Below, in pieces: positions 1-64,000 of a DNA stretch of 64,000 nucleotides; the first letter of the stretch is position 1; the number at the start of each line of letters is the position of its first letter. A model generated the notes under the pieces. The model saw only the letters and a list, made by a program, of their open reading frames with translations. It searched no databases and was not told the origin of the DNA. The DNA is taken from positions 10,168,001 to 10,232,000 of the forward strand of contig NC_134031.1 of NCBI RefSeq assembly GCF_964204645.1, in the 5' to 3' direction. The stretch is from Tubulanus polymorphus (taxonomy: Eukaryota > Animalia > Nemertea). Position numbers and translations under genes: made by a program.

Positions 1-584
1 GTCAGTTACTGACCATCATGGTGTCACCATTGTGGTCTATAGCTCAAATGAAACATGTGGAACCGACGAAGGGGCCCAAAAGCGTTAAGTCATTTCCTGG
101 AGTGACGTGATCCAAAAATGTCCTAACTGGAAAAGGCAGTCTCTCAATTGGATGAAACCAAATCGGACAGGACAATTAAAATTTGGGAAGGTCACAGGTA
201 GTGGTCTTTCTACGAAGCCCACGCGGTGAGCGTATTATTATGAAATCTTTTTTTAAACCACCATGTACCACGAAGTAATAAGCCTCGTTGTACGCACTTG
301 AAACAGCCATTAACCACTTGAAACTGTCAGATCAAACATCATACCGCATCCCCGCAAAGAGGGGTGGTTCAGCAAACCGGAGTTTTCATTGGCCTCTCTA
401 GACTACCCCGCCAGTACGGGTAGCCGAGCAAACCGCAAAACTCATAATGACCGTTACAAAAACTGGCCTAAAATACTCCAAAGTAACACGTATCGCATCT
501 GTAAATTTGTTGAAAGTGTCGTGCTGTGTATAAAGTGAGTAGCCTACTGAGTATAAATTTAGACAATAAATCAAAAGAATTAAA

Positions 585-1211
585 ATAAATATAGCTGCAT
601 AGCAGCGATAACGGGTTTCTGCCTAACTGGTTCATATGTTGCATTGGGAAGCGTAAAAAAGATTTCATCGAAATTATTCAAATCCGTCTGTAACATAGGA
701 CTATTTCCAAGAAGCGCAACCTGGGTCAACAATGCTGGATTATGTGGACCCAAAAGGGCTAATATATTAAAAGTACCGATGCACCAAGTCTAATCAAAAT
801 GGCTTTGAGGATACCGAAGATATGGTCCCCCGGTGGCAGTTGTATCAACTTAATCGTTGCGTGTCGAGGCAGGTGGTGGCCAGAAAAAGAAATATTTCCG
901 GAAAAATTTTTTTGAAGACGCAAGGCATTGACTGATCAATTGTGTTGTTTTATTTCATAATTTACATTTGATTTGGCAGGTCATCTTGCTTAGGAGTCCG
1001 TTTGTCAAAGCATCAAAGAAACACAGTCCAACTTGTTCATGTCTCAGATGCAGCAGGCCAGGGCGGTCATTATATTGCTAACTTATCCAAATTACACTTA
1101 CAACAGCCCAACGTTTTTCAATGTGTAAACTTTATCATACTCTGCATTATAGGACATTGAGGAATTACATTTTAGCCATCTGAGCCCTGGGCTTGATTCA
1201 ATCAAAAGACC
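585..1211. repeat. ~625-bp interspersed repeat, copy 1 (unclassified non-autonomous element)
   Basis: Near-identical direct copy at 1719-2344. Begins AATAAATATAGCTGCATAGCAGC; a related terminus occurs inverted at ~43192-43215. Confidence 0.8.
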
Positions 1212-1306
1212 AGCCCTGACGGTTCAACTCCAGAATAGGTCAAAATAGTTCCATCGTGCAGGGTTTTCTTAAACGAGGGGAGTGGTTCGGTTTTCAAATT
1301 GCCGCC

Positions 1307-1486
1307 AGAAACCTGATTGTCGACCATTTCTCGGGTCGGCAATCGGCAATCGGCAGTCAGAAACCTGATAGTCGACCATTTCTCGGGTCGGCAATCGGCA
1401 ATCAGAAACCTGATTGTCGACCATTTCTCGGGTCGGCAATCGGCAATCGGAAACTTGATTGTCGACCATTTTTCGGGTCGGCAATC
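1307..1486. repeat. Minisatellite, ~4 copies of a ~45-bp unit
   Basis: Unit CAGAAACCTGATTGTCGACCATTTCTCGGGTCGGCAATCGGCAAT repeated in tandem. Confidence 0.9.
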
Positions 1487-1712
1487 GGTGCACTTTTATC
1501 AATGGATGACGATTCTTTGCGTTATTTTTGTCGCTGTTTAGACCCGGTAATTATGCGGGATTAATTCATAATAGATTACTATACGCAAATTCGAAATGGT
1601 CAGGCGCTGAGTTATATTTCTGACAGAATTTAAAATTACGTTTATAAGCTGTTGGTAGTCGAATCTGAGAGAAGTTACATTTAATGAAAAATTTTTGGCT
1701 GGAAAGTGGACC
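1487..1712. mobile_element. 226-bp MITE-like repeat, copy 1
   Basis: Near-identical copy at 8617-8842. Ends GGTGCACTTT...AAAGTGGACC form a 9/10 inverted repeat. Confidence 0.55.
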
Positions 1713-1718
1713 ATAAAT

Positions 1719-2344
1719 AATAAATATAGCTGCATAGCAGCGATAACGGTTTTCTGCCTAACTGGTTCATATGTTGCAATGGGAAGCGTAAAAAAGATTT
1801 CATCGAAATTATTCAAATCCGTCCATAGCATAGGACTATTAACAAGAAGCGCAACCTGGGTCAACAATATGCTGGATTATGTGGATCCTAAAGGGCTACC
1901 ATGTAAAAAGTACTGATGTACCAAGTCTAATCAAAATGGCTTTGAGGATACCGAAGTTATGGTCCCCCGTGGCAGTTGTATAAACTTAAACGTTGCGTGT
2001 CGAGGCAGGTGGTGGTCAGAAAAAGAAATATTTCCGGGAAAATATTTTGAAGACGCAAGGCATTGACTGATGATTGTGTTGTTTTCTTTCTTAATTTACA
2101 TTTGATTTGGCAGGTCATCTTGCTTAGGAGTCCGTTTGTCAAAGCATCGAAGCAACACAGTCAAACTTGTTCATGTCTCAGATGCAGCGGGCCAGGGCGG
2201 TCATTATATTGCTAACTTATCCAAATTACACTTACACAGCCCAACGTTTTTCAGTGTGTAAACTTTATCATACTCTGCATTATAGGACATTGAGGAATTG
2301 AATTTTAGCCATCTGAGCCCTCGGTTTGATTCGAGCAAAAGACC
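1719..2344. repeat. ~625-bp interspersed repeat, copy 2
   Basis: Direct repeat of 585-1211. Confidence 0.8.
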
Positions 2345-3448
2345 TTAACTGACTTCACAGAATTTGATTATGAGTCTAGGATTTTCTAAATTTCTGAAGA
2401 ATGCTTTCTCTGGTTTTAAGATCCATTCAATTTCAATCTTGAATACATAAAAATAAGTCAATTAAATTTTCATTTTATTGAAAGAAATACTACTGAACAC
2501 AGATTTTGAACTGAATGACGTGTTGATTTATCCAGGCGAAAAAATTACAGCAAAATCAACTGATGATCAACGAGGTGAAGTTTCCATTTATCTTCGGATA
2601 TTTGTCCCTGATGATACAAGCTTTTTGGCTCTACCTTTTGAAACATCAACGCCTGATCTAATCGCACCAATTAGTCAGCCACAGTCGATTTTCATGCCAT
2701 CTGACCTCTTTCCACCTGCAATTAAGCAATGAAATGTAATAATTACTCGGTTATATAATATCATAGAGGAGTGAAAGAAAGTAATAACTGATTACTAATC
2801 CAAATATTGTAAACATGGCAACTGAAAAAATAACAATTACATAAAACGTCAAGTACTTACAGCATCTGAGACAGTTGCGCTTAAGTTACGACAATGACGA
2901 AAAGCTTGATTTGGAACGTACACTTGCACACTTTGGTTTAAATTTATTTCCACCAGTTGCAAGAATAGGCAAAGGAATTGAACTTCATTTCATTTCAAAA
3001 CTTCATTTAATTTATTTGACAAACCTATGATAATTTATAATACAAAGACAACAGGTTATAACGTTATAACATACGTTTGTCAGGGGATTCAAAAAATCCG
3101 TTAGGATTGTCCAGTTGAATCCCCGAACATAAGAAAATTAAACAGTTGTTCACCAAGTAAATAAGGTAAGAAATATACATCTTTACGTATGTGAGTTTAC
3201 AAGTATATATAGTGGCGATGGTGACATAAAGTGATTACACCCTATTACAATGATTAGAGAACACAAAAGGCAACGCAGAAGAGTAATTATAGTACATCAA
3301 TATTGAGACAAGAGGAGGCGCTTATAGTGAAATTTGAAAGATTGAACAGAGGACTTATTCCTTATATCAAGTGGAATATTGTTCCAAGTTTTTGGACCTA
3401 TGATACTAATAGAGAACGATCGCTTAGTAGTACGGGAAAATGGAACAC

Positions 3449-6239
3449 TCAATTACGGTTCCTTAATACTCTAGCTTGGTTTGAGAACCTGAAGTTACAA
3501 ATATAATTAAAATTATTTGGTAAATGATTATTAACGAGTTTATACATAAAGATAGCTACCTGTAATTTGTTCATATCAATTAAATTAAGTATTTTACCTT
3601 TTTTAAGTAAAGGGGCAGTGTGAGCAAGATACGGAGCATTAAAAATGAGACGAACTGTCCGCTTAAGCAAAGTACTTAGATGATGTAGCCGTATAGAATA
3701 GTTGGCACCCCATACAATATTAGCATATTGCATGTAAGGTAAAACTAGAGAATTAAAAATGGTAGGGAGAATATAAGCTGGTAAGGATTTACGTACTTTA
3801 TATAAGATGCCAATAGCACGCGATACTTTGTTGGACGTCATTTTAATACGGGGAGCCCAAGTAAGATTGTCATCCACTATAACACCAAGAAACTTGGATT
3901 CTTGACACCTTACAAGGGTGACATTATCAATTTTGATACGAAAATCACGAGGAACACGGATATTGCCGAAAATTACATAATTAGTTTTACTTATATTAAG
4001 AGATAACTTGTTAGCCCTAAACCACATGACTAGGTTTTTCAATTCGGAATTAATGATGGCATTTAATCTAATTGGGTCCTTATCACTAAAAAAGATAGTT
4101 GTGTCGTCTGCAAATAGAATAAAGTTGAGTAGATGAGATGTACGGATAATGTCATTAATGTAAAGTATGAACAGTAGCGGACCAAGAATGGAACCTTGAG
4201 GCACACCGCAATTTATTGGAAGTGTTATTGAAGAACAACTATCATAAGAGACAAACTGATATCGATTAGATAGATAATTACTAAACCAGGCCAACGCAAT
4301 CCCGCGTATACCGTATCGTAGCAGCTTATCTAAAAGTATGGAGTGGTCAATAGTGTCAAAGGCCTTTGACAAATCTATGAAAATACTCACTGTTAGATAA
4401 CCGTCTTCTGTAAGTTTCGAAATGCGATCAGCGAAATCGAGTAATGCCATTTCTGTGGAACGGTTCTTACGAAAGCCATATTGGTTTGGACAAAGAATTC
4501 TATTTCTTATCAATATGCGAGATAAGACGGCAATGGGTTAGGCGTTCAAGAATTTTAGAGAAACATGGCAGAACAGAAATTGGTCGGTAATTAGTAATAT
4601 TATCAGTAGCTCCGGACTTAAATAAAGGCGTAACCCTAGCTATCTTAAGTGCATCTGGAACTATACCTGTAATATAAGACCTATTAAATATATGCAGTAG
4701 TGGAGACACGATTTCATTCATTGAGCATTTAATAATTTTAGGTTTTATATCATTTGGACCAGCTCCTTTGTTAGCATCTAAAGAGTTTACAATAGCAAAA
4801 ATGTCTTCTTGAATAATCGGCCTGAAAAATAAACTATCGGGACTATCAGTTGGTAGATACTGAGTTGGTAAGACATCAGCCCTGGGAATGTTTGATGCAA
4901 GCCTTCTCCCAATATCAATAAAAAAGAAATTAAATTTATCAGCAATTTCTTGTGAGCTTAATTTTCGCCCATTGTCAGTCTTGAACTCAGGAAGTATGAG
5001 GTTTTGCTTAGCAGTACCAATGACACTTCTTAGGACATCCCATGTTTTTTTCAAATTATGTTTTACATTAAATAAGGATTCCGCATAATAACGCTTTTCA
5101 GCAACTCTAAGCAATCTATGTAACTTATTACGGTATACCCTATATTGTTCGAAATGACAGGGTGGCTTTGTTCTTTTATATTTTCGGTAGTATTTACTCT
5201 TAGTTCTGATAGACCGAAGAAGACCTAATGTTAGCCATGGCTTGCGGGTATTTCGTTTGATAGTTTTAGCACGAACCGGAAATATTTGGTCATATAATAA
5301 TTTATATTTATTTAAAAATAGGTTGTACGATTTATCCGGATTGGCCTCATTTTAAACTTCCGTCCAGTCTACACGACTTAGCAGATTATTAAAATTATTT
5401 ATTGAGTGCTCATTGAATGACCTATAACGTATACTATGCGCAGTATTGACTTTAAAATATTGGTTATGGATCGTAAAGGTAGAAAAGTGGTCTGAGATAT
5501 CTGTCGTTAGAATTCCGAGGTTAGACAGCCGTTCAGCGTTAATATTCGTGTACATATGATCAATACAGGTAGCAGAGTGTTCCGTGATCCGTGTCGGTTT
5601 AGTTATTAAGGGCTGAAGCGATAAAGATACCATGTTATGCAAAAAGTCTTCAGTATGATGGTCCGTGTTGTGTTTAAGTAAATCAATATTAAAATCACCC
5701 ATAATAAATGCATTGTCTCTCGGCAATTTTTCTAAAGAGACATTTAACTCAGTAACGAAATCTTCAATAGAATGACCGCTTTGCCTGTAGAGAACACCTA
5801 CAAAAATGCGTTCGTTTTTAGATAGGAAAAGCTCGCATATAAGTAATTCAAATGTGTCACTCTCAATTGACAGGTCGTCGCGGAATTTAAAATTAATCCG
5901 ATCATCCACATAAAGCGCAACGCCTCCAGCATGATTAAAATGACGATTAAAAAATTTACTATTATAACCTTCCATATAGGCCTAATATGAAGTCTCATTA
6001 TCGTTACCATCCGTGGCCCAGGTTTCTGAGACACCAATGAACATAGGTAATTTATGTAAGCTTTGTATAGTGTCATATAGAAAATTAAAATTTTTATTGA
6101 TACTACGAACATTAGTATGGAAAAAGAGAATAGAATTAGCATCACAAGTGCGAAATAATTCATTAACAGTATTTAATGAGTAATACTTATCATTAGGAAA
6201 GTCACCATGGCCACCCGTTTCAAGATATCCATTATTCAT
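3449..6239 (-). pseudogene. LINE ORF2: AP endonuclease + reverse transcriptase, broken by stops and frameshifts
   Basis: Fragments 5982-6239, 5352-5975, 4500-5114, 3449-4513. APE motifs NVRS, SETW, GGVALY, MGDFNIDL, CIDH, SDH. RT motifs NYRPIS, QYGFR, DLSKAFD, GVPQGSILGPLLF, FADD, KFLGV. Confidence 0.95.
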
Positions 6240-6625
6240 ATAATTACTTAATGAACAAAACGATAAGGCGGATTCTGGTTATATGGTACATATTTAGACG
6301 TAATACAATAATACCCTTAATAAAAATGTAACAAACACACTGGTATGTATCAAGAGTAGTACGATATAATATAATAGAGTTAGTTAGAGTACATGGATTT
6401 GGACGATTTGTAATAAACTCGTTACTCAATTAATGATATGAAAATATGAATCCAAAACAATCATTTTAAATAAGAATTGTAAGTACGATAACGAAGTAGT
6501 ATTTATACTAAGCAGAAACTGTTAATAGTTCATTCATATCACTAGTAGAGCGCATTTGAATTAATCCATTAATTATGTTGAACTAAATATACGAATTTAC
6601 TCAGTATTCCACAATTCATGCATTG

Positions 6626-7642
6626 TTAGTAATAAGTACTATTATTAAATGGATTCACTGACGAGTTTGATGGTTCTTTGTCGTGAAATGGATTAGAACT
6701 CATAGTAGGTAAAGGCTGTGGCTCCGGACTGTTATCGTCAAGTAGAAGATTATCCAGGACCGACATATCCACGATTGAAACAGGTTTATCCCCTTCTTTA
6801 ACCTTCACAAAAATCTTGCCGTCGTAAACGTAGAAGCCAAATATTACTTTTGACTTCCACAGATTTCTCACATTAAACAACACATTTTGGCGATGCTTTG
6901 TAAGATCTTCATTAGCGTATACGTCATCGCCAAGATGTTTCTTATTCTTCAAGATTTTTTGACGCGCACGATACGTAACAAATTTACAAATAATTGGTCG
7001 ATTTTTTCCTGGTTTTTTGTATCCAAGTGAACGATCAATATCATGAAGCGAAATAGAACTATTAGCAGCTTTATTAGCAAGATTTATAACTATTTCTTCC
7101 GTGTTCTCATCCTCCGTTTCAGGTATACCATAGATAATTAAATTATTACGGCGGGAGTATTGTTCCGCTTGATCAGCTCGCGCCATAAGATTATTAATAA
7201 TAGCCCGTTGAGTGTTTATTATTGATTTTTCAATTTCTGGTTGCAAATGCGATCTGACTGCTTCCACAATGCGGCCAACTAAGGTAGCAGTTGATTTTTC
7301 ATCATTTAATATGTTTATAATAGCGTCACTAATACTGTCGCCCTGTGGAGATGGATTATCCTGACCATGATCCATGACAGATTCGCTACTGGTTCCTGCG
7401 ACTTCAATTTCTACGTTAACAGAACCAGTACATGGTTTTTTAATAGTCTCTCTCGGAGAAAACTCTTCTGTGGGGTGTCTCACTTTGTTCCGACTGTCAC
7501 CTGATGCGGGTGTACTTGTAAGGGGCTGTGGGGACAAAAGTGGAGGTACCTCGTGAGTTTCAGCGGCAGTTTCAGCGGCAGATTTCGGTTTCTGTTGTTT
7601 TGGTTTGGAATTCGATTTTCTACCCATGATTAGCATGTACAA
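6626..7642 (-). CDS. LINE ORF1 protein (coiled-coil + L1-type RRM/CTD)
   Basis: EQYSRRNNLIIYGIPE, RPIICKF and NEDLT motifs; lies upstream of ORF2. Confidence 0.85.
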   Translation of the reverse strand: MYMLIMGRKSNSKPKQQKPKSAAETAAETHEVPPLLSPQPLTSTPASGDSRNKVRHPTEEFSPRETIKKPCTGSVNVEIEVAGTSSESVMDHGQDNPSPQGDSISDAIINILNDEKSTATLVGRIVEAVRSHLQPEIEKSIINTQRAIINNLMARADQAEQYSRRNNLIIYGIPETEDENTEEIVINLANKAANSSISLHDIDRSLGYKKPGKNRPIICKFVTYRARQKILKNKKHLGDDVYANEDLTKHRQNVLFNVRNLWKSKVIFGFYVYDGKIFVKVKEGDKPVSIVDMSVLDNLLLDDNSPEPQPLPTMSSNPFHDKEPSNSSVNPFNNSTYY

Positions 7643-8616
7643 ATACAGGCGACGAATACAAACGACTGTCTATTTGGCACTAGAACGTTTATAAATGTCT
7701 AGAACGGAATGGAACGTAACTGTTGTATATACATAAACTCATCCAAGCGGAACGGAAGTACACGTATGCCAGTGACTATAGTTCACCATATAATATTAAC
7801 ATTAGTTATCCAACGAAGTCATTTACGCAAAAGTCATAAGTTATTTAAAGAAAAAACACGTACCGCAGCCATCCTCAGCACTTATTCAACGTGCAAGCAC
7901 GCAACACAATACAATTAGACCGGGTTTAGCATAAAAAACAGACATTTAACGTCCGAAATGCAGAACTGGTTAACTGACAACCGCCATGTTGTGGGTATGT
8001 TGTGTGAAGACCGTAGTGACCAGTTCCTTCCACGAATAATAGCTGGAAAGAGAGTAATCGAAATAAATAGTCATACACATAAGTGTAAACAACTTAGGCT
8101 TTCCACTGTCTCTATTCACTACATTTAGGGCTTATTCTAGGTGTATCCCCCCAAAAAGCTAGGTAAAGTAGCTAGCCAACAATGATCATTGCTTAACCGA
8201 GTACTCATTTGCTACCATATGTACAAATATTATAAAGAAATCATGTAAAACATTCCCTGGTTAACGGATTCTCACCTTATATTACGTAAAAACCTACCAT
8301 TCCTGTCCATATTACGTTGAATCGAGCCAAAAATCTTCAGGAAATGTAGCCAACGTAAATTGATTTACGAATAGAATTAACCAATTGACTCATTTTAAGG
8401 ATCATGGTTTCGTGGAATCCATTAAGGTCCTTAAACTCGCGATAAATTTAAGCCGAAAATGATTTCAACCATCCGCCATGTTTCATTCATTAGACACTTA
8501 TTACGCACCGGCTGTAGTAATCGTTCGTGGGAAATGACGGATCCGGACTAATTGTAAGTCCGATTCCGTGATTTACGGTTGACTCAAGGTCGTGCGGTAA
8601 ATTTTAGGTTTTTCGG

Positions 8617-8842
8617 GGTGCACTTTTATCAATGGATGACGATTCTTTGCGTTATTTTTGTCGCTGTTTAGACCCGGTAATTATGCGGGATTAATTCATA
8701 ATAGATTACTATACGCAAATTCGAAATGGTCAGGCGCTGAGTTATATTTCTGACAGAATTTAAACTTACGTTTATAAGCTGTTGGTAGTCGAATCTCAGA
8801 GGAGTTACATTTTATGAAAAATCTTTGGCTAGAAAGTGGACC
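8617..8842. mobile_element. 226-bp MITE-like repeat, copy 2
   Basis: Copy of 1487-1712. Confidence 0.55.
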
Positions 8843-8854
8843 ATAAATGATAAT

Positions 8855-8960
8855 AATAATCAACAGGAATACAAGAGGGTTTCTGCGAAAGCAGCAGAAA
8901 CCCTAATAATAATCAACAGGAATACAAGAGGGTTTCTGCGAAAGCAGCAGAAACCCTAAT
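8855..8960. repeat. Tandem duplication of a ~52-bp unit containing a small hairpin
   Basis: AATAATCAACAGGAATACAAGAGGGTTTCTGCGAAAGCAGCAGAAACCCT occurs twice. Confidence 0.8.
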
Positions 8961-10350
8961 TAGAAATCATTTCACATTGACATACCCATCCTCGCTTGCC
9001 AGGGGTCCGGTATCCCTTGACGGGTGAAGATGTGACATACCGGTACTTGAAACTAAATCATTCAGGTTTTACACGCCGTATCGGACTGTGTGCGGACGTG
9101 GTTCGTTCGACGCGAACATATATCTTCGTTCCATGTTAAGTACACATAGTCTGCATTTTACTCGGGGCTTGTGTCGCCATGTCAGATATGGCATGACAAG
9201 CCCCGGGGCATGTGACGCCATGTTCTGCTGATTCTTAAGATTGAATTTGCTCAACGAATATTTTAGACTGGTTGCCTGTCCTATTTAATATGTCCGATTC
9301 GATATATTTAGACTGGTTACCGGTCTCTATCTTCAATTAGAGACCGGTTGTGCCCATCCTCCATTTTACATTTTCGATGCATGTCAAATAAGGTCAAACA
9401 TGTAAAGTAGCAAGTTACTTCCAGGTTAAGATGGCGTCTCTTCGAATCTGCTTAGCTTCGAGCGATATCAAAATTGCCCTTTACAATGGACGGAAAGACA
9501 TTAATTGCTGTAAGTATCAGATAAATCCGCTGATAATTTACCTGGTACTCGGAATACAAACTAACAAGGATCGAAATCTAATGCGAGGTGAGCTCTGCCG
9601 CGACCGTCACTGAATATTCTATACAGAACATTCTGAAGGAACAGGGGACATCCTTTCTATATCTACCGTTCGTGAGATGTATTTAGTGAATTGATGTTTC
9701 AATACAGTGTTGTAAAATGACTGCATTTAGTATCTGAATAAAGTTTACAATTGTTGAACTCCTTAGTGCTTTGTGAGATCAGATATTTGGATCCACCTCA
9801 GCCTACTGATTTCCTGATACAGACAGCAAGTTGGGACAGTCAAATTAAGAGACTTGGTCAAGACAAGATACTCAGATCACACTAGAAATTCGCAATATCC
9901 TCTATCCTCATCCCTAACCACACAATGTCAATGTTGACTTTGCTAGAAATCGATTATAAAATTCATCACGACCAATTCTTTTTCACTGAATTCAATATTT
10001 ATTGTTCACTTGTGGTACAAAATCTTGTTCAGCCCCTGACAAGAGAATAGGCAATTGACAAGAGAATAAGCAATGACACTACGTATTTCATGACATAGAA
10101 CAGTAGTTTTTTTATTCATCGACAAATTGGGACAATCCTGATATCCCCTGATTTGAATGATAGTGTCTTTAGAATCATAAAGACCATGTCTCGACCAGAC
10201 AGTTCATCCAATCACAATTCAAATAGAAGGCTCGCTAGTGCAGTTATTCACAGAATCCAGCTCTTTAAACCTCATCAGTTTATCAAATCGTGAGCAGTGG
10301 AGAAATACAGTACACAACATCTTGGCGCAGGGGCACTTGCTGATGTAACT

Positions 10351-10365
10351 GATGATGATGATGAT

Positions 10366-10426
<61 letters not shown>

Positions 10427-10443
10427 ATGATGATGATGATGAT
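10351..10443. repeat. (GAT/GAC)n microsatellite
   Basis: Seen directly. Confidence 0.95.
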
Positions 10444-11058
10444 TTTTCTTTGATTTCTCTTTGATTACTGCATGATGTTATCATTCTGAAATTAAAATAC
10501 ATATCACACTTACAATTAAACCTGGATTGACTTTACAATTAATGGTTCAGAATCCATTTTTCAAACTTACCTTGATGCATTGCAATCTATTCTTTTCATG
10601 TTGAGCTAATTTGATATGCATTACTTCAATTTCTTAAAACATCCTACGAGTTGTGACTCACAAAATCATCACTAAAACGCTCACAATAATCTACAATAGA
10701 TAATCAATATAGTGTTTGTGAAATAGAATATTCAATGACAATGTTCACATTTTTACGAAGTAAGTAAGTAGGTGAAGTTACCTTGTTGATGTCATTATTT
10801 TCACTGGATCAACTGCTGATGTCCAATGTCACATTAAGAACAATCAATCAATCGCCTCGAGTGAACAAACAAGTAGCCTCTGCTGCAAGGTTCAGTATGT
10901 CAGTAGTGGTATAGTAGTATTGTACGTATTGTTGTTTCCATCCACCAGTCCAAATTGCAGATTGACGACCGGTAGGTTTCGACGGCGCTGTCAAGCAGCC
11001 ATCCTGAATTGAATACCGATATTTTCGGTACCACACGCTAAAAGTGCCTGCAGAAGCG

Positions 11059-11232
11059 TTACCTGGCAGTTTTAATGGAATTTCTTTCTTCATTGGTATA
11101 AAAAATGACTGAAAAAGGGGTCCATGGAACGTAAATCGAGAAATCGAGATTACCTGGCAGTTTTAATGGAATTTCTTTCTTCATTGGTATAAAAAATGAC
11201 TGAAAAAGGGGTCCATGGAACGTAAATCGAGA
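11059..11232. repeat. Tandem duplication with a ~90-bp period
   Basis: TTACCTGGCAGTTTTAATGG...GTAAATCGAGAAA occurs twice. Confidence 0.85.
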
Positions 11233-11454
11233 AACAGTGTAGGCGGCCATGTTACATTGTTCACGTGATGAAATACTGAAATGTGATTGGATCCGTAAAA
11301 TCCGCGGAAGATGGCGGACGGGCAAAGCCTGTGTCATATTGAATGGGACAACCAGTCTATGTCTTCATTTCGCAATTTAGGTAATGTTGAAACCATCCAG
11401 AAAACGGAAGTGATATTGGAAAGATACAAAATGGCGGCTTTTTGAATAGCAGAA

Positions 11455-11641
11455 GGGATAGGGTTTAGGGTCCAGGGTTTAGGGTCTAGAGGGTCCAGAG
11501 GGTTAGGGTTAAGGTCAAGAGGGTCCAGAGGGTTAGGTTTAGAGATAGGGTTAGGTTCCGTTACATATTATAATAGGGTTAGCAACTTTCTAACTACTTA
11601 TAGCCTCATCCCGATAAGGCTATTAGTAGTTAGAAAGTTGC
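11455..11641 (+). repeat. Degenerate TTAGGG-like repeats followed by a 60-bp hairpin
   Basis: GGGTTAGGG/GGGTTTAGGG units at 11455-11557. Stem GCAACTTTCTAACTACT...AGTAGTTAGAAAGTTGC at 11582-11641. Confidence 0.7.
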
Positions 11642-11855
11642 GATTCCTGATATTATTATCTAATAGGGTATCTAATAGGGTATCTAATACATAGGTATAT
11701 TTTAAAAATATTTCAATATTTATATTTGTATGAGTTAGATTTTTAAACATTAAAAGTGTTAGTAAAGTTTTATTGAAATAATTCATATATATTCATGAAT
11801 AACATATAAATGAATAACTTCTAAAATCAATTTAGTAAAAAAATATGTATAATAA

Positions 11856-12493
11856 ATGGAACCAGAACAACCACAAAGTATTAATATTACAAATAACACT
11901 GGTGTTATAAATATATACTACAAGAAGTGTTCTAAGTGTGAATTAGATAAATTAGCTTTAACAGAATTTAGTAAGCGTAAGATTAGCAAAGATGGTTTTC
12001 AATATTGCTGTAAAACTTGTACTAAACTATATACCAAACAATATCGAGAAGATAATAGAGAAGCTTATAATGATTATATGACAGAATATACGAGAGAAAG
12101 ATATCAAACAGATCTTAATTTTAGATTGAAACAATGCTTAAGATCAAGATTAACACAATTATTCAACAAAGAAACGCATTGAGAAACACTATCTAATTTA
12201 TTGGGTTGTTCAGATGAATTTTTCATATCATGGATAATATATCAATTCGATGATAAAATGAATATAGATAATTATGGTGAATACTTTCATATTGATCACG
12301 TGTTGCCGATTTCTAAATTTGACATGAATGATGAATACAATAAAAAACTTATTTAAGACCTTTAGAAAAGAAGGAAAATATAATTAAATCTAATAAACTA
12401 GATATGAAATTATATTTAGATCAACTGGATAAAGCAAAGACATTTGTTGAATTATGGAATTCAACACATAATGAAAAATACGTTGAAGCTTAA
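11856..12493 (+). pseudogene. Zn-finger + HNH-like endonuclease, premature stop and deletion
   Basis: CSKC...KDGFQYCCKTC, then past the stop at 12182 LLGCS...DNYGEYFHIDHVLPISKF. Homolog at 40623-41242. Confidence 0.7.
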
Positions 12494-13640
12494 GCGCTTA
12501 GAAAACCGGTTACTCTCGATCTATGTCAAACCGCCCAAATGCAATTGTATTAGGTTGTTTACAAAAACATCTGTCGCACGTTATATTCAGTTGAATAGGG
12601 TGTACCTCATTTGAATATTGATCGAATGTGCTATTTCAGTTGAAAAGGATTAATCAATTACATTACAAAGGAACATCTGTTGCACTTACAGTGTTTAGCT
12701 AGTGAATAACTGGCAGTTATAAACGCGCAGCACATAAGCATAGGAACGTATAGGATATTCTCTCTATAAACACAATTTTAGGAGTTTACAGTTATAAATG
12801 TAAGTACTGTTTTTGTTGTTATTAAGGCGTTGTGAAACGTTAAACATGTAAAACTTATCCTGGTAAGATGCGCCACAAATGGTTATGTTTAAGTGCTGTA
12901 ATTAATATTTTACAACCACAACTTCAAGTTAGTTTTATTTTACGCTAGATATTTATCTTTTAGATAACAAAATGAAGACCATTTGAATCAAGAAAGTGAA
13001 GATGGATGGATGTGGAATCAGAAATTATGAATATTTCAACTCATGATACTGTAGCCGTTTAGCCATACTGTATAGGCTTTCAATGCATTACGTTTGTCGG
13101 AATTTCAATTGCGTCATTAAGCTGTTGTTAATGACACACAGTGACAGATGTTGTATTGTACTTTATTGATTCCTGCATTCCACGCATACCTTACCGCTCC
13201 GCTCAGGAGCGGCTTGGAATGTGGAAATCGATAATGATTGTAGAATAAAATATATGTGTTTATGAAATAGTATTTCAACCAGTCGTTTCTTTGAATTTAT
13301 TTTCAGTTTTAGAATTTATTATCGAGAATCCGAAATGACTTATCTGGACAGTTATAATTACTGCTCCTAATAGATAGACAATAGTAGTGAGATATTAAAT
13401 CCTAATTTAAATAAAATATAATAAAAAAACAATAACTTCAACTAGCTAGTGAATTCTATTATATTCTTAATACTTTCTTTCCAAAAGAGAATACTTTATA
13501 TTTTGAATAGATTCAAATAGAAATTCTTTAAATTCAAATAGCTAGTATCAGTAGTCAATACTAGAATTCTTTAACTTTAACTATCTAGTATCATTTTATA
13601 ATACTTATAATATTTTTCTTATTAAATTTCTCTAATATAA

Positions 13641-13844
13641 ATGTCAAAGAAATCGAGTAAGAATAGTATTGATATTGAAAAAACATTAGATGATTTGGGT
13701 ATTAGTGATAATAAGGATCCAGTTGTTTCTAATTCTATTCAAGTTAATAACAATATAGATTATGAATACTATTTATATTGTAAACACCATCTTGAATTAT
13801 TGATTGCTGGCGGGAAATCTAAACAATTTTTAACTAAGACCATT
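13641..13844 (+). pseudogene. 5' part of conserved Polinton ORF (MSKKSSK family), interrupted by element I
   Basis: Reads KQFLTKTI and continues TFQELDSMKPDK at 30746; intact homolog at 37885-38487 reads KEFLTKIITFQELDAMKPDK. Confidence 0.9.
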
Positions 13845-13914
13845 AGTAATTAGAAAAGTGGGGTTTCATACCAGAGGACGAGAGGACGAGACACCACTCA
13901 TCACCACAAGTAAT
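13845..13914 (+). repeat. Left TIR of element I
   Basis: Reverse complement of 30670-30739. Confidence 0.95.
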
Positions 13915-13929
13915 TTTTTTCCCTAATAA

Positions 13930-16900
13930 ATGGGAGAGAATGAACACCAGCCAGAAAATAATAATGTTAATAAAAATCAATATTATTGCCAATATTGTAA
14001 AAAATACATCGATACATCTAATAAAACACGACATGAAAAAACTGCAAATCATATAAAAAATGTAATAGATTTTGAAACTCCAGAAAATTCCAATGAAAGA
14101 AAAGAACGATTAGAAAATATGAATGTGGATGAAATAAAATGTGAAGTTTGTAATGAATTTATAGTAAAAAGGAATTATAATAGTCATCTCGAATCACAAA
14201 AACACCAGCAAAATTTGAGTAATAATGTTTTAGGAAAAGATTATTTTGATGATAAACCTCAAAAAGTAAAAGAATCAACTTCAAAAACTAAATCCATTTT
14301 AAATAAACCTTACATGGAAAATGTTAGAAATTATATTGATTCACTAGAAATAAAAGATACAATTGAAATCTTAGAAACATTACATAGTAAAATTGGTCCT
14401 GCAGCTATTATATTTAGATTCTTTAAAGGTACAACAATAGAAGATTATAGTAAATTTAATGAAATAATAGAAAAAATACTAGATTTGATAACAGATGTTG
14501 AATATCCAAAAATTAGTATCTCTGGGAAAGTAAGTTTTATAAAGTCAGAAGAAAAAATGAATTATAATATTCAAACACACTCTGAAGAAATAATTTCAAA
14601 AACACAAATAAAAGAGAAGTTAGAAAAAATATTTAATGAATTTAAACGTCATATTGAAGAAAGATATTTTGAGGGTTCTGGCTTAACATTGAATGAAATT
14701 ATATATTTAGATTTAAATGTTTATAATACAAAAAGGAATAAAACATCAAAAAGTAATAAAATGTTTAAAAATGATTCAAACTTTACAACAGAAAAGGATA
14801 TTAAAGCATCATCTTATATTAAATTACCATTTACAACAAAAGCAGTAATAAATGTTCAAAATGAAGATAATAAATGTTTTCTATGGTCAATTATTAGTTG
14901 TTTACACCAAACAGAAGATATGACGCATAGTTTTAGAATAACAAATTACCGGAAATATGAAACATTATATAAAATTGATCAATATCCAGTAACTATAAAA
15001 ATGATTCCTAAAATAGAAAAAGTTAATAATTTAAAAATAAATGTATTCGAATTAATGCAATTACCAAAGACAAAAGGTGAAAATATTAAAGATTATACAT
15101 TGGAAGCTTTATATTTAACAGAATATTATGATGATGAAAATGCTATAGATTTGTTATATTACAAAAAAGATGAAAATGAACATTATATGTGGTTAAAACA
15201 AATTTATTTATTCTTTAGAACAACAGAAAGTGATCATCATCGTAAAATTTATCTATGTAGAAAATGTTTATCTAAATTTATGACTGAGAATACATTATTA
15301 AAACATAAAGAATTATGTGATAATAAAGATTTTTGTAAATTAATAATGCCAACAGAAAAAGATTATAAATTGAAATTTACTAATCATAAATTTAAGAATA
15401 TTGTTCCATTTGTAATTTATGGGGATTTTGAATCGTTGAATAAAGAATTAACTGATCAAGATAGAAAAGAAATATATAACAAAAAGCAATTATTAAAATC
15501 AATGGACAAAGGAAATGAATTAAATGAAGACACAATTCAAGACCCACCAATTATAAATACAATTAAAAAAGTTCATCAAAGAGCTGCTGCTTATGGAATT
15601 TATATAAAATCAAATTATCCCGAATTATATGAAAGTCAATATATTTCTTGGTGAAAATGTAGTTAATGATTTTTGTGATAAAATGATTGAATTAGAAAGT
15701 GATTTTGTAAAATTATTAAACAAAAATAAAAGAATAGTTATGACAAAAGAAGATGAAATTGATTTTAATTATGCAACTCATTGTTGTTATTGTGAAAAAC
15801 GTTTTTATTCATTTGATAAAAAAGTTAGAGATCATGATCATTTAAATTCAAAATATCGTGGAGCTGCTCATGAAGATTGCAATTTACAAGCTAAGAAAGT
15901 TAATTTCGTACCAATATTATTTCATAATTTATCGGGTTATGATACCCATCTATTTATAAAACAATTATCAAAGAAATTGGGTACAATTAATCAAGAAATA
16001 GAAGAATATAATGCTATGAATGGTGTAAATGTAAGAAAATATGATTTTAAACTATTAGCTAAAACATCTGAAAATTATATTTCATTTCAATTTGGTTGCA
16101 TTAGATTTTTAGATTCTTATAGATTTCTAGCAAGTTCATTAGATAATTTATCAAAAAGTTTAGTTGATAATGATTTTGTTATAACTCGATATTATTATCC
16201 AAATGAACAAGATTTTAAATTATTGAGATATAAAGGCGCAATTCCTTATTCATTTTATAAAACACATGATGATTTTAATGTAATAGAATTATTAAAAGAT
16301 CAATTTTATGATCAATTAAAAGAGGAGTATGTGAAAGACGAAGTTTTTGATAGAACATTAAATATTTGGAACCATTTTAAGATGAAAAATCATGGTGAAT
16401 TAGTTGATTTATATTTAAAATCAGATGTTATGATATTGGCTGACATATTTGAAAAATTTAGAGAAGTTAATTTGAATCATTTTAATGTTGATCCTTGTTA
16501 TTGTTATTCAAGTCCTGGTTTAACCTGGCAATGTGGTTTAAAATATACAAATGTAGAATTAGATTTATTAAAAGAACCAGATATGGTTTTATTATTTGAA
16601 AAATCAATTAGAGGTGGAATTAGTGGTGTTATGGGAGATAGGTATTTTAAAGCAAATGATGAATATAAATTATTATATATTGACGCCAATAATTTATATG
16701 GTTGGGCAATGATGCAACCTCAACCATATAAAAATTTTATATTAACAGAAGTTGAAAATGGTGATAAAACTGATTGGGAAAGCGCAATTATTAGTTTAAA
16801 AGATGAAGCACCAATTGGTTATTTCTTTGTAGTTGATTTAGAATATCCTGAAAATATAAAGTTTAAAACAAGAAACAAACCTTATTGCCCAGAACATTTA

Positions 16901-18997
16901 ACTGTAGATGATAGTTATTTAAGTGAATACCAGAAGAAAATAAAACCGAAAGATCATGTTTTTACAGAAAAATTAATACTTACTCAAAATAATAAATAAA
17001 ATTATATTGTTCATTATAGAATGTTAAAATTTTATCTAAAACAAGGAATGAAATTAAAGAAAGTACATAGATATATTGAATTTAATCAATCGAAGTGGTT
17101 AGAAAAATATATAGATTTCAATACTCAACAGAGAACCATATCAAAAACAGATTTTGAAAAAGATTTTTTCAAATTGATGAACAATAGTTTTTATGGAAAA
17201 ACATGTGAAAATATTAGAAATAGAAATGATATTGAATTAGTAAATAATTCTGAAAGATTAAGACATTTACAATCAAGTCCTAGACATTTAGGAAATAAAA
17301 GGTTTGAAGATTATTTAACCGCGGTAAAATTAAAAAGAACGTCCATGAAATTTAATAAACCAATATTTATAGGTTCAACTGTTTTAGAAATTTCAAAATT
17401 ATTGATGTATGAATTCTATTATAATGTATTACAACCTCATTTTGGAGAAAAACATATAGAAATCTTATATTTTGATTCTGTAACAGCTGATACTCCAATA
17501 TTATTAAAATATAATAATCAAATATTAATTAGAAGAATTTCAGAAATAATTTCTTATCAAAATAAATCTTATATTTCGTATGGTGAAAAAGAACTAATAC
17601 AAATAAATGGATTAATGGATGTTTGGACAAAAAATGGATGGGCGAAATTAAAGAATATAATTAGACATAAAACGAATAAGAAAATCTATAGAGTTAGAAC
17701 TAAATTAGGATTTGTTGATGTTACTGAAGATCATAGTTTAATTAAACAAAATGGTGATGAAATAAAACCAACTGATATAAAAATTGGAGATGAATTATTA
17801 CACAACAGATTTTACCCAAGAATGAATCATATGTCATTTGATGAAATAATTGATAATATTTATAATATAGAACCCGAAACATTAGAAGAAAAAGAATATT
17901 TTATCAAAGGATTTTTCATGGGCGATGGTTCAGCAGGTGTGTATAATTATGTTAATCGCACTCAATATCGTTGGTATTTATGCAATCAAGACTTAAAATT
18001 ATTAGAAAGAATTAAGAAATTCTGTGAAGAAGTTTATCCAAATAAAACATTTAGAATCATGGATCATATGAAATCATCCGCGGTTTATAGAATATTTGTA
18101 AATAATCCTAAAGATTTTGCCTCAAAATATGATGATGAATTCTATATTCATGCAATAGTGAAAAGTAATACTTCAACTAAAGAAAAGATAGTTCCAGATT
18201 ATGTATTAAATGCAAAAAATAATTTAAGAAAATGGTTCTTCATTGGATTCTATGCAGCAGATGGTTCAAAAAGTTTCCAAAACCGCAAAACAATATCCTT
18301 TGCTCAAAAAGGAAAAGTTGCTATATCAGGATTGAATATATTATGTAGTTCATTAGGATTTAATATGAATATAGAATTAATTAAATCTAAACAAAATTGT
18401 TTTAATTTAAGGCATGTAGAAAAAGAATTAACAGAAGAAGTTAAAGATTTATTTGAAATATATAACCCAACTGACTATGTTTATGATTTATCAACAGATG
18501 ATGGAACATTCAATTCTGGGTTCCCATTAATCCAAAAAAATACCGACAGTTACATACTAAAAATCAAGACAAATGATATAACAAAAGACTTAAAAACATT
18601 AAAACATTATTTTGATTTTAGCAATTATCCCAAAGATCATGAACTATTTAGCAATGATAATAAAAAGATTCCTGGTAAGTTTAAAGATGAATTAGGAGGT
18701 GATGAAATGATTGAATTTGTTGGGATAAGAAGTAAAATGTATAGTTACAGAACAAAAGATCATGAAGCTAAAAAGTTAAAAGGAATAACAAAACATGTGG
18801 TTGATAAACATATAGAATTTCAAGATTATATAAAGTGTTTATATAACTCAATTGTAATGAAACATAAAATGAATTGTTTAAGATCAGAAGATCATGAGAT
18901 GTACATTAATGAAGTTGAAAAAACTAGTTTAAATCCATTTGATGATAAAAGGCATATTTTAGATGATGGTATAAAAACATTACCTTATGGCCATTAA
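13930..18997 (+). pseudogene. polB: Protein-primed family B DNA polymerase (N-terminal Zn fingers, OTU-like region, EndoVII-like insert, intein); one frameshift and one stop
   Basis: YGDFES (Exo I), FHNLSGYD (Exo II), LYLKSDV, YIDANNLYG (motif A), KLMNNSFYGK (motif B), YFD|TDS (motif C, split by intein), DHDH..RGAAH..CNL. Frameshift at ~15650, TAA at 16997. Confidence 0.95.
17477..18541 (+). mobile_element. Intein with LAGLIDADG homing endonuclease, 355 aa, open frame
   Basis: Starts SVTADTPIL. Block B VTEDHSL. LAGLIDADG motifs FIKGFFMGDGS and FFIGFYAADGS. Block F YVYDLST. Ends IQKN with +1 Thr. The paralog at 48633-48650 reads YLDTDS uninterrupted. Confidence 0.95.
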
Positions 18998-20295
18998 AAC
19001 ATAAAATCAATATCATCAAACTCGAAATTATTATTGGCTTCTTCATTTTCATTTAATTGTTCAGGTTCTTCTTCCATTCCATTTTTCTCATTTAAATAAA
19101 GTTCTATCTTGTTCCACATTTCATCTCGCTCTCTTTGTTTCTTTTTGTTTGTTAATTCATCAAATGGAATTATAATATCTAGGTTTAAATAATTTACAAT
19201 CTTATTTAAAAAGAATTCATAATTTATTGAATCTGTTATTCTATTTTCCAAATGATACATTAATATTTGTTTGAATATTTTTTTTATATTTTTCATATCT
19301 TCTTCTGTTAATTTAGGTTTTTCATAATAATCGTTAAATAATAAATATAAATACATTTTCTTTTGTTTTGTGTTAAATGTTGATGGAATAATTGTTTTTA
19401 TAATATCTTTTTTAGTTATTTCACCATTTTCATTTTCTATTATTTTCATTTTTTCAAGCCATTGCATATATTCTGGTGTATGATCTTCCATGGAAAATAT
19501 TTTAAAAATTTCATCAAGATAATTTAATTTTGGATCTATGAGAAAATCTCTAGTTTTTTCTTCACCCAATAAATTCTTTTGCCATCCACATTCATTACAA
19601 AATATCACAGGACCTTCTTGTCTTAAGTACTCATAAATACATTGTGGGCATTTTTTTCTATCATAGCTTGGTAATAGATCTTCATTAAGCTCTTGGTATT
19701 TTCTTACGTTTTCTTTATGTTTTATTGTTCTATTATGTAGATTTGAATTACTTGTTGTAATAATCAATTTACAATATTTACAATAATATGTTTTTCTTGT
19801 TAATTCATTATATTGTTTTTCTAACTTTTCAACTGTTTCTTCATTATCTGGTAACGTTTTCTCATATTTTATTTTTTCTAATAAATTATTTTTTCTTTCA
19901 TTGAATTCAGTTTCAAATTTATTAGAAATTTTATCTATATGTACTTTACGAAATTGATGATTCTCCCAATCTTCTATATTTTCAGGGTTATATTTTATTC
20001 GACAAGGCTCACAGAAATGATCTTTTATATTATCCTTATCATAGAATAAGAAAGGTCTTTTCCAAATAACTTCAGGTTCAACTTCAGCAGAATTACTATC
20101 AACATTAGCCGTTGCGCCATTAATTCTACACTTCTCTGAATGTTTTTTAACATAATTTCTTGAGAATAATTTATTACATTTTGGGCAGTTTATTTTAGGG
20201 GGTTTATAATTTTCATCATGTTTTTTCATATGTCGAGCCATATTACTTTTTCTTAGAAGTTCACCACAAATTTCGCATGCTATCTTCTCATCCAT
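18994..20295 (-). CDS. Multi-zinc-finger protein with C-terminal VLTF3-like (poxvirus A2-type late transcription factor) domain
   Basis: Four C2H2-like fingers, then CPQC..CNECG, INYEFFLNKIVNYL, RDEMWNKI. Assigned by motif resemblance only. Confidence 0.65.
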   Translation of the reverse strand: MDEKIACEICGELLRKSNMARHMKKHDENYKPPKINCPKCNKLFSRNYVKKHSEKCRINGATANVDSNSAEVEPEVIWKRPFLFYDKDNIKDHFCEPCRIKYNPENIEDWENHQFRKVHIDKISNKFETEFNERKNNLLEKIKYEKTLPDNEETVEKLEKQYNELTRKTYYCKYCKLIITTSNSNLHNRTIKHKENVRKYQELNEDLLPSYDRKKCPQCIYEYLRQEGPVIFCNECGWQKNLLGEEKTRDFLIDPKLNYLDEIFKIFSMEDHTPEYMQWLEKMKIIENENGEITKKDIIKTIIPSTFNTKQKKMYLYLLFNDYYEKPKLTEEDMKNIKKIFKQILMYHLENRITDSINYEFFLNKIVNYLNLDIIIPFDELTNKKKQRERDEMWNKIELYLNEKNGMEEEPEQLNENEEANNNFEFDDIDFMF

Positions 20296-20363
20296 TTATT
20301 AAGAAAAAATTTTATTAAAATTAATTTTTAGTGATGAGCGGTAATTTTTTTATGTTATAAATA

Positions 20364-21049
20364 ATGGTAGAATTAAAAGAATACAGAATATTTGTTGATT
20401 CTAGAAAACTTACAAATTATAAATCACATTATTTACTAATACAATTAGATAGAGAATTTAAGAATTGTGTTGATTTAAAATTAGTTAATATAAGTTTATG
20501 TAACTCATTTTATAATATAACGGCTAAAACTTTTGAACATAGAGACTTTTTAATTCATATTGGAAATAAAAATAAATGGTTTCATCTATTTTTAAAACCA
20601 GGATTATATAATTTAGAAACATTAGCCCAAGAAATTAATCGGAAAGCACGACTAAAACTTGAAAGTGAAGATAATTTTTCAATTAGATTTATAAAAAGTT
20701 AGGAATGTTAGGAATTAAACCGCGTATTGTTACTGGAAACGTAGAAGGTAGCTCAAATATAATACCTTACACACATTTCTATATTTATTGTAATTTAATT
20801 GACCCAACAAAAACATTTGAAGCAACTAAAGATACAATTTGTAATTCTGGTTTATTAAATATTTTACCATTGAAGAATGTTAAACAATTTGGAACGCAAA
20901 TAAATTATAATTTAGCTGAATGTGATTTTAAACCTTGTATTCCACATTTCAATAATTTTAAATTAGAAATAAGAAATCACAATGGTTATTTAATTGATTT
21001 GAATAACTTTCCTGTAATTTATGAATTAGTTATAAGATGTAAAGAGTAA
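20364..21049 (+). pseudogene. Probable minor capsid (penton) protein, split by an internal deletion
   Basis: IFVDSR, NSFYNI, PGLYN and FYIYCNLID pattern, beta-rich. The copy at 49592-50348 retains the deleted segment. Confidence 0.6.
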
Positions 21050-21065
21050 TTTTTCACCTATATAA

Positions 21066-21422
21066 ATGAATATAACGGTTGGACCGAGTATATGTTTTGG
21101 ATTTGATTTTAAACGTGAGAAAGAAATGAAATTTAACATTAATGATGTAATAACACATATCAAAAATATTGCATTTTCTAATGAAACAACATTTGAGTAT
21201 GAAACAACAATAGATAAAGAAACTTTAAATGTAGAAAAGATTACTAATTTAATTAGAGAATCTTTAAGATTTTATGAATTAGATGAAGATTTTATCATCG
21301 ATGATATTAAAAACATATTATCCAAAATATATGATAATCATAAAACTAGTAATAAAATAAATGTTGAATTAATCATAAATAAGTTAACTAAATATTTTGA
21401 AGATAGTAATTTTTTTGATTAA
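21066..21422 (+). CDS. Hypothetical viral protein
   Basis: TAAATG start; homolog with a stop at 50365-50717. Confidence 0.7.
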   Translation: MNITVGPSICFGFDFKREKEMKFNINDVITHIKNIAFSNETTFEYETTIDKETLNVEKITNLIRESLRFYELDEDFIIDDIKNILSKIYDNHKTSNKINVELIINKLTKYFEDSNFFD

Positions 21423-21425
21423 TAA

Positions 21426-21656
21426 ATGAGTGATAATAAGTGGATAATAACTGGATTATATAATGGCGCATTACTATCAGTTGGAACGGTTGGTTATTCA
21501 ATGGTATTAAAAAAAGTATTCAAAATGGGAAGTGTTAATGTTGATAGATTTGATATAAATGATATTTTAAAGTTAACATTAGCAGTTACTTTATCTAATT
21601 TAACAATTGATTATTTGGAAAAACAAAAAATATATTCCTCCCATATCAATGCATAA
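21426..21656 (+). CDS. Small hydrophobic viral protein
   Basis: Two hydrophobic stretches; homolog at 50721-50947. Confidence 0.65.
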   Translation: MSDNKWIITGLYNGALLSVGTVGYSMVLKKVFKMGSVNVDRFDINDILKLTLAVTLSNLTIDYLEKQKIYSSHINA

Positions 21657-21990
21657 TAAAAATAGTTCATTAGGAGAACAAAGAAGACATAACTTAGCGT
21701 TAGAGAAATACAATAAAGCTGCAGAAGAATATAGAGAAAAGAGACAAAACTATATGGATTACATCAATAAAGAATTATATGATCAGAAGATTTCACATAG
21801 AGATTTTCAATCAGTTGATGATGCAATGAGTTTATATAACGCAGTAACAAATAAAGAAAAATTACATCTATACAAACCTAAATTATCAGATTATTATACC
21901 CCAAGTAAAGAACAACAGAAATATGAAATAATATGGATTTTAGGTGGAACAGTTATTGTTATATTTGTTGCTTATAAATTTACTAATTAG
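21655..21990 (+). pseudogene. Membrane protein, 5' end deleted
   Basis: Matches 50964-51386 but lacks its start and the MASAIITIIG... N-terminus. Confidence 0.75.
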
Positions 21991-22009
21991 TAATTTTTAT
22001 TCTAAATAA

Positions 22010-22444
22010 ATGGAAGATAAAGTTGATAGTATTGATATTATTCCTCATGATATAAATAAAACTAAATTAAAAACATATTTAGAAAAACAAATATTAGAAT
22101 TTGAAAGTGACTTAAAGATAAAAAAGAAAAAATATTTAAAAAGTAAAATTATATATTATTTGATTATAAGTGGTTCGGTTACATTTAGTTCTGTAATAAC
22201 ATTTCTAGCAATATTCAGCCCATTAACACCTTTAGCTATATCAATTGGTGTATTAGGATTAAGTTCAAGTGTTTTAACTGGTATAAGTTCAAAATTAAAT
22301 ATAAAAAGTAATAAAGAAAAAATAAAATCTAATATAAAAGAAATTAATAAATTAAAGAACACACTAGATTATATAATAAGTTTAAATGGCCATATAACAG
22401 TTGAAGAACAAGATAAATTATTAAAAGAATTAATAAATTATTAA
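22010..22444 (+). CDS. Two-TM coiled-coil viral membrane protein
   Basis: Two hydrophobic helices; homolog at 51406-51843. Confidence 0.75.
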   Translation: MEDKVDSIDIIPHDINKTKLKTYLEKQILEFESDLKIKKKKYLKSKIIYYLIISGSVTFSSVITFLAIFSPLTPLAISIGVLGLSSSVLTGISSKLNIKSNKEKIKSNIKEINKLKNTLDYIISLNGHITVEEQDKLLKELINY

Positions 22445-22460
22445 TTTTTTAATTATATAA

Positions 22461-23850
22461 ATGGTAGATAGTTTTCTAAAAGCTTTCCGATATAATAAAT
22501 CAATTAAATATAATATTCCAGCAATAGATTTTAATAAAGAAATTACATTTAGAAATGAAGTTTTAGATTCATTAACTAATTTAGAAATTTATGTTACTGA
22601 AACTAATAATTTTAATGCAAAGATGGAAAATATATTTCATGTATATTTAATTAATTTTAAAAAATTGAAAGATGAAAAACAATGGTTATTAAAATCTAAT
22701 ATGAAGTATTGGCAGAATCAATTAAATTTTGCTGTTTATTGTGCAACAACAGGATGTGGAATTAGTTGGAATGATCATTTGAATAATTCTAAATATAAAT
22801 TAATTCAAAGTTTATTTAGATTTCATACATACTTTCAAATCAGAATAATATTAAATGAATTAGAGTGCGCTTTACCAGGATCTAGGTATTTCAAAGAATT
22901 AGATAATAATATTAATTTATCTAAGTTTTATAAGATTTGCAATGAATTTAATATAGATATAAATAATTCTGATTTTAGAACAAAAATTGGAACAATAAGA
23001 TCACTTCCATGCCCTAGAAAGATTGCAGAATATTGTGCACTTCCCATACCATCTAATAGTTTTTATAATATCTATAATAAAAAATTAGGTTATGGTAAAA
23101 TAGAAACAAAGGATTTAGAAACATTAAATTTCAATAAATTACCAAAATTTTATGATAATTTAAAACAAGAAAACAATAATGGTTGGGTTTATTTCATTTT
23201 AGAAAATAGTGAAGGTTTTACTAAATCAGGTATAGAAAGAATAAATCAATCTATTAGAACTTATTTAATTTGTATTTTAGGTGCGCAAGTTGAAACAAGA
23301 TCACCGATAATTGGAAATTTGAATACATCATTCGATACACAAAAACAATTTAAAGTATTATTTGAAGATTCCATACATGATGATAAAAATAGATCGATTC
23401 CAGAAAACATTATAAGATATCAAAATTATTTAGATAAATCTCATGTAAGACTTAATTATTGTATAGGCCCTAATCTATTAATTATTTCTAATGATTTAGT
23501 ATTAAAGATGGGAAATATAATTGGTTATAATAATCTAATTAAAACTGCAACAATAAATAATTCATTTGGATTGAATGATATAAATAAAAAGATTATTACT
23601 GCTCCAAAATTAATGGAAGGTGAAAAAAATAAAAAAACATATTCAATCAACAGAAACTAAAACTAATAATATTAAATTAAATAATGATTCTAAAATAAAA
23701 GATTACAATACATCAGAAGATATAAAAACTGATAAAATTCAACATGATATAATTAAACTAAATGATGATAATAAATCCCATGAAAATACTAAATTAGCTA
23801 TAACTTGTATAGGAATTGTTATAGGAGGAATATTATATTTTAAATTTTAA
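22461..23850 (+). CDS. Conserved uncharacterised Polinton protein with C-terminal TM; frameshift in an A-run at ~23625
   Basis: WQNQLNFAVYCATTGCGISW motif; ORFs 22461-23660 and 23620-23850; homolog at 51860-53250. Confidence 0.7.
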
Positions 23851-23866
23851 TTTTTTTATTATATAA

Positions 23867-25309
23867 ATGGATGTAGAAGGTGGAGAAGATATTGGAATGG
23901 ATCCTTTTGATGAACCTAACATAACTGATGAACAACCACCTGATTTTGATGAAACAAGTTTTAATGATGGTAATGAATCAGAATATAACAATAATTTAAA
24001 TATGCCTGATTATATTAAAAATGCTGAATCACAATTAAATCCTGAAAATTTAGACCCAGATTTAGTAAAACAAGATTTAGATAATATAAAAAAAATACCT
24101 AAATTAGAAGATTTAATTGAAAAATCTAATTTTAACATAAATGATGAAGACGTTGGACTTTTAGCAGATCAATTAAAATTTTTAGATAATGGTAAATGTT
24201 ATTATCGTTTGAAAGGTGATTATTATATTGATATCACTTATAAAAATAATAAAAATAAAATATTATCAGAATCAACTTTAGAAAAATTAAAACCAGATAG
24301 AATTAAAATAATAAGTAATAGTAATGAAATAACTGATGTTACACAAAAAGAAATAGATGATAATATAGATGTATTTAAACAAAGAATTAATGAATTATTT
24401 GAAATAATCAAAAAGAAATCAGAAACAGAAACAACTTCTGAACAGAATATAACTTCCAAAAATAGTAAACTTAAATCAAATAAAGTTCCAATTGAAAAAC
24501 TTTTACCGAATGGATTACTTGATGCAACAGATCAAGAATTAGAAGATTTAGATATATTTTCTGATAAAGCAATTAGAGAAATTATTAGTATAAGACTTGC
24601 ATCTGATAAAATTGCACATAATAAAAGTATAAGAGATTTTAAAATTAGAACTTTAGAAAAAGAATTAACTGATAAAAATAAAGAAATAGAACAATTAAAG
24701 TCTGATTTAGATCATCAAGTAATTGATGAAATAGAATATAGGCAAAAAGAATTACGTTTAGAAAAAGAAAAAGATGATTTAGAATATAACATAGAATTAC
24801 AAATAGAAGAAATTAAATTATTGTTAAAATCATATGATTATAATATTAATAGATTAAAAGTTATTTTTAAAGATTTGTTGGTTAAACCAAATTCTGAAAT
24901 ATCATTAAAAGACAGGATGAAGTTATTATTTAAATTAGAAGGAATAACAATTCTCTCAATTCTAACAGCTGTAACTATGTTATTTACAACAATTGGTTTA
25001 GCTATATCAAATGCTTTAAAATCTACTCCTCCTACTCCCACTCCCAATAAACCAGATAAACCTCCAGGCAATAATTCTATACAAGATAAAGTTAAAGATG
25101 GTTTAAAGAAATTAGCAAAATATTTATGGGAACTATCTAAAAAATCTGCTGCAGCATTGCCAGGAGTTATTGCTTCAATTGTTGGTTTTATATTGAAATC
25201 TGCAGGAAACATTATTAACTTTGCTGCTGAACATATTATTTTATTTTTAATTACAGTTGTAAGTGCTATTATTTTTGGTTTAGTAAATATGATATCAAAA
25301 AATAAATAA
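23867..25309 (+). CDS. Acidic/coiled-coil protein with C-terminal hydrophobic helices
   Basis: Intact 480-aa ORF; both termini conserved with 53263-54943. Confidence 0.75.
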   Translation: MDVEGGEDIGMDPFDEPNITDEQPPDFDETSFNDGNESEYNNNLNMPDYIKNAESQLNPENLDPDLVKQDLDNIKKIPKLEDLIEKSNFNINDEDVGLLADQLKFLDNGKCYYRLKGDYYIDITYKNNKNKILSESTLEKLKPDRIKIISNSNEITDVTQKEIDDNIDVFKQRINELFEIIKKKSETETTSEQNITSKNSKLKSNKVPIEKLLPNGLLDATDQELEDLDIFSDKAIREIISIRLASDKIAHNKSIRDFKIRTLEKELTDKNKEIEQLKSDLDHQVIDEIEYRQKELRLEKEKDDLEYNIELQIEEIKLLLKSYDYNINRLKVIFKDLLVKPNSEISLKDRMKLLFKLEGITILSILTAVTMLFTTIGLAISNALKSTPPTPTPNKPDKPPGNNSIQDKVKDGLKKLAKYLWELSKKSAAALPGVIASIVGFILKSAGNIINFAAEHIILFLITVVSAIIFGLVNMISKNK

Positions 25310-25329
25310 TTAATTTTTTTGTTAAATAA

Positions 25330-26577
25330 ATGAGTGGGAGTTATATAAGTCCTTCGAAGAATCATAGAATATCTAATGCTATTAAAGCAGAAAGATCACA
25401 TCATATAATTACTCATAACCCTTCAAATATTAATCCCGATGAAACTTTATATGTTAGAATTCCTAGATTAACACAAAATACTTTTTATGTTCCAAATAGT
25501 ATTTATTTATCAGCTGATATAAAAGTAATCGGTAATAATAATAATTATGTTGTTGATAATGTTGGAAGATATTTGATTAAAAAATTAACAATAAAGATTG
25601 GTCCGGAAACAGTTTTCTCATTAGATGATTATAATTTATTTTCACATTATAAAGATTTATGGTTAACTAAAGAAAATAGAAATAATATGATATTTCAAGG
25701 AATTCAATCAGAAAACCAAAATAAATTAAGATCTGAAGCCAATAACGCAGTAGTAAATAATGGCGTAGATAATTTGATTAAAAAGATTTATGGAAGCAAA
25801 TATAAAATTCCATTAGACTTTGAATTGATAAATAATAATGCACCTTTATATAAATACGCAATTCAAGAAGATATTATATTTGAGATAACATTTGCTCCTG
25901 TAAATGAAATTGTATTATCTAGCGTTGTTAAAGATATGGGTTATAAATTATCGAATATATGTTTAGAATATAACACAGTAACTAATGAAAATATTGCTAG
26001 CACAATTCAAACTCAATACAATCAAGGATTTTCATTATTATATGATTATATTGATAAATTTAAAACTGTAACTATTAATGCAAATGATGAAATAATTAAT
26101 GAGAATATTAACTTTCCTAGAAGATCTATTAAAGGTATATTAATATTTTTTACTATTGCAACATATTCTAATGGTGCAATAAATGTTGATAATTATTATA
26201 ATCCTGAAATAACAAAAGTAGAAATAACTATCGAAGGAATAGCGAATAAAATATTTTGTCAAGGAATGAGAATGATTGATCAATGGCCAGAAATTAGAAA
26301 ACATTTTATGAATGAAAAAGTAAAATCATTTGAAAATTGTAATATTAATCAAATTGATTATTATACCGGTAATAAATATGCATTATGGTTAGATTTTAGA
26401 ACAACAGAAGATAATTCATTACATGGTTCTGGAAAAAAACTACAGAACACTAAAGATGGAATACAATTATTCATGACAAAGAATAAAGGAATCAATAATT
26501 TTAAAATGCACATTTATATTATATCTGACGCGCAATTAAATAATGTAAATTCACAATTAGATAGTATTCAATATTAG
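25330..26577 (+). CDS. Probable major capsid protein (double jelly-roll)
   Basis: 415 aa, beta-rich, near-identical in three copies; size and context fit a Polinton MCP. Confidence 0.75.
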   Translation: MSGSYISPSKNHRISNAIKAERSHHIITHNPSNINPDETLYVRIPRLTQNTFYVPNSIYLSADIKVIGNNNNYVVDNVGRYLIKKLTIKIGPETVFSLDDYNLFSHYKDLWLTKENRNNMIFQGIQSENQNKLRSEANNAVVNNGVDNLIKKIYGSKYKIPLDFELINNNAPLYKYAIQEDIIFEITFAPVNEIVLSSVVKDMGYKLSNICLEYNTVTNENIASTIQTQYNQGFSLLYDYIDKFKTVTINANDEIINENINFPRRSIKGILIFFTIATYSNGAINVDNYYNPEITKVEITIEGIANKIFCQGMRMIDQWPEIRKHFMNEKVKSFENCNINQIDYYTGNKYALWLDFRTTEDNSLHGSGKKLQNTKDGIQLFMTKNKGINNFKMHIYIISDAQLNNVNSQLDSIQY

Positions 26578-26607
26578 AAATATAAAGTTAAAATTAAGGA
26601 TATATAA

Positions 26608-27736
26608 ATGAGTGGTAAAAAAACTCCTAATACTAAAGAACAATATTTAAGAAATTTATATTACAACCCTGAGAGTTCGGTTGCTTATTCTTCTACTAAA
26701 AATATATGGCGTAAAGTAAAACAAGATAAATTAGATAAGATAATCCCACAAAATTTAGTTAAATATAAAGATATAAATGAATTTATGTTAGAACAACCAA
26801 CATATACAACACATAAAAAAATTGTTAGAAAATATAAAACTCGTAAAACTATGGTAAGTTATGTAGATCAACAGTGGCAAGGAGATTTAATTGATATGAA
26901 AAATGTTAAGAAAGATAATGATGATTATTGGTGGTTATTGAATATAATTGATATTTTTAGTCGTTATGTATGGAGTTTCCCACTTTATAGAAAAGATGCT
27001 GTACAAACATCAAATGTTTTAGAAAAAATTTCTTTCGGATGATAAACTAAATCCAGAAAAAATACAATTTGATGATGGAAAAGAGTTTGATAATTCACTT
27101 GTTCATGAACTCTTAGATAATCATAATATTAAATATTTTTCAACAAAATCAGATAAAAAAGCAGCAGTTGTTGAACGATTTAATAGAACATTAAGAACAA
27201 GAATGTGGAAATATTTTACAGCAAATAATACTTTTAAATGGATTGATGTTTTACCAAAATTGATAGAAGGATATAATAATTCTTATCATTCTTCTATTGG
27301 AATGAAACCTATTGATGCTAGAAAATCTGAAAATGCTGAAATTGTTTGGAATAATTTATATGGAGCATTTCTTGTAGATGATTTTGGTGAACCTAAATTT
27401 AAAGTTGGCCAAAATGTTAGAATATCTAAGTATAAAAAGATATTTGACAAAGGATACGATCGAAATTTTACTAGGGAAATATATAAAATAAAAAAGGTAA
27501 TAACAACAAAACCATATGTCTATAAATTAGAAGATTTAGATGGTGAAGAAGTTGATGGCTACTTTTACGGAGAAGAATTAAGTTTAACTACTGAAAATCT
27601 AGAACAAGAATATAAAATTGAAAAAGTATTAAAAACAAAAACTATTAAAAGAAAAAAATATTCTTTAGTAAAATGGGTTGGATGGCCAGATAAATTTAAT
27701 GAATGGATATTATCAAGTAAAATTAAAAATATATAA
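26608..27736 (+). pseudogene. Retroviral-like (rve) integrase with C-terminal chromodomain; frameshift at ~27030
   Basis: WQGDLIDM, IDIFSRY, QFDDGKEF, VERFNRTL; chromodomain YKIEKVL..LVKWVGWPDKFNEWI. Confidence 0.92.
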
Positions 27737-28345
27737 ATGAATAAGGAATTATTCATATTTGAGCCTCATAATATGTTAATTTCTGGTGTAACAAATTGTG
27801 GAAAAACTTATTTTATATTAAATTTATTAGAAACTGTTTATGAAAACTATTTTGATAATATAGTATTATTTTGTCCAACATATGAATTTAATCAAACTTA
27901 TGATAGAAATATTACTAGGAATAATAAATTTATTATATTAGATCCTAAAACAGTAAAAGAAAATTTAGATAATTGTATTAAAATAGCAATTGATATTTAT
28001 AAAGGATCAAATACATTATTCATTATAGATGATTGTGCTAATCTACATGATTCAAAAGTTAGAGAAAGTGAGTTATGCTATTTAGCTTTCTCTGGGAGAC
28101 ATTTTGGGATAACAACTTGGGTTTTAAATCAAAAATATAATTCAATTGTTAAAGACTTTAGAGAAAACATTAGATTTCTAGTTTTATTCTACAATAAAGA
28201 TAGAAAATCAATGAAAAATGCACTTGAGGAAAATGATATTATTCCACATGATTTACATAATGAATATATGGATAAGTTGAAAAATATTAAAAGATCAAAA
28301 TTACTATTTAGATTACAACACCCATTTAAATATGAATTTATTTAA
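27737..28345 (+). CDS. A32/FtsK-like DNA packaging ATPase
   Basis: Walker A GVTNCGKT, Walker B LFIIDD, GRHFGITTWVLNQ. Confidence 0.92.
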   Translation: MNKELFIFEPHNMLISGVTNCGKTYFILNLLETVYENYFDNIVLFCPTYEFNQTYDRNITRNNKFIILDPKTVKENLDNCIKIAIDIYKGSNTLFIIDDCANLHDSKVRESELCYLAFSGRHFGITTWVLNQKYNSIVKDFRENIRFLVLFYNKDRKSMKNALEENDIIPHDLHNEYMDKLKNIKRSKLLFRLQHPFKYEFI

Positions 28346-28351
28346 ATTCAA

Positions 28352-28608
28352 TTAGTTTGTTAATCTAGTTGAATTCTAGTTGAATTCTAGTTATTAGTAG
28401 TTGTAACAAAAATCAAATAGATTTAACAATATTTTAACTAGCTTGTTAATCTAGTTTAATTCTAGTTACATTCTAGTTGAATTCTAGTTGTTAGTAGTTG
28501 GAACAAAAATCAACTACATTTAACAAGAAATAAACAAAAACAACAATATTTCAACTAGCTTGTTAATCTAGTTGAATTCTAGTTACATTCTAGTTGAATT
28601 CTAGTTGC
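28352..28608. repeat. Intergenic CTAGTTGAATT repeat blocks (three clusters)
   Basis: TTGTTAATCTAGTT(G/T)AATTCTAGTT... at ~28357, ~28443 and ~28560. Confidence 0.8.
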
Positions 28609-28638
28609 AACAACACAACTAATTTATTTGTTTTATAA

Positions 28639-29244
28639 ATGGGAGGTGAAAAGAAAATAAAATCTAAAAATGGTGATGTTCCAATTGAAAAAACTTTAGA
28701 TGATTTAGGAATAACAGAAACAAAATTAACTCCAGATGATGGTGCTTTAAATAATGTTACAACAAATAATAATTATGAATATTATCTTTATTGTAAACAT
28801 CAATTAGAAATATTAATAGCATCTGGAAAATGTAAAAATTTTGTCGGTAAAAATTTAACTTATAATGAATTAGATACAATGAAATCAGATGAAATTATTA
28901 GATTATTTAAGATTTATGAAGCCGCGAGAACAGCTAAAATTAATGACGCGATATCAGAAAATGTAGTAAAAGGTTATAGTAAATTATGTAATTATATACT
29001 ACCAATTGAAGATGAAAATAGATTATATTCCGATTTAAAAAATGATTATTTAGTTATGACTGAATTAAATAAATGGATTGGATATTTATCATTTCAATTA
29101 GGAGGATTTATGACATTATTATCAACCGGGGTTATAACATTTTCAAATATTGAAAGTAAAAATATTTCTATAATAAATGAGCGAAGTGAAAGAAGTGAAG
29201 GAATTAACTGTGAAGAAAAAACCGAGAACTCAGAAACAAATTGA
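28639..29244 (+). CDS. Conserved Polinton ORF (homolog of MSKKSSK family)
   Basis: Shares IEKTLDDLGI, YEYYLYCKH and DLKNDYLVMTEL with 37885-38487. Confidence 0.8.
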   Translation: MGGEKKIKSKNGDVPIEKTLDDLGITETKLTPDDGALNNVTTNNNYEYYLYCKHQLEILIASGKCKNFVGKNLTYNELDTMKSDEIIRLFKIYEAARTAKINDAISENVVKGYSKLCNYILPIEDENRLYSDLKNDYLVMTELNKWIGYLSFQLGGFMTLLSTGVITFSNIESKNISIINERSERSEGINCEEKTENSETN

Positions 29245-29546
29245 ATGGTCTCGACAATTAGGAATTAAATCACAAGAATATAAAAAAGCTGTAAAAGAAA
29301 AAATAAGTAATAAAAATGTTAATAAAAATGGTGAAAATATTGTTATTTCTACTCCTTCTGATAAGTAGAATATTTGATAAATATCTATATTTTACAGTTG
29401 GATTTGTAATTGTATTCATTTTGATTGGGTGTAATTGGTATAAGAAATCAAATAAAATTCATGATATTAGTAATTCTGAACCAACTGCTATCAAAAATGA
29501 AAGTACTTCTGAAATTCAAAAATTGATAATAAAAAAAATGGATTAA
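29177..29546 (+). pseudogene. Single-TM protein (MSDDIE family homolog), disrupted
   Basis: KKPRTQKQIEWSRQLG matches 59162-59530; split into two ORFs. Confidence 0.65.
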
Positions 29547-29684
29547 TATTTTAGAAAAAAAGCAAAAAAAATAATTGAATATCTCACTACTTTTGTCTAT
29601 CTATGTGGAGCAATTAAATTGTCCAGATAAGTCATTTCGGATTCTAGATATTCATTATTTTTATTAATTTATTTTTTTTTAAAT

Positions 29685-30011
29685 TTAATCAACAATTTCT
29701 AAATCATGATGACCGTCTTCATTTTTCCCATGATATATTATTTTAAATCCTACTAAATCTTTCAATTCCTCCGTACTCAATGAAACCCATTTATCGGGTA
29801 AAAACACTTTAAATTCTCGCGATGTACTAACATTACAGTAGCTTAAATTAGCTGATACTTTCTCTCCATATTTAGTTTTTATCTTTTCTAATTTCAATAT
29901 TTTATGTTCAATTTCTTTTGTAACATCAACTAACTTTTTTATTTCAAATTGTTTTTTTGCTGGTTTTATTCTGTTATTTATTGTTGCTAAGAATGCTTTT
30001 CTATCTCCCAT
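29685..30011 (-). CDS. Small viral protein, possibly OB-fold ssDNA-binding
   Basis: Homologous to 49220-49573 (KYG, LPD, GKNE.GHH). The fold is a guess. Confidence 0.6.
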   Translation of the reverse strand: MGDRKAFLATINNRIKPAKKQFEIKKLVDVTKEIEHKILKLEKIKTKYGEKVSANLSYCNVSTSREFKVFLPDKWVSLSTEELKDLVGFKIIYHGKNEDGHHDLEIVD

Positions 30012-30146
30012 TTATTAGGAAAAAAAATTACTTGTGGTGATGAGTGGGGATTACTTCCCCTTGTATATAACAAACACGCTATTAACCGTTCTCACCCAAG
30101 CCTCACAACATCTATTAGGAGCAGTAATTATAACTATCTAGATAAG

Positions 30147-30362
30147 TCATTTCGGTTCCTTGATATCAAATTCCTCAACGTATTGTTCATTATTTGGATC
30201 ATTGTTCCATAATTCAATAAATTTCTTTGCCTTTGTTAACTGTTCTAAATATAACTGTAAATCTAGTTTATTATATTTAATTTGATTTTCTTTCTTTTCT
30301 AAAGGCCGTAAATTTTTCCAACCCCACATAAGTTTTTTATTGTATTCATCATTCCTTTCCAT
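30147..30362 (-). CDS. 71-aa ORF derived from the C-terminus of the HNH gene
   Basis: TAAATG start; intact near-identical copy at 38798-39013. Confidence 0.55.
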   Translation of the reverse strand: MERNDEYNKKLMWGWKNLRPLEKKENQIKYNKLDLQLYLEQLTKAKKFIELWNNDPNNEQYVEEFDIKEPK

Positions 30363-30669
30363 TTATAAGGAAAAAAAATTACTTGTGGTAATGAGTGGGG
30401 ATTACTTCCCCCTATATAACAAGCGCGCTATTAACCGTTCTCACCCAAGCCTCACAGCATCTATTTATCCGGGTACAGTTGACACGCAATCACTGTACTA
30501 CAGTAATAGCACACGCGTTAATAACCGTTCTCAGTAGAGACTCACTGTATCGATCTATCCACGCGCAGCTGTTGTTACGCGCACTCACTGTATATGTGTA
30601 TCACAGAGCAATCGTCCGTTCTCACTAGAGCCTAGCCGTGATGAGTGGTGTCTCATACTCAATTGAATT

Positions 30670-30739
30670 ATTACTTGTGGTGATGAGTGGTGTCTCGTCC
30701 TCTCGTCCTCTGGTATGAAACCCCACTTTTCTAATTACT
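30670..30739 (-). repeat. Right TIR of element I
   Basis: Reverse complement of 13845-13914. Confidence 0.95.
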
Positions 30740-30745
30740 ACCATT

Positions 30746-31141
30746 ACTTTTCAAGAACTAGACTCTATGAAACCCGATAAAGTAATAAAATATTTTAAGA
30801 TTTATGAAGAAGCTAGATTGGCTCGAATAAATGATTCTATTTCAGATAGTATTATAAAATGTTATTCAAAATTATGTAACCGGTTAATGACAATTAATGA
30901 TGAAAATAAATTATATAGTGATTTAAAAAATGATTACTTAGTTATGACTGAATTACAAAAATGTGTTGGTTATGCTTCATTTCAATTAGGATCGGTTATG
31001 ACATTAATTTCTACTGGCGTCATAACATTTTCGAACATCAAACCTATGGAATATAAATCAGGTAAGAACGAAACAGATGTACTACAACCAAACCGTGAAA
31101 CAGAAAATGAATCAGAACAAAAATTAACTAAAATAAATTAG
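30746..31141 (+). pseudogene. 3' part of the interrupted MSKKSSK-family ORF of element A
   Basis: In-frame continuation of 13641-13844. Confidence 0.9.
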
Positions 31142-31510
31142 TGATAGCGTTAAGAAAAAGGCTAGATCCGAGAAACAAATTAAATGGGCAAGAGAATTAG
31201 GTAAAAGATCTTCAGAATTAAAAAAGCTAAGAAAAAGAAATTAACTGATATAAATGAATCACAGACTTTATCTGATAATGATTCAAATGATAATCCATCT
31301 GATTCTTCTAATGCTGGAAGTAATTATAAATTATATATTACAATTGGATTAGTAACAGTTATTATATTATCCGGTGTAATATATAAATCAAAATTCAAAT
31401 CTGATGATAAAGATGATTCCAATGATAATAAACCTATCATACCAGAAAATAAGTCAAATCATAAAACCATTGAAACTAAATCTAAATTATTATTAATGGA
31501 TTAAAATAAG

Positions 31511-32641
31511 ATGAAAAAAGAACAATATTTAAGAGATTTATATTATAACCCAGAAAGTGAAGTATCATATTCTAACGTTTCAGAATTATGGAATAAAATT
31601 AAATCTGATAATGAAAATGGTAATGTTGCCGTATGACACCCACACGGTGATATAAAATATAGTGAATTGAAATCATGGTTACAAAATCAACCAACATATC
31701 AAATCCACAAGAAAATGGATAAAACTTATTTAACAAGAAAAGTTATGGTTTCATATATCGATCAACAATGACAAGCAGATTTAATTGACATGAAGAACTT
31801 AGAAGAATACAACAAAGGATATTTCTGGATATTAAATGTTATAGACATATTCAGTAGATACGCATGGTCAATTCCAATCAATAATAAAACTGGAATAGAA
31901 GTTACAAATGCTTTTAAATCTATATTTAAAGAAGCTATTCCAGATAAGATACAATTTGATGAAGGTAAAGAATTTTATAACAAACATTTTAAAAAACTAT
32001 TATCTGATAACGATGTAGATTATTTTTCAACACATTCAGATAAAAAAGCATCTATTATAGAAAGATTTAATAAAACATTGAAAACTAGAATGTGGAAATA
32101 TTTTACTGCTAATGAAACATATAAATATATCGATGAGTCTATAAATATATTAGATGATTTAGTGAAAGGTTATAATAATTCTAAACATTCAAGTATTGGT
32201 ATGAAACCTATACAAGCTAGAAAAGAAGATAATTCAGAAATAGTTTGGAATAATTTATATGGCGCATTTGTTACACATGATTTCGGTGAACCTAGATTCA
32301 AAATTGGACAACACGTAAGAATATCTAAATATAGAAAAACATTTTATAAAGGTTATACCCCTAATTTTACAGAAGAAATATTTAAAATTAAAAAGATAAT
32401 ATTAACTAAACCTTTTGTTTATAAACTAGAAGATCTAAAAGATGAAGAAATATTAAGTTATTTCTATGAACAAGAATTATCACATGTACCAAATCCAGAT
32501 GAAATAGAATACAAAATATAAAAAGTATTGAAAACAAAAACTCTTAAAGGAAAAAAGTATTCTTTGGTGAAATATAAAGGATACGATGATACATTTAATG
32601 AATGGATTTTATCTAGTAAAATTAAAAGAATAAATGAATAA
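31511..32641 (+). pseudogene. Chromodomain integrase of element A, multiple stops
   Basis: DDE motifs; stops near 31636, 31769 and 32519. Confidence 0.9.
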
Positions 32642-33244
32642 AGATTTATTTATATTTGAACCGCATAATATGTTAGTTACTGGTGTAACCAATTGTGGTA
32701 AAACACATTTCATATTAGATTTGTTAGAAACTATTTATAAGAATCATTTTGATAATATAATATTATTTTGTCCTACTTATGAAATGAACAAAACATATAT
32801 TAGAGATATAGTTAAGATAAAAAAGTTCATTATATTAGATCCTAAAACAGTAAAAGAAAATTTAGATAATTGTATAAAAATAGCAATTGATACTTATAAA
32901 GGATCAAATAGATTATTTATTATAGATGATTGCGCAAATTTACATGATTCAAAAGTGAGAGAAAGTGAGTTATGTTACTTAGCTTTCTCTGGGAGACATT
33001 TTGGGATAACAACATGGGTTTAAATCAAAAATATAATTCAATTGTTAAAGACTTTAGGGAGAATATAAGATTTCTAGTTTTATTTTATAACAAAGATAAA
33101 AAATCTATGCAACAATCATTGGAAGAAAATCAAATTATACCTACTGAATTACATGATGAATATATGAATAAATTAAAGAATAATAAAGGTTCAAAATTAT
33201 TACTGAGACTACAATTTCCCTATGAATATAAGTTTATAAAATAA
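32634..33244 (+). pseudogene. Packaging ATPase of element A, frameshifted
   Basis: Walker A/B motifs; split at ~33020. Confidence 0.9.
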
Positions 33245-33359
33245 CTATTTATATATCTATATATCTATTCTATAAGAGCTTACACTTTTATATTGAATAA
33301 TCTGTCAATTTAAATGTTATTCATTTATATTTTATTCATGTATATGTGAATATTTTAAG

Positions 33360-33514
33360 AGTAATAGGGGTAATAGGCTTTCAGGTTAAAGGTTGAAGGG
33401 GCGAGTGAGTAAAAAATGAAAATAACAATAATTTACAGTTGAATTAGGAGTGTGCGCGACTAATTCAACTGTAAATTATTTTTATTTTCATTTTTTACGA
33501 GCATATCCATTACT
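33360..33514. repeat. Terminal hairpin of element A, outer arm partly deleted
   Basis: 39-bp stem 33409-33447/33460-33498, loop GAGTGTGCGCGA. Confidence 0.85.
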
Positions 33515-33618
33515 GAGACTGGACTAATTGTTTATATATATATATATTTCAGCCTATTTTCGCAGCTTCCCGTAGTAGAAGAAACAGGGCTAGACGCAAT
33601 TGTTCTGGTAAGCCAGAG

Positions 33619-33896
33619 ATGTTCAAAAAAGACGGTTTGCATTTAAACAACAAAGGCATACACCGACTTTCTAAATTCATTACAAACTTCATCCGACGTA
33701 CATTTTCTGAAGCCGATCTAGATGAGAGAACCATAGTACTTGCTGAAAAAGTCATAAACGATGTAAGGAAAGTCGTGTGCGAGCCATCCGAAGCATTCTC
33801 ACCCGAAGAACGCGATGAAACTGAAACATTCTCTACCGAAGAACGCGATGAAACTGAAACATTCTCTACCGAAGAGAGCGATGAAACTGAAACATT
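33619..33896 (+). pseudogene. Fragment with SGNH-hydrolase C-terminal motif and a 30-bp tandem repeat
   Basis: DGLHLNNKG matches the DxxH block of SGNH esterases; (ETFSTEERDET)-like repeats follow. Confidence 0.45.
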
Positions 33897-34006
33897 AGTA
33901 ATTAGAAGATGGCGTTTTCATACCAGAGGTCGAGAGGTCGAGACATCACTCATCACAGCAAGGCTCTAGTGAGAACGGACGATTGCTCCGTGACACACAT
34001 ATACAG

Positions 34007-34507
34007 AATGCAAATGATGAAATTATTAATGAGAATATTAACTTCCCAAGAAGATCTATTAAAGGTATATTAATATTTTTTACCATTGCAACATATACTA
34101 ATGGCGCAATAAATGTTAATAATTATTATAATCCTGAAATAACAAAAGTAGAAATAACTATCGAAGGAATAGCAAATAAAATATTTTGTCAAGGAATGAG
34201 AATGATAGATCAATGGCCAGAAATTAGAAAACATTTTATGAATGAAAAATTAAAATCATCTGAAAATTGTAATATTAATCAAATTGATTATTATACCGGT
34301 AATAAATATGCATTATGGTTAGATTTTAGAACAACAGAGGATAATTCATTACATGGTTCTGGAAAAAAATTACAAAACACTAAAGATGGAATACAATTAT
34401 TCATGACAAAGAATAAAGGAATCAAAAATTTTAAAATGCACATTTATATTATATCTGACGCGCAATTAAATATTGTAAATTCTCAATTAAATAGTGTTAT
34501 GTATTAG
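34007..34507 (+). pseudogene. 3' fragment of major capsid protein
   Basis: Near-identical to the C-terminal part of 25330-26577. Confidence 0.85.
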
Positions 34508-34539
34508 AGTTTTAACTTAAATAAAAATTTATATAATAA

Positions 34540-35385
34540 ATGGAAAGATGTAAAGTATATAAACATATTCCATACATCGATACACATGAAAATAATGATG
34601 GTTTATATTATGTAATACCTTGAAATATAGCTTTGATATTTGATCCTATTTTCAAAATTTATAAAACTAAACTAATAGAAATCGATAATAATAAAGGTGA
34701 AGTTGTTGATAATTTAAGTAATGTAATACCTTCTACATCTAATAATGTAATACCTTCTACATCTAATAATGTAATACCTACTACATCTAATAATGTAATA
34801 CCTACTACATCTAATAATGTAATACCTTCTACATCTAATAATGCAATACCTTCTACATCTAATAATGCAATACCTTCTACATCTAATAATGCAATACCTT
34901 CTACATCAAATAATGAAATAATATTAAATATTAGTGAAAATAGAAATTATTGTGATTATTGTAAAGGTGAATTTTCAAACGCTCCATCAAATTGGAATAA
35001 ACATATGAATACAAAGGTACATATTACTATGGTTATAGATTGTGTAGGTTTAAGTGAATTTATAGAACACCCATTTATATATGTTACAAAATTTGTTTCA
35101 AATAAAAAAGTAAATGGTAAAGAATTATATGAAGATTAATTATTAGCAACGCCTAATAAAGATGAATTAGATTTAACCGATGCTAATAAAATATTAGGAT
35201 CAAACACTGTAAATGAACTATTAGGAACAAACACTAATAAAGATGATAATGAAAATATAGTTACAGATAAGCATATTGATAATAAAGATTCTATGAAACA
35301 TAAAGTACAAAATAATGATAAATTTGATTGGATGAATAAGCATAACAATGAAACAACTATTGATAATGCGGTAAAAAAAGGGTGA
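34540..35385 (+). pseudogene. Zn-finger protein with NNVIPSTS repeats (8 units), with stops
   Basis: Homolog of 56263-57111; 24-bp repeat at 34717-34908. Confidence 0.75.
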
Positions 35386-35676
35386 ATAATAATAATAATA
35401 ATATTAGTTGAAAATTGTATAAAATAATAGTAAATAAAAAAGGGGGTTTTAGGTATTTAAGGTATCTAATACATATCTAATACAATCTAATACAATCTAA
35501 TACATAAAATATCTTATTTTATAAACTTATATTCATATGGAAATTGAAACCTTAGTAATAATAAATAACCTTTATTATTTTCAAACTTATTCATATATTA
35601 GTTGAAAAAATAAAAATAAATTGGTTGAAAATTGTATAAATAGTATTTATTTAAAAAAGGGGTTTTAAGTATTTAA

Positions 35677-35782
35677 GGTATCTAATGGGGTATCAGGTAT
35701 TAGGGTATCTAATAGGGTATCAGGTATTAGGGTATCTAATAGGGTATCAGGTATTAGGGTATCTAATAGGGTATCTAATACA
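35677..35782. repeat. GGGTATCAGGTATTA/GGGTATCTAATA intergenic tandem repeat
   Basis: Also at 57388-57480 and partly at 11660-11690. Confidence 0.85.
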
Positions 35783-35797
35783 TAGGTATATAAATAG

Positions 35798-36409
35798 TTA
35801 TTTTATAAATTTATATTCATATGGAAATTGTAATCTCAGTAATAATTTTGAACCTTTATTATTCTTTAATTTATTCATATATTCATCATGTAATTCAGTA
35901 GGTATAATTTGATTTTCTTCCAATGTTTGTTGCATAGATTTTCTATCTTTATTGTAGAATAAAACTAAAAATCTTATATTCTCCCTAAAGTCTTTAACAA
36001 TTGAATTATATTTTTGATTTAAAACCCATGTTGTTATCCCGAAATGTCTCCCAGAGAAAGCTAATTAACATAACTCACTTTCTCCCACTTTTGAATCATG
36101 TAAATTTGCGCAATCATCTATAATGAATAATGTATTTGATCCTTTATAAGTATCAATTGCTATTTTAATACAATTATCTAAATTTTCTTTTACTGTTTTA
36201 GGATCTAATATAATGAACTTTTTTATCTTAACTATATCTCTATTATATGTTTTATTCATTTCATAAGTAGGACAGAATAATATTATATTATCAAAATGAT
36301 TCTTATAAATAGTTTCTAACAAATCTAATATGAAATGTGTTTTACCACTATTGGTTACACCAGTAACTAACATATTATGCGGTTCAAATATAAATAAATC
36401 TTTATTCAT
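35798..36409 (-). pseudogene. Packaging ATPase of fragment C, premature stop
   Basis: GVTNSGKT, LFIIDD. Confidence 0.9.
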
Positions 36410-37487
36410 TTATTCTTTTAATTTTACTAGATAAAATCCATTCATTAAATTTATCATCATACCCTTTATATTTCACCAAAGAATACTTTTTTCCTTTAAG
36501 AGTTTTTGTTTTCAATACTTTTTCTATTTTGTATTCTATTTCATCTGGATTTGGTACAAGTGATAATTCTTGTTCATAGAAATAACCTAATATTTCTTCA
36601 TCTTTTAGATCTTCTAATTTATAAACAAATGGTTTTGTTCATATTATCTTTTTGATCTTGAATATTTCTTCAGTAAAATTTGGAGTATAACCTTTATAAA
36701 ATGTTTTTCTATATTTAGATATTCTGACATGTTGTCCTATTTTAAATTTAGGTTCACCGAAATCATGTGTAACAAATGCTCCATATAAATTATTCCAAAC
36801 TATTTCTGAATTATCTTCTTTTCTAGCTTGTATAGGTTTCATATTTATAGAACTATGTTTAGAATTATTATAACCTTTCACTAAATCATCTAATACATCG
36901 ATATATTTATATGTTTCATTAGCAGTAAAATATTTCCACATTCTAGTTTTCAATGTTTTATTAAATCTTTCTATAATAGATGCTTTTTTATCTGAGTGTG
37001 TTGAAAAATAGTCTACATCAATATCAGATAATAGTATTTTAAAATGTTTGTTATAAAATTCTTTACCTTCATCAAATTGTATCTTATCTGGAATAGCTTC
37101 TTTAAATATAGATTTAAAAGCATTTGTTACTTCTATACCAGTTTTATTTTTGATTTGAATTGACCATGCGTATCTACTGAATATGTCTATAACATTCAGT
37201 ATCCATAAATATCCTTTGTTGGATTCTTCTAAGTTCTTCATGTCAATTAAATCTGCTTGCCATTGTTGATCGATATATGAAACCATAACTTTTCTTGTTA
37301 AATAAGTTTTATCCATTTTCTTGTGGATTTGATATGTTGGTTGATTTTGTAACCATGATTTCAATTCACTATATTTTATATTTTCATTATCAGATTTAAT
37401 TTTATTCCATAATTCTGAAACGTTAGAATATGATACTTCACTTTCTGGGTTATAATATAAATCTCTTAAATATTGTTCTTTTTTCAT
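36402..37487 (-). pseudogene. Chromodomain integrase of fragment C, disrupted at ~36640
   Basis: WQADLIDM, FDEGKEF, IERFNKTLK. Confidence 0.9.
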
Positions 37488-37884
37488 CTTATTTTAATCC
37501 ATTAATAATAATTTAGATTTAGTTTCAATGGTTTTATGATTTGACTTATTTTCTGGTATGATAGGTTTATTGTCTGTACACGGATAACTAAGTTTTCGAT
37601 CATCATTGGAATCATCTTTATCATCAGATTTGAATTTTGATTTATATATTACACCAGATAATATAATAACTGTTACTAATCCAATTGTAATATATAAGTA
37701 ATTATAACTTCCAGCATTAGAAGAATTAGATGGATTATTATTTGAATTAATATCAGATAAAGTCTGTGATTCATTTATATCAGTTAATTTCTTTTTCTTA
37801 GCTTTTTTTAATTCTGAAGATCTTTTACCTAATTCCTTTGCCCACTGTATTTGTTTCTCGGATCAAGGCTTTTTCTTAACGCCA

Positions 37885-38487
37885 TCACTCATTTATTTTA
37901 GTTAATTTTTGTTCTGATTCATTTTCTGTTTCGGCGTTTGGTTGTAGTACATCTGTTTCGTTCTTACCTGATTTATATTCCATAGGCTTGATATTCGAAA
38001 ATGTAATGACACCAGTAGAAATTAATGTCATAACCGATCCTAATTGGAATGAAGCATAACCAACCCATTTTTGTAATTCAGTCATAACTAAGTAGTCATT
38101 TTTCAAATCACTATATAATTTATTTTCATCATCAATTGGTATTAACTGGTTACATAACTTTGAATAACATTTGACAATACCATCTGAAATAGAATCATTC
38201 ATTCTAGCTAATGTTGCTTCTTCATAAATCTTAAAATATTTTATTACTTTATCGGGTTTCATAGCATCTAATTCTTGAAAAGTAATTATCTTAGTTAAAA
38301 ACTCTTTAGATTTCCCGCCAGCAATTAGTAATTCAAGATGGTGTTTACAATATAAATAGTATTCATAATCGATATTACAATAAACTTGAGCACAATTAGT
38401 TACAACTGTATCTTTATTATCACTTATACCCAAATCATCTAATGTCTTTTCAATATCAATACTATTCTTACTCGATTTCTTTGACAT
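37885..38487 (-). CDS. Conserved Polinton ORF (MSKKSSK family), intact
   Basis: Four homologs in the window. Confidence 0.8.
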   Translation of the reverse strand: MSKKSSKNSIDIEKTLDDLGISDNKDTVVTNCAQVYCNIDYEYYLYCKHHLELLIAGGKSKEFLTKIITFQELDAMKPDKVIKYFKIYEEATLARMNDSISDGIVKCYSKLCNQLIPIDDENKLYSDLKNDYLVMTELQKWVGYASFQLGSVMTLISTGVITFSNIKPMEYKSGKNETDVLQPNAETENESEQKLTKINE

Positions 38488-38797
38488 TTATATTAGAGAA
38501 AAAAGCGAAAAAAAATATAAGTATTATAAAATGTTACCAGTATCTCTTTAGATTTATACTAGCTTAGTTAAAGGTAAAGAATTTTAGTATCAGTTATTGT
38601 TTTTTTAGTATTTTTTTATTTGTGATGTAAAGTATTCTCTTTTGAAAAGAATTGTAAAAGAAAATATCAAAAATTAAAATAGAAATAATGGCTAGTTGAA
38701 GTTATTGTTTTTTTAATATATTTTATTTGAATTCTATTTGATATCTCACTACTTTTGTTTATCTATTAGGAGCAGTAATTTTAACTGTCCAGATAAG

Positions 38798-39013
38798 TCA
38801 TTTCGGATCCTTGATATCAAATTCCTCAACGTATTGTTCATTATTTGGATCATTGTTCCATTGATCAATAAATTTCTTTGCCTTTGTTAACTGTTCTAAA
38901 TATAACTGTAAATCTAGTTTATTAGATTTTATTTTATTTTCTTTCTTTTCAAGAGGTCTTAAATTTTTCCAATTCCAAATAAGTTTTTTATTGTATTCAT
39001 CATTCCTTTCCAT
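38798..39013 (-). CDS. 71-aa HNH-C-terminus-derived ORF
   Basis: Copy of 30147-30362 with a TAAATG start. Confidence 0.55.
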   Translation of the reverse strand: MERNDEYNKKLIWNWKNLRPLEKKENKIKSNKLDLQLYLEQLTKAKKFIDQWNNDPNNEQYVEEFDIKDPK

Positions 39014-39938
39014 TTATAAATCAAATTTTTATTAAAATTGCTTAACATTTTAGAATCCTCTTCCATTTCTTCGACTAACGTCATCCTTTTTCATTCCTCG
39101 CTGCTTTTGATAAGTCATTTCGGATCCTCGATAATAAATCCTCAACTGAAAATCAATTCAACGAAACGACTGGTGGAAATATTATTTCATAAACACATAT
39201 ATTTATTATGTAAATTTTAGCGATCGATAATAGAACAATGGAGAACAATAGAAAAGCGGTCCAATCGGACCGGTTATTGCGCAATACACAGTTATATTTT
39301 TATTCTGTAAACTACAACATTCAAACATAGAAATGTAACCAATCAATATTGAGCAGCTGTTTCCGTCAACAACGATCAATAATAGAACAATGGAGAACAA
39401 TAGAAAAGCGGTCCAATCGGACCGGTTATTGCGCAATACTTAGTTAACAGTAATCAATACAATATTAAAACAGATATATACAATCGAGATTACATTTTTT
39501 GATATCTAAGACCTTCAGTGTTATAATTTATAATTTTGTCCAGAATTCTTTAATTACTGGATTGTTTCCAATCATTTCTTCAATTTCTGGTAAATGTCTG
39601 ACTACTTCACTAAATGCTAATCCTAATATTTTGAATTTTTCATATTTTATTAATCTACCTACTCTTCTCAGTTTTCTTTCAAAACCGGCACTGATATCTA
39701 TGTTCTTTTTAACCCACAGCCCCCAAGAAATCCCCTCAGTTTCTTTATCAAACATTGAAAACCCTATATTTAGATAACCCCCGAAAATGATGTGGTCCCA
39801 TAGGTGATTTGCTTTTCTATTTAATATGGTTTTATAACTTTTTTTAAAAGATATCAGTAATTTCAGCAAATGAAATGACTTCTACACTTTGTATTTCCGG
39901 AAAGTTTAAATGATCTGTGTCAATGATTAATTTAGATT

Positions 39939-40256
39939 TTAGAACTCGTTCAACTCTTCTCCACTCATTTTCTTAGTTTTCGATTCTTTGAGTCCCAACA
40001 GCAATTTAAGTCGCGTTGCTGGTAATTTTGGTAATTGTAGTTCGCGCGGTAATGGTTTATTATGTATTACATCACTCAGAATTTTCACCATTTCTTGATG
40101 ATAGTCCAAATGTTCTTGTAATTTTTGTGAAGTTTGTTCGTCAATTACGAGAGTTTCATCCTCCATTTCTATTGATTCCTGAGTTTCACTATCCAGCAGC
40201 AATCGTTCCTCACCCGTTGGTTGGCTTAGAATTTCCGGTTGATCTTTGTGTTCCAT
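39939..40256 (-). CDS. Hypothetical acidic cargo protein
   Basis: 105-aa ORF in the variable region; no homolog in the window. Confidence 0.35.
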   Translation of the reverse strand: MEHKDQPEILSQPTGEERLLLDSETQESIEMEDETLVIDEQTSQKLQEHLDYHQEMVKILSDVIHNKPLPRELQLPKLPATRLKLLLGLKESKTKKMSGEELNEF

Positions 40257-40622
40257 TTTAATCTAAAAGATATCGTGAAAATGAATTACTGTACTTAAAT
40301 ATGTTTAAAGGTTTCCCTACTTCATAATAACTACAAAAAACGGTACTTACATTTAGATCTAGAACTGTAAACTGTGATTTGAGAGAGAATATCCAATACG
40401 TACTATGTATGTGAAAGTTGATTTCTAACTGCCGACGTGGCGCACGTTCGACCAAACTAATTATTTCTGCATGTTTGCCTGGATTGTAACAGATGTTCTT
40501 TATGATGAAGTTAATTAATTCTTTAGAATTGAAAACAAGATATATTTGGCAACATATGTTTTAGTAGTAAGCAAAAGCTATGTATTATAGACATACAAAG
40601 CTCAAATAGAATTGCCAGCTTT

Positions 40623-41242
40623 CTAACCACTGATTAAAACCTCAGAATGCGGTTGATTCTGTGAAATACTATTCCATAATTCAACAAATGTCTTTGCTTT
40701 ATCCAGTTGATCTAAATATAACTGTAAATCTAGTTTATTAGATTTAATTATGTTTTCCTTCCTTTCGAAAGGTCTTAAATTTTTCCAACCCCATATAAGT
40801 TTTTTATTGTATTCATCATTCATGTTAAATTTAGATATCGGATACACGTGATCAATATGAAAGTATTCACCATAACAACCCAATCTGAACAACCCAATAA
40901 ATTAGATAGTGTTTCTGAATGTATTTCTTTGTTGAATAATTGTATTAATCTAGATCTTAAGCATTGTTTCAATCTAAAATTAAGATCTGTTTTATATTTT
41001 TCTCTCATATATTCTGCCATATAATCATTATAAGATTCTCTATTATCTTCTCGGTATTGTTTGGTATATAGTTTAAAACAAGTTTTACAGCAATATTGAA
41101 AATCATCTTTGCTAATCTTACGCTTATTAAATTCTGTTATAGCTAATTTATCTATTTCACATTTAGAACACTTCTTGTAGTATATATTTATGGCACCAGT
41201 GTTATTTGTAATATGTATAGTTTGTGGTTGTTCTGATTCCAT
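40623..41242 (-). pseudogene. Zn-finger + HNH-like endonuclease, internal deletion/frameshift
   Basis: HIDHVYPISKF...NLRPFERKENIIKSNK. Confidence 0.7.
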
Positions 41243-41489
41243 TTATTATACATATTTTTTTACTAAATTTATTTTAGAAGTTCAATGATTTAAATATGAA
41301 TTATTTCAATCACAGTTTACTAACACTTTTAATGTTTAAAAATCTAACTCATACAGATTTAAATATTGAAATAATGTTGTTAATATATCTATCTATATAT
41401 TCTTTAAGAGCTCACACTTTTATATTGAATAATCCGTCAATTTAAATGTTATTCATATATATGTTATTCATGCATATGAATATTTTAAG

Positions 41490-41681
41490 AGTAATAGGGG
41501 TTTAGTTGTTCTAGGTTAAAGGTTGAATGGTTGAGAAATTTTCCAAATGTGAAATAACAATAATTTCTACTTGAATTAGGAGTGTGCGCGACTAATTCAA
41601 GTAGAAATTATTGTTATTTCACGTTTGGAAAATTTCTCGACCGTTCGACCTTTGATCTAGAACAACTAAACCCCTATTACT
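41490..41681. repeat. 192-bp terminal hairpin of fragment C
   Basis: 90-nt arms with 84 Watson-Crick and 6 G-T pairs; loop GAGTGTGCGCGA. Confidence 0.95.
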
Positions 41682-41930
41682 TGCAATGTTTATTTTGAAG
41701 ATGATGACTAGGTTGAAATAAAAAAATACTGAATTGGAATTTGAAAATACTTTTTGCCCAATTTTTCCCAGAAACGACAATAAAGCGAAAGATAATTTGC
41801 GAAAAAAGGTTAACCAGCTTACTAAAAAGCTGTTCCACGAATTCGGGGAAAACTTCATCTTTATGAAAAGTGAGGTAATGTACAGAAACCGCTGACAATT
41901 TTCATATGCATAATTTTCATATATAAATAA

Positions 41931-42062
<132 letters not shown>

Positions 42063-44924
42063 GTATATCTTTTAAGTATCTTTTTATTCAATAACAGTGC
42101 AAAAAATACACATTAAAAACCACTAAAAAATATATAATAAATTTGAATCGAGTGATGAAATAAATTTGAATCGAGTGATACCGAATCCAGTGCTCACTTC
42201 ACGACGGTGTCGAGTGGAGCTTATTATTCCATCCGGGATAGTGTACTATAGTCATATGTTATATATCAAAATGTTCCTTATTAGTTCCGCTGCATCGCTA
42301 AAAACAAATTGAGATAGGTTTCCCTGCATTTTTTTACATATTACATCACTTACGACGATAAACGTCAGTCGCGACTGAAAAATTCACAAAAACTTCCGCA
42401 TTAAAAGCGCCACCGTACCAATTCAAATTCAATTATATGGATCGGAAACCCTCCAGCGATGCACTCTATGATCTTTAGAACCTGTCTTTGTTGACTGGGA
42501 ATAAGATATTTCTCAGCGCGAAGGGGGCGGGGCGCAGCGTCATCAGGTCCCGCTCCGCGAGGAAGCTAAATTTTCAAAGAAAAGTGCACGCGACGGCCGT
42601 GACCACTTGTTAGTGACGTCATCAAGAAGGATGGCTCCGAGAATCGCCACATCACAGGTTACTGTGAATAAATGGGATTCGACCATTCAAAAGTTCAGAA
42701 TGTACTTTCTTGTTTTGTAAAACAATTTTATTCATGTCGTTATATAAAGCATTTCGTTTGAAACATTCTTTAATAATGTTTGTTGAGTTTAAAGCCAATT
42801 GTCGTTGTGTAATTCGATACTTGTCACTGACATCAAAGTTTTAGTTTCTGTTCACATGTTTCGACTTATAAATATCCAACTTGATTGATTTCAATCCTCC
42901 CTTCAAATAATTATATGAACATTATGCAGGTGGCGCACAATCATAATACATACAACTCATCAAGCTGACGAGTCGTTTCCGTAACCAATGTTACAGACGG
43001 GTAACCAATCTACTCGACTCCGCAGACAACTAAACGACCCGAGTAACCCCCAATTTAACTATAACTATAAATTATGTTATGTTAAACAGTATTGGTGTGA
43101 CTTGACACATCAAATGCGTATCCCGTATTGACATATTTCTATTATCCACTTTTCAAACTATGAATAGCACGCCTGCTCAGAAAACCCTTTATGGCTGCTT
43201 TGCAGCTATATTTATTCTTTTTTTCCCTTTTCCACACAGTTTTTGTTAAAAGTGTAAAGGCTTCCTTACCTTACCGCTGTCGCCGATACAATCCGTATGA
43301 TATCCTTCAGCGCACTTCAATCTCCAGATACTGCATGGGAATTTTGATAAATCCACGTTATAAAGGCACTGTCGAGCCGTGAACATCGGAAATTTGGCTC
43401 CGTTCAATTAGTAGCCATGTTGTGTTTTCTTTCCGAAATTTCTCTCTTCTTTATGAGGAAGAGCTATCGAATTATTCCCTCTCTCCTCCATCTTCACCCA
43501 TCAAGGGATTCGAACCCACTACGCTAAAGCTGTTCCCCGAACCCCTTGACCTCACGAGTCGTTGGAGTCGTTACTAGCCGACCAGAATCCGGTCGTACCA
43601 ATCACAGCGCTTGTAACAAACCGTCAGTAGACTTCTGTTGGTTTTTCCGTTAAATTGACCAATCAGCTAACGTTTTACCGAACAAGGAAGTATTTCGCAA
43701 ATCGATATATGACGTCACGCGCAACAGCGCCAGTAATGAAATCACGCTTCGTGAGGCCAGGGGGCTGGTGGAAGCGAGTTCGGGAGTAATACCGGACCCC
43801 TGGCAAGCGAGGATGTCTCTTCTCCACAATCAATTTCAACGTCAATTTTATGAATTTATTGCTCAGCCGGTCCGAGTCCAAGGGTTTACGAGTCCGGCGT
43901 TCGTGTGTCTGACAGGTTTACGGGCATTTGTTTGTTACCTCTTTAATATTTTTGATTTCTTGTTATTCCGGTTATTTCAATTAAGTATATTGCTGATCAG
44001 TTCATGTAACCAAAAGCGTCAATAAACAGATTTTGAAATGATCAAGTTTAAATCAAGGTCGTTGAGTCGCGGAGGGCTACTAGAATTACGTTCGTCTCAG
44101 AGAGAAAACAAACGACAGAAAAGTATCAGGTGATTATCGATAGCCTACTACGGTTTCACCCAGCACTGGCAGTGGTTGTCTCCACCAGTGATCTCCGTCG
44201 CTCTACGATCCTAGTGTAACCAACCACCCAGACGCGTGCATTCAAATTCGCTGTACAGTTGCCGACCAGAATTTGGTCGGCTTTTTTGTCCGTGTTCAAA
44301 CTGCGATATCTCGGCAAATAAACAACCGATTTTGATAAATAAACTATCTACACTAACCTTATGATGTCTTATGTTGTTCATTATATCATTTTGACGATAA
44401 ATCTGATTTTAGTACATGTGGCGAAAATGGACCCTGTTTCTGTTTAACACCTCTGGTTCATTTTTGTTTCAGCACCTCATCCTTTCCTCCGATATCTCCG
44501 GGTGGGGCGATTTTATTTGTATATATATATATATATGTATCTGTTTTCGATGGTTTAAATTTGTAGTCTGAAAATTTGGACACTGTAAAGTTTTTCGGGC
44601 GTCTCGTTACGGTCTATTCGCGTTCGGGTTTGGATCGGTTTCTGTCGGGAAATAGCACGATCACATCTTTTTATTCGGCTTTTATCGTAAATTCGCGCTA
44701 TAACATTCAAGTTACTTACCTGTAGTCTATTCTTTTGATATCGTTTTTTACTTTAGAACTGCCGTTTGGTAATGTCATAATCCTATTTTCATCATATTTA
44801 CATAGTTTGATTTGTTTTCTTCGGTTCCTCGCTCGGCGAGTTGAGCTTTGTCGCACCGCTAGGCGGCTCACTATTCTCACTAAGTATTTTTAGCGCGTGT
44901 ATTGACTATATTTAATTTCTGGGA

Positions 44925-45269
44925 AGTAATAGGGAATAAGTTGTTTCATACCAAAGGTCGAACGGTCGAGCTCATAAAAAATAAAAAATAAATTCTCGCA
45001 AACTCGAATTTATTTTTTATTTTTTACTCACTCGCCCCTTCAACCTTTGATATGAAACAACTTATTCCCTATTACTCTTAAAATATTCATATATATGAAT
45101 AAAATATAAATGAATAACTTCTAAAATCAATTTTAATAAAAAATTTAGTATTAAAATGGAAGCAAATAAGTACTACCGTCCAACATGTAATATCAGTATA
45201 GATAAATCCCAAAAAGCAAGACACAATAAAACTAAAACACATTTAGAGAATAAATTGAAACTAGAATAT
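44925..45269 (+). repeat. Left TIR of element B, including a 152-bp terminal hairpin (44925-45076)
   Basis: 71-nt arms, 63 paired, loop TCGCAAACTC; the TIR extends into the polB 5' coding region. Confidence 0.92.
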
Positions 45270-48200
45270 AAAGATGATATATTAGAAACTAAATTAGATG
45301 AATTAAACAATGAAAAAGAAACATACAAATGTGATACATGTAATCAATCATTCAGTGATAAAAGATATTATAAAGAACATTTAAAATCTAAAAGTCACAT
45401 TAGAAATAAGAATAATGATATTTTAGGTGAAGATTATTTTGATAAAGATAATGATAAGAAACAGAAGACAATTAAAAGCATAAAAAATAAATTAAACAAT
45501 AAAAGACCATACATGGAAGATGTAAGAAATTATATTAATTCATTAGATAATAAAAAAGATATAGAGATAACCGAAGCATTTAAAAGTGATATTGGTCCAG
45601 CAGCTATTGAGTTTAAATTTCATAAAGGAAAAACATTAGAAGAAAATAAAAAAAATTTAGAAAATATGAAAGAAATAATAAAAATAATAACTGATGTTGA
45701 ATATCCTAAAATAAGTATATCTTCTAAAGTTAAATTCATAAAATCTGAAGATAAACCAATATATAATATAAATTCTCATTCACAACATATTATTTCAAAA
45801 CAACATATAGATGATAAATAAGATAAATGTGATAATGAAGTAAAAACTAAAATGGAAGAGAAATATTTTGAAGGATCTGGTTTAATATTTGATGAAATAA
45901 TATTTATGACCTTACATGTTTATAACACAAAATATAATAAGTTAACTATATCAAAACCAATTGATGAAAATAATGTATCATATTATAAAGAACCAGATAT
46001 TGAAGCATCGAGTTATATTAAACTACCATTTAAAACTAATGCTGTAATAAATGTACAAAATTTTGATGATAAATGTTTTCTATGGACAATTATAAGTTGC
46101 TTACATCCAACAGAAGATATTACACATAGTTTTAGATTAACTCATTATAAACCATTTGAAAATAATTATAAGATAGATAAGTATCCTGTTATAATTAAAA
46201 ACATCCCAAAAATAGAAAGAGATAATAATTTAAGAATAAGTGTATTTGATTTAATCAAATTACCAAATACAAGAGGTAACAATATAAAACATTATACATT
46301 AGAACCTTTATATCTATCAAAAGATTATGATTCAAACGATGTTATAGATATATTATATTATGAGAATCATTATATGTGGATTAAAAGTTTGATTTATTTT
46401 TTTAAATCAGAAAATGATTTTGATAATAAAATATATCTATGTAGAAAATGTTTACATAAATTCAGAACTGAAAGTGCATTATTAAATCATAAACAATTAT
46501 GTGAAAATCATGATTATTGTAAATTAGTTTTACCAAATGAAAAAGATAAAATGTTAGAATTCAAAAAATATGATTACAAAAATAAAGTACCATTTGTTAT
46601 ATATGGAGATTTTGAATCATTAAATAAAGAACTAACTGATCAAGATAGAAAAGAAATATATTATAAATGAAAGAAATTAAATTCTAATGAAAAAGATTTT
46701 TCAGATGAACCACCAAAAACAAATACTATTAAAAAGATTCATCAATCAGCTGCTGCTTTCGGGTTATATATAAAATCTGATTATCCAGAACTAATTAAAA
46801 GTGAATATTATCATTATAGAAATGAAAATGTTATCAATCATTTTTGTGACTTATTAATTGAATATGAAATACGATTTAGTAAATTATTGAATACAAATAT
46901 AGAAATTATAATGACAGAAGAAGGTAAAGAAGCATTTGCGTTTGCAGATAAATGTTATTATTGTGAAAAGATATTTAATTATAAAGATAAAAAAGTAAGA
47001 GACCATGATCATTTGAATGGAAAGTTTAGAGGCACTGCGCATGAGAATTGTAACTTACAAGCTAAGAAAATCAATTTTGTACCAGTTATATTTCATAATC
47101 TATCAGGATGCACATTTATTTATCAAACAGTTATGTCATAAAATAGAAGAAATCAATAATGAAATAAAAAGATTAAATTCAAATAGATCAAAAGATTTAG
47201 AATGTTAGCTAAAACATCTGAGAATTATATATCATTCCAATTTGGTTGTCTAAGATTTATAGATTCATATAGATTTTTAAACAGTTCATTAGATAACTTA
47301 TCAAAATCATTAGTTGATGATGAATTAAAAATATTAAAACAACACTACCCAAAAAATGTTGATTTTCAATTAATGAGATATAAAGGAGCAATTCCATATT
47401 CTTTCTATAAAAATCATAATGATTTCAATATAACTGAATTATTAAAAGAACAATTCTATGATGAATTAAAAAATGAATATGTTAAAGATGAAGTATATCA
47501 TAGAACATTGAATATTTGGAATCATTTCAAAATAGAAAATCATGGGCAATTAGTAGATTTATATTTAAAATCAGATGTATTATTATTAACCGATATATTC
47601 GAAAGGTTTAGAGATGTAAACCTAAAATATTTTAATATTGATCCATGTCATTGTTATTCATCACCAGGTTTAACATGGGATTGTGGATTAATATTTACAG
47701 ATATGAAAATGGATTTGTTAACAAATATAGATCAATTATTATTATTTGAAAAATCTATAAGAGGAGGAGTTTCAGGTGTATTAGGCGATAGATATTTCAA
47801 TGTAAATGATAACCCTGGATATAAGTTATTATATATAGATGCAAATAATTTGTATGGTTGGGCAATGATGGAACCACAACCTTATGGAGTATTTGAATTA
47901 ACTGAAGTTTTACAGTATGAAAATAAAGATAAATTTGATTGGAAGAAAAGAATTCTAGATATTGCAGATGATTCAGATACTGGTTACTTCTTTGTTGTAG
48001 ATTTAGAATATCCTGAAGATAAAAAATTTAAATCTAGAAATCTAGCTTACTGTCCCGAACATAAAACTGTAACTCATGAAGAATTATCAAATTACCAAAA
48101 AAGAATTAAACCCGAAAATCATATTCATACAGAAAAGTTAATGGTAACTCAAGAAGATAAATATAATTATGTAGTACATTATAGAATGTTAAAGTTTTAT

Positions 48201-49172
48201 TTGAATCAAGGAATGATTATAAAAAAAGTACATAGATATATTTCATTCAGTCAATCTAAGTGGTTAGAAAAATATATAGATTTTAACACCAAACAGAGAA
48301 CTGAAGCTAAAACTGATTTCGAAAAAGATTTCTTCAAGTTAAGGAATAATGCATTCTATGGTAAGACTTGTGAAAATATTAGAAATAGAAATGATATTGA
48401 GTTAGTTAGTAATGGTAAAAGAATTAGACATTTACAATCATATCCTAAGTTCATTGGTAACAGAATATTTGATGAAAATTTAGCTGCAGTTAAAATGAGA
48501 AGAACATCAATGAAATTTAATAAACCAATCTATGTTGGCGCTTCAGTTTTAGAATTATCAAAATTACTAATGTATGAATTCTATTATAATATATTACAAC
48601 CACTTTTTGGAGAAAAACATATAGAAATATTATATTTGGATACCGATTCTTACATATTAAAGATAAAAACTGATAACATAACTAATGATTTAAAAACATT
48701 AAAACATCATTTTGATTTCAGTAATTATCCTAAAGATCATGAATTGTTTAGCAATGATAATAAAAAAGTTACCGGTAAATTCAAAGATGAATTAGGTGGT
48801 GAAGAAATGATTGAATTCATAGGTATTCGATCTAAAATGTATTCATATAAAACTAAAACTCATGAAGCTAAAAAGTTAAAAGGAATAACCAAAAGTGTAG
48901 TAGAAAAGAATATTCATTTCAAAGATTACATCAATTGTATATTCAATGAAGAAGTTAGAAAACATAAAATGAGATGTTTAAGATCTGAAGATCATGAAAT
49001 GTTTATTGAAGAAATTGAAAAGATAAGTCTAAACCTATTTGATGATAAAAGATATATTCTGGATGATGGAATTCATACAGTTGCTTATGGTTGTGATTTA
49101 GATGAATACTTAAAATTTAAAAGAGAAGAAACAAAAGAGAACGAGATACTGAAAAGAATTCTAACGTGTTAA
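45156..49172 (+). pseudogene. polB: Protein-primed family B DNA polymerase, intein-free; several stops and frameshifts
   Basis: YGDFES, YIDANNLYG, NNAFYGK, YLDTDS; fragments 45156-45821, 45852-46670, 46887-47141, 47202-49172. Confidence 0.95.
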
Positions 49173-49219
49173 TCAAATTTAATAATAATAATAATTTTTA
49201 ATAATAATATGTATTATAA

Positions 49220-49573
49220 ATGGAGAGTAAACAAGCGCACAGTGAGAACAACAAATTATTTCTAGATAGAATTAAAGATACTTCAAATGTCAAATCAGTA
49301 GATTATAAATTCAATAAGTTAACAGAATTAACAATCCATAAGAAATATCTAATTACAAATATTGATACAGTTACTAACAAATATGGAGATAAATTAGTTA
49401 TACACTTAGAATATGAAGGATTAAAAGGAAATACATATAAATTCAGAACATATTTACCGGATAGATTTCATAGATTATCAAGTGAAGATTTAGAAGAATT
49501 ATGTTCTGGAGATTTCTATTTCATATACAAAGGTAAGAATGAAAAAGGGCACCATGAAATAGATTTCGAATAA
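49220..49573 (+). CDS. Small viral protein (homolog of 29685-30011)
   Basis: Shared motifs; TAAATG start. Confidence 0.65.
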   Translation: MESKQAHSENNKLFLDRIKDTSNVKSVDYKFNKLTELTIHKKYLITNIDTVTNKYGDKLVIHLEYEGLKGNTYKFRTYLPDRFHRLSSEDLEELCSGDFYFIYKGKNEKGHHEIDFE

Positions 49574-49591
49574 GAAAAATATGTAAAATAA

Positions 49592-50348
49592 ATGGTGGAA
49601 TTAAAAGAATACAGAATATTTGTTGATTCTAGAAGACTTACAAATTATAAATCTCATAATTTACTAGTACAATTAGATAGAGAATTCAATAATTGTGTTG
49701 ATTTAAAATTAGTAAATATAAGTTTATGTAATTCTTTTTATAATATATCAGATAAAACTTTTGAACAAAGAGGGTTTATGATTTATATGAGAAATAAAGA
49801 TAAATGGTTTCATATATTTTTAAAACCAGGATTATATAATTTAGAATCATTAGCGAAGGAAATTAATAGAAGAGCTCGGTTGAAAATCGGGGGCACTTCT
49901 GTATTTGAAATTAAATTTAATAAAATTGATAGTACTAATAAAATAAGAATAAAGATATCTTATGAACAACATAAATTTATGGTAAACAAACCACTGGCTA
50001 AAATGTAAGGAATTAAACCTCTTACATTTACTGGAAATGCAGAAGGCAGCTAAAATATAATACCTTTTACACACTTTTATATTTATTGCAATTTAATCGA
50101 GCCTACAAAAACTTTCGAAGCAACTAAAGAAACAATTTGTAGTTCTAGTATATTAAATATTTTACCGCTAAAAAATGTTAAACAATTTGGAACTCAAATA
50201 AATTATAATTTAATAGAATGTGATTTCAAACCATGCATTCCTAAATTTAATAATTTTAAATTAGAAATAAGAAATCAGAATGGATATTTAATTGATTTGA
50301 ATAACTTTCCTGTGATATATGAATTAGTTATAAGATGTAGAGAGTAAT
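49592..50348 (+). pseudogene. Probable minor capsid protein, two stops
   Basis: Homolog of 20364-21049. Confidence 0.6.
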
Positions 50349-50963
50349 TTTTTCACTATATAAATGAATATAACTGTTGGGCCGAGCATATGTTTTGGAT
50401 TTGATTTTAAACGTAAGAAAGAAATGAAATCTAACATTAATGATGTAATTACACATATTAAAAATATTGCATTTTCTAATGAAACAACATTTGAGTATGA
50501 AACAACAATAGATAAAGAAACTTAAAATGTAGAAAAGATTACTAATTTAATTAGAGAATCTTTAAGATTTTATGAATTAGATGAAGATTTTATCATCGAT
50601 GATATTAAAAAAATAATAATTGAAATATATACAAATGAAACTAGTAATGAAATAAATGTTGAAATAATCATAAATAAGTTAACTAAATATTTTGATGATA
50701 GTAATTTTTTTGATTAATAAATGAGTGATAATAAGTGGATAATAAATGGATTATAATGGAGCATTACTATCAGTTGGAACTGTCGGTTATTCAATGGTAT
50801 TAAAAAAAGTATTCAAAATGGGAAGTGTTAATGTTGATAGATTTGATATAATGATATTTTAAAATTAACGTTAGCGGTTACTTTATCTAATTTAACTATT
50901 GATTATTTAGAAAAACAAAAATATATTCCTCCCATATAAATGCATAATTTTTTTGCTAAATAA

Positions 50964-51386
50964 ATGGCTTCTGCAATTATAACTATTATAGGATCGGCAA
51001 TTGTTAACGCTTTAGCATTTACTGGTGGAGGTTATTTATTTAAGCATATTGATAAACATAGTTCATTAGGAGAACAAAGAAGACATAACTTAGCATTAGA
51101 GAAATACAATAAAGCAGCAGAAGAATATAGAGAAAAGAGGCAAAACTATATGGATTATATTAACAAGGAATTATATGATCAGAAGATTTCACATAGAGAT
51201 TTTCAATCAGTTGATGATGCAATGAGTTTATATAACGCGATAACCAATAAAGAAAAATTACATCTATACAAACCTAAATTATCAGATTATTATACCCCAA
51301 GTAAAGAACAACAGAAATATGAAATAATATGGATTTTAGGCGGAACTGTTATTGTTATATTTGCTGCTTATAAGTTTACTAATTAG
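50964..51386 (+). CDS. Membrane protein with hydrophobic N- and C-termini
   Basis: Intact 140-aa ORF. Confidence 0.75.
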   Translation: MASAIITIIGSAIVNALAFTGGGYLFKHIDKHSSLGEQRRHNLALEKYNKAAEEYREKRQNYMDYINKELYDQKISHRDFQSVDDAMSLYNAITNKEKLHLYKPKLSDYYTPSKEQQKYEIIWILGGTVIVIFAAYKFTN

Positions 51387-51405
51387 TAATTTTTTTGCTA
51401 AATAA

Positions 51406-51843
51406 ATGGAAAATAAAGTTGACAATATTGATATTATTCCTCATGATATCAGTAAAACTAAATTAAAAATATATTTAGAAAAACAAATATTAGAATTTGA
51501 AAGTGACTTAAAAGTTAAAAAGAAAAAATATTTAAAATCTAAAATTATATATTATTTGATTATAAGTGGTTCGGTTACAATTAGTTCTGTAATAACATTT
51601 CTAGCAATATTTTTACCATTAACACCTTTAGCTATATCAATTGGTGTATTAGGATTAAGTTCAAGTGTTTTAACTGGTACTTTAAATTCAAAATTAAATA
51701 TAAAAAGTAATAAAGAAAAAATAAAATCTAATATAAAAGAAATTAATAAATTAAAGAATACACTAGATTATATAATAAGTTTAAATGGCCATATAACAGT
51801 TGAAGAACAAGATAAATTATTAAAAGAATTAATAAATTATTAA
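51406..51843 (+). CDS. Two-TM coiled-coil membrane protein
   Basis: Homolog of 22010-22444. Confidence 0.75.
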   Translation: MENKVDNIDIIPHDISKTKLKIYLEKQILEFESDLKVKKKKYLKSKIIYYLIISGSVTISSVITFLAIFLPLTPLAISIGVLGLSSSVLTGTLNSKLNIKSNKEKIKSNIKEINKLKNTLDYIISLNGHITVEEQDKLLKELINY

Positions 51844-51859
51844 TTTTTTAATTATATAA

Positions 51860-53250
51860 ATGGTAGATAGTTTTCCAAAAGCTTTCCAATATAATAAATC
51901 AATTAAATATAATATTCCAGCAATAGATTTTAATAAAGATATTACATATAGAAATGAAGTTTTAGATTCATTAACTAATTTAGAAATTTATGTTACTGAA
52001 ACTAATAATTTTAATGCAAATATGGAAAATATATTTCATGTATATTTAATTAATAATTTAATTAATAATAATAATTAATTTTAAAAAATTGAAAGATGAA
52101 AAACAATGGTTATTAAAATCTAATATGAAGTATTGGCAGAACCAATTAAATTTTGCTGTTTATTGTGCAACAACAGGTTGTGGAATAAGTTGGAATGATC
52201 ATTTGAATAATTCAAAATATAAATTAATTCAAAGTTTATTTAGATTTCATACATACTTTCAAATCAGAATAATATTAAATGAATTAGAGTGCGCTTTACC
52301 AGGATCTAGATATTTTAAAGAATTAGACAATAATATTAATTTATCAAAGTTTTATAAAATTTGTAATGAATTTAATATAGATATAAATAATTCTGATTTT
52401 AGAACAAAACTTGGAACAATAAGATCACTTCCTTGCCCTAAAAAGATTGCAGAATATTGTGCACTTCCCATACCATCTAATAGGTTGTATAATATCTATA
52501 GTAATAAATTAGGTTATGGTAAAATAGAAACTAAGGATTTAGAAACATTAAATTTCAATAAATTACCGATAATTTAAAACAAGAAAACAATAATAGTTGG
52601 GTTTATTTGATTTTAGAAAATAATGAAGGTTTTACAAAATCAGGTATACAAAGAATAAATCAATCTATTAGAACTTATTTGATATGTATTTTAGGTGCGC
52701 AAGTTGAAACAAGATCCCCGATAATTGGAAATTTGAATACATCATTTGATACACAGAAACAATTCAAAGTATTATTTGAAGATTCAATTCATAATGATAA
52801 AAATAGATCGATTCCAGAAAACATTGTAAGATATCAAAATTATTTAGATAAATCACATATTAGATTAAATTATTGTATAGGCCCTAATCTATTAATTATT
52901 TCTAATGATTTAGTATTAAAGATGGGAAATATAATTGGTTATAATAATCTAATTAAAACTGCAACAATAAATAATTCATTTGGATTGAATGATATAAATA
53001 AAAAGATAATTACTGCTCCAAAATTAATGGAAGGTGAAAAAAATAAAAAACATATTCAATCAACAGAAACTAAAACTAAGAATATTAAATAGGATAATGA
53101 TTCCAAAATAAAAGATTACAATACTACAGAAAATATTAAAACTGATAATATTCAACATGATATAATTAAACTAAATGATGATAATAAATACTAAATTAGC
53201 TATAACTTGTATAGGAATTGTAATCGGAGGAATATTATATTTTAAATTTT
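51860..53250 (+). pseudogene. Conserved uncharacterised Polinton protein, fragmented
   Basis: Homolog of 22461-23850. Confidence 0.8.
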
Positions 53251-53262
53251 TTTATTATGTAA

Positions 53263-54943
53263 ATGGCAGAAGGTGGAGAAGATATTGGAATGGATACTTT
53301 TGATGAACCCGGCATAACTGAAGAACAACCACCTGATTTTAGTGAAACAAGTTTTAATGATGATAATGAGCCAGAATATAATACTAATTTAGGTGAAGAT
53401 GATGATTATGATTATGAAACGCGTAAAGAATTTAAAGAATATATGACAGCTACCGAAAGGTTAGTTATTAGAACCGCAACATCTAGAAAGGATTTAATGG
53501 AAAGATTAGTAAATGCAACTGATCCTCTTATGAAATCTCAATTAAATTAATGAAAAATAGAGTAATATATACAATTGTTAACGTATTATTACCAAAAGAT
53601 GAAATTGGTTCCGAAGGTGTTGTAGAACAAATTTTAAATGATGACCCATTTTTCATGAATAATTTAGAATTTAAAAATGATGCATGGTATTATAATGTTG
53701 AATTAAATAACAAAAATGTATCAATTCAATTATCTAGAATGGGTCAAGAAAATATTTATGAACCTGGAATGCGATCAAGATCTACAATTGAAGGTTCAAA
53801 AGGCGGTAGAGAATTTCTCAGAATTATATGGAATGCAATCGATAGAATAAATAAAGAAAAACCAATTCCTAAAATTGATTATAACAAATATTCACCATTT
53901 AAAAATCCAAATCCAAATCCTACTGATTTTGATCCAGAAATGGAAGAGAATAGAGATCGATTAGATAGATTAAGATCTTCAACACCAGAAACATCGAGAA
54001 GAGACACTCAACCAATTGATAATGATTCAAGTCAATTACTAGAAAGAACTCATTTAATAGAGCGATAGAAACAGTAAATTACTTAGAAAAACAGATAAAT
54101 AGTACTTTAGATACATCTCGTACTGGAACAAATCAAATGCACAAATCAAATGCAACTTTTATCAGAAAAAGGATTTCTTAAATTAACTGATGAAGAATTA
54201 GAAACATTTCCTGAACAAGCACGTAGAGAAATTAAAGGTATTCAAGAATCAGCTGATGTAAATGCTAATATTAATATGAGATTTTCTAAAATAACCATGT
54301 TAGAAAAAGAATTAGCTATTGCAAATGAAAAATTAGAACAATTAGAATTAAATAGAGATCTTCAAGCTGATTATGAAAGCAGAAAGTTAGCTTTAGAAAA
54401 AGAAATAGATGATTTAAAATATAACATAAAATTACAAAAAGAAGAAAGAGATATATTATTAAAATCATATGATCTTAATCATATTAAAAAATTAAAAGTT
54501 ATTTTAAAGATTTGTTGATAAAACCAGATTCTAAAATACCATTGAAAGATAGAATAAAATTATTATTTAAATTAGAAGGAATAACAATTCTTTCAATTCT
54601 AACAGCTGTAACTATGTTATTTACAACAATTGGTTTAGCAATATCAAATGCTTTGAAATCTACTCCTACACCCAATAAACCGGATAAACCCCCGAATGAT
54701 AATAATTCTATACAAGATAAAGTTAAAGATGGTTTAAAGAAATTAGTAAAATATTTATGGGAACTATCTAAAAAATCTGCTGTAGCTTTACCCGGAGTTA
54801 TTGCATCAATTGTTGGTTTTATATTGAAATCTGCAGGAAACATTATTAACTTTGCTGCTGAACATATTATTTTATTTTTAATTACAGTTGTAAGTGCAAT
54901 TATTTTTGGGTTAGTAAACATGATATCAAAAAATATCAAGTAA
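53263..54943 (+). pseudogene. Acidic/coiled-coil/TM protein, fragmented, with a divergent central region
   Basis: Termini match 23867-25309. Confidence 0.75.
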
Positions 54944-54983
54944 CCATGATAAAAAACAAATAATTAATTTTTTTGTTAAATAA

Positions 54984-56230
54984 ATGAGTGGGAGTTATAT
55001 CAATCCTTCTAAGAATCATAAAATATCTAATGCTATTAAAGCAGAAAGATCACATCATATAATTACTCATAACCCTTCTAATATTAATCCCGATGAAACT
55101 TTATATGTTAGAATTCCTCGATTAACACAAAATACTTTTTATGTTCCAAATAGTATTTATTTATCAGCCGATATAAAAGTAATCGGTAATAATAATGATT
55201 ATGTTGTCGATAATGTTGGGAGATATTTGATTAAAAAGTTAACTATAAAGATTGGTCCAGAAACAGTTTTCTCATTAGATGATTATAATTTATTTATGCA
55301 TTATAAAGATTTATGGTTAACTAAAGAAAATAGAAATAATATGATATTTCAAGGCATCCAATCAGAAAACCAAAATAAATTAAGATCAGAAGCTAATAGC
55401 GCAATATTAACTAATGCTGTAGATAAATTGATAAAAAGTATATATGGAAGCAAATATAAAATTCCATTAGACTTTGAATTGATAAATAACAATGCACCTT
55501 TATATAAATACGCAATTCAAGAAGACGTTATATTCGAAATAACATTAGCTCCTGTAAATGAAATTGTAATATCTAGCGTTAATAAAGATATGAGTTATAA
55601 ATTATCGAATATATGTTTAGAATATGATACAGTAACTGATGAAAATATTTCAAGTATAATTCAAACTCATTACAATCAAGGATTTTCATTATTATATGAT
55701 TATATTGATAAATTTAAAACTGTAACTATTAATGCAAATGATGAAATAATTAATGAGAATATTAACTTCCCAAGAAGATCTATTAAAGGTATATTAATAT
55801 TTTTACCATTGCAACATATACTAATGGCGCAATAAATGTTGATAATTATTATAATCCTGAAATAACAAAAGTAGAAATAACTATCGAAGGAATAGCAAAT
55901 AAAATATTTTGTCAAGGAATGAGAATGATTGATCAATGGCCAGAAATTAGAAAACATTTTATGAATGAAAAAGTGTAATCATCTGAAAATTGTAATATTA
56001 ATCAAATTGATTATTATACCGGTAATAAATATGCATTATGGTTAGATTTTAGAACAACAGAGGATAACTTATTACATGGTTCTGGAAAAAAACTACAGAA
56101 CACTAAAGATGGAATACAATTATTCATGACAAAGAATAAAGGAATCAAAATTTTTAAAATGCACATTTATATTATATCTGACGCGCAATTAAATATTGTA
56201 AATTCTCAATTGAATAGTGTTATGTATTAA
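54984..56230 (+). pseudogene. Major capsid protein; frameshift at ~55803 and a stop at ~55976
   Basis: Near-identical to 25330-26577. Confidence 0.8.
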
Positions 56231-56262
56231 AATTTTAACTTTAATAAAAATATATATAATAA

Positions 56263-57111
56263 ATGGAAGGAGGTAAAGTATATAAACATATTCCATACAT
56301 CGATACACATGAAAATAATGATGGTTTAAATTATGTAATACCTTGTAATATAGCTTTGATATTTGATCCTATTTTCAAAATTTATAAAACTAAACTAATA
56401 GAAATCAATAATAATAAAAGTGGTGTTGTTGATAATTTAAGTAATGTAATTGATAATAATGTAATACCTTCTACATCTAATAATGCAATACCTACTACAT
56501 CTAATAATGTAATACCTACTACATCTAATAATGTAATACCTACTACATCTAATAATGTAATACCTTCTACATATAATAATGCAATAATATTAAATGTTAG
56601 TAAAAATAGAAATTATTGTGATTATTGTAAAGGTGAATTTTCAAACGCTCCATCAAATTGGAATAAACATATGAATACAAATTCACATATTACTAATGTA
56701 ATAGATCGTGTTGGTTTAAAAGAATTTATAGAACACCCATTTAGATATGTTACAAAATTTGTTTCAAATAAAAAAGTAAATGGTAAAGAATTATATGAAG
56801 ATTTTTTATTAGCAACACCTAATAAAAATGAATTAGATTTAACTGATGCTTATGAAATATTAGGATCAAACACTGTAAATGAAATATTAGGAGCAAACAC
56901 TAATAAAGATAATAATAAAAATACAGGAAAGCGCATTGATAATAAAGATTCTATGAAACTTAAATCAGAAAATAAAGATATAGTTGAGATGCCTAATAAG
57001 TATATCAATAAACCAATTATTTATGAAGATACGGTAGAGCATTTGAATAAATTGTTAGGGTCTGATAGTGAAAGTGATTCAGAAAGTAATTATATAACAC
57101 TCAAAAAGTAA
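56263..57111 (+). CDS. Zn-finger protein with NNVIPSTS repeats (5 units)
   Basis: CDYC...HMNTNSH finger; intact 282-aa ORF. Confidence 0.7.
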   Translation: MEGGKVYKHIPYIDTHENNDGLNYVIPCNIALIFDPIFKIYKTKLIEINNNKSGVVDNLSNVIDNNVIPSTSNNAIPTTSNNVIPTTSNNVIPTTSNNVIPSTYNNAIILNVSKNRNYCDYCKGEFSNAPSNWNKHMNTNSHITNVIDRVGLKEFIEHPFRYVTKFVSNKKVNGKELYEDFLLATPNKNELDLTDAYEILGSNTVNEILGANTNKDNNKNTGKRIDNKDSMKLKSENKDIVEMPNKYINKPIIYEDTVEHLNKLLGSDSESDSESNYITLKK

Positions 57112-57495
57112 TGAAGGTTGAAAATTGTATAAAATAATAGTAAATAAAAAAGGGGGTTTTAAGTATTTAAGGTATTTAAGGTATCTAATACATATCTAAT
57201 ACATATTATTTGAAAATATCTTAAATTATATTTCTTTTTTAAATTTATATTGAAACCTCAGTAATAATAAATAACCTTTATTATTTTCAAACTTATTCAT
57301 ATATTAGTTGAAAAAATAAAAATAAATTGGTTGAAAATTGTATAAATAATATTTATTTTAAAAAAAGGGGGGTTTTAAGTATTTAAGGTATCTAATAGGG
57401 TATCAGGTATTAGGGTATCAGGTATTAGGGTATCTAATGGGGTATCAGGTATTAGGGTATCTAATAGGGTATCTAATACATAGGTATACAAATAG

Positions 57496-58106
57496 TTATT
57501 TTATAAACTTATATTCATATGGAAATTGTAGTCTCAGTAATAATTTTGAACCTTTATTATTCTTTAATTTATTCATATATTCATCATGTAACTCAGTAGG
57601 TATAATTTGATTTCCTTCCAATGATTGTTGCATAGATTTTCTATCTTTATTGTAGAATAAAACTAGAAATCTTATATTCTCCCTAAAGTCTTCAACAATT
57701 GAATTATATTTTTGATTTAAAACCCATGTTGGTATCCCGAAATGTCTCCCAGAGAAAGCTAAATAACATAACTCACTTTCTCTCACTTTGAATCATGTAA
57801 ATTTGCGCAATCATCTTCAATGAATAATGTATTTGATCCTTTATAAGTATCAATTGCTATTTTTATACAATTATCTAAATTTTCTTTTACTGTTTTAGGA
57901 TCTAATATAATAAACTTTTTCATCTTAACTATATCTCTATTATATGTTTTATTCATTTCATAAGTAGGGCAGAATAATATTATATTATCAAAATGATTCT
58001 TATAAATAGTTTCTAACAAATCTAATATGAAATGTGTTTTACCACAATTTGTTACACCAGTAACTAACATATTATGCGGTTCAAATATAAATAAATCTTT
58101 ATTCAT
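57496..58106 (-). pseudogene. Packaging ATPase of element B, frameshifted
   Basis: Walker A/B motifs; split at ~57785. Confidence 0.9.
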
Positions 58107-59155
58107 TTATTCTTTTAATTTTACTAGATAAAATCCATTCATTAAATTTATCATCATATCCTTTATATTTCACCAAAGAATACTTTTTTCCTTTAAGAGT
58201 TTTTGTTTTCAATACTTTTTCTATTTTGTATTCTATTTCCTCTGGATTTGGTACAAGTGATAATTCTTGTTCATAGAAATAACCTAATATTTCTTCATCT
58301 TTTAGATCTTCTAATTTATAAACAAATGGTTTAGTTAATATTATCTTTTTAATCTTGAATATTTCTTCTGTAAAATTTGGAGTATAACCTTTATAAAATG
58401 TTTTTCTATATTTAGATATTCTAACGTGTTGTCCAATCTTAAATTTAGGTTCACCGAAATCATGTGTAACAAATGCTCCATATAAATTATTCCAAACTAT
58501 TTCTGAATTATCTTCTTTTCTTGCTTGTATAGGTTTCATATTTATAGAACTATGTTTAGGATTATTATAACCTTTCACTAAATCATCTAATACATCGATA
58601 TATTTATATGTTTCATTAGCAGTAAAGTATTTCCACATTCTAGTTTTCAATGTTTTATTAAATCTTTCTATAATAGATGCTTTTTTATCTGAGTGTGTTG
58701 AAAAATAATCTACATCGTTATCAGATAATAGTTTTTTAAAATGTTTGTTATAAATGTTTGTTTTTTAAAATGTTTGTCATAAAATGTTATGTAATGTTTG
58801 CTATTCCAGTTTTATTTTTGATTGGAATTGACCATGCGTATCTACTGAATATGTCTATAACATTCAGTATCCAGAAATATCCTTTGTTGTATTCTTCTAA
58901 GTTCTTCATGTCAATTAAATCTGCTTGCCATTGTTGATCGATATATGAAACCATAACTTTTCTTGTTAAATAAGTTTTATCCATTTTCTTGTGGATTTGA
59001 TATGTTGGTTGATTTTGTAACCATGATTTTAATTCACTATATTTTATACCACCATTATCAGATTTAATTTTATTCCATAATTCTGAAACGTTGGAATATG
59101 ATACTTCACTTTCTGGGTTATAATATAAATCTCTTAAATATTGTTCTTTTTTCAT
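58099..59155 (-). pseudogene. Chromodomain integrase of element B, internal rearrangement at ~58740-58800
   Basis: rve and chromodomain motifs. Confidence 0.9.
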
Positions 59156-59161
59156 TTTATT

Positions 59162-59530
59162 TTAATCCATTAATAATAATTTAGATTTAGTTTCAATGGT
59201 TTCAGGATTTGACTTATTTTCTGGTATAATAGGTTTATCATCATTGGAATCATCTTTATCATCAGATTTGAATTTTGATTTATATATTACAACGGATAAT
59301 ATAATAATTGTGATTAACCCAATTGTAATATATAAGTAATTATTTCTTCCACTATTAGAAGAATCAGATGGATTGTTATTTGAATCAATATCAGATAATT
59401 TCTGTGATTCATTTATATCAGTTAATTTCTTTTTCTTAGTTCTTTTAAATTCTGCAGATCTTTTTCCCAACTCCTTTGACCACCATATTTGTTTTTCAGT
59501 TCTAGGCTTCTTCTCAATATCATCACTCAT
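59162..59530 (-). CDS. Single-TM viral protein (MSDDIE family)
   Basis: Intact; TM segment YLYITIGLITIIILSVVIY; homologs in A, C and I. Confidence 0.7.
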   Translation of the reverse strand: MSDDIEKKPRTEKQIWWSKELGKRSAEFKRTKKKKLTDINESQKLSDIDSNNNPSDSSNSGRNNYLYITIGLITIIILSVVIYKSKFKSDDKDDSNDDKPIIPENKSNPETIETKSKLLLMD

Positions 59531-59606
59531 TTATTTTAGTTAATTTTTGTTCTGATTCATTTTCTGTTTCACCGTTTGGTTGTAGTACAGCGCCATCTGT
59601 TTCATT

Positions 59607-60137
59607 CTAACCTGATTTATATTCCATAGGTTTGATATTCGAAAATGTTATTACGCCAGTAGAAATTAATGTCATAACCGATCCTAATTGAAATGAAGCA
59701 TATCCAACCCATTTTTGTAATTCAGTCATAACTAAGTAGTCATTTTTCAAATCACTATATAATTTATTTTCATCATCAATTGGTATTAACTGGTTACATA
59801 ACTTAGAATAACATTTGACAATACCATCTGAAATGGAATCATTTATTCTAGCTAATCTAGCTTCTTCATAAATCTTAAAATATTTTATTACTTTATCTGG
59901 TTTCATAGCATCTAATTCTTGAAAAGTAATAGTCTTAGTTAAAAACTCTCTACACTTTCCGCTAGCAATCAATAGTTCAAGATAATGTTTACAATTTAAA
60001 TAGTATTCATAATCAATATTGTTATTAACTTGAATATTATTTTCAATTTTGGTCGGAATATCCTTATTATCACTAATGCCCAAATCATCTAATGTCTTTT
60101 CAATATCAATACTATTCTTACTCGATTTCTTTGACAT
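59607..60137 (-). CDS. MSKKSSK-family ORF, C-terminally truncated by a stop
   Basis: Homolog of 37885-38487. Confidence 0.75.
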   Translation of the reverse strand: MSKKSSKNSIDIEKTLDDLGISDNKDIPTKIENNIQVNNNIDYEYYLNCKHYLELLIASGKCREFLTKTITFQELDAMKPDKVIKYFKIYEEARLARINDSISDGIVKCYSKLCNQLIPIDDENKLYSDLKNDYLVMTELQKWVGYASFQLGSVMTLISTGVITFSNIKPMEYKSG

Positions 60138-60447
60138 TTATATTAGAGAAAAAAAGCAAAAAAATATTATAAGTATTCTTCAAATGATACTAGCTAGTTA
60201 AAGCTAAAGTATTTCTATTCGGATCTATTCAAAATATAAAGTATTCTCTTTTTGAAAAGAAAATATTAAAAATATAATAGAATTCACTGGTTAGTTGAAG
60301 TTATGTAATTGTTTATATTTTTTATTTGAGATATATTAATCCAAAACCACTCATTAAAGACTCAACGTATTGTTCATTATTTGGATCATTGTTCCATTGA
60401 TCAATAAATTTCTTTGCCTTTGTTAACTGTTCTAAATATAACTGTAA

Positions 60448-60754
60448 ATATTCTAGTTTCAATTTATTCTCTAAATGTGTTTTAGTTTTATTGTGTCTTG
60501 CTTTTTGGGATTTATCTATACTGATATTACATGTTGGACAGTAGTACTTATTTGCTTCCATTTTAATACTAAATTTTTTATTAAAATTGATTTTAGAAGT
60601 TATTCATTTATATTTTATTCATATATATGAATATTTTAAGAGTAATAGGGAATAAGTTGTTTCATATCAAAGGTTGAAGGGGCGAGTGAGTAAAAAATAA
60701 AAATAAATTAGAGTTTGCGAGAATTTATTTTTTATTTTTTATGAGCTCGACCGT
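60448..60754 (-). repeat. Right TIR of element B (truncated hairpin)
   Basis: Reverse complement of 44962-45269. Confidence 0.92.
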
Positions 60755-61711
60755 ATTCCGAGCGATGATTTGAGATCGTCGTTAGCACCTTTCGAGTCTC
60801 GTACTGTACGCCCGAATGAGACATGCATTTTTGACGCGACCACGACGCGAGACTTTTTCGAGACGCGCCGCGAACTAAGAGAATTTAAAGATATGCTGTT
60901 AATTTTATTGACTTAGTTACATTAAATTTGAGAGTCCACGGGCTCTTATCTTATGACGATTTATATAAGTCTTATATCTTCGTCTTTTCTGAACGAGGAG
61001 AGGAGTTCCGCCGCTATTTTTCACCTCAGTGCCAATCTATTATTATTCGTCTTCATGAGAGGACCAGTTCGATCAGGGAATGTCAGCAGTAGTTAGATGG
61101 AGACCATCAATCGAGGATCCGAACCCTCAGTCCTTTATTGACTGATGGCCTTCATCCGGGGGTAGTCATGACAGTGTCATACGTAGAGAACGGTAGATGT
61201 TGGGGAGAACTAGGTCCCCAATATTCCCCCAATATTTTCGTATAACCCGATTATATTGTTTCAGGGCGAACCCTAGTAGCAAACGCCTATTTTACTTATC
61301 CAACCCTAAAAAGAAACACGCTACCCAGGAGAGAAACGCTACAAACAATTAAATTTAAGATACAAAAATGATGCGCTGTTTAGTGATGAGACACGCATCG
61401 CTCAAGTGTCTTGTTGCTTACGAACCACAGTGTTACAATGCCTAGTTTCAAAGTGAAAAAATGGTGTCATCTTTGCTATTTCTGTATTTATATCGCATCA
61501 AGCACGGACTATGATGAAGGAACCTCCGAATGAATATAATAATAAGAAAACTGAATGTTTGAGGTTTGTAAAGAGAGTTTATTTTTCACAATCGGTTTGG
61601 TGAAACTTATGGTGGCTGATAAGGGCCATAGCGTAAAATTCCTGGTATGTAAATGAGGGCGCCAGAACGCCAGAACGCCAAAACGAAAAAAAACGTCCAA
61701 TTTTCTCTGAA

Positions 61712-62575
61712 AGTTCGTTTTGGCGCGCCAAAACAAAGAAAATTCCGTTTTGGCGCCCCCGCCAAAACGAACTTTCATTTTGGCGCCCCCGCCAAAACGA
61801 ACTTTCGTTTTGGCGCCCCCGCCAAAACAACGAAAAACGTCGAAATTTCTCTAAAAGTTCGTTTTGGCGCGCCAAAACGGAGAATATTCCGTTTTGGCGC
61901 CCCCGCCAAAACGAACTTTCATTTTGGCGCCCCCGCCAAAACGAACTTTCGTTTTGGCGCCCCCGCCAAAACAACGAAAAACGTCGAAATTTCTCTAAAA
62001 GTTCGTTTTGGCGCGCCAAAACGGAGAATATTCCGTTTTGGCGCCCCCGCCAAAACGAACTTTCATTTTGGCGCCCCCGCCAAAACGAACTTTCGTTTTG
62101 GCGCCCCCGCCAAAACAACGAAAAACGTCGAAATTTCTCTAAAAGTTCGTTTTGGCGCGCCAAAACGGAGAATATTCCGTTTTGGCGCCCCCGCCAAAAC
62201 GAACTTTCATTTTGGCGCCCCCGCCAAAACGAACTTTCGTTTTGGCGCCCCCGCCAAAACAACGAAAAACGTCGAAATTTCTCTAAAAGTTCGTTTTGGC
62301 GCGCCAAAACAAAGAAAATTCCGTTTTGGCGCCCCCGCCAAAACGAACTTTCATTTTGGCGCCCCCGCCAAAACGAACTTTCGTTTTGGCGCCCCCGCCA
62401 AAACAACGAAAAACGTCGAAATTTCTCTAAAAGTTCGTTTTGGCGCGCCAAAACGGAGAATATTCCGTTTTGGCGCCCCCGCCAAAACGAACTTTCATTT
62501 TGGCGCCCCCGCCAAAACGAACTTTCGTTTTGGCGCCCCCGCCAAAACAACGAAAAGCGTCGAAATTTCTTTGAA
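61712..62575. repeat. 144-bp satellite, ~6 units, built of TTTTGGCG..CGCCAAAA palindromes
   Basis: Period 144 bp (e.g. 61861 to 62005). Confidence 0.95.
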
Positions 62576-63260
62576 AATCCGATTCGTCTCCCTTCGATTT
62601 TGTTACGAGTCGGATCTAGGTATACGTGATAATACATATCGTTGTCGATGGTGGTGGTGTATACATTAACGGACTAACGAACAGGTATGTAGCCTATTCA
62701 GGGTTAAATGCAGGGGTTGCTTTGGGTCCTCGAGAACCCCTCCCACTTGGAAAACTACTTTTCAAAGTAGACATGTTAGGCCTACATCTTAAATGTATGA
62801 GATGATCAAGTAGCGCCTAAAAACGCTTACAATTCATGACAATGGGACTAAGTTTTTAAGATTTCTCGGGATGACCAGCAGAGCACCACCGTACCCCCTC
62901 GACCCCCACTCCTTAAAAAATGCTGGATCAGCCCCTGGTATCATTTAAATCCTATACATTGCCTCGCATTGCTTAGCTCACATAGGCCTATTCATAAACT
63001 TTGTTCTTTAATATGCCAATATATTTTAAAAATCGATTGATTTTCGGCCGCTGAAAACATATTAAAAAAACCGAAGTCGTTCTCTGGTATGCGCAGGCAA
63101 TATAACACGTACTGGTAGTATTCTAAGTTTTCGACGTGAGCCGTTTCTCTCGTACTGCCTAATCATTGTAAGCGCCGATTATTTTGCTCGGTCTGCATTA
63201 GTGAAAACTAATGAATTATAATCATTCAATGGCGTTAATTCGTAAATGTCTTCTTTACAG

Positions 63261-63571
63261 ATGGACAACATACTCCTAGAATTGGGATTAGGCCAATACA
63301 TTGCAAAGTTTCTCGAAAATAAGGTACCGTGTTTCAATACTTTATGTATACACAGACTTGCCCCGATTGGTAATGCTATAGGGCCATAACTTCTGAAAAT
63401 GTATCATATTTTAATTTCTCATCCAGATAGGTGTTAGTGACGTCACGACCATGACAGATAGTGATTTTGAAGCAGCAGGAGTTACAGCTATCGGGGATAG
63501 AGTCCGGCTAAGGAATAGGTGTAGGATAGTAAATTCTCAGCCTAAAGAAGATGAAAATGTGTCTAGTGCAG
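63261..63571 (+). CDS. Two exons (63261-63323, 63427-63571) of a spliced SAM-domain protein gene, partial
   Basis: GT-AG intron at 63324-63426 joins MDNILLELGLGQYIAKFLENK to IGVSDVTTMTDSDFEAAGVTAIGDRVRL, a SAM-like pattern. Confidence 0.7.
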
Positions 63572-64000
63572 GTAATAATTTGAGTTTTAAGATAAATCAC
63601 GTGCTTAATTCCAACTTTCATGACCGTTGTCACTGACCGTTACGCTAATTCAATTCTGTCCATGAGATTGTGCTATCAGAGGGTTATACTTTTAGAGAGG
63701 TTATGAAGGCTTGTGCCTATTTCTCGTGATTAAGCTAAGCTGAGGTCGACTTACGACGACCATCTCGTCGTAAAAACAGCGGTAGTAAACACGTGACCGC
63801 CGATTGGCGATTCGTTTGTCACAGTCAGATCGACAACGATTCAATCATCGCCGAGTCCAAAGGTCATTTGACGCATAACTCATCGCTGAAATAGAACTTG
63901 TTCTATCCTTGCGATTCGACTTACGACGGGTCTGCGATCAATGGATCTTTTTACAAATTTGTAAATTGTTTACTTGAAATATATAACACTTTCCTTTATT

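Follow-up and report, generated by a model that had tools for sequence, protein, structure and literature searches.

A pol-c intein in a Polinton protein-primed DNA polymerase and evidence for a Polinton-specific intein clade with giant-virus affinities

Inteins at the pol-c site of PolB DNA polymerases, where motif C is split as YGD|TDS, have been described for Mimivirus and archaea (PMC549080). According to the available text of the respective sources, inteins are absent from metazoan genomes (reviewed in PMC8529194), and a survey across eukaryotes recorded none beyond fungi, algal plastids and giant viruses (PMC5784728). The accessible part of PMC11071308 suggests that Polinton polymerases were invaded by inteins, citing Jeong et al. 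(10.1101/2023.08.22.554363); in the available text of the latter, the word 'intein' occurs 0 times. The same count of 0 was obtained for the available text of the adintovirus and coral polintovirus papers, and four further articles (PMC12220804, PMC13768754, PMC3671162, PMC5718144) mention inteins only in general terms in the portions available. In the mostly open-access literature searched, we found no account of a Hint-type intein in either a Polinton polymerase or an animal genome; the supplements of PMC10710043, whose main text is free of the words 'animal', 'metazoa' and 'transpos', could list such cases.

We analysed a stretch of 64,000 nucleotides (the window), in which a preliminary description had reported a 1065-bp in-frame insert that splits motif C of a Polinton polymerase as YFD|TDS, the site used by the archaeal and giant-virus (Mimivirus) PolB inteins. 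Both statements were borne out. The insert (17477..18541, plus strand, as all features below unless stated otherwise) is stop-free, lies in frame with the open reading frame 17000-18997 and comprises 355 codons, reading S-V-T-A-D...I-Q-K-N between YFD and TDS. Its boundaries are fixed, since the blastn alignment to a second Polinton polymerase in the window, which has an empty site (YLD|TDS), breaks exactly at the insert ends: the match ends at 17476 and restarts at 18540, across 48641/48640 of the empty copy. The insertion is codon-exact and absent from this sister-copy homologue.

Sequence and predicted fold identify the insert as a LAGLIDADG intein of class 1, located at the pol-c site. It carries the class 1 residues as given in the accessible text of PMC4031507, namely Ser1, Thr83, His86, Asp337, Asn355 and Thr+1. 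The N-terminal splicing (Hint) region (17477..17812) includes Ser1, block A and block B with Thr83/His86 (17723-17734), and S1, T83 and H86 are invariant across 50 aligned rows. The two-motif endonuclease domain (17837..18415), predicted to adopt an I-DmoI-like fold, retains both LAGLIDADG aspartates, Asp150 in motif 1 (17903-17929) and Asp262 in motif 2 (18239-18265), together with the block D lysine Lys237 between them. In the C-terminal splicing region (18437..18541), block F Asp337 is followed by Gly343 in place of His, Lys354 and Asn355. Profile searches, a check proposed in the preliminary description, placed LAGLIDADG_3 (PF14528, E 6e-8) above its Pfam cut-off and the NCBIfam model intein_Nterm (TIGR01445) at 30.4 bits versus a cut-off of 24.5, while Intein_splicing of Pfam (E 2.5e-6) stayed below its cut-off. 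An AlphaFold2 model based on the 50-row alignment reached a mean pLDDT of 93 and is that of a Hint fold; its best PDB matches by Foldseek are homing-endonuclease inteins (TliVMA with E 5e-18, PI-PkoII, PI-PfuI and PI-SceI), and its best named viral matches in BFVD are giant-virus DNA polymerases. Profiles and model agree with the splicing blocks and the two LAGLIDADG motifs that had been read from the sequence.

The host gene (13930..18997) is a Polinton protein-primed PolB, as first described: PF03175 matches the intein-bearing polymerase above the cut-off (E 2e-14) and PF00136 is absent. The gene consists of three pieces (13930-15654, 15608-16999 and 17000-18997) and contains an HNH/EndoVII-like insert, for which PF02945 is weak in this copy and above the cut-off in the sister copy. 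It is interrupted twice upstream of the intein, by a frameshift (overlap 15608-15654) and by an in-frame stop (16997-16999). That the intein frame is open despite these breaks was correctly noted, but given 2 breaks per 4003 extein nt an unbroken stretch of 1065 nt is expected by chance (P=0.59). The open frame is therefore no evidence of selection, and we rejected it as a sign thereof. In the same way, the term 'intact' holds for the uninterrupted frame but says nothing of activity. Because both breaks of the host gene precede the intein, this intein-bearing copy is probably dead or silent and the gene not expressed.

The window as a whole represents a rearranged, repeat-rich Polinton cluster with a GC content of 24-25%, located between flanks of 37-43%. 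The hallmarks of Polintons were found: a protein-primed PolB, an rve integrase with chromodomain that is split by a frameshift (26608..27736, identified by profile search), an A32-like packaging ATPase (27737..28345; PF04665, E 3e-13), a jelly-roll capsid and terminal inverted repeats (TIRs). The capsid match is weak, as the major capsid-like protein of the intein-bearing Polinton (25330..26577) hit Capsid_N with E 0.03, and its Atlas neighbours, which include Capsid_N/Capsid_NCLDV clusters at a low recognition score, are a lead only. Among the 66 window proteins scanned, no Pfam match to an adenain-like cysteine protease was obtained, and an Rfam scan of the window gave no match. In the first Polinton cluster, the TIR-like arm on the left (11687..12460) has an inverted partner at 40671-41396 with 83% identity. 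The second Polinton element spans 44925-60754; its left TIR (44962..45269; no strand is assigned to either arm) is 99% identical over 308 nt to the partner at 60448-60754, with the terminus AGTAAT at 44925. Its polymerase ORF (47187..49172), with exteins 78% identical to the intein-bearing polymerase, has the empty site between 48641 and 48642. Where a 6-bp target-site duplication was sought, the Polinton ends in the window are truncated or rearranged.

Several further properties of these elements were observed. The two Polintons (14211-18990 versus 45404-49090) share 74-78% identity in the polymerase and 89-93% in the structural genes, which suggests an exchange of the polymerase module between Polinton families. 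The integrase-ATPase module is present four times in 26608-38500 and 57476-59945, in both orientations, and an inverted duplication of 2.5 kb (30743-33264 / 35778-38286) lies in the integrase-ATPase region. The Polinton termini at 41490-41681 and 44925-45076 start with AGTAATAGGG, contain long internal palindromes of ~190 and ~150 nt, respectively, and end with the reverse complement; such large terminal hairpins inside the TIRs may act as replication origins. The hairpin-like end at 11570-11690 is of another kind than the AGTAATAGGG termini, and a stretch rich in GGGTTTAGG/GGGTTAGG (11450-11560) adjoins the first Polinton end on its left. The CpG observed/expected ratio is 0.53-0.68 in the Polintons (11570-41681 and 44926-60753) in comparison to 1.0-1.45 in the host flanks, and this depletion is possibly a consequence of targeted methylation.

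The flanks, free of CpG depletion, contain microsatellites, a 144-bp tandem array (61676-62570; 6.2 copies at 97%), both strands of which contain long open frames, and a decayed LINE on the minus strand (3449..7669) with ORF1, APE endonuclease and RT, in which RVT_1 and Exo_endo_phos were recognized and ORF1 remained without Pfam or PDB match. The LINE and the repeats mark the host DNA as eukaryotic. The LINE presumably belongs to the CR1/L2 group by its look, and owing to this look and to the stated restriction of adintovirus virion genes to animals we consider an animal host very probable. As far as the accessible text of the sources goes, the CR1/L2 group is widespread in metazoans (PMC13343379, PMC4120745), and adintovirus virion genes appear to be restricted to animals (PMC8502044), a general statement that does not refer to the capsid in the window. 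Both points speak against a non-animal eukaryote such as a protist, an oomycete or an alga, or a symbiont in the sample, as the bearer of a real intein, which would then be one more endogenous-virus intein of microbial eukaryotes. HNH-type Polinton polymerases also occur in oomycetes according to the available text of Jeong et al. (10.1101/2023.08.22.554363), and intein-bearing viral polymerases lie on nuclear scaffolds of algae and a labyrinthulid (PMC10710043, main text). We nevertheless regard such a host as decidedly improbable, also because flank and intein both occur in whole-genome sequencing data of one species label from two studies, with the intein at no less than about 10 times the lowest host depth.

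These data comprise four runs of one study, which share 43-56% of the window words, and a 2026 whole-genome run of an independent study with the same species label (X6), of which 12% was read at 90% likeness; a marine metagenome run (X5, share 0.05) yielded 27 short pieces only and was left out. Runs X7 and X8 gave no pieces, which carries no weight in either direction, and the runs listed as sharing window sequence included no RNA data set. In run X6, ten extein bins (15000-17009) had a depth of ~274-331, the four bins lying completely within the intein 94-214, and the four host bins of lowest depth 12-18, these last being situated in a LINE that is itself possibly repeated. Furthermore, 74 reads end their match exactly at 17476, as expected of reads from empty copies. 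From these depths it follows that there are about ten or more intein-bearing copies, roughly half of a near-identical family, with free viral DNA as a further possible source. At both breaks of the host gene, the majority of the reads deviate from the window sequence, and the breaks are therefore largely private to the window copy. Fourteen differences inside the intein, from 40 of 586 differences listed, were classified as 6 synonymous and 8 not, and in view of this small share they were left out of the argument. Among the contig pieces listed, none bridges the host flank and the polymerase.

The preliminary description had named a chimeric contig among the findings that would undo its reading. 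The rearranged and repeat-rich nature of the cluster would lend itself to the mis-joining of a giant-virus fragment into a Polinton. Against such an artefact stand the in-frame, codon-exact insertion at a canonical site, the GC and GC3 content of the intein (0.25/0.15), which match those of the exteins (0.22-0.25/0.15-0.17), the independent runs whose reads cover the intein, and above all the same junction in many other Polinton polymerases. We consider a chimera refuted by these homologous junctions in other data sets, its probability being negligible.

A survey of other Polinton polymerases and a phylogeny against giant-virus PolB inteins, both likewise proposed beforehand, placed the intein in a family. 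The near-length search resulted in 57 matches among 2011 candidates, of which the top 33 lack PF00136 and show Polinton-type flanks at the same site where flanks are present. The longer search yielded 317 matches among 5557, the best 120 of which were examined; among the matches listed, it is headed by unbroken Polinton polymerases with intein, namely P0105 (63%), P0106, P0108, P0113 and P0116, and a separate search added P0090 as a further unbroken full-length intein-bearing ORF. Clusters of the listed carriers have up to 136 and 121 members, and their ENA contigs reach 1 Mb and 55 kb, respectively. Reduction of 120 full-length inteins at 88% identity left 92, which were labelled by their flanks (P0105 was set to Polinton by hand on the basis of PF03175). 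Same-site inteins were thereby located in 12 distinct non-redundant Polinton-type rows, which form one side of a branch in a quick tree (SH-aLRT 100) and without exception (12/12) keep both LAGLIDADG motifs. A careful tree was calculated under LG+G4, a non-mixture model, from 54 rows consisting of 10 of the 12 Polinton inteins, 35 hand-picked from the 80 giant-virus-type inteins, 7 inteins of other sites and 2 of archaeal type as outgroup. In this rooted tree, the Polinton clade (100/99) is nested several nodes deep among giant-virus-type motif C inteins, a label that rests on PF00136, GVMAG contig names and BFVD matches. The sequences thus point to one clade of Polinton inteins whose nearest kin are the pol-c inteins of giant-virus PolB. 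The best metagenomic giant-virus-type carriers are 35-44% identical to the window intein, and several end in GFPLIVKN as the latter does.

The preliminary description proposed that the intein crossed from an RNA-primed viral PolB into a Polinton. The best tree and the giant-virus-type nearest relatives outside Polintons agree with this direction, and a transfer from giant virus to Polinton is favoured by the sequence comparison. A tree with a basal Polinton clade is 23 log units worse, yet it was not rejected (AU p=0.088), and the deep branches of the 54-row tree are short and partly unstarred. These results would also fit an opposite transfer or a third source, with Polinton and giant-virus pol-c inteins as sister groups from an old common pool. 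We regard this as unlikely, given that the best tree nests the Polinton clade several nodes deep and that carriers of the giant-virus type, with 80 of 92 rows, greatly exceed the Polinton carriers in number and diversity. A Polinton-type intein junction was absent from the IMG/VR, JGI metagenome and GTDB loci, in which every readable junction was YGD (85 of 117 and 81 of 84 loci readable), and the six Polinton-type viral loci with readable motif C, out of nine, were all empty. In a tally over 139 new cluster representatives, 119 YGD junctions were counted, far above any other site.

Other relatives were encountered outside the pol-c site. The ENA protein P0137 has a close relative of the window intein at a GGD|TD site of an ADP-ribosylglycohydrolase, and others occur in type II topoisomerases and in PolB motif B, which points to non-allelic spread of the intein family. 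Related inteins of the representatives P0271 and P0305 lie two residues downstream (YGDTD|S), a second motif C site. Two YGD-site inteins, 35% identical (L118:8001-8984 and L119:8001-8984), are located on contigs binned as archaeal MAGs; either these giant-virus contigs were binned wrongly or archaea may truly carry such inteins.

Within Polintons, the identities of intein and extein to the window are 63/63 for P0105, 50/48 for P0106, 46/44 for P0242 and, with a looser fit, 42/51 for P0113, and the intein and extein trees group these four alike. Because intein and extein diverged in step across most carriers, an old residence in Polintons is indicated. Entry into an animal-like genome together with a Polinton, as proposed in the preliminary description, is retained in so far as an animal host is inferred, whereas a single recent arrival does not fit and is replaced by an old and widespread Polinton family. 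P0108 deviates from this pattern with 48/21, its polymerase being only 20-24% identical, and this mismatch suggests that the intein jumped to a distant class of Polintons. In a 17-row extein tree, three lineages contain full as well as empty alleles, and the full P0242 and the empty P0245 are only 5 residues apart. The P0106 cluster, with 15 members listed, contains 7 with intein, 3 with an empty motif and 5 fragments or unscored. Across seven full/empty pairs of this family, 12-13 residue differences fall within -6..+44 of the site versus 4-13 in the other ~1140 residues, and the flanks of the full alleles resemble those of sister families. Such a tract of changed flanks is homing-like, the pattern expected from homing with co-conversion; alternatively, a resistant empty allele could have been gained by recombination.

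These comparisons also bear on the possibility that Polinton inteins are vertically inherited, inert passengers, which still splice but no longer home and whose empty alleles are precise losses. The parallel identities in four of the five comparisons to the window would be in line with it, as would the two Polinton copies of the window, whose identity to each other neither rises nor falls in any clear tract around the site. The retention of both LAGLIDADG aspartate motifs in all 12 Polinton inteins, the close intein of P0108 in so distant a polymerase and the P0106 tract, which has the insertion site at its centre, argue against it, and we rate loss of homing as doubtful. Our main reading is that the window holds a pol-c Polinton intein, one of a clade present in many Polinton families, which likely persists by splicing itself from the polymerase and by homing into empty copies (probability roughly 0.8). 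The further-reaching reading, a Polinton-specific clade acquired once from giant viruses and now actively splicing and homing among Polintons inside animal germline genomes, stands at about even odds.

Since the two aspartates of motif C lie on opposite sides of the insert, the polymerase would need splicing, for which the standard four-step class 1 pathway is proposed. Ser1 would perform the N-O acyl shift, aided by Thr83/His86 and Asp337; Thr+1 would accept the N-extein; Asn355 would cyclise without either of the usual helper histidines; and YFD and TDS would be rejoined to restore motif C. The penultimate Lys in place of the usual His was singled out in the preliminary description. Lys354 is indeed present, but it is the commonest residue among relatives rather than an oddity (49 of 80 giant-virus-type inteins, 3 of 12 Polinton inteins). 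The window intein lacks both usual helper histidines, with K354 at the penultimate position and G343 in block F, a pair shared by 49 of 90 scorable relatives; according to the accessible text of PMC4031507, both histidines are usual and neither is required in all inteins. Among 76 of the 92 relatives, the block F/penultimate pairs were Gly/Lys in 51, His/His in 24 and mixed in 1. By count the two positions covary in 75 of 76, but this corresponds to 2-3 independent contrasts (p=0.5), and the covariation is therefore a lead only, hinting that Lys replaces both histidines in Asn cyclisation. As the Gly/Lys variant is common in unbroken viral polymerases, it very likely splices. In live Polinton elements splicing should work as well, because unbroken intein-bearing ORFs exist (P0105, P0106, P0108, P0113, P0116 and P0090).

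For homing, the endonuclease with Asp150, Asp262 and Lys237 would cut motif C DNA wherever another Polinton copy is empty, and repair templated by a full copy would move the intein plus some flanking sequence. The family may go back to a single ancient transfer from the RNA-primed PolB of a giant virus that shared a host cell with a Polinton; thereafter it would have diverged along with the Polintons, with losses, renewed homing and one or more jumps to a distant class of Polintons. If active splicing and homing in the animal germline hold true, no mobile inteins would have been known before to reside in metazoan chromosomes, and the clade would document at the molecular level that forebears of the animal Polintons multiplied in cells which giant viruses had infected as well. 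The multi-copy Polinton carrier would open an intein route into animal nuclei, and since a single genome would then offer filled and empty targets next to each other, homing could be tested directly in animal cells. A transfer out of an RNA-primed and into a protein-primed polymerase would represent homing between very distant genes with nothing but motif C in common. The family would date the contact between Polintons and giant viruses and bears on the question whether animal Polintons are helper-dependent viruses, and it offers natural Ser1/Thr+1 inteins without both cyclisation histidines for mechanistic work.

In comparison to known systems, the Hedgehog/Hint autoprocessing domains bring the Hint fold into animals as well, but without endonuclease and homing. 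The RNR intein of Chilo iridescent virus belongs to an animal-infecting virus, but to a free one and to another gene (PMC549080, PMC4031507, available text). Nuclease domains in Polinton polymerases are known from the HNH or VSR insertions of pPolB2 in the accessible text of Jeong et al. (10.1101/2023.08.22.554363) and resemble the HNH/EndoVII-like insert in the window, whereas the insert studied here is a complete Hint and LAGLIDADG intein in the catalytic motif. Like the window intein, those of Klebsormidium, Tetrabaena and Hondaea ('Honda') reached a nuclear genome inside the polymerase of an endogenous DNA virus, but their hosts are algae and a labyrinthulid and their viral-like polymerases lie in a giant-virus context (PMC10710043, main text). 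The closest described systems are the pol-c PolB inteins of Mimivirus, other Nucleocytoviricota and archaea (PMC549080 and PMC5784728, as far as available), which share with the window intein the YxD|TDS motif C, Ser1, the terminal Asn and Thr+1, the two-motif LAGLIDADG endonuclease and the length of ~350 residues. Their host is an RNA-primed PolB (PF00136), in contrast to the protein-primed PolB (PF03175) of an integrating Polinton, and the Polinton inteins form a clade of their own in multi-copy chromosomal elements. For an intein, the host gene is of a new kind and the host genome probably so, and the Polinton-specific clade, with its signs of homing, is apparently undescribed.
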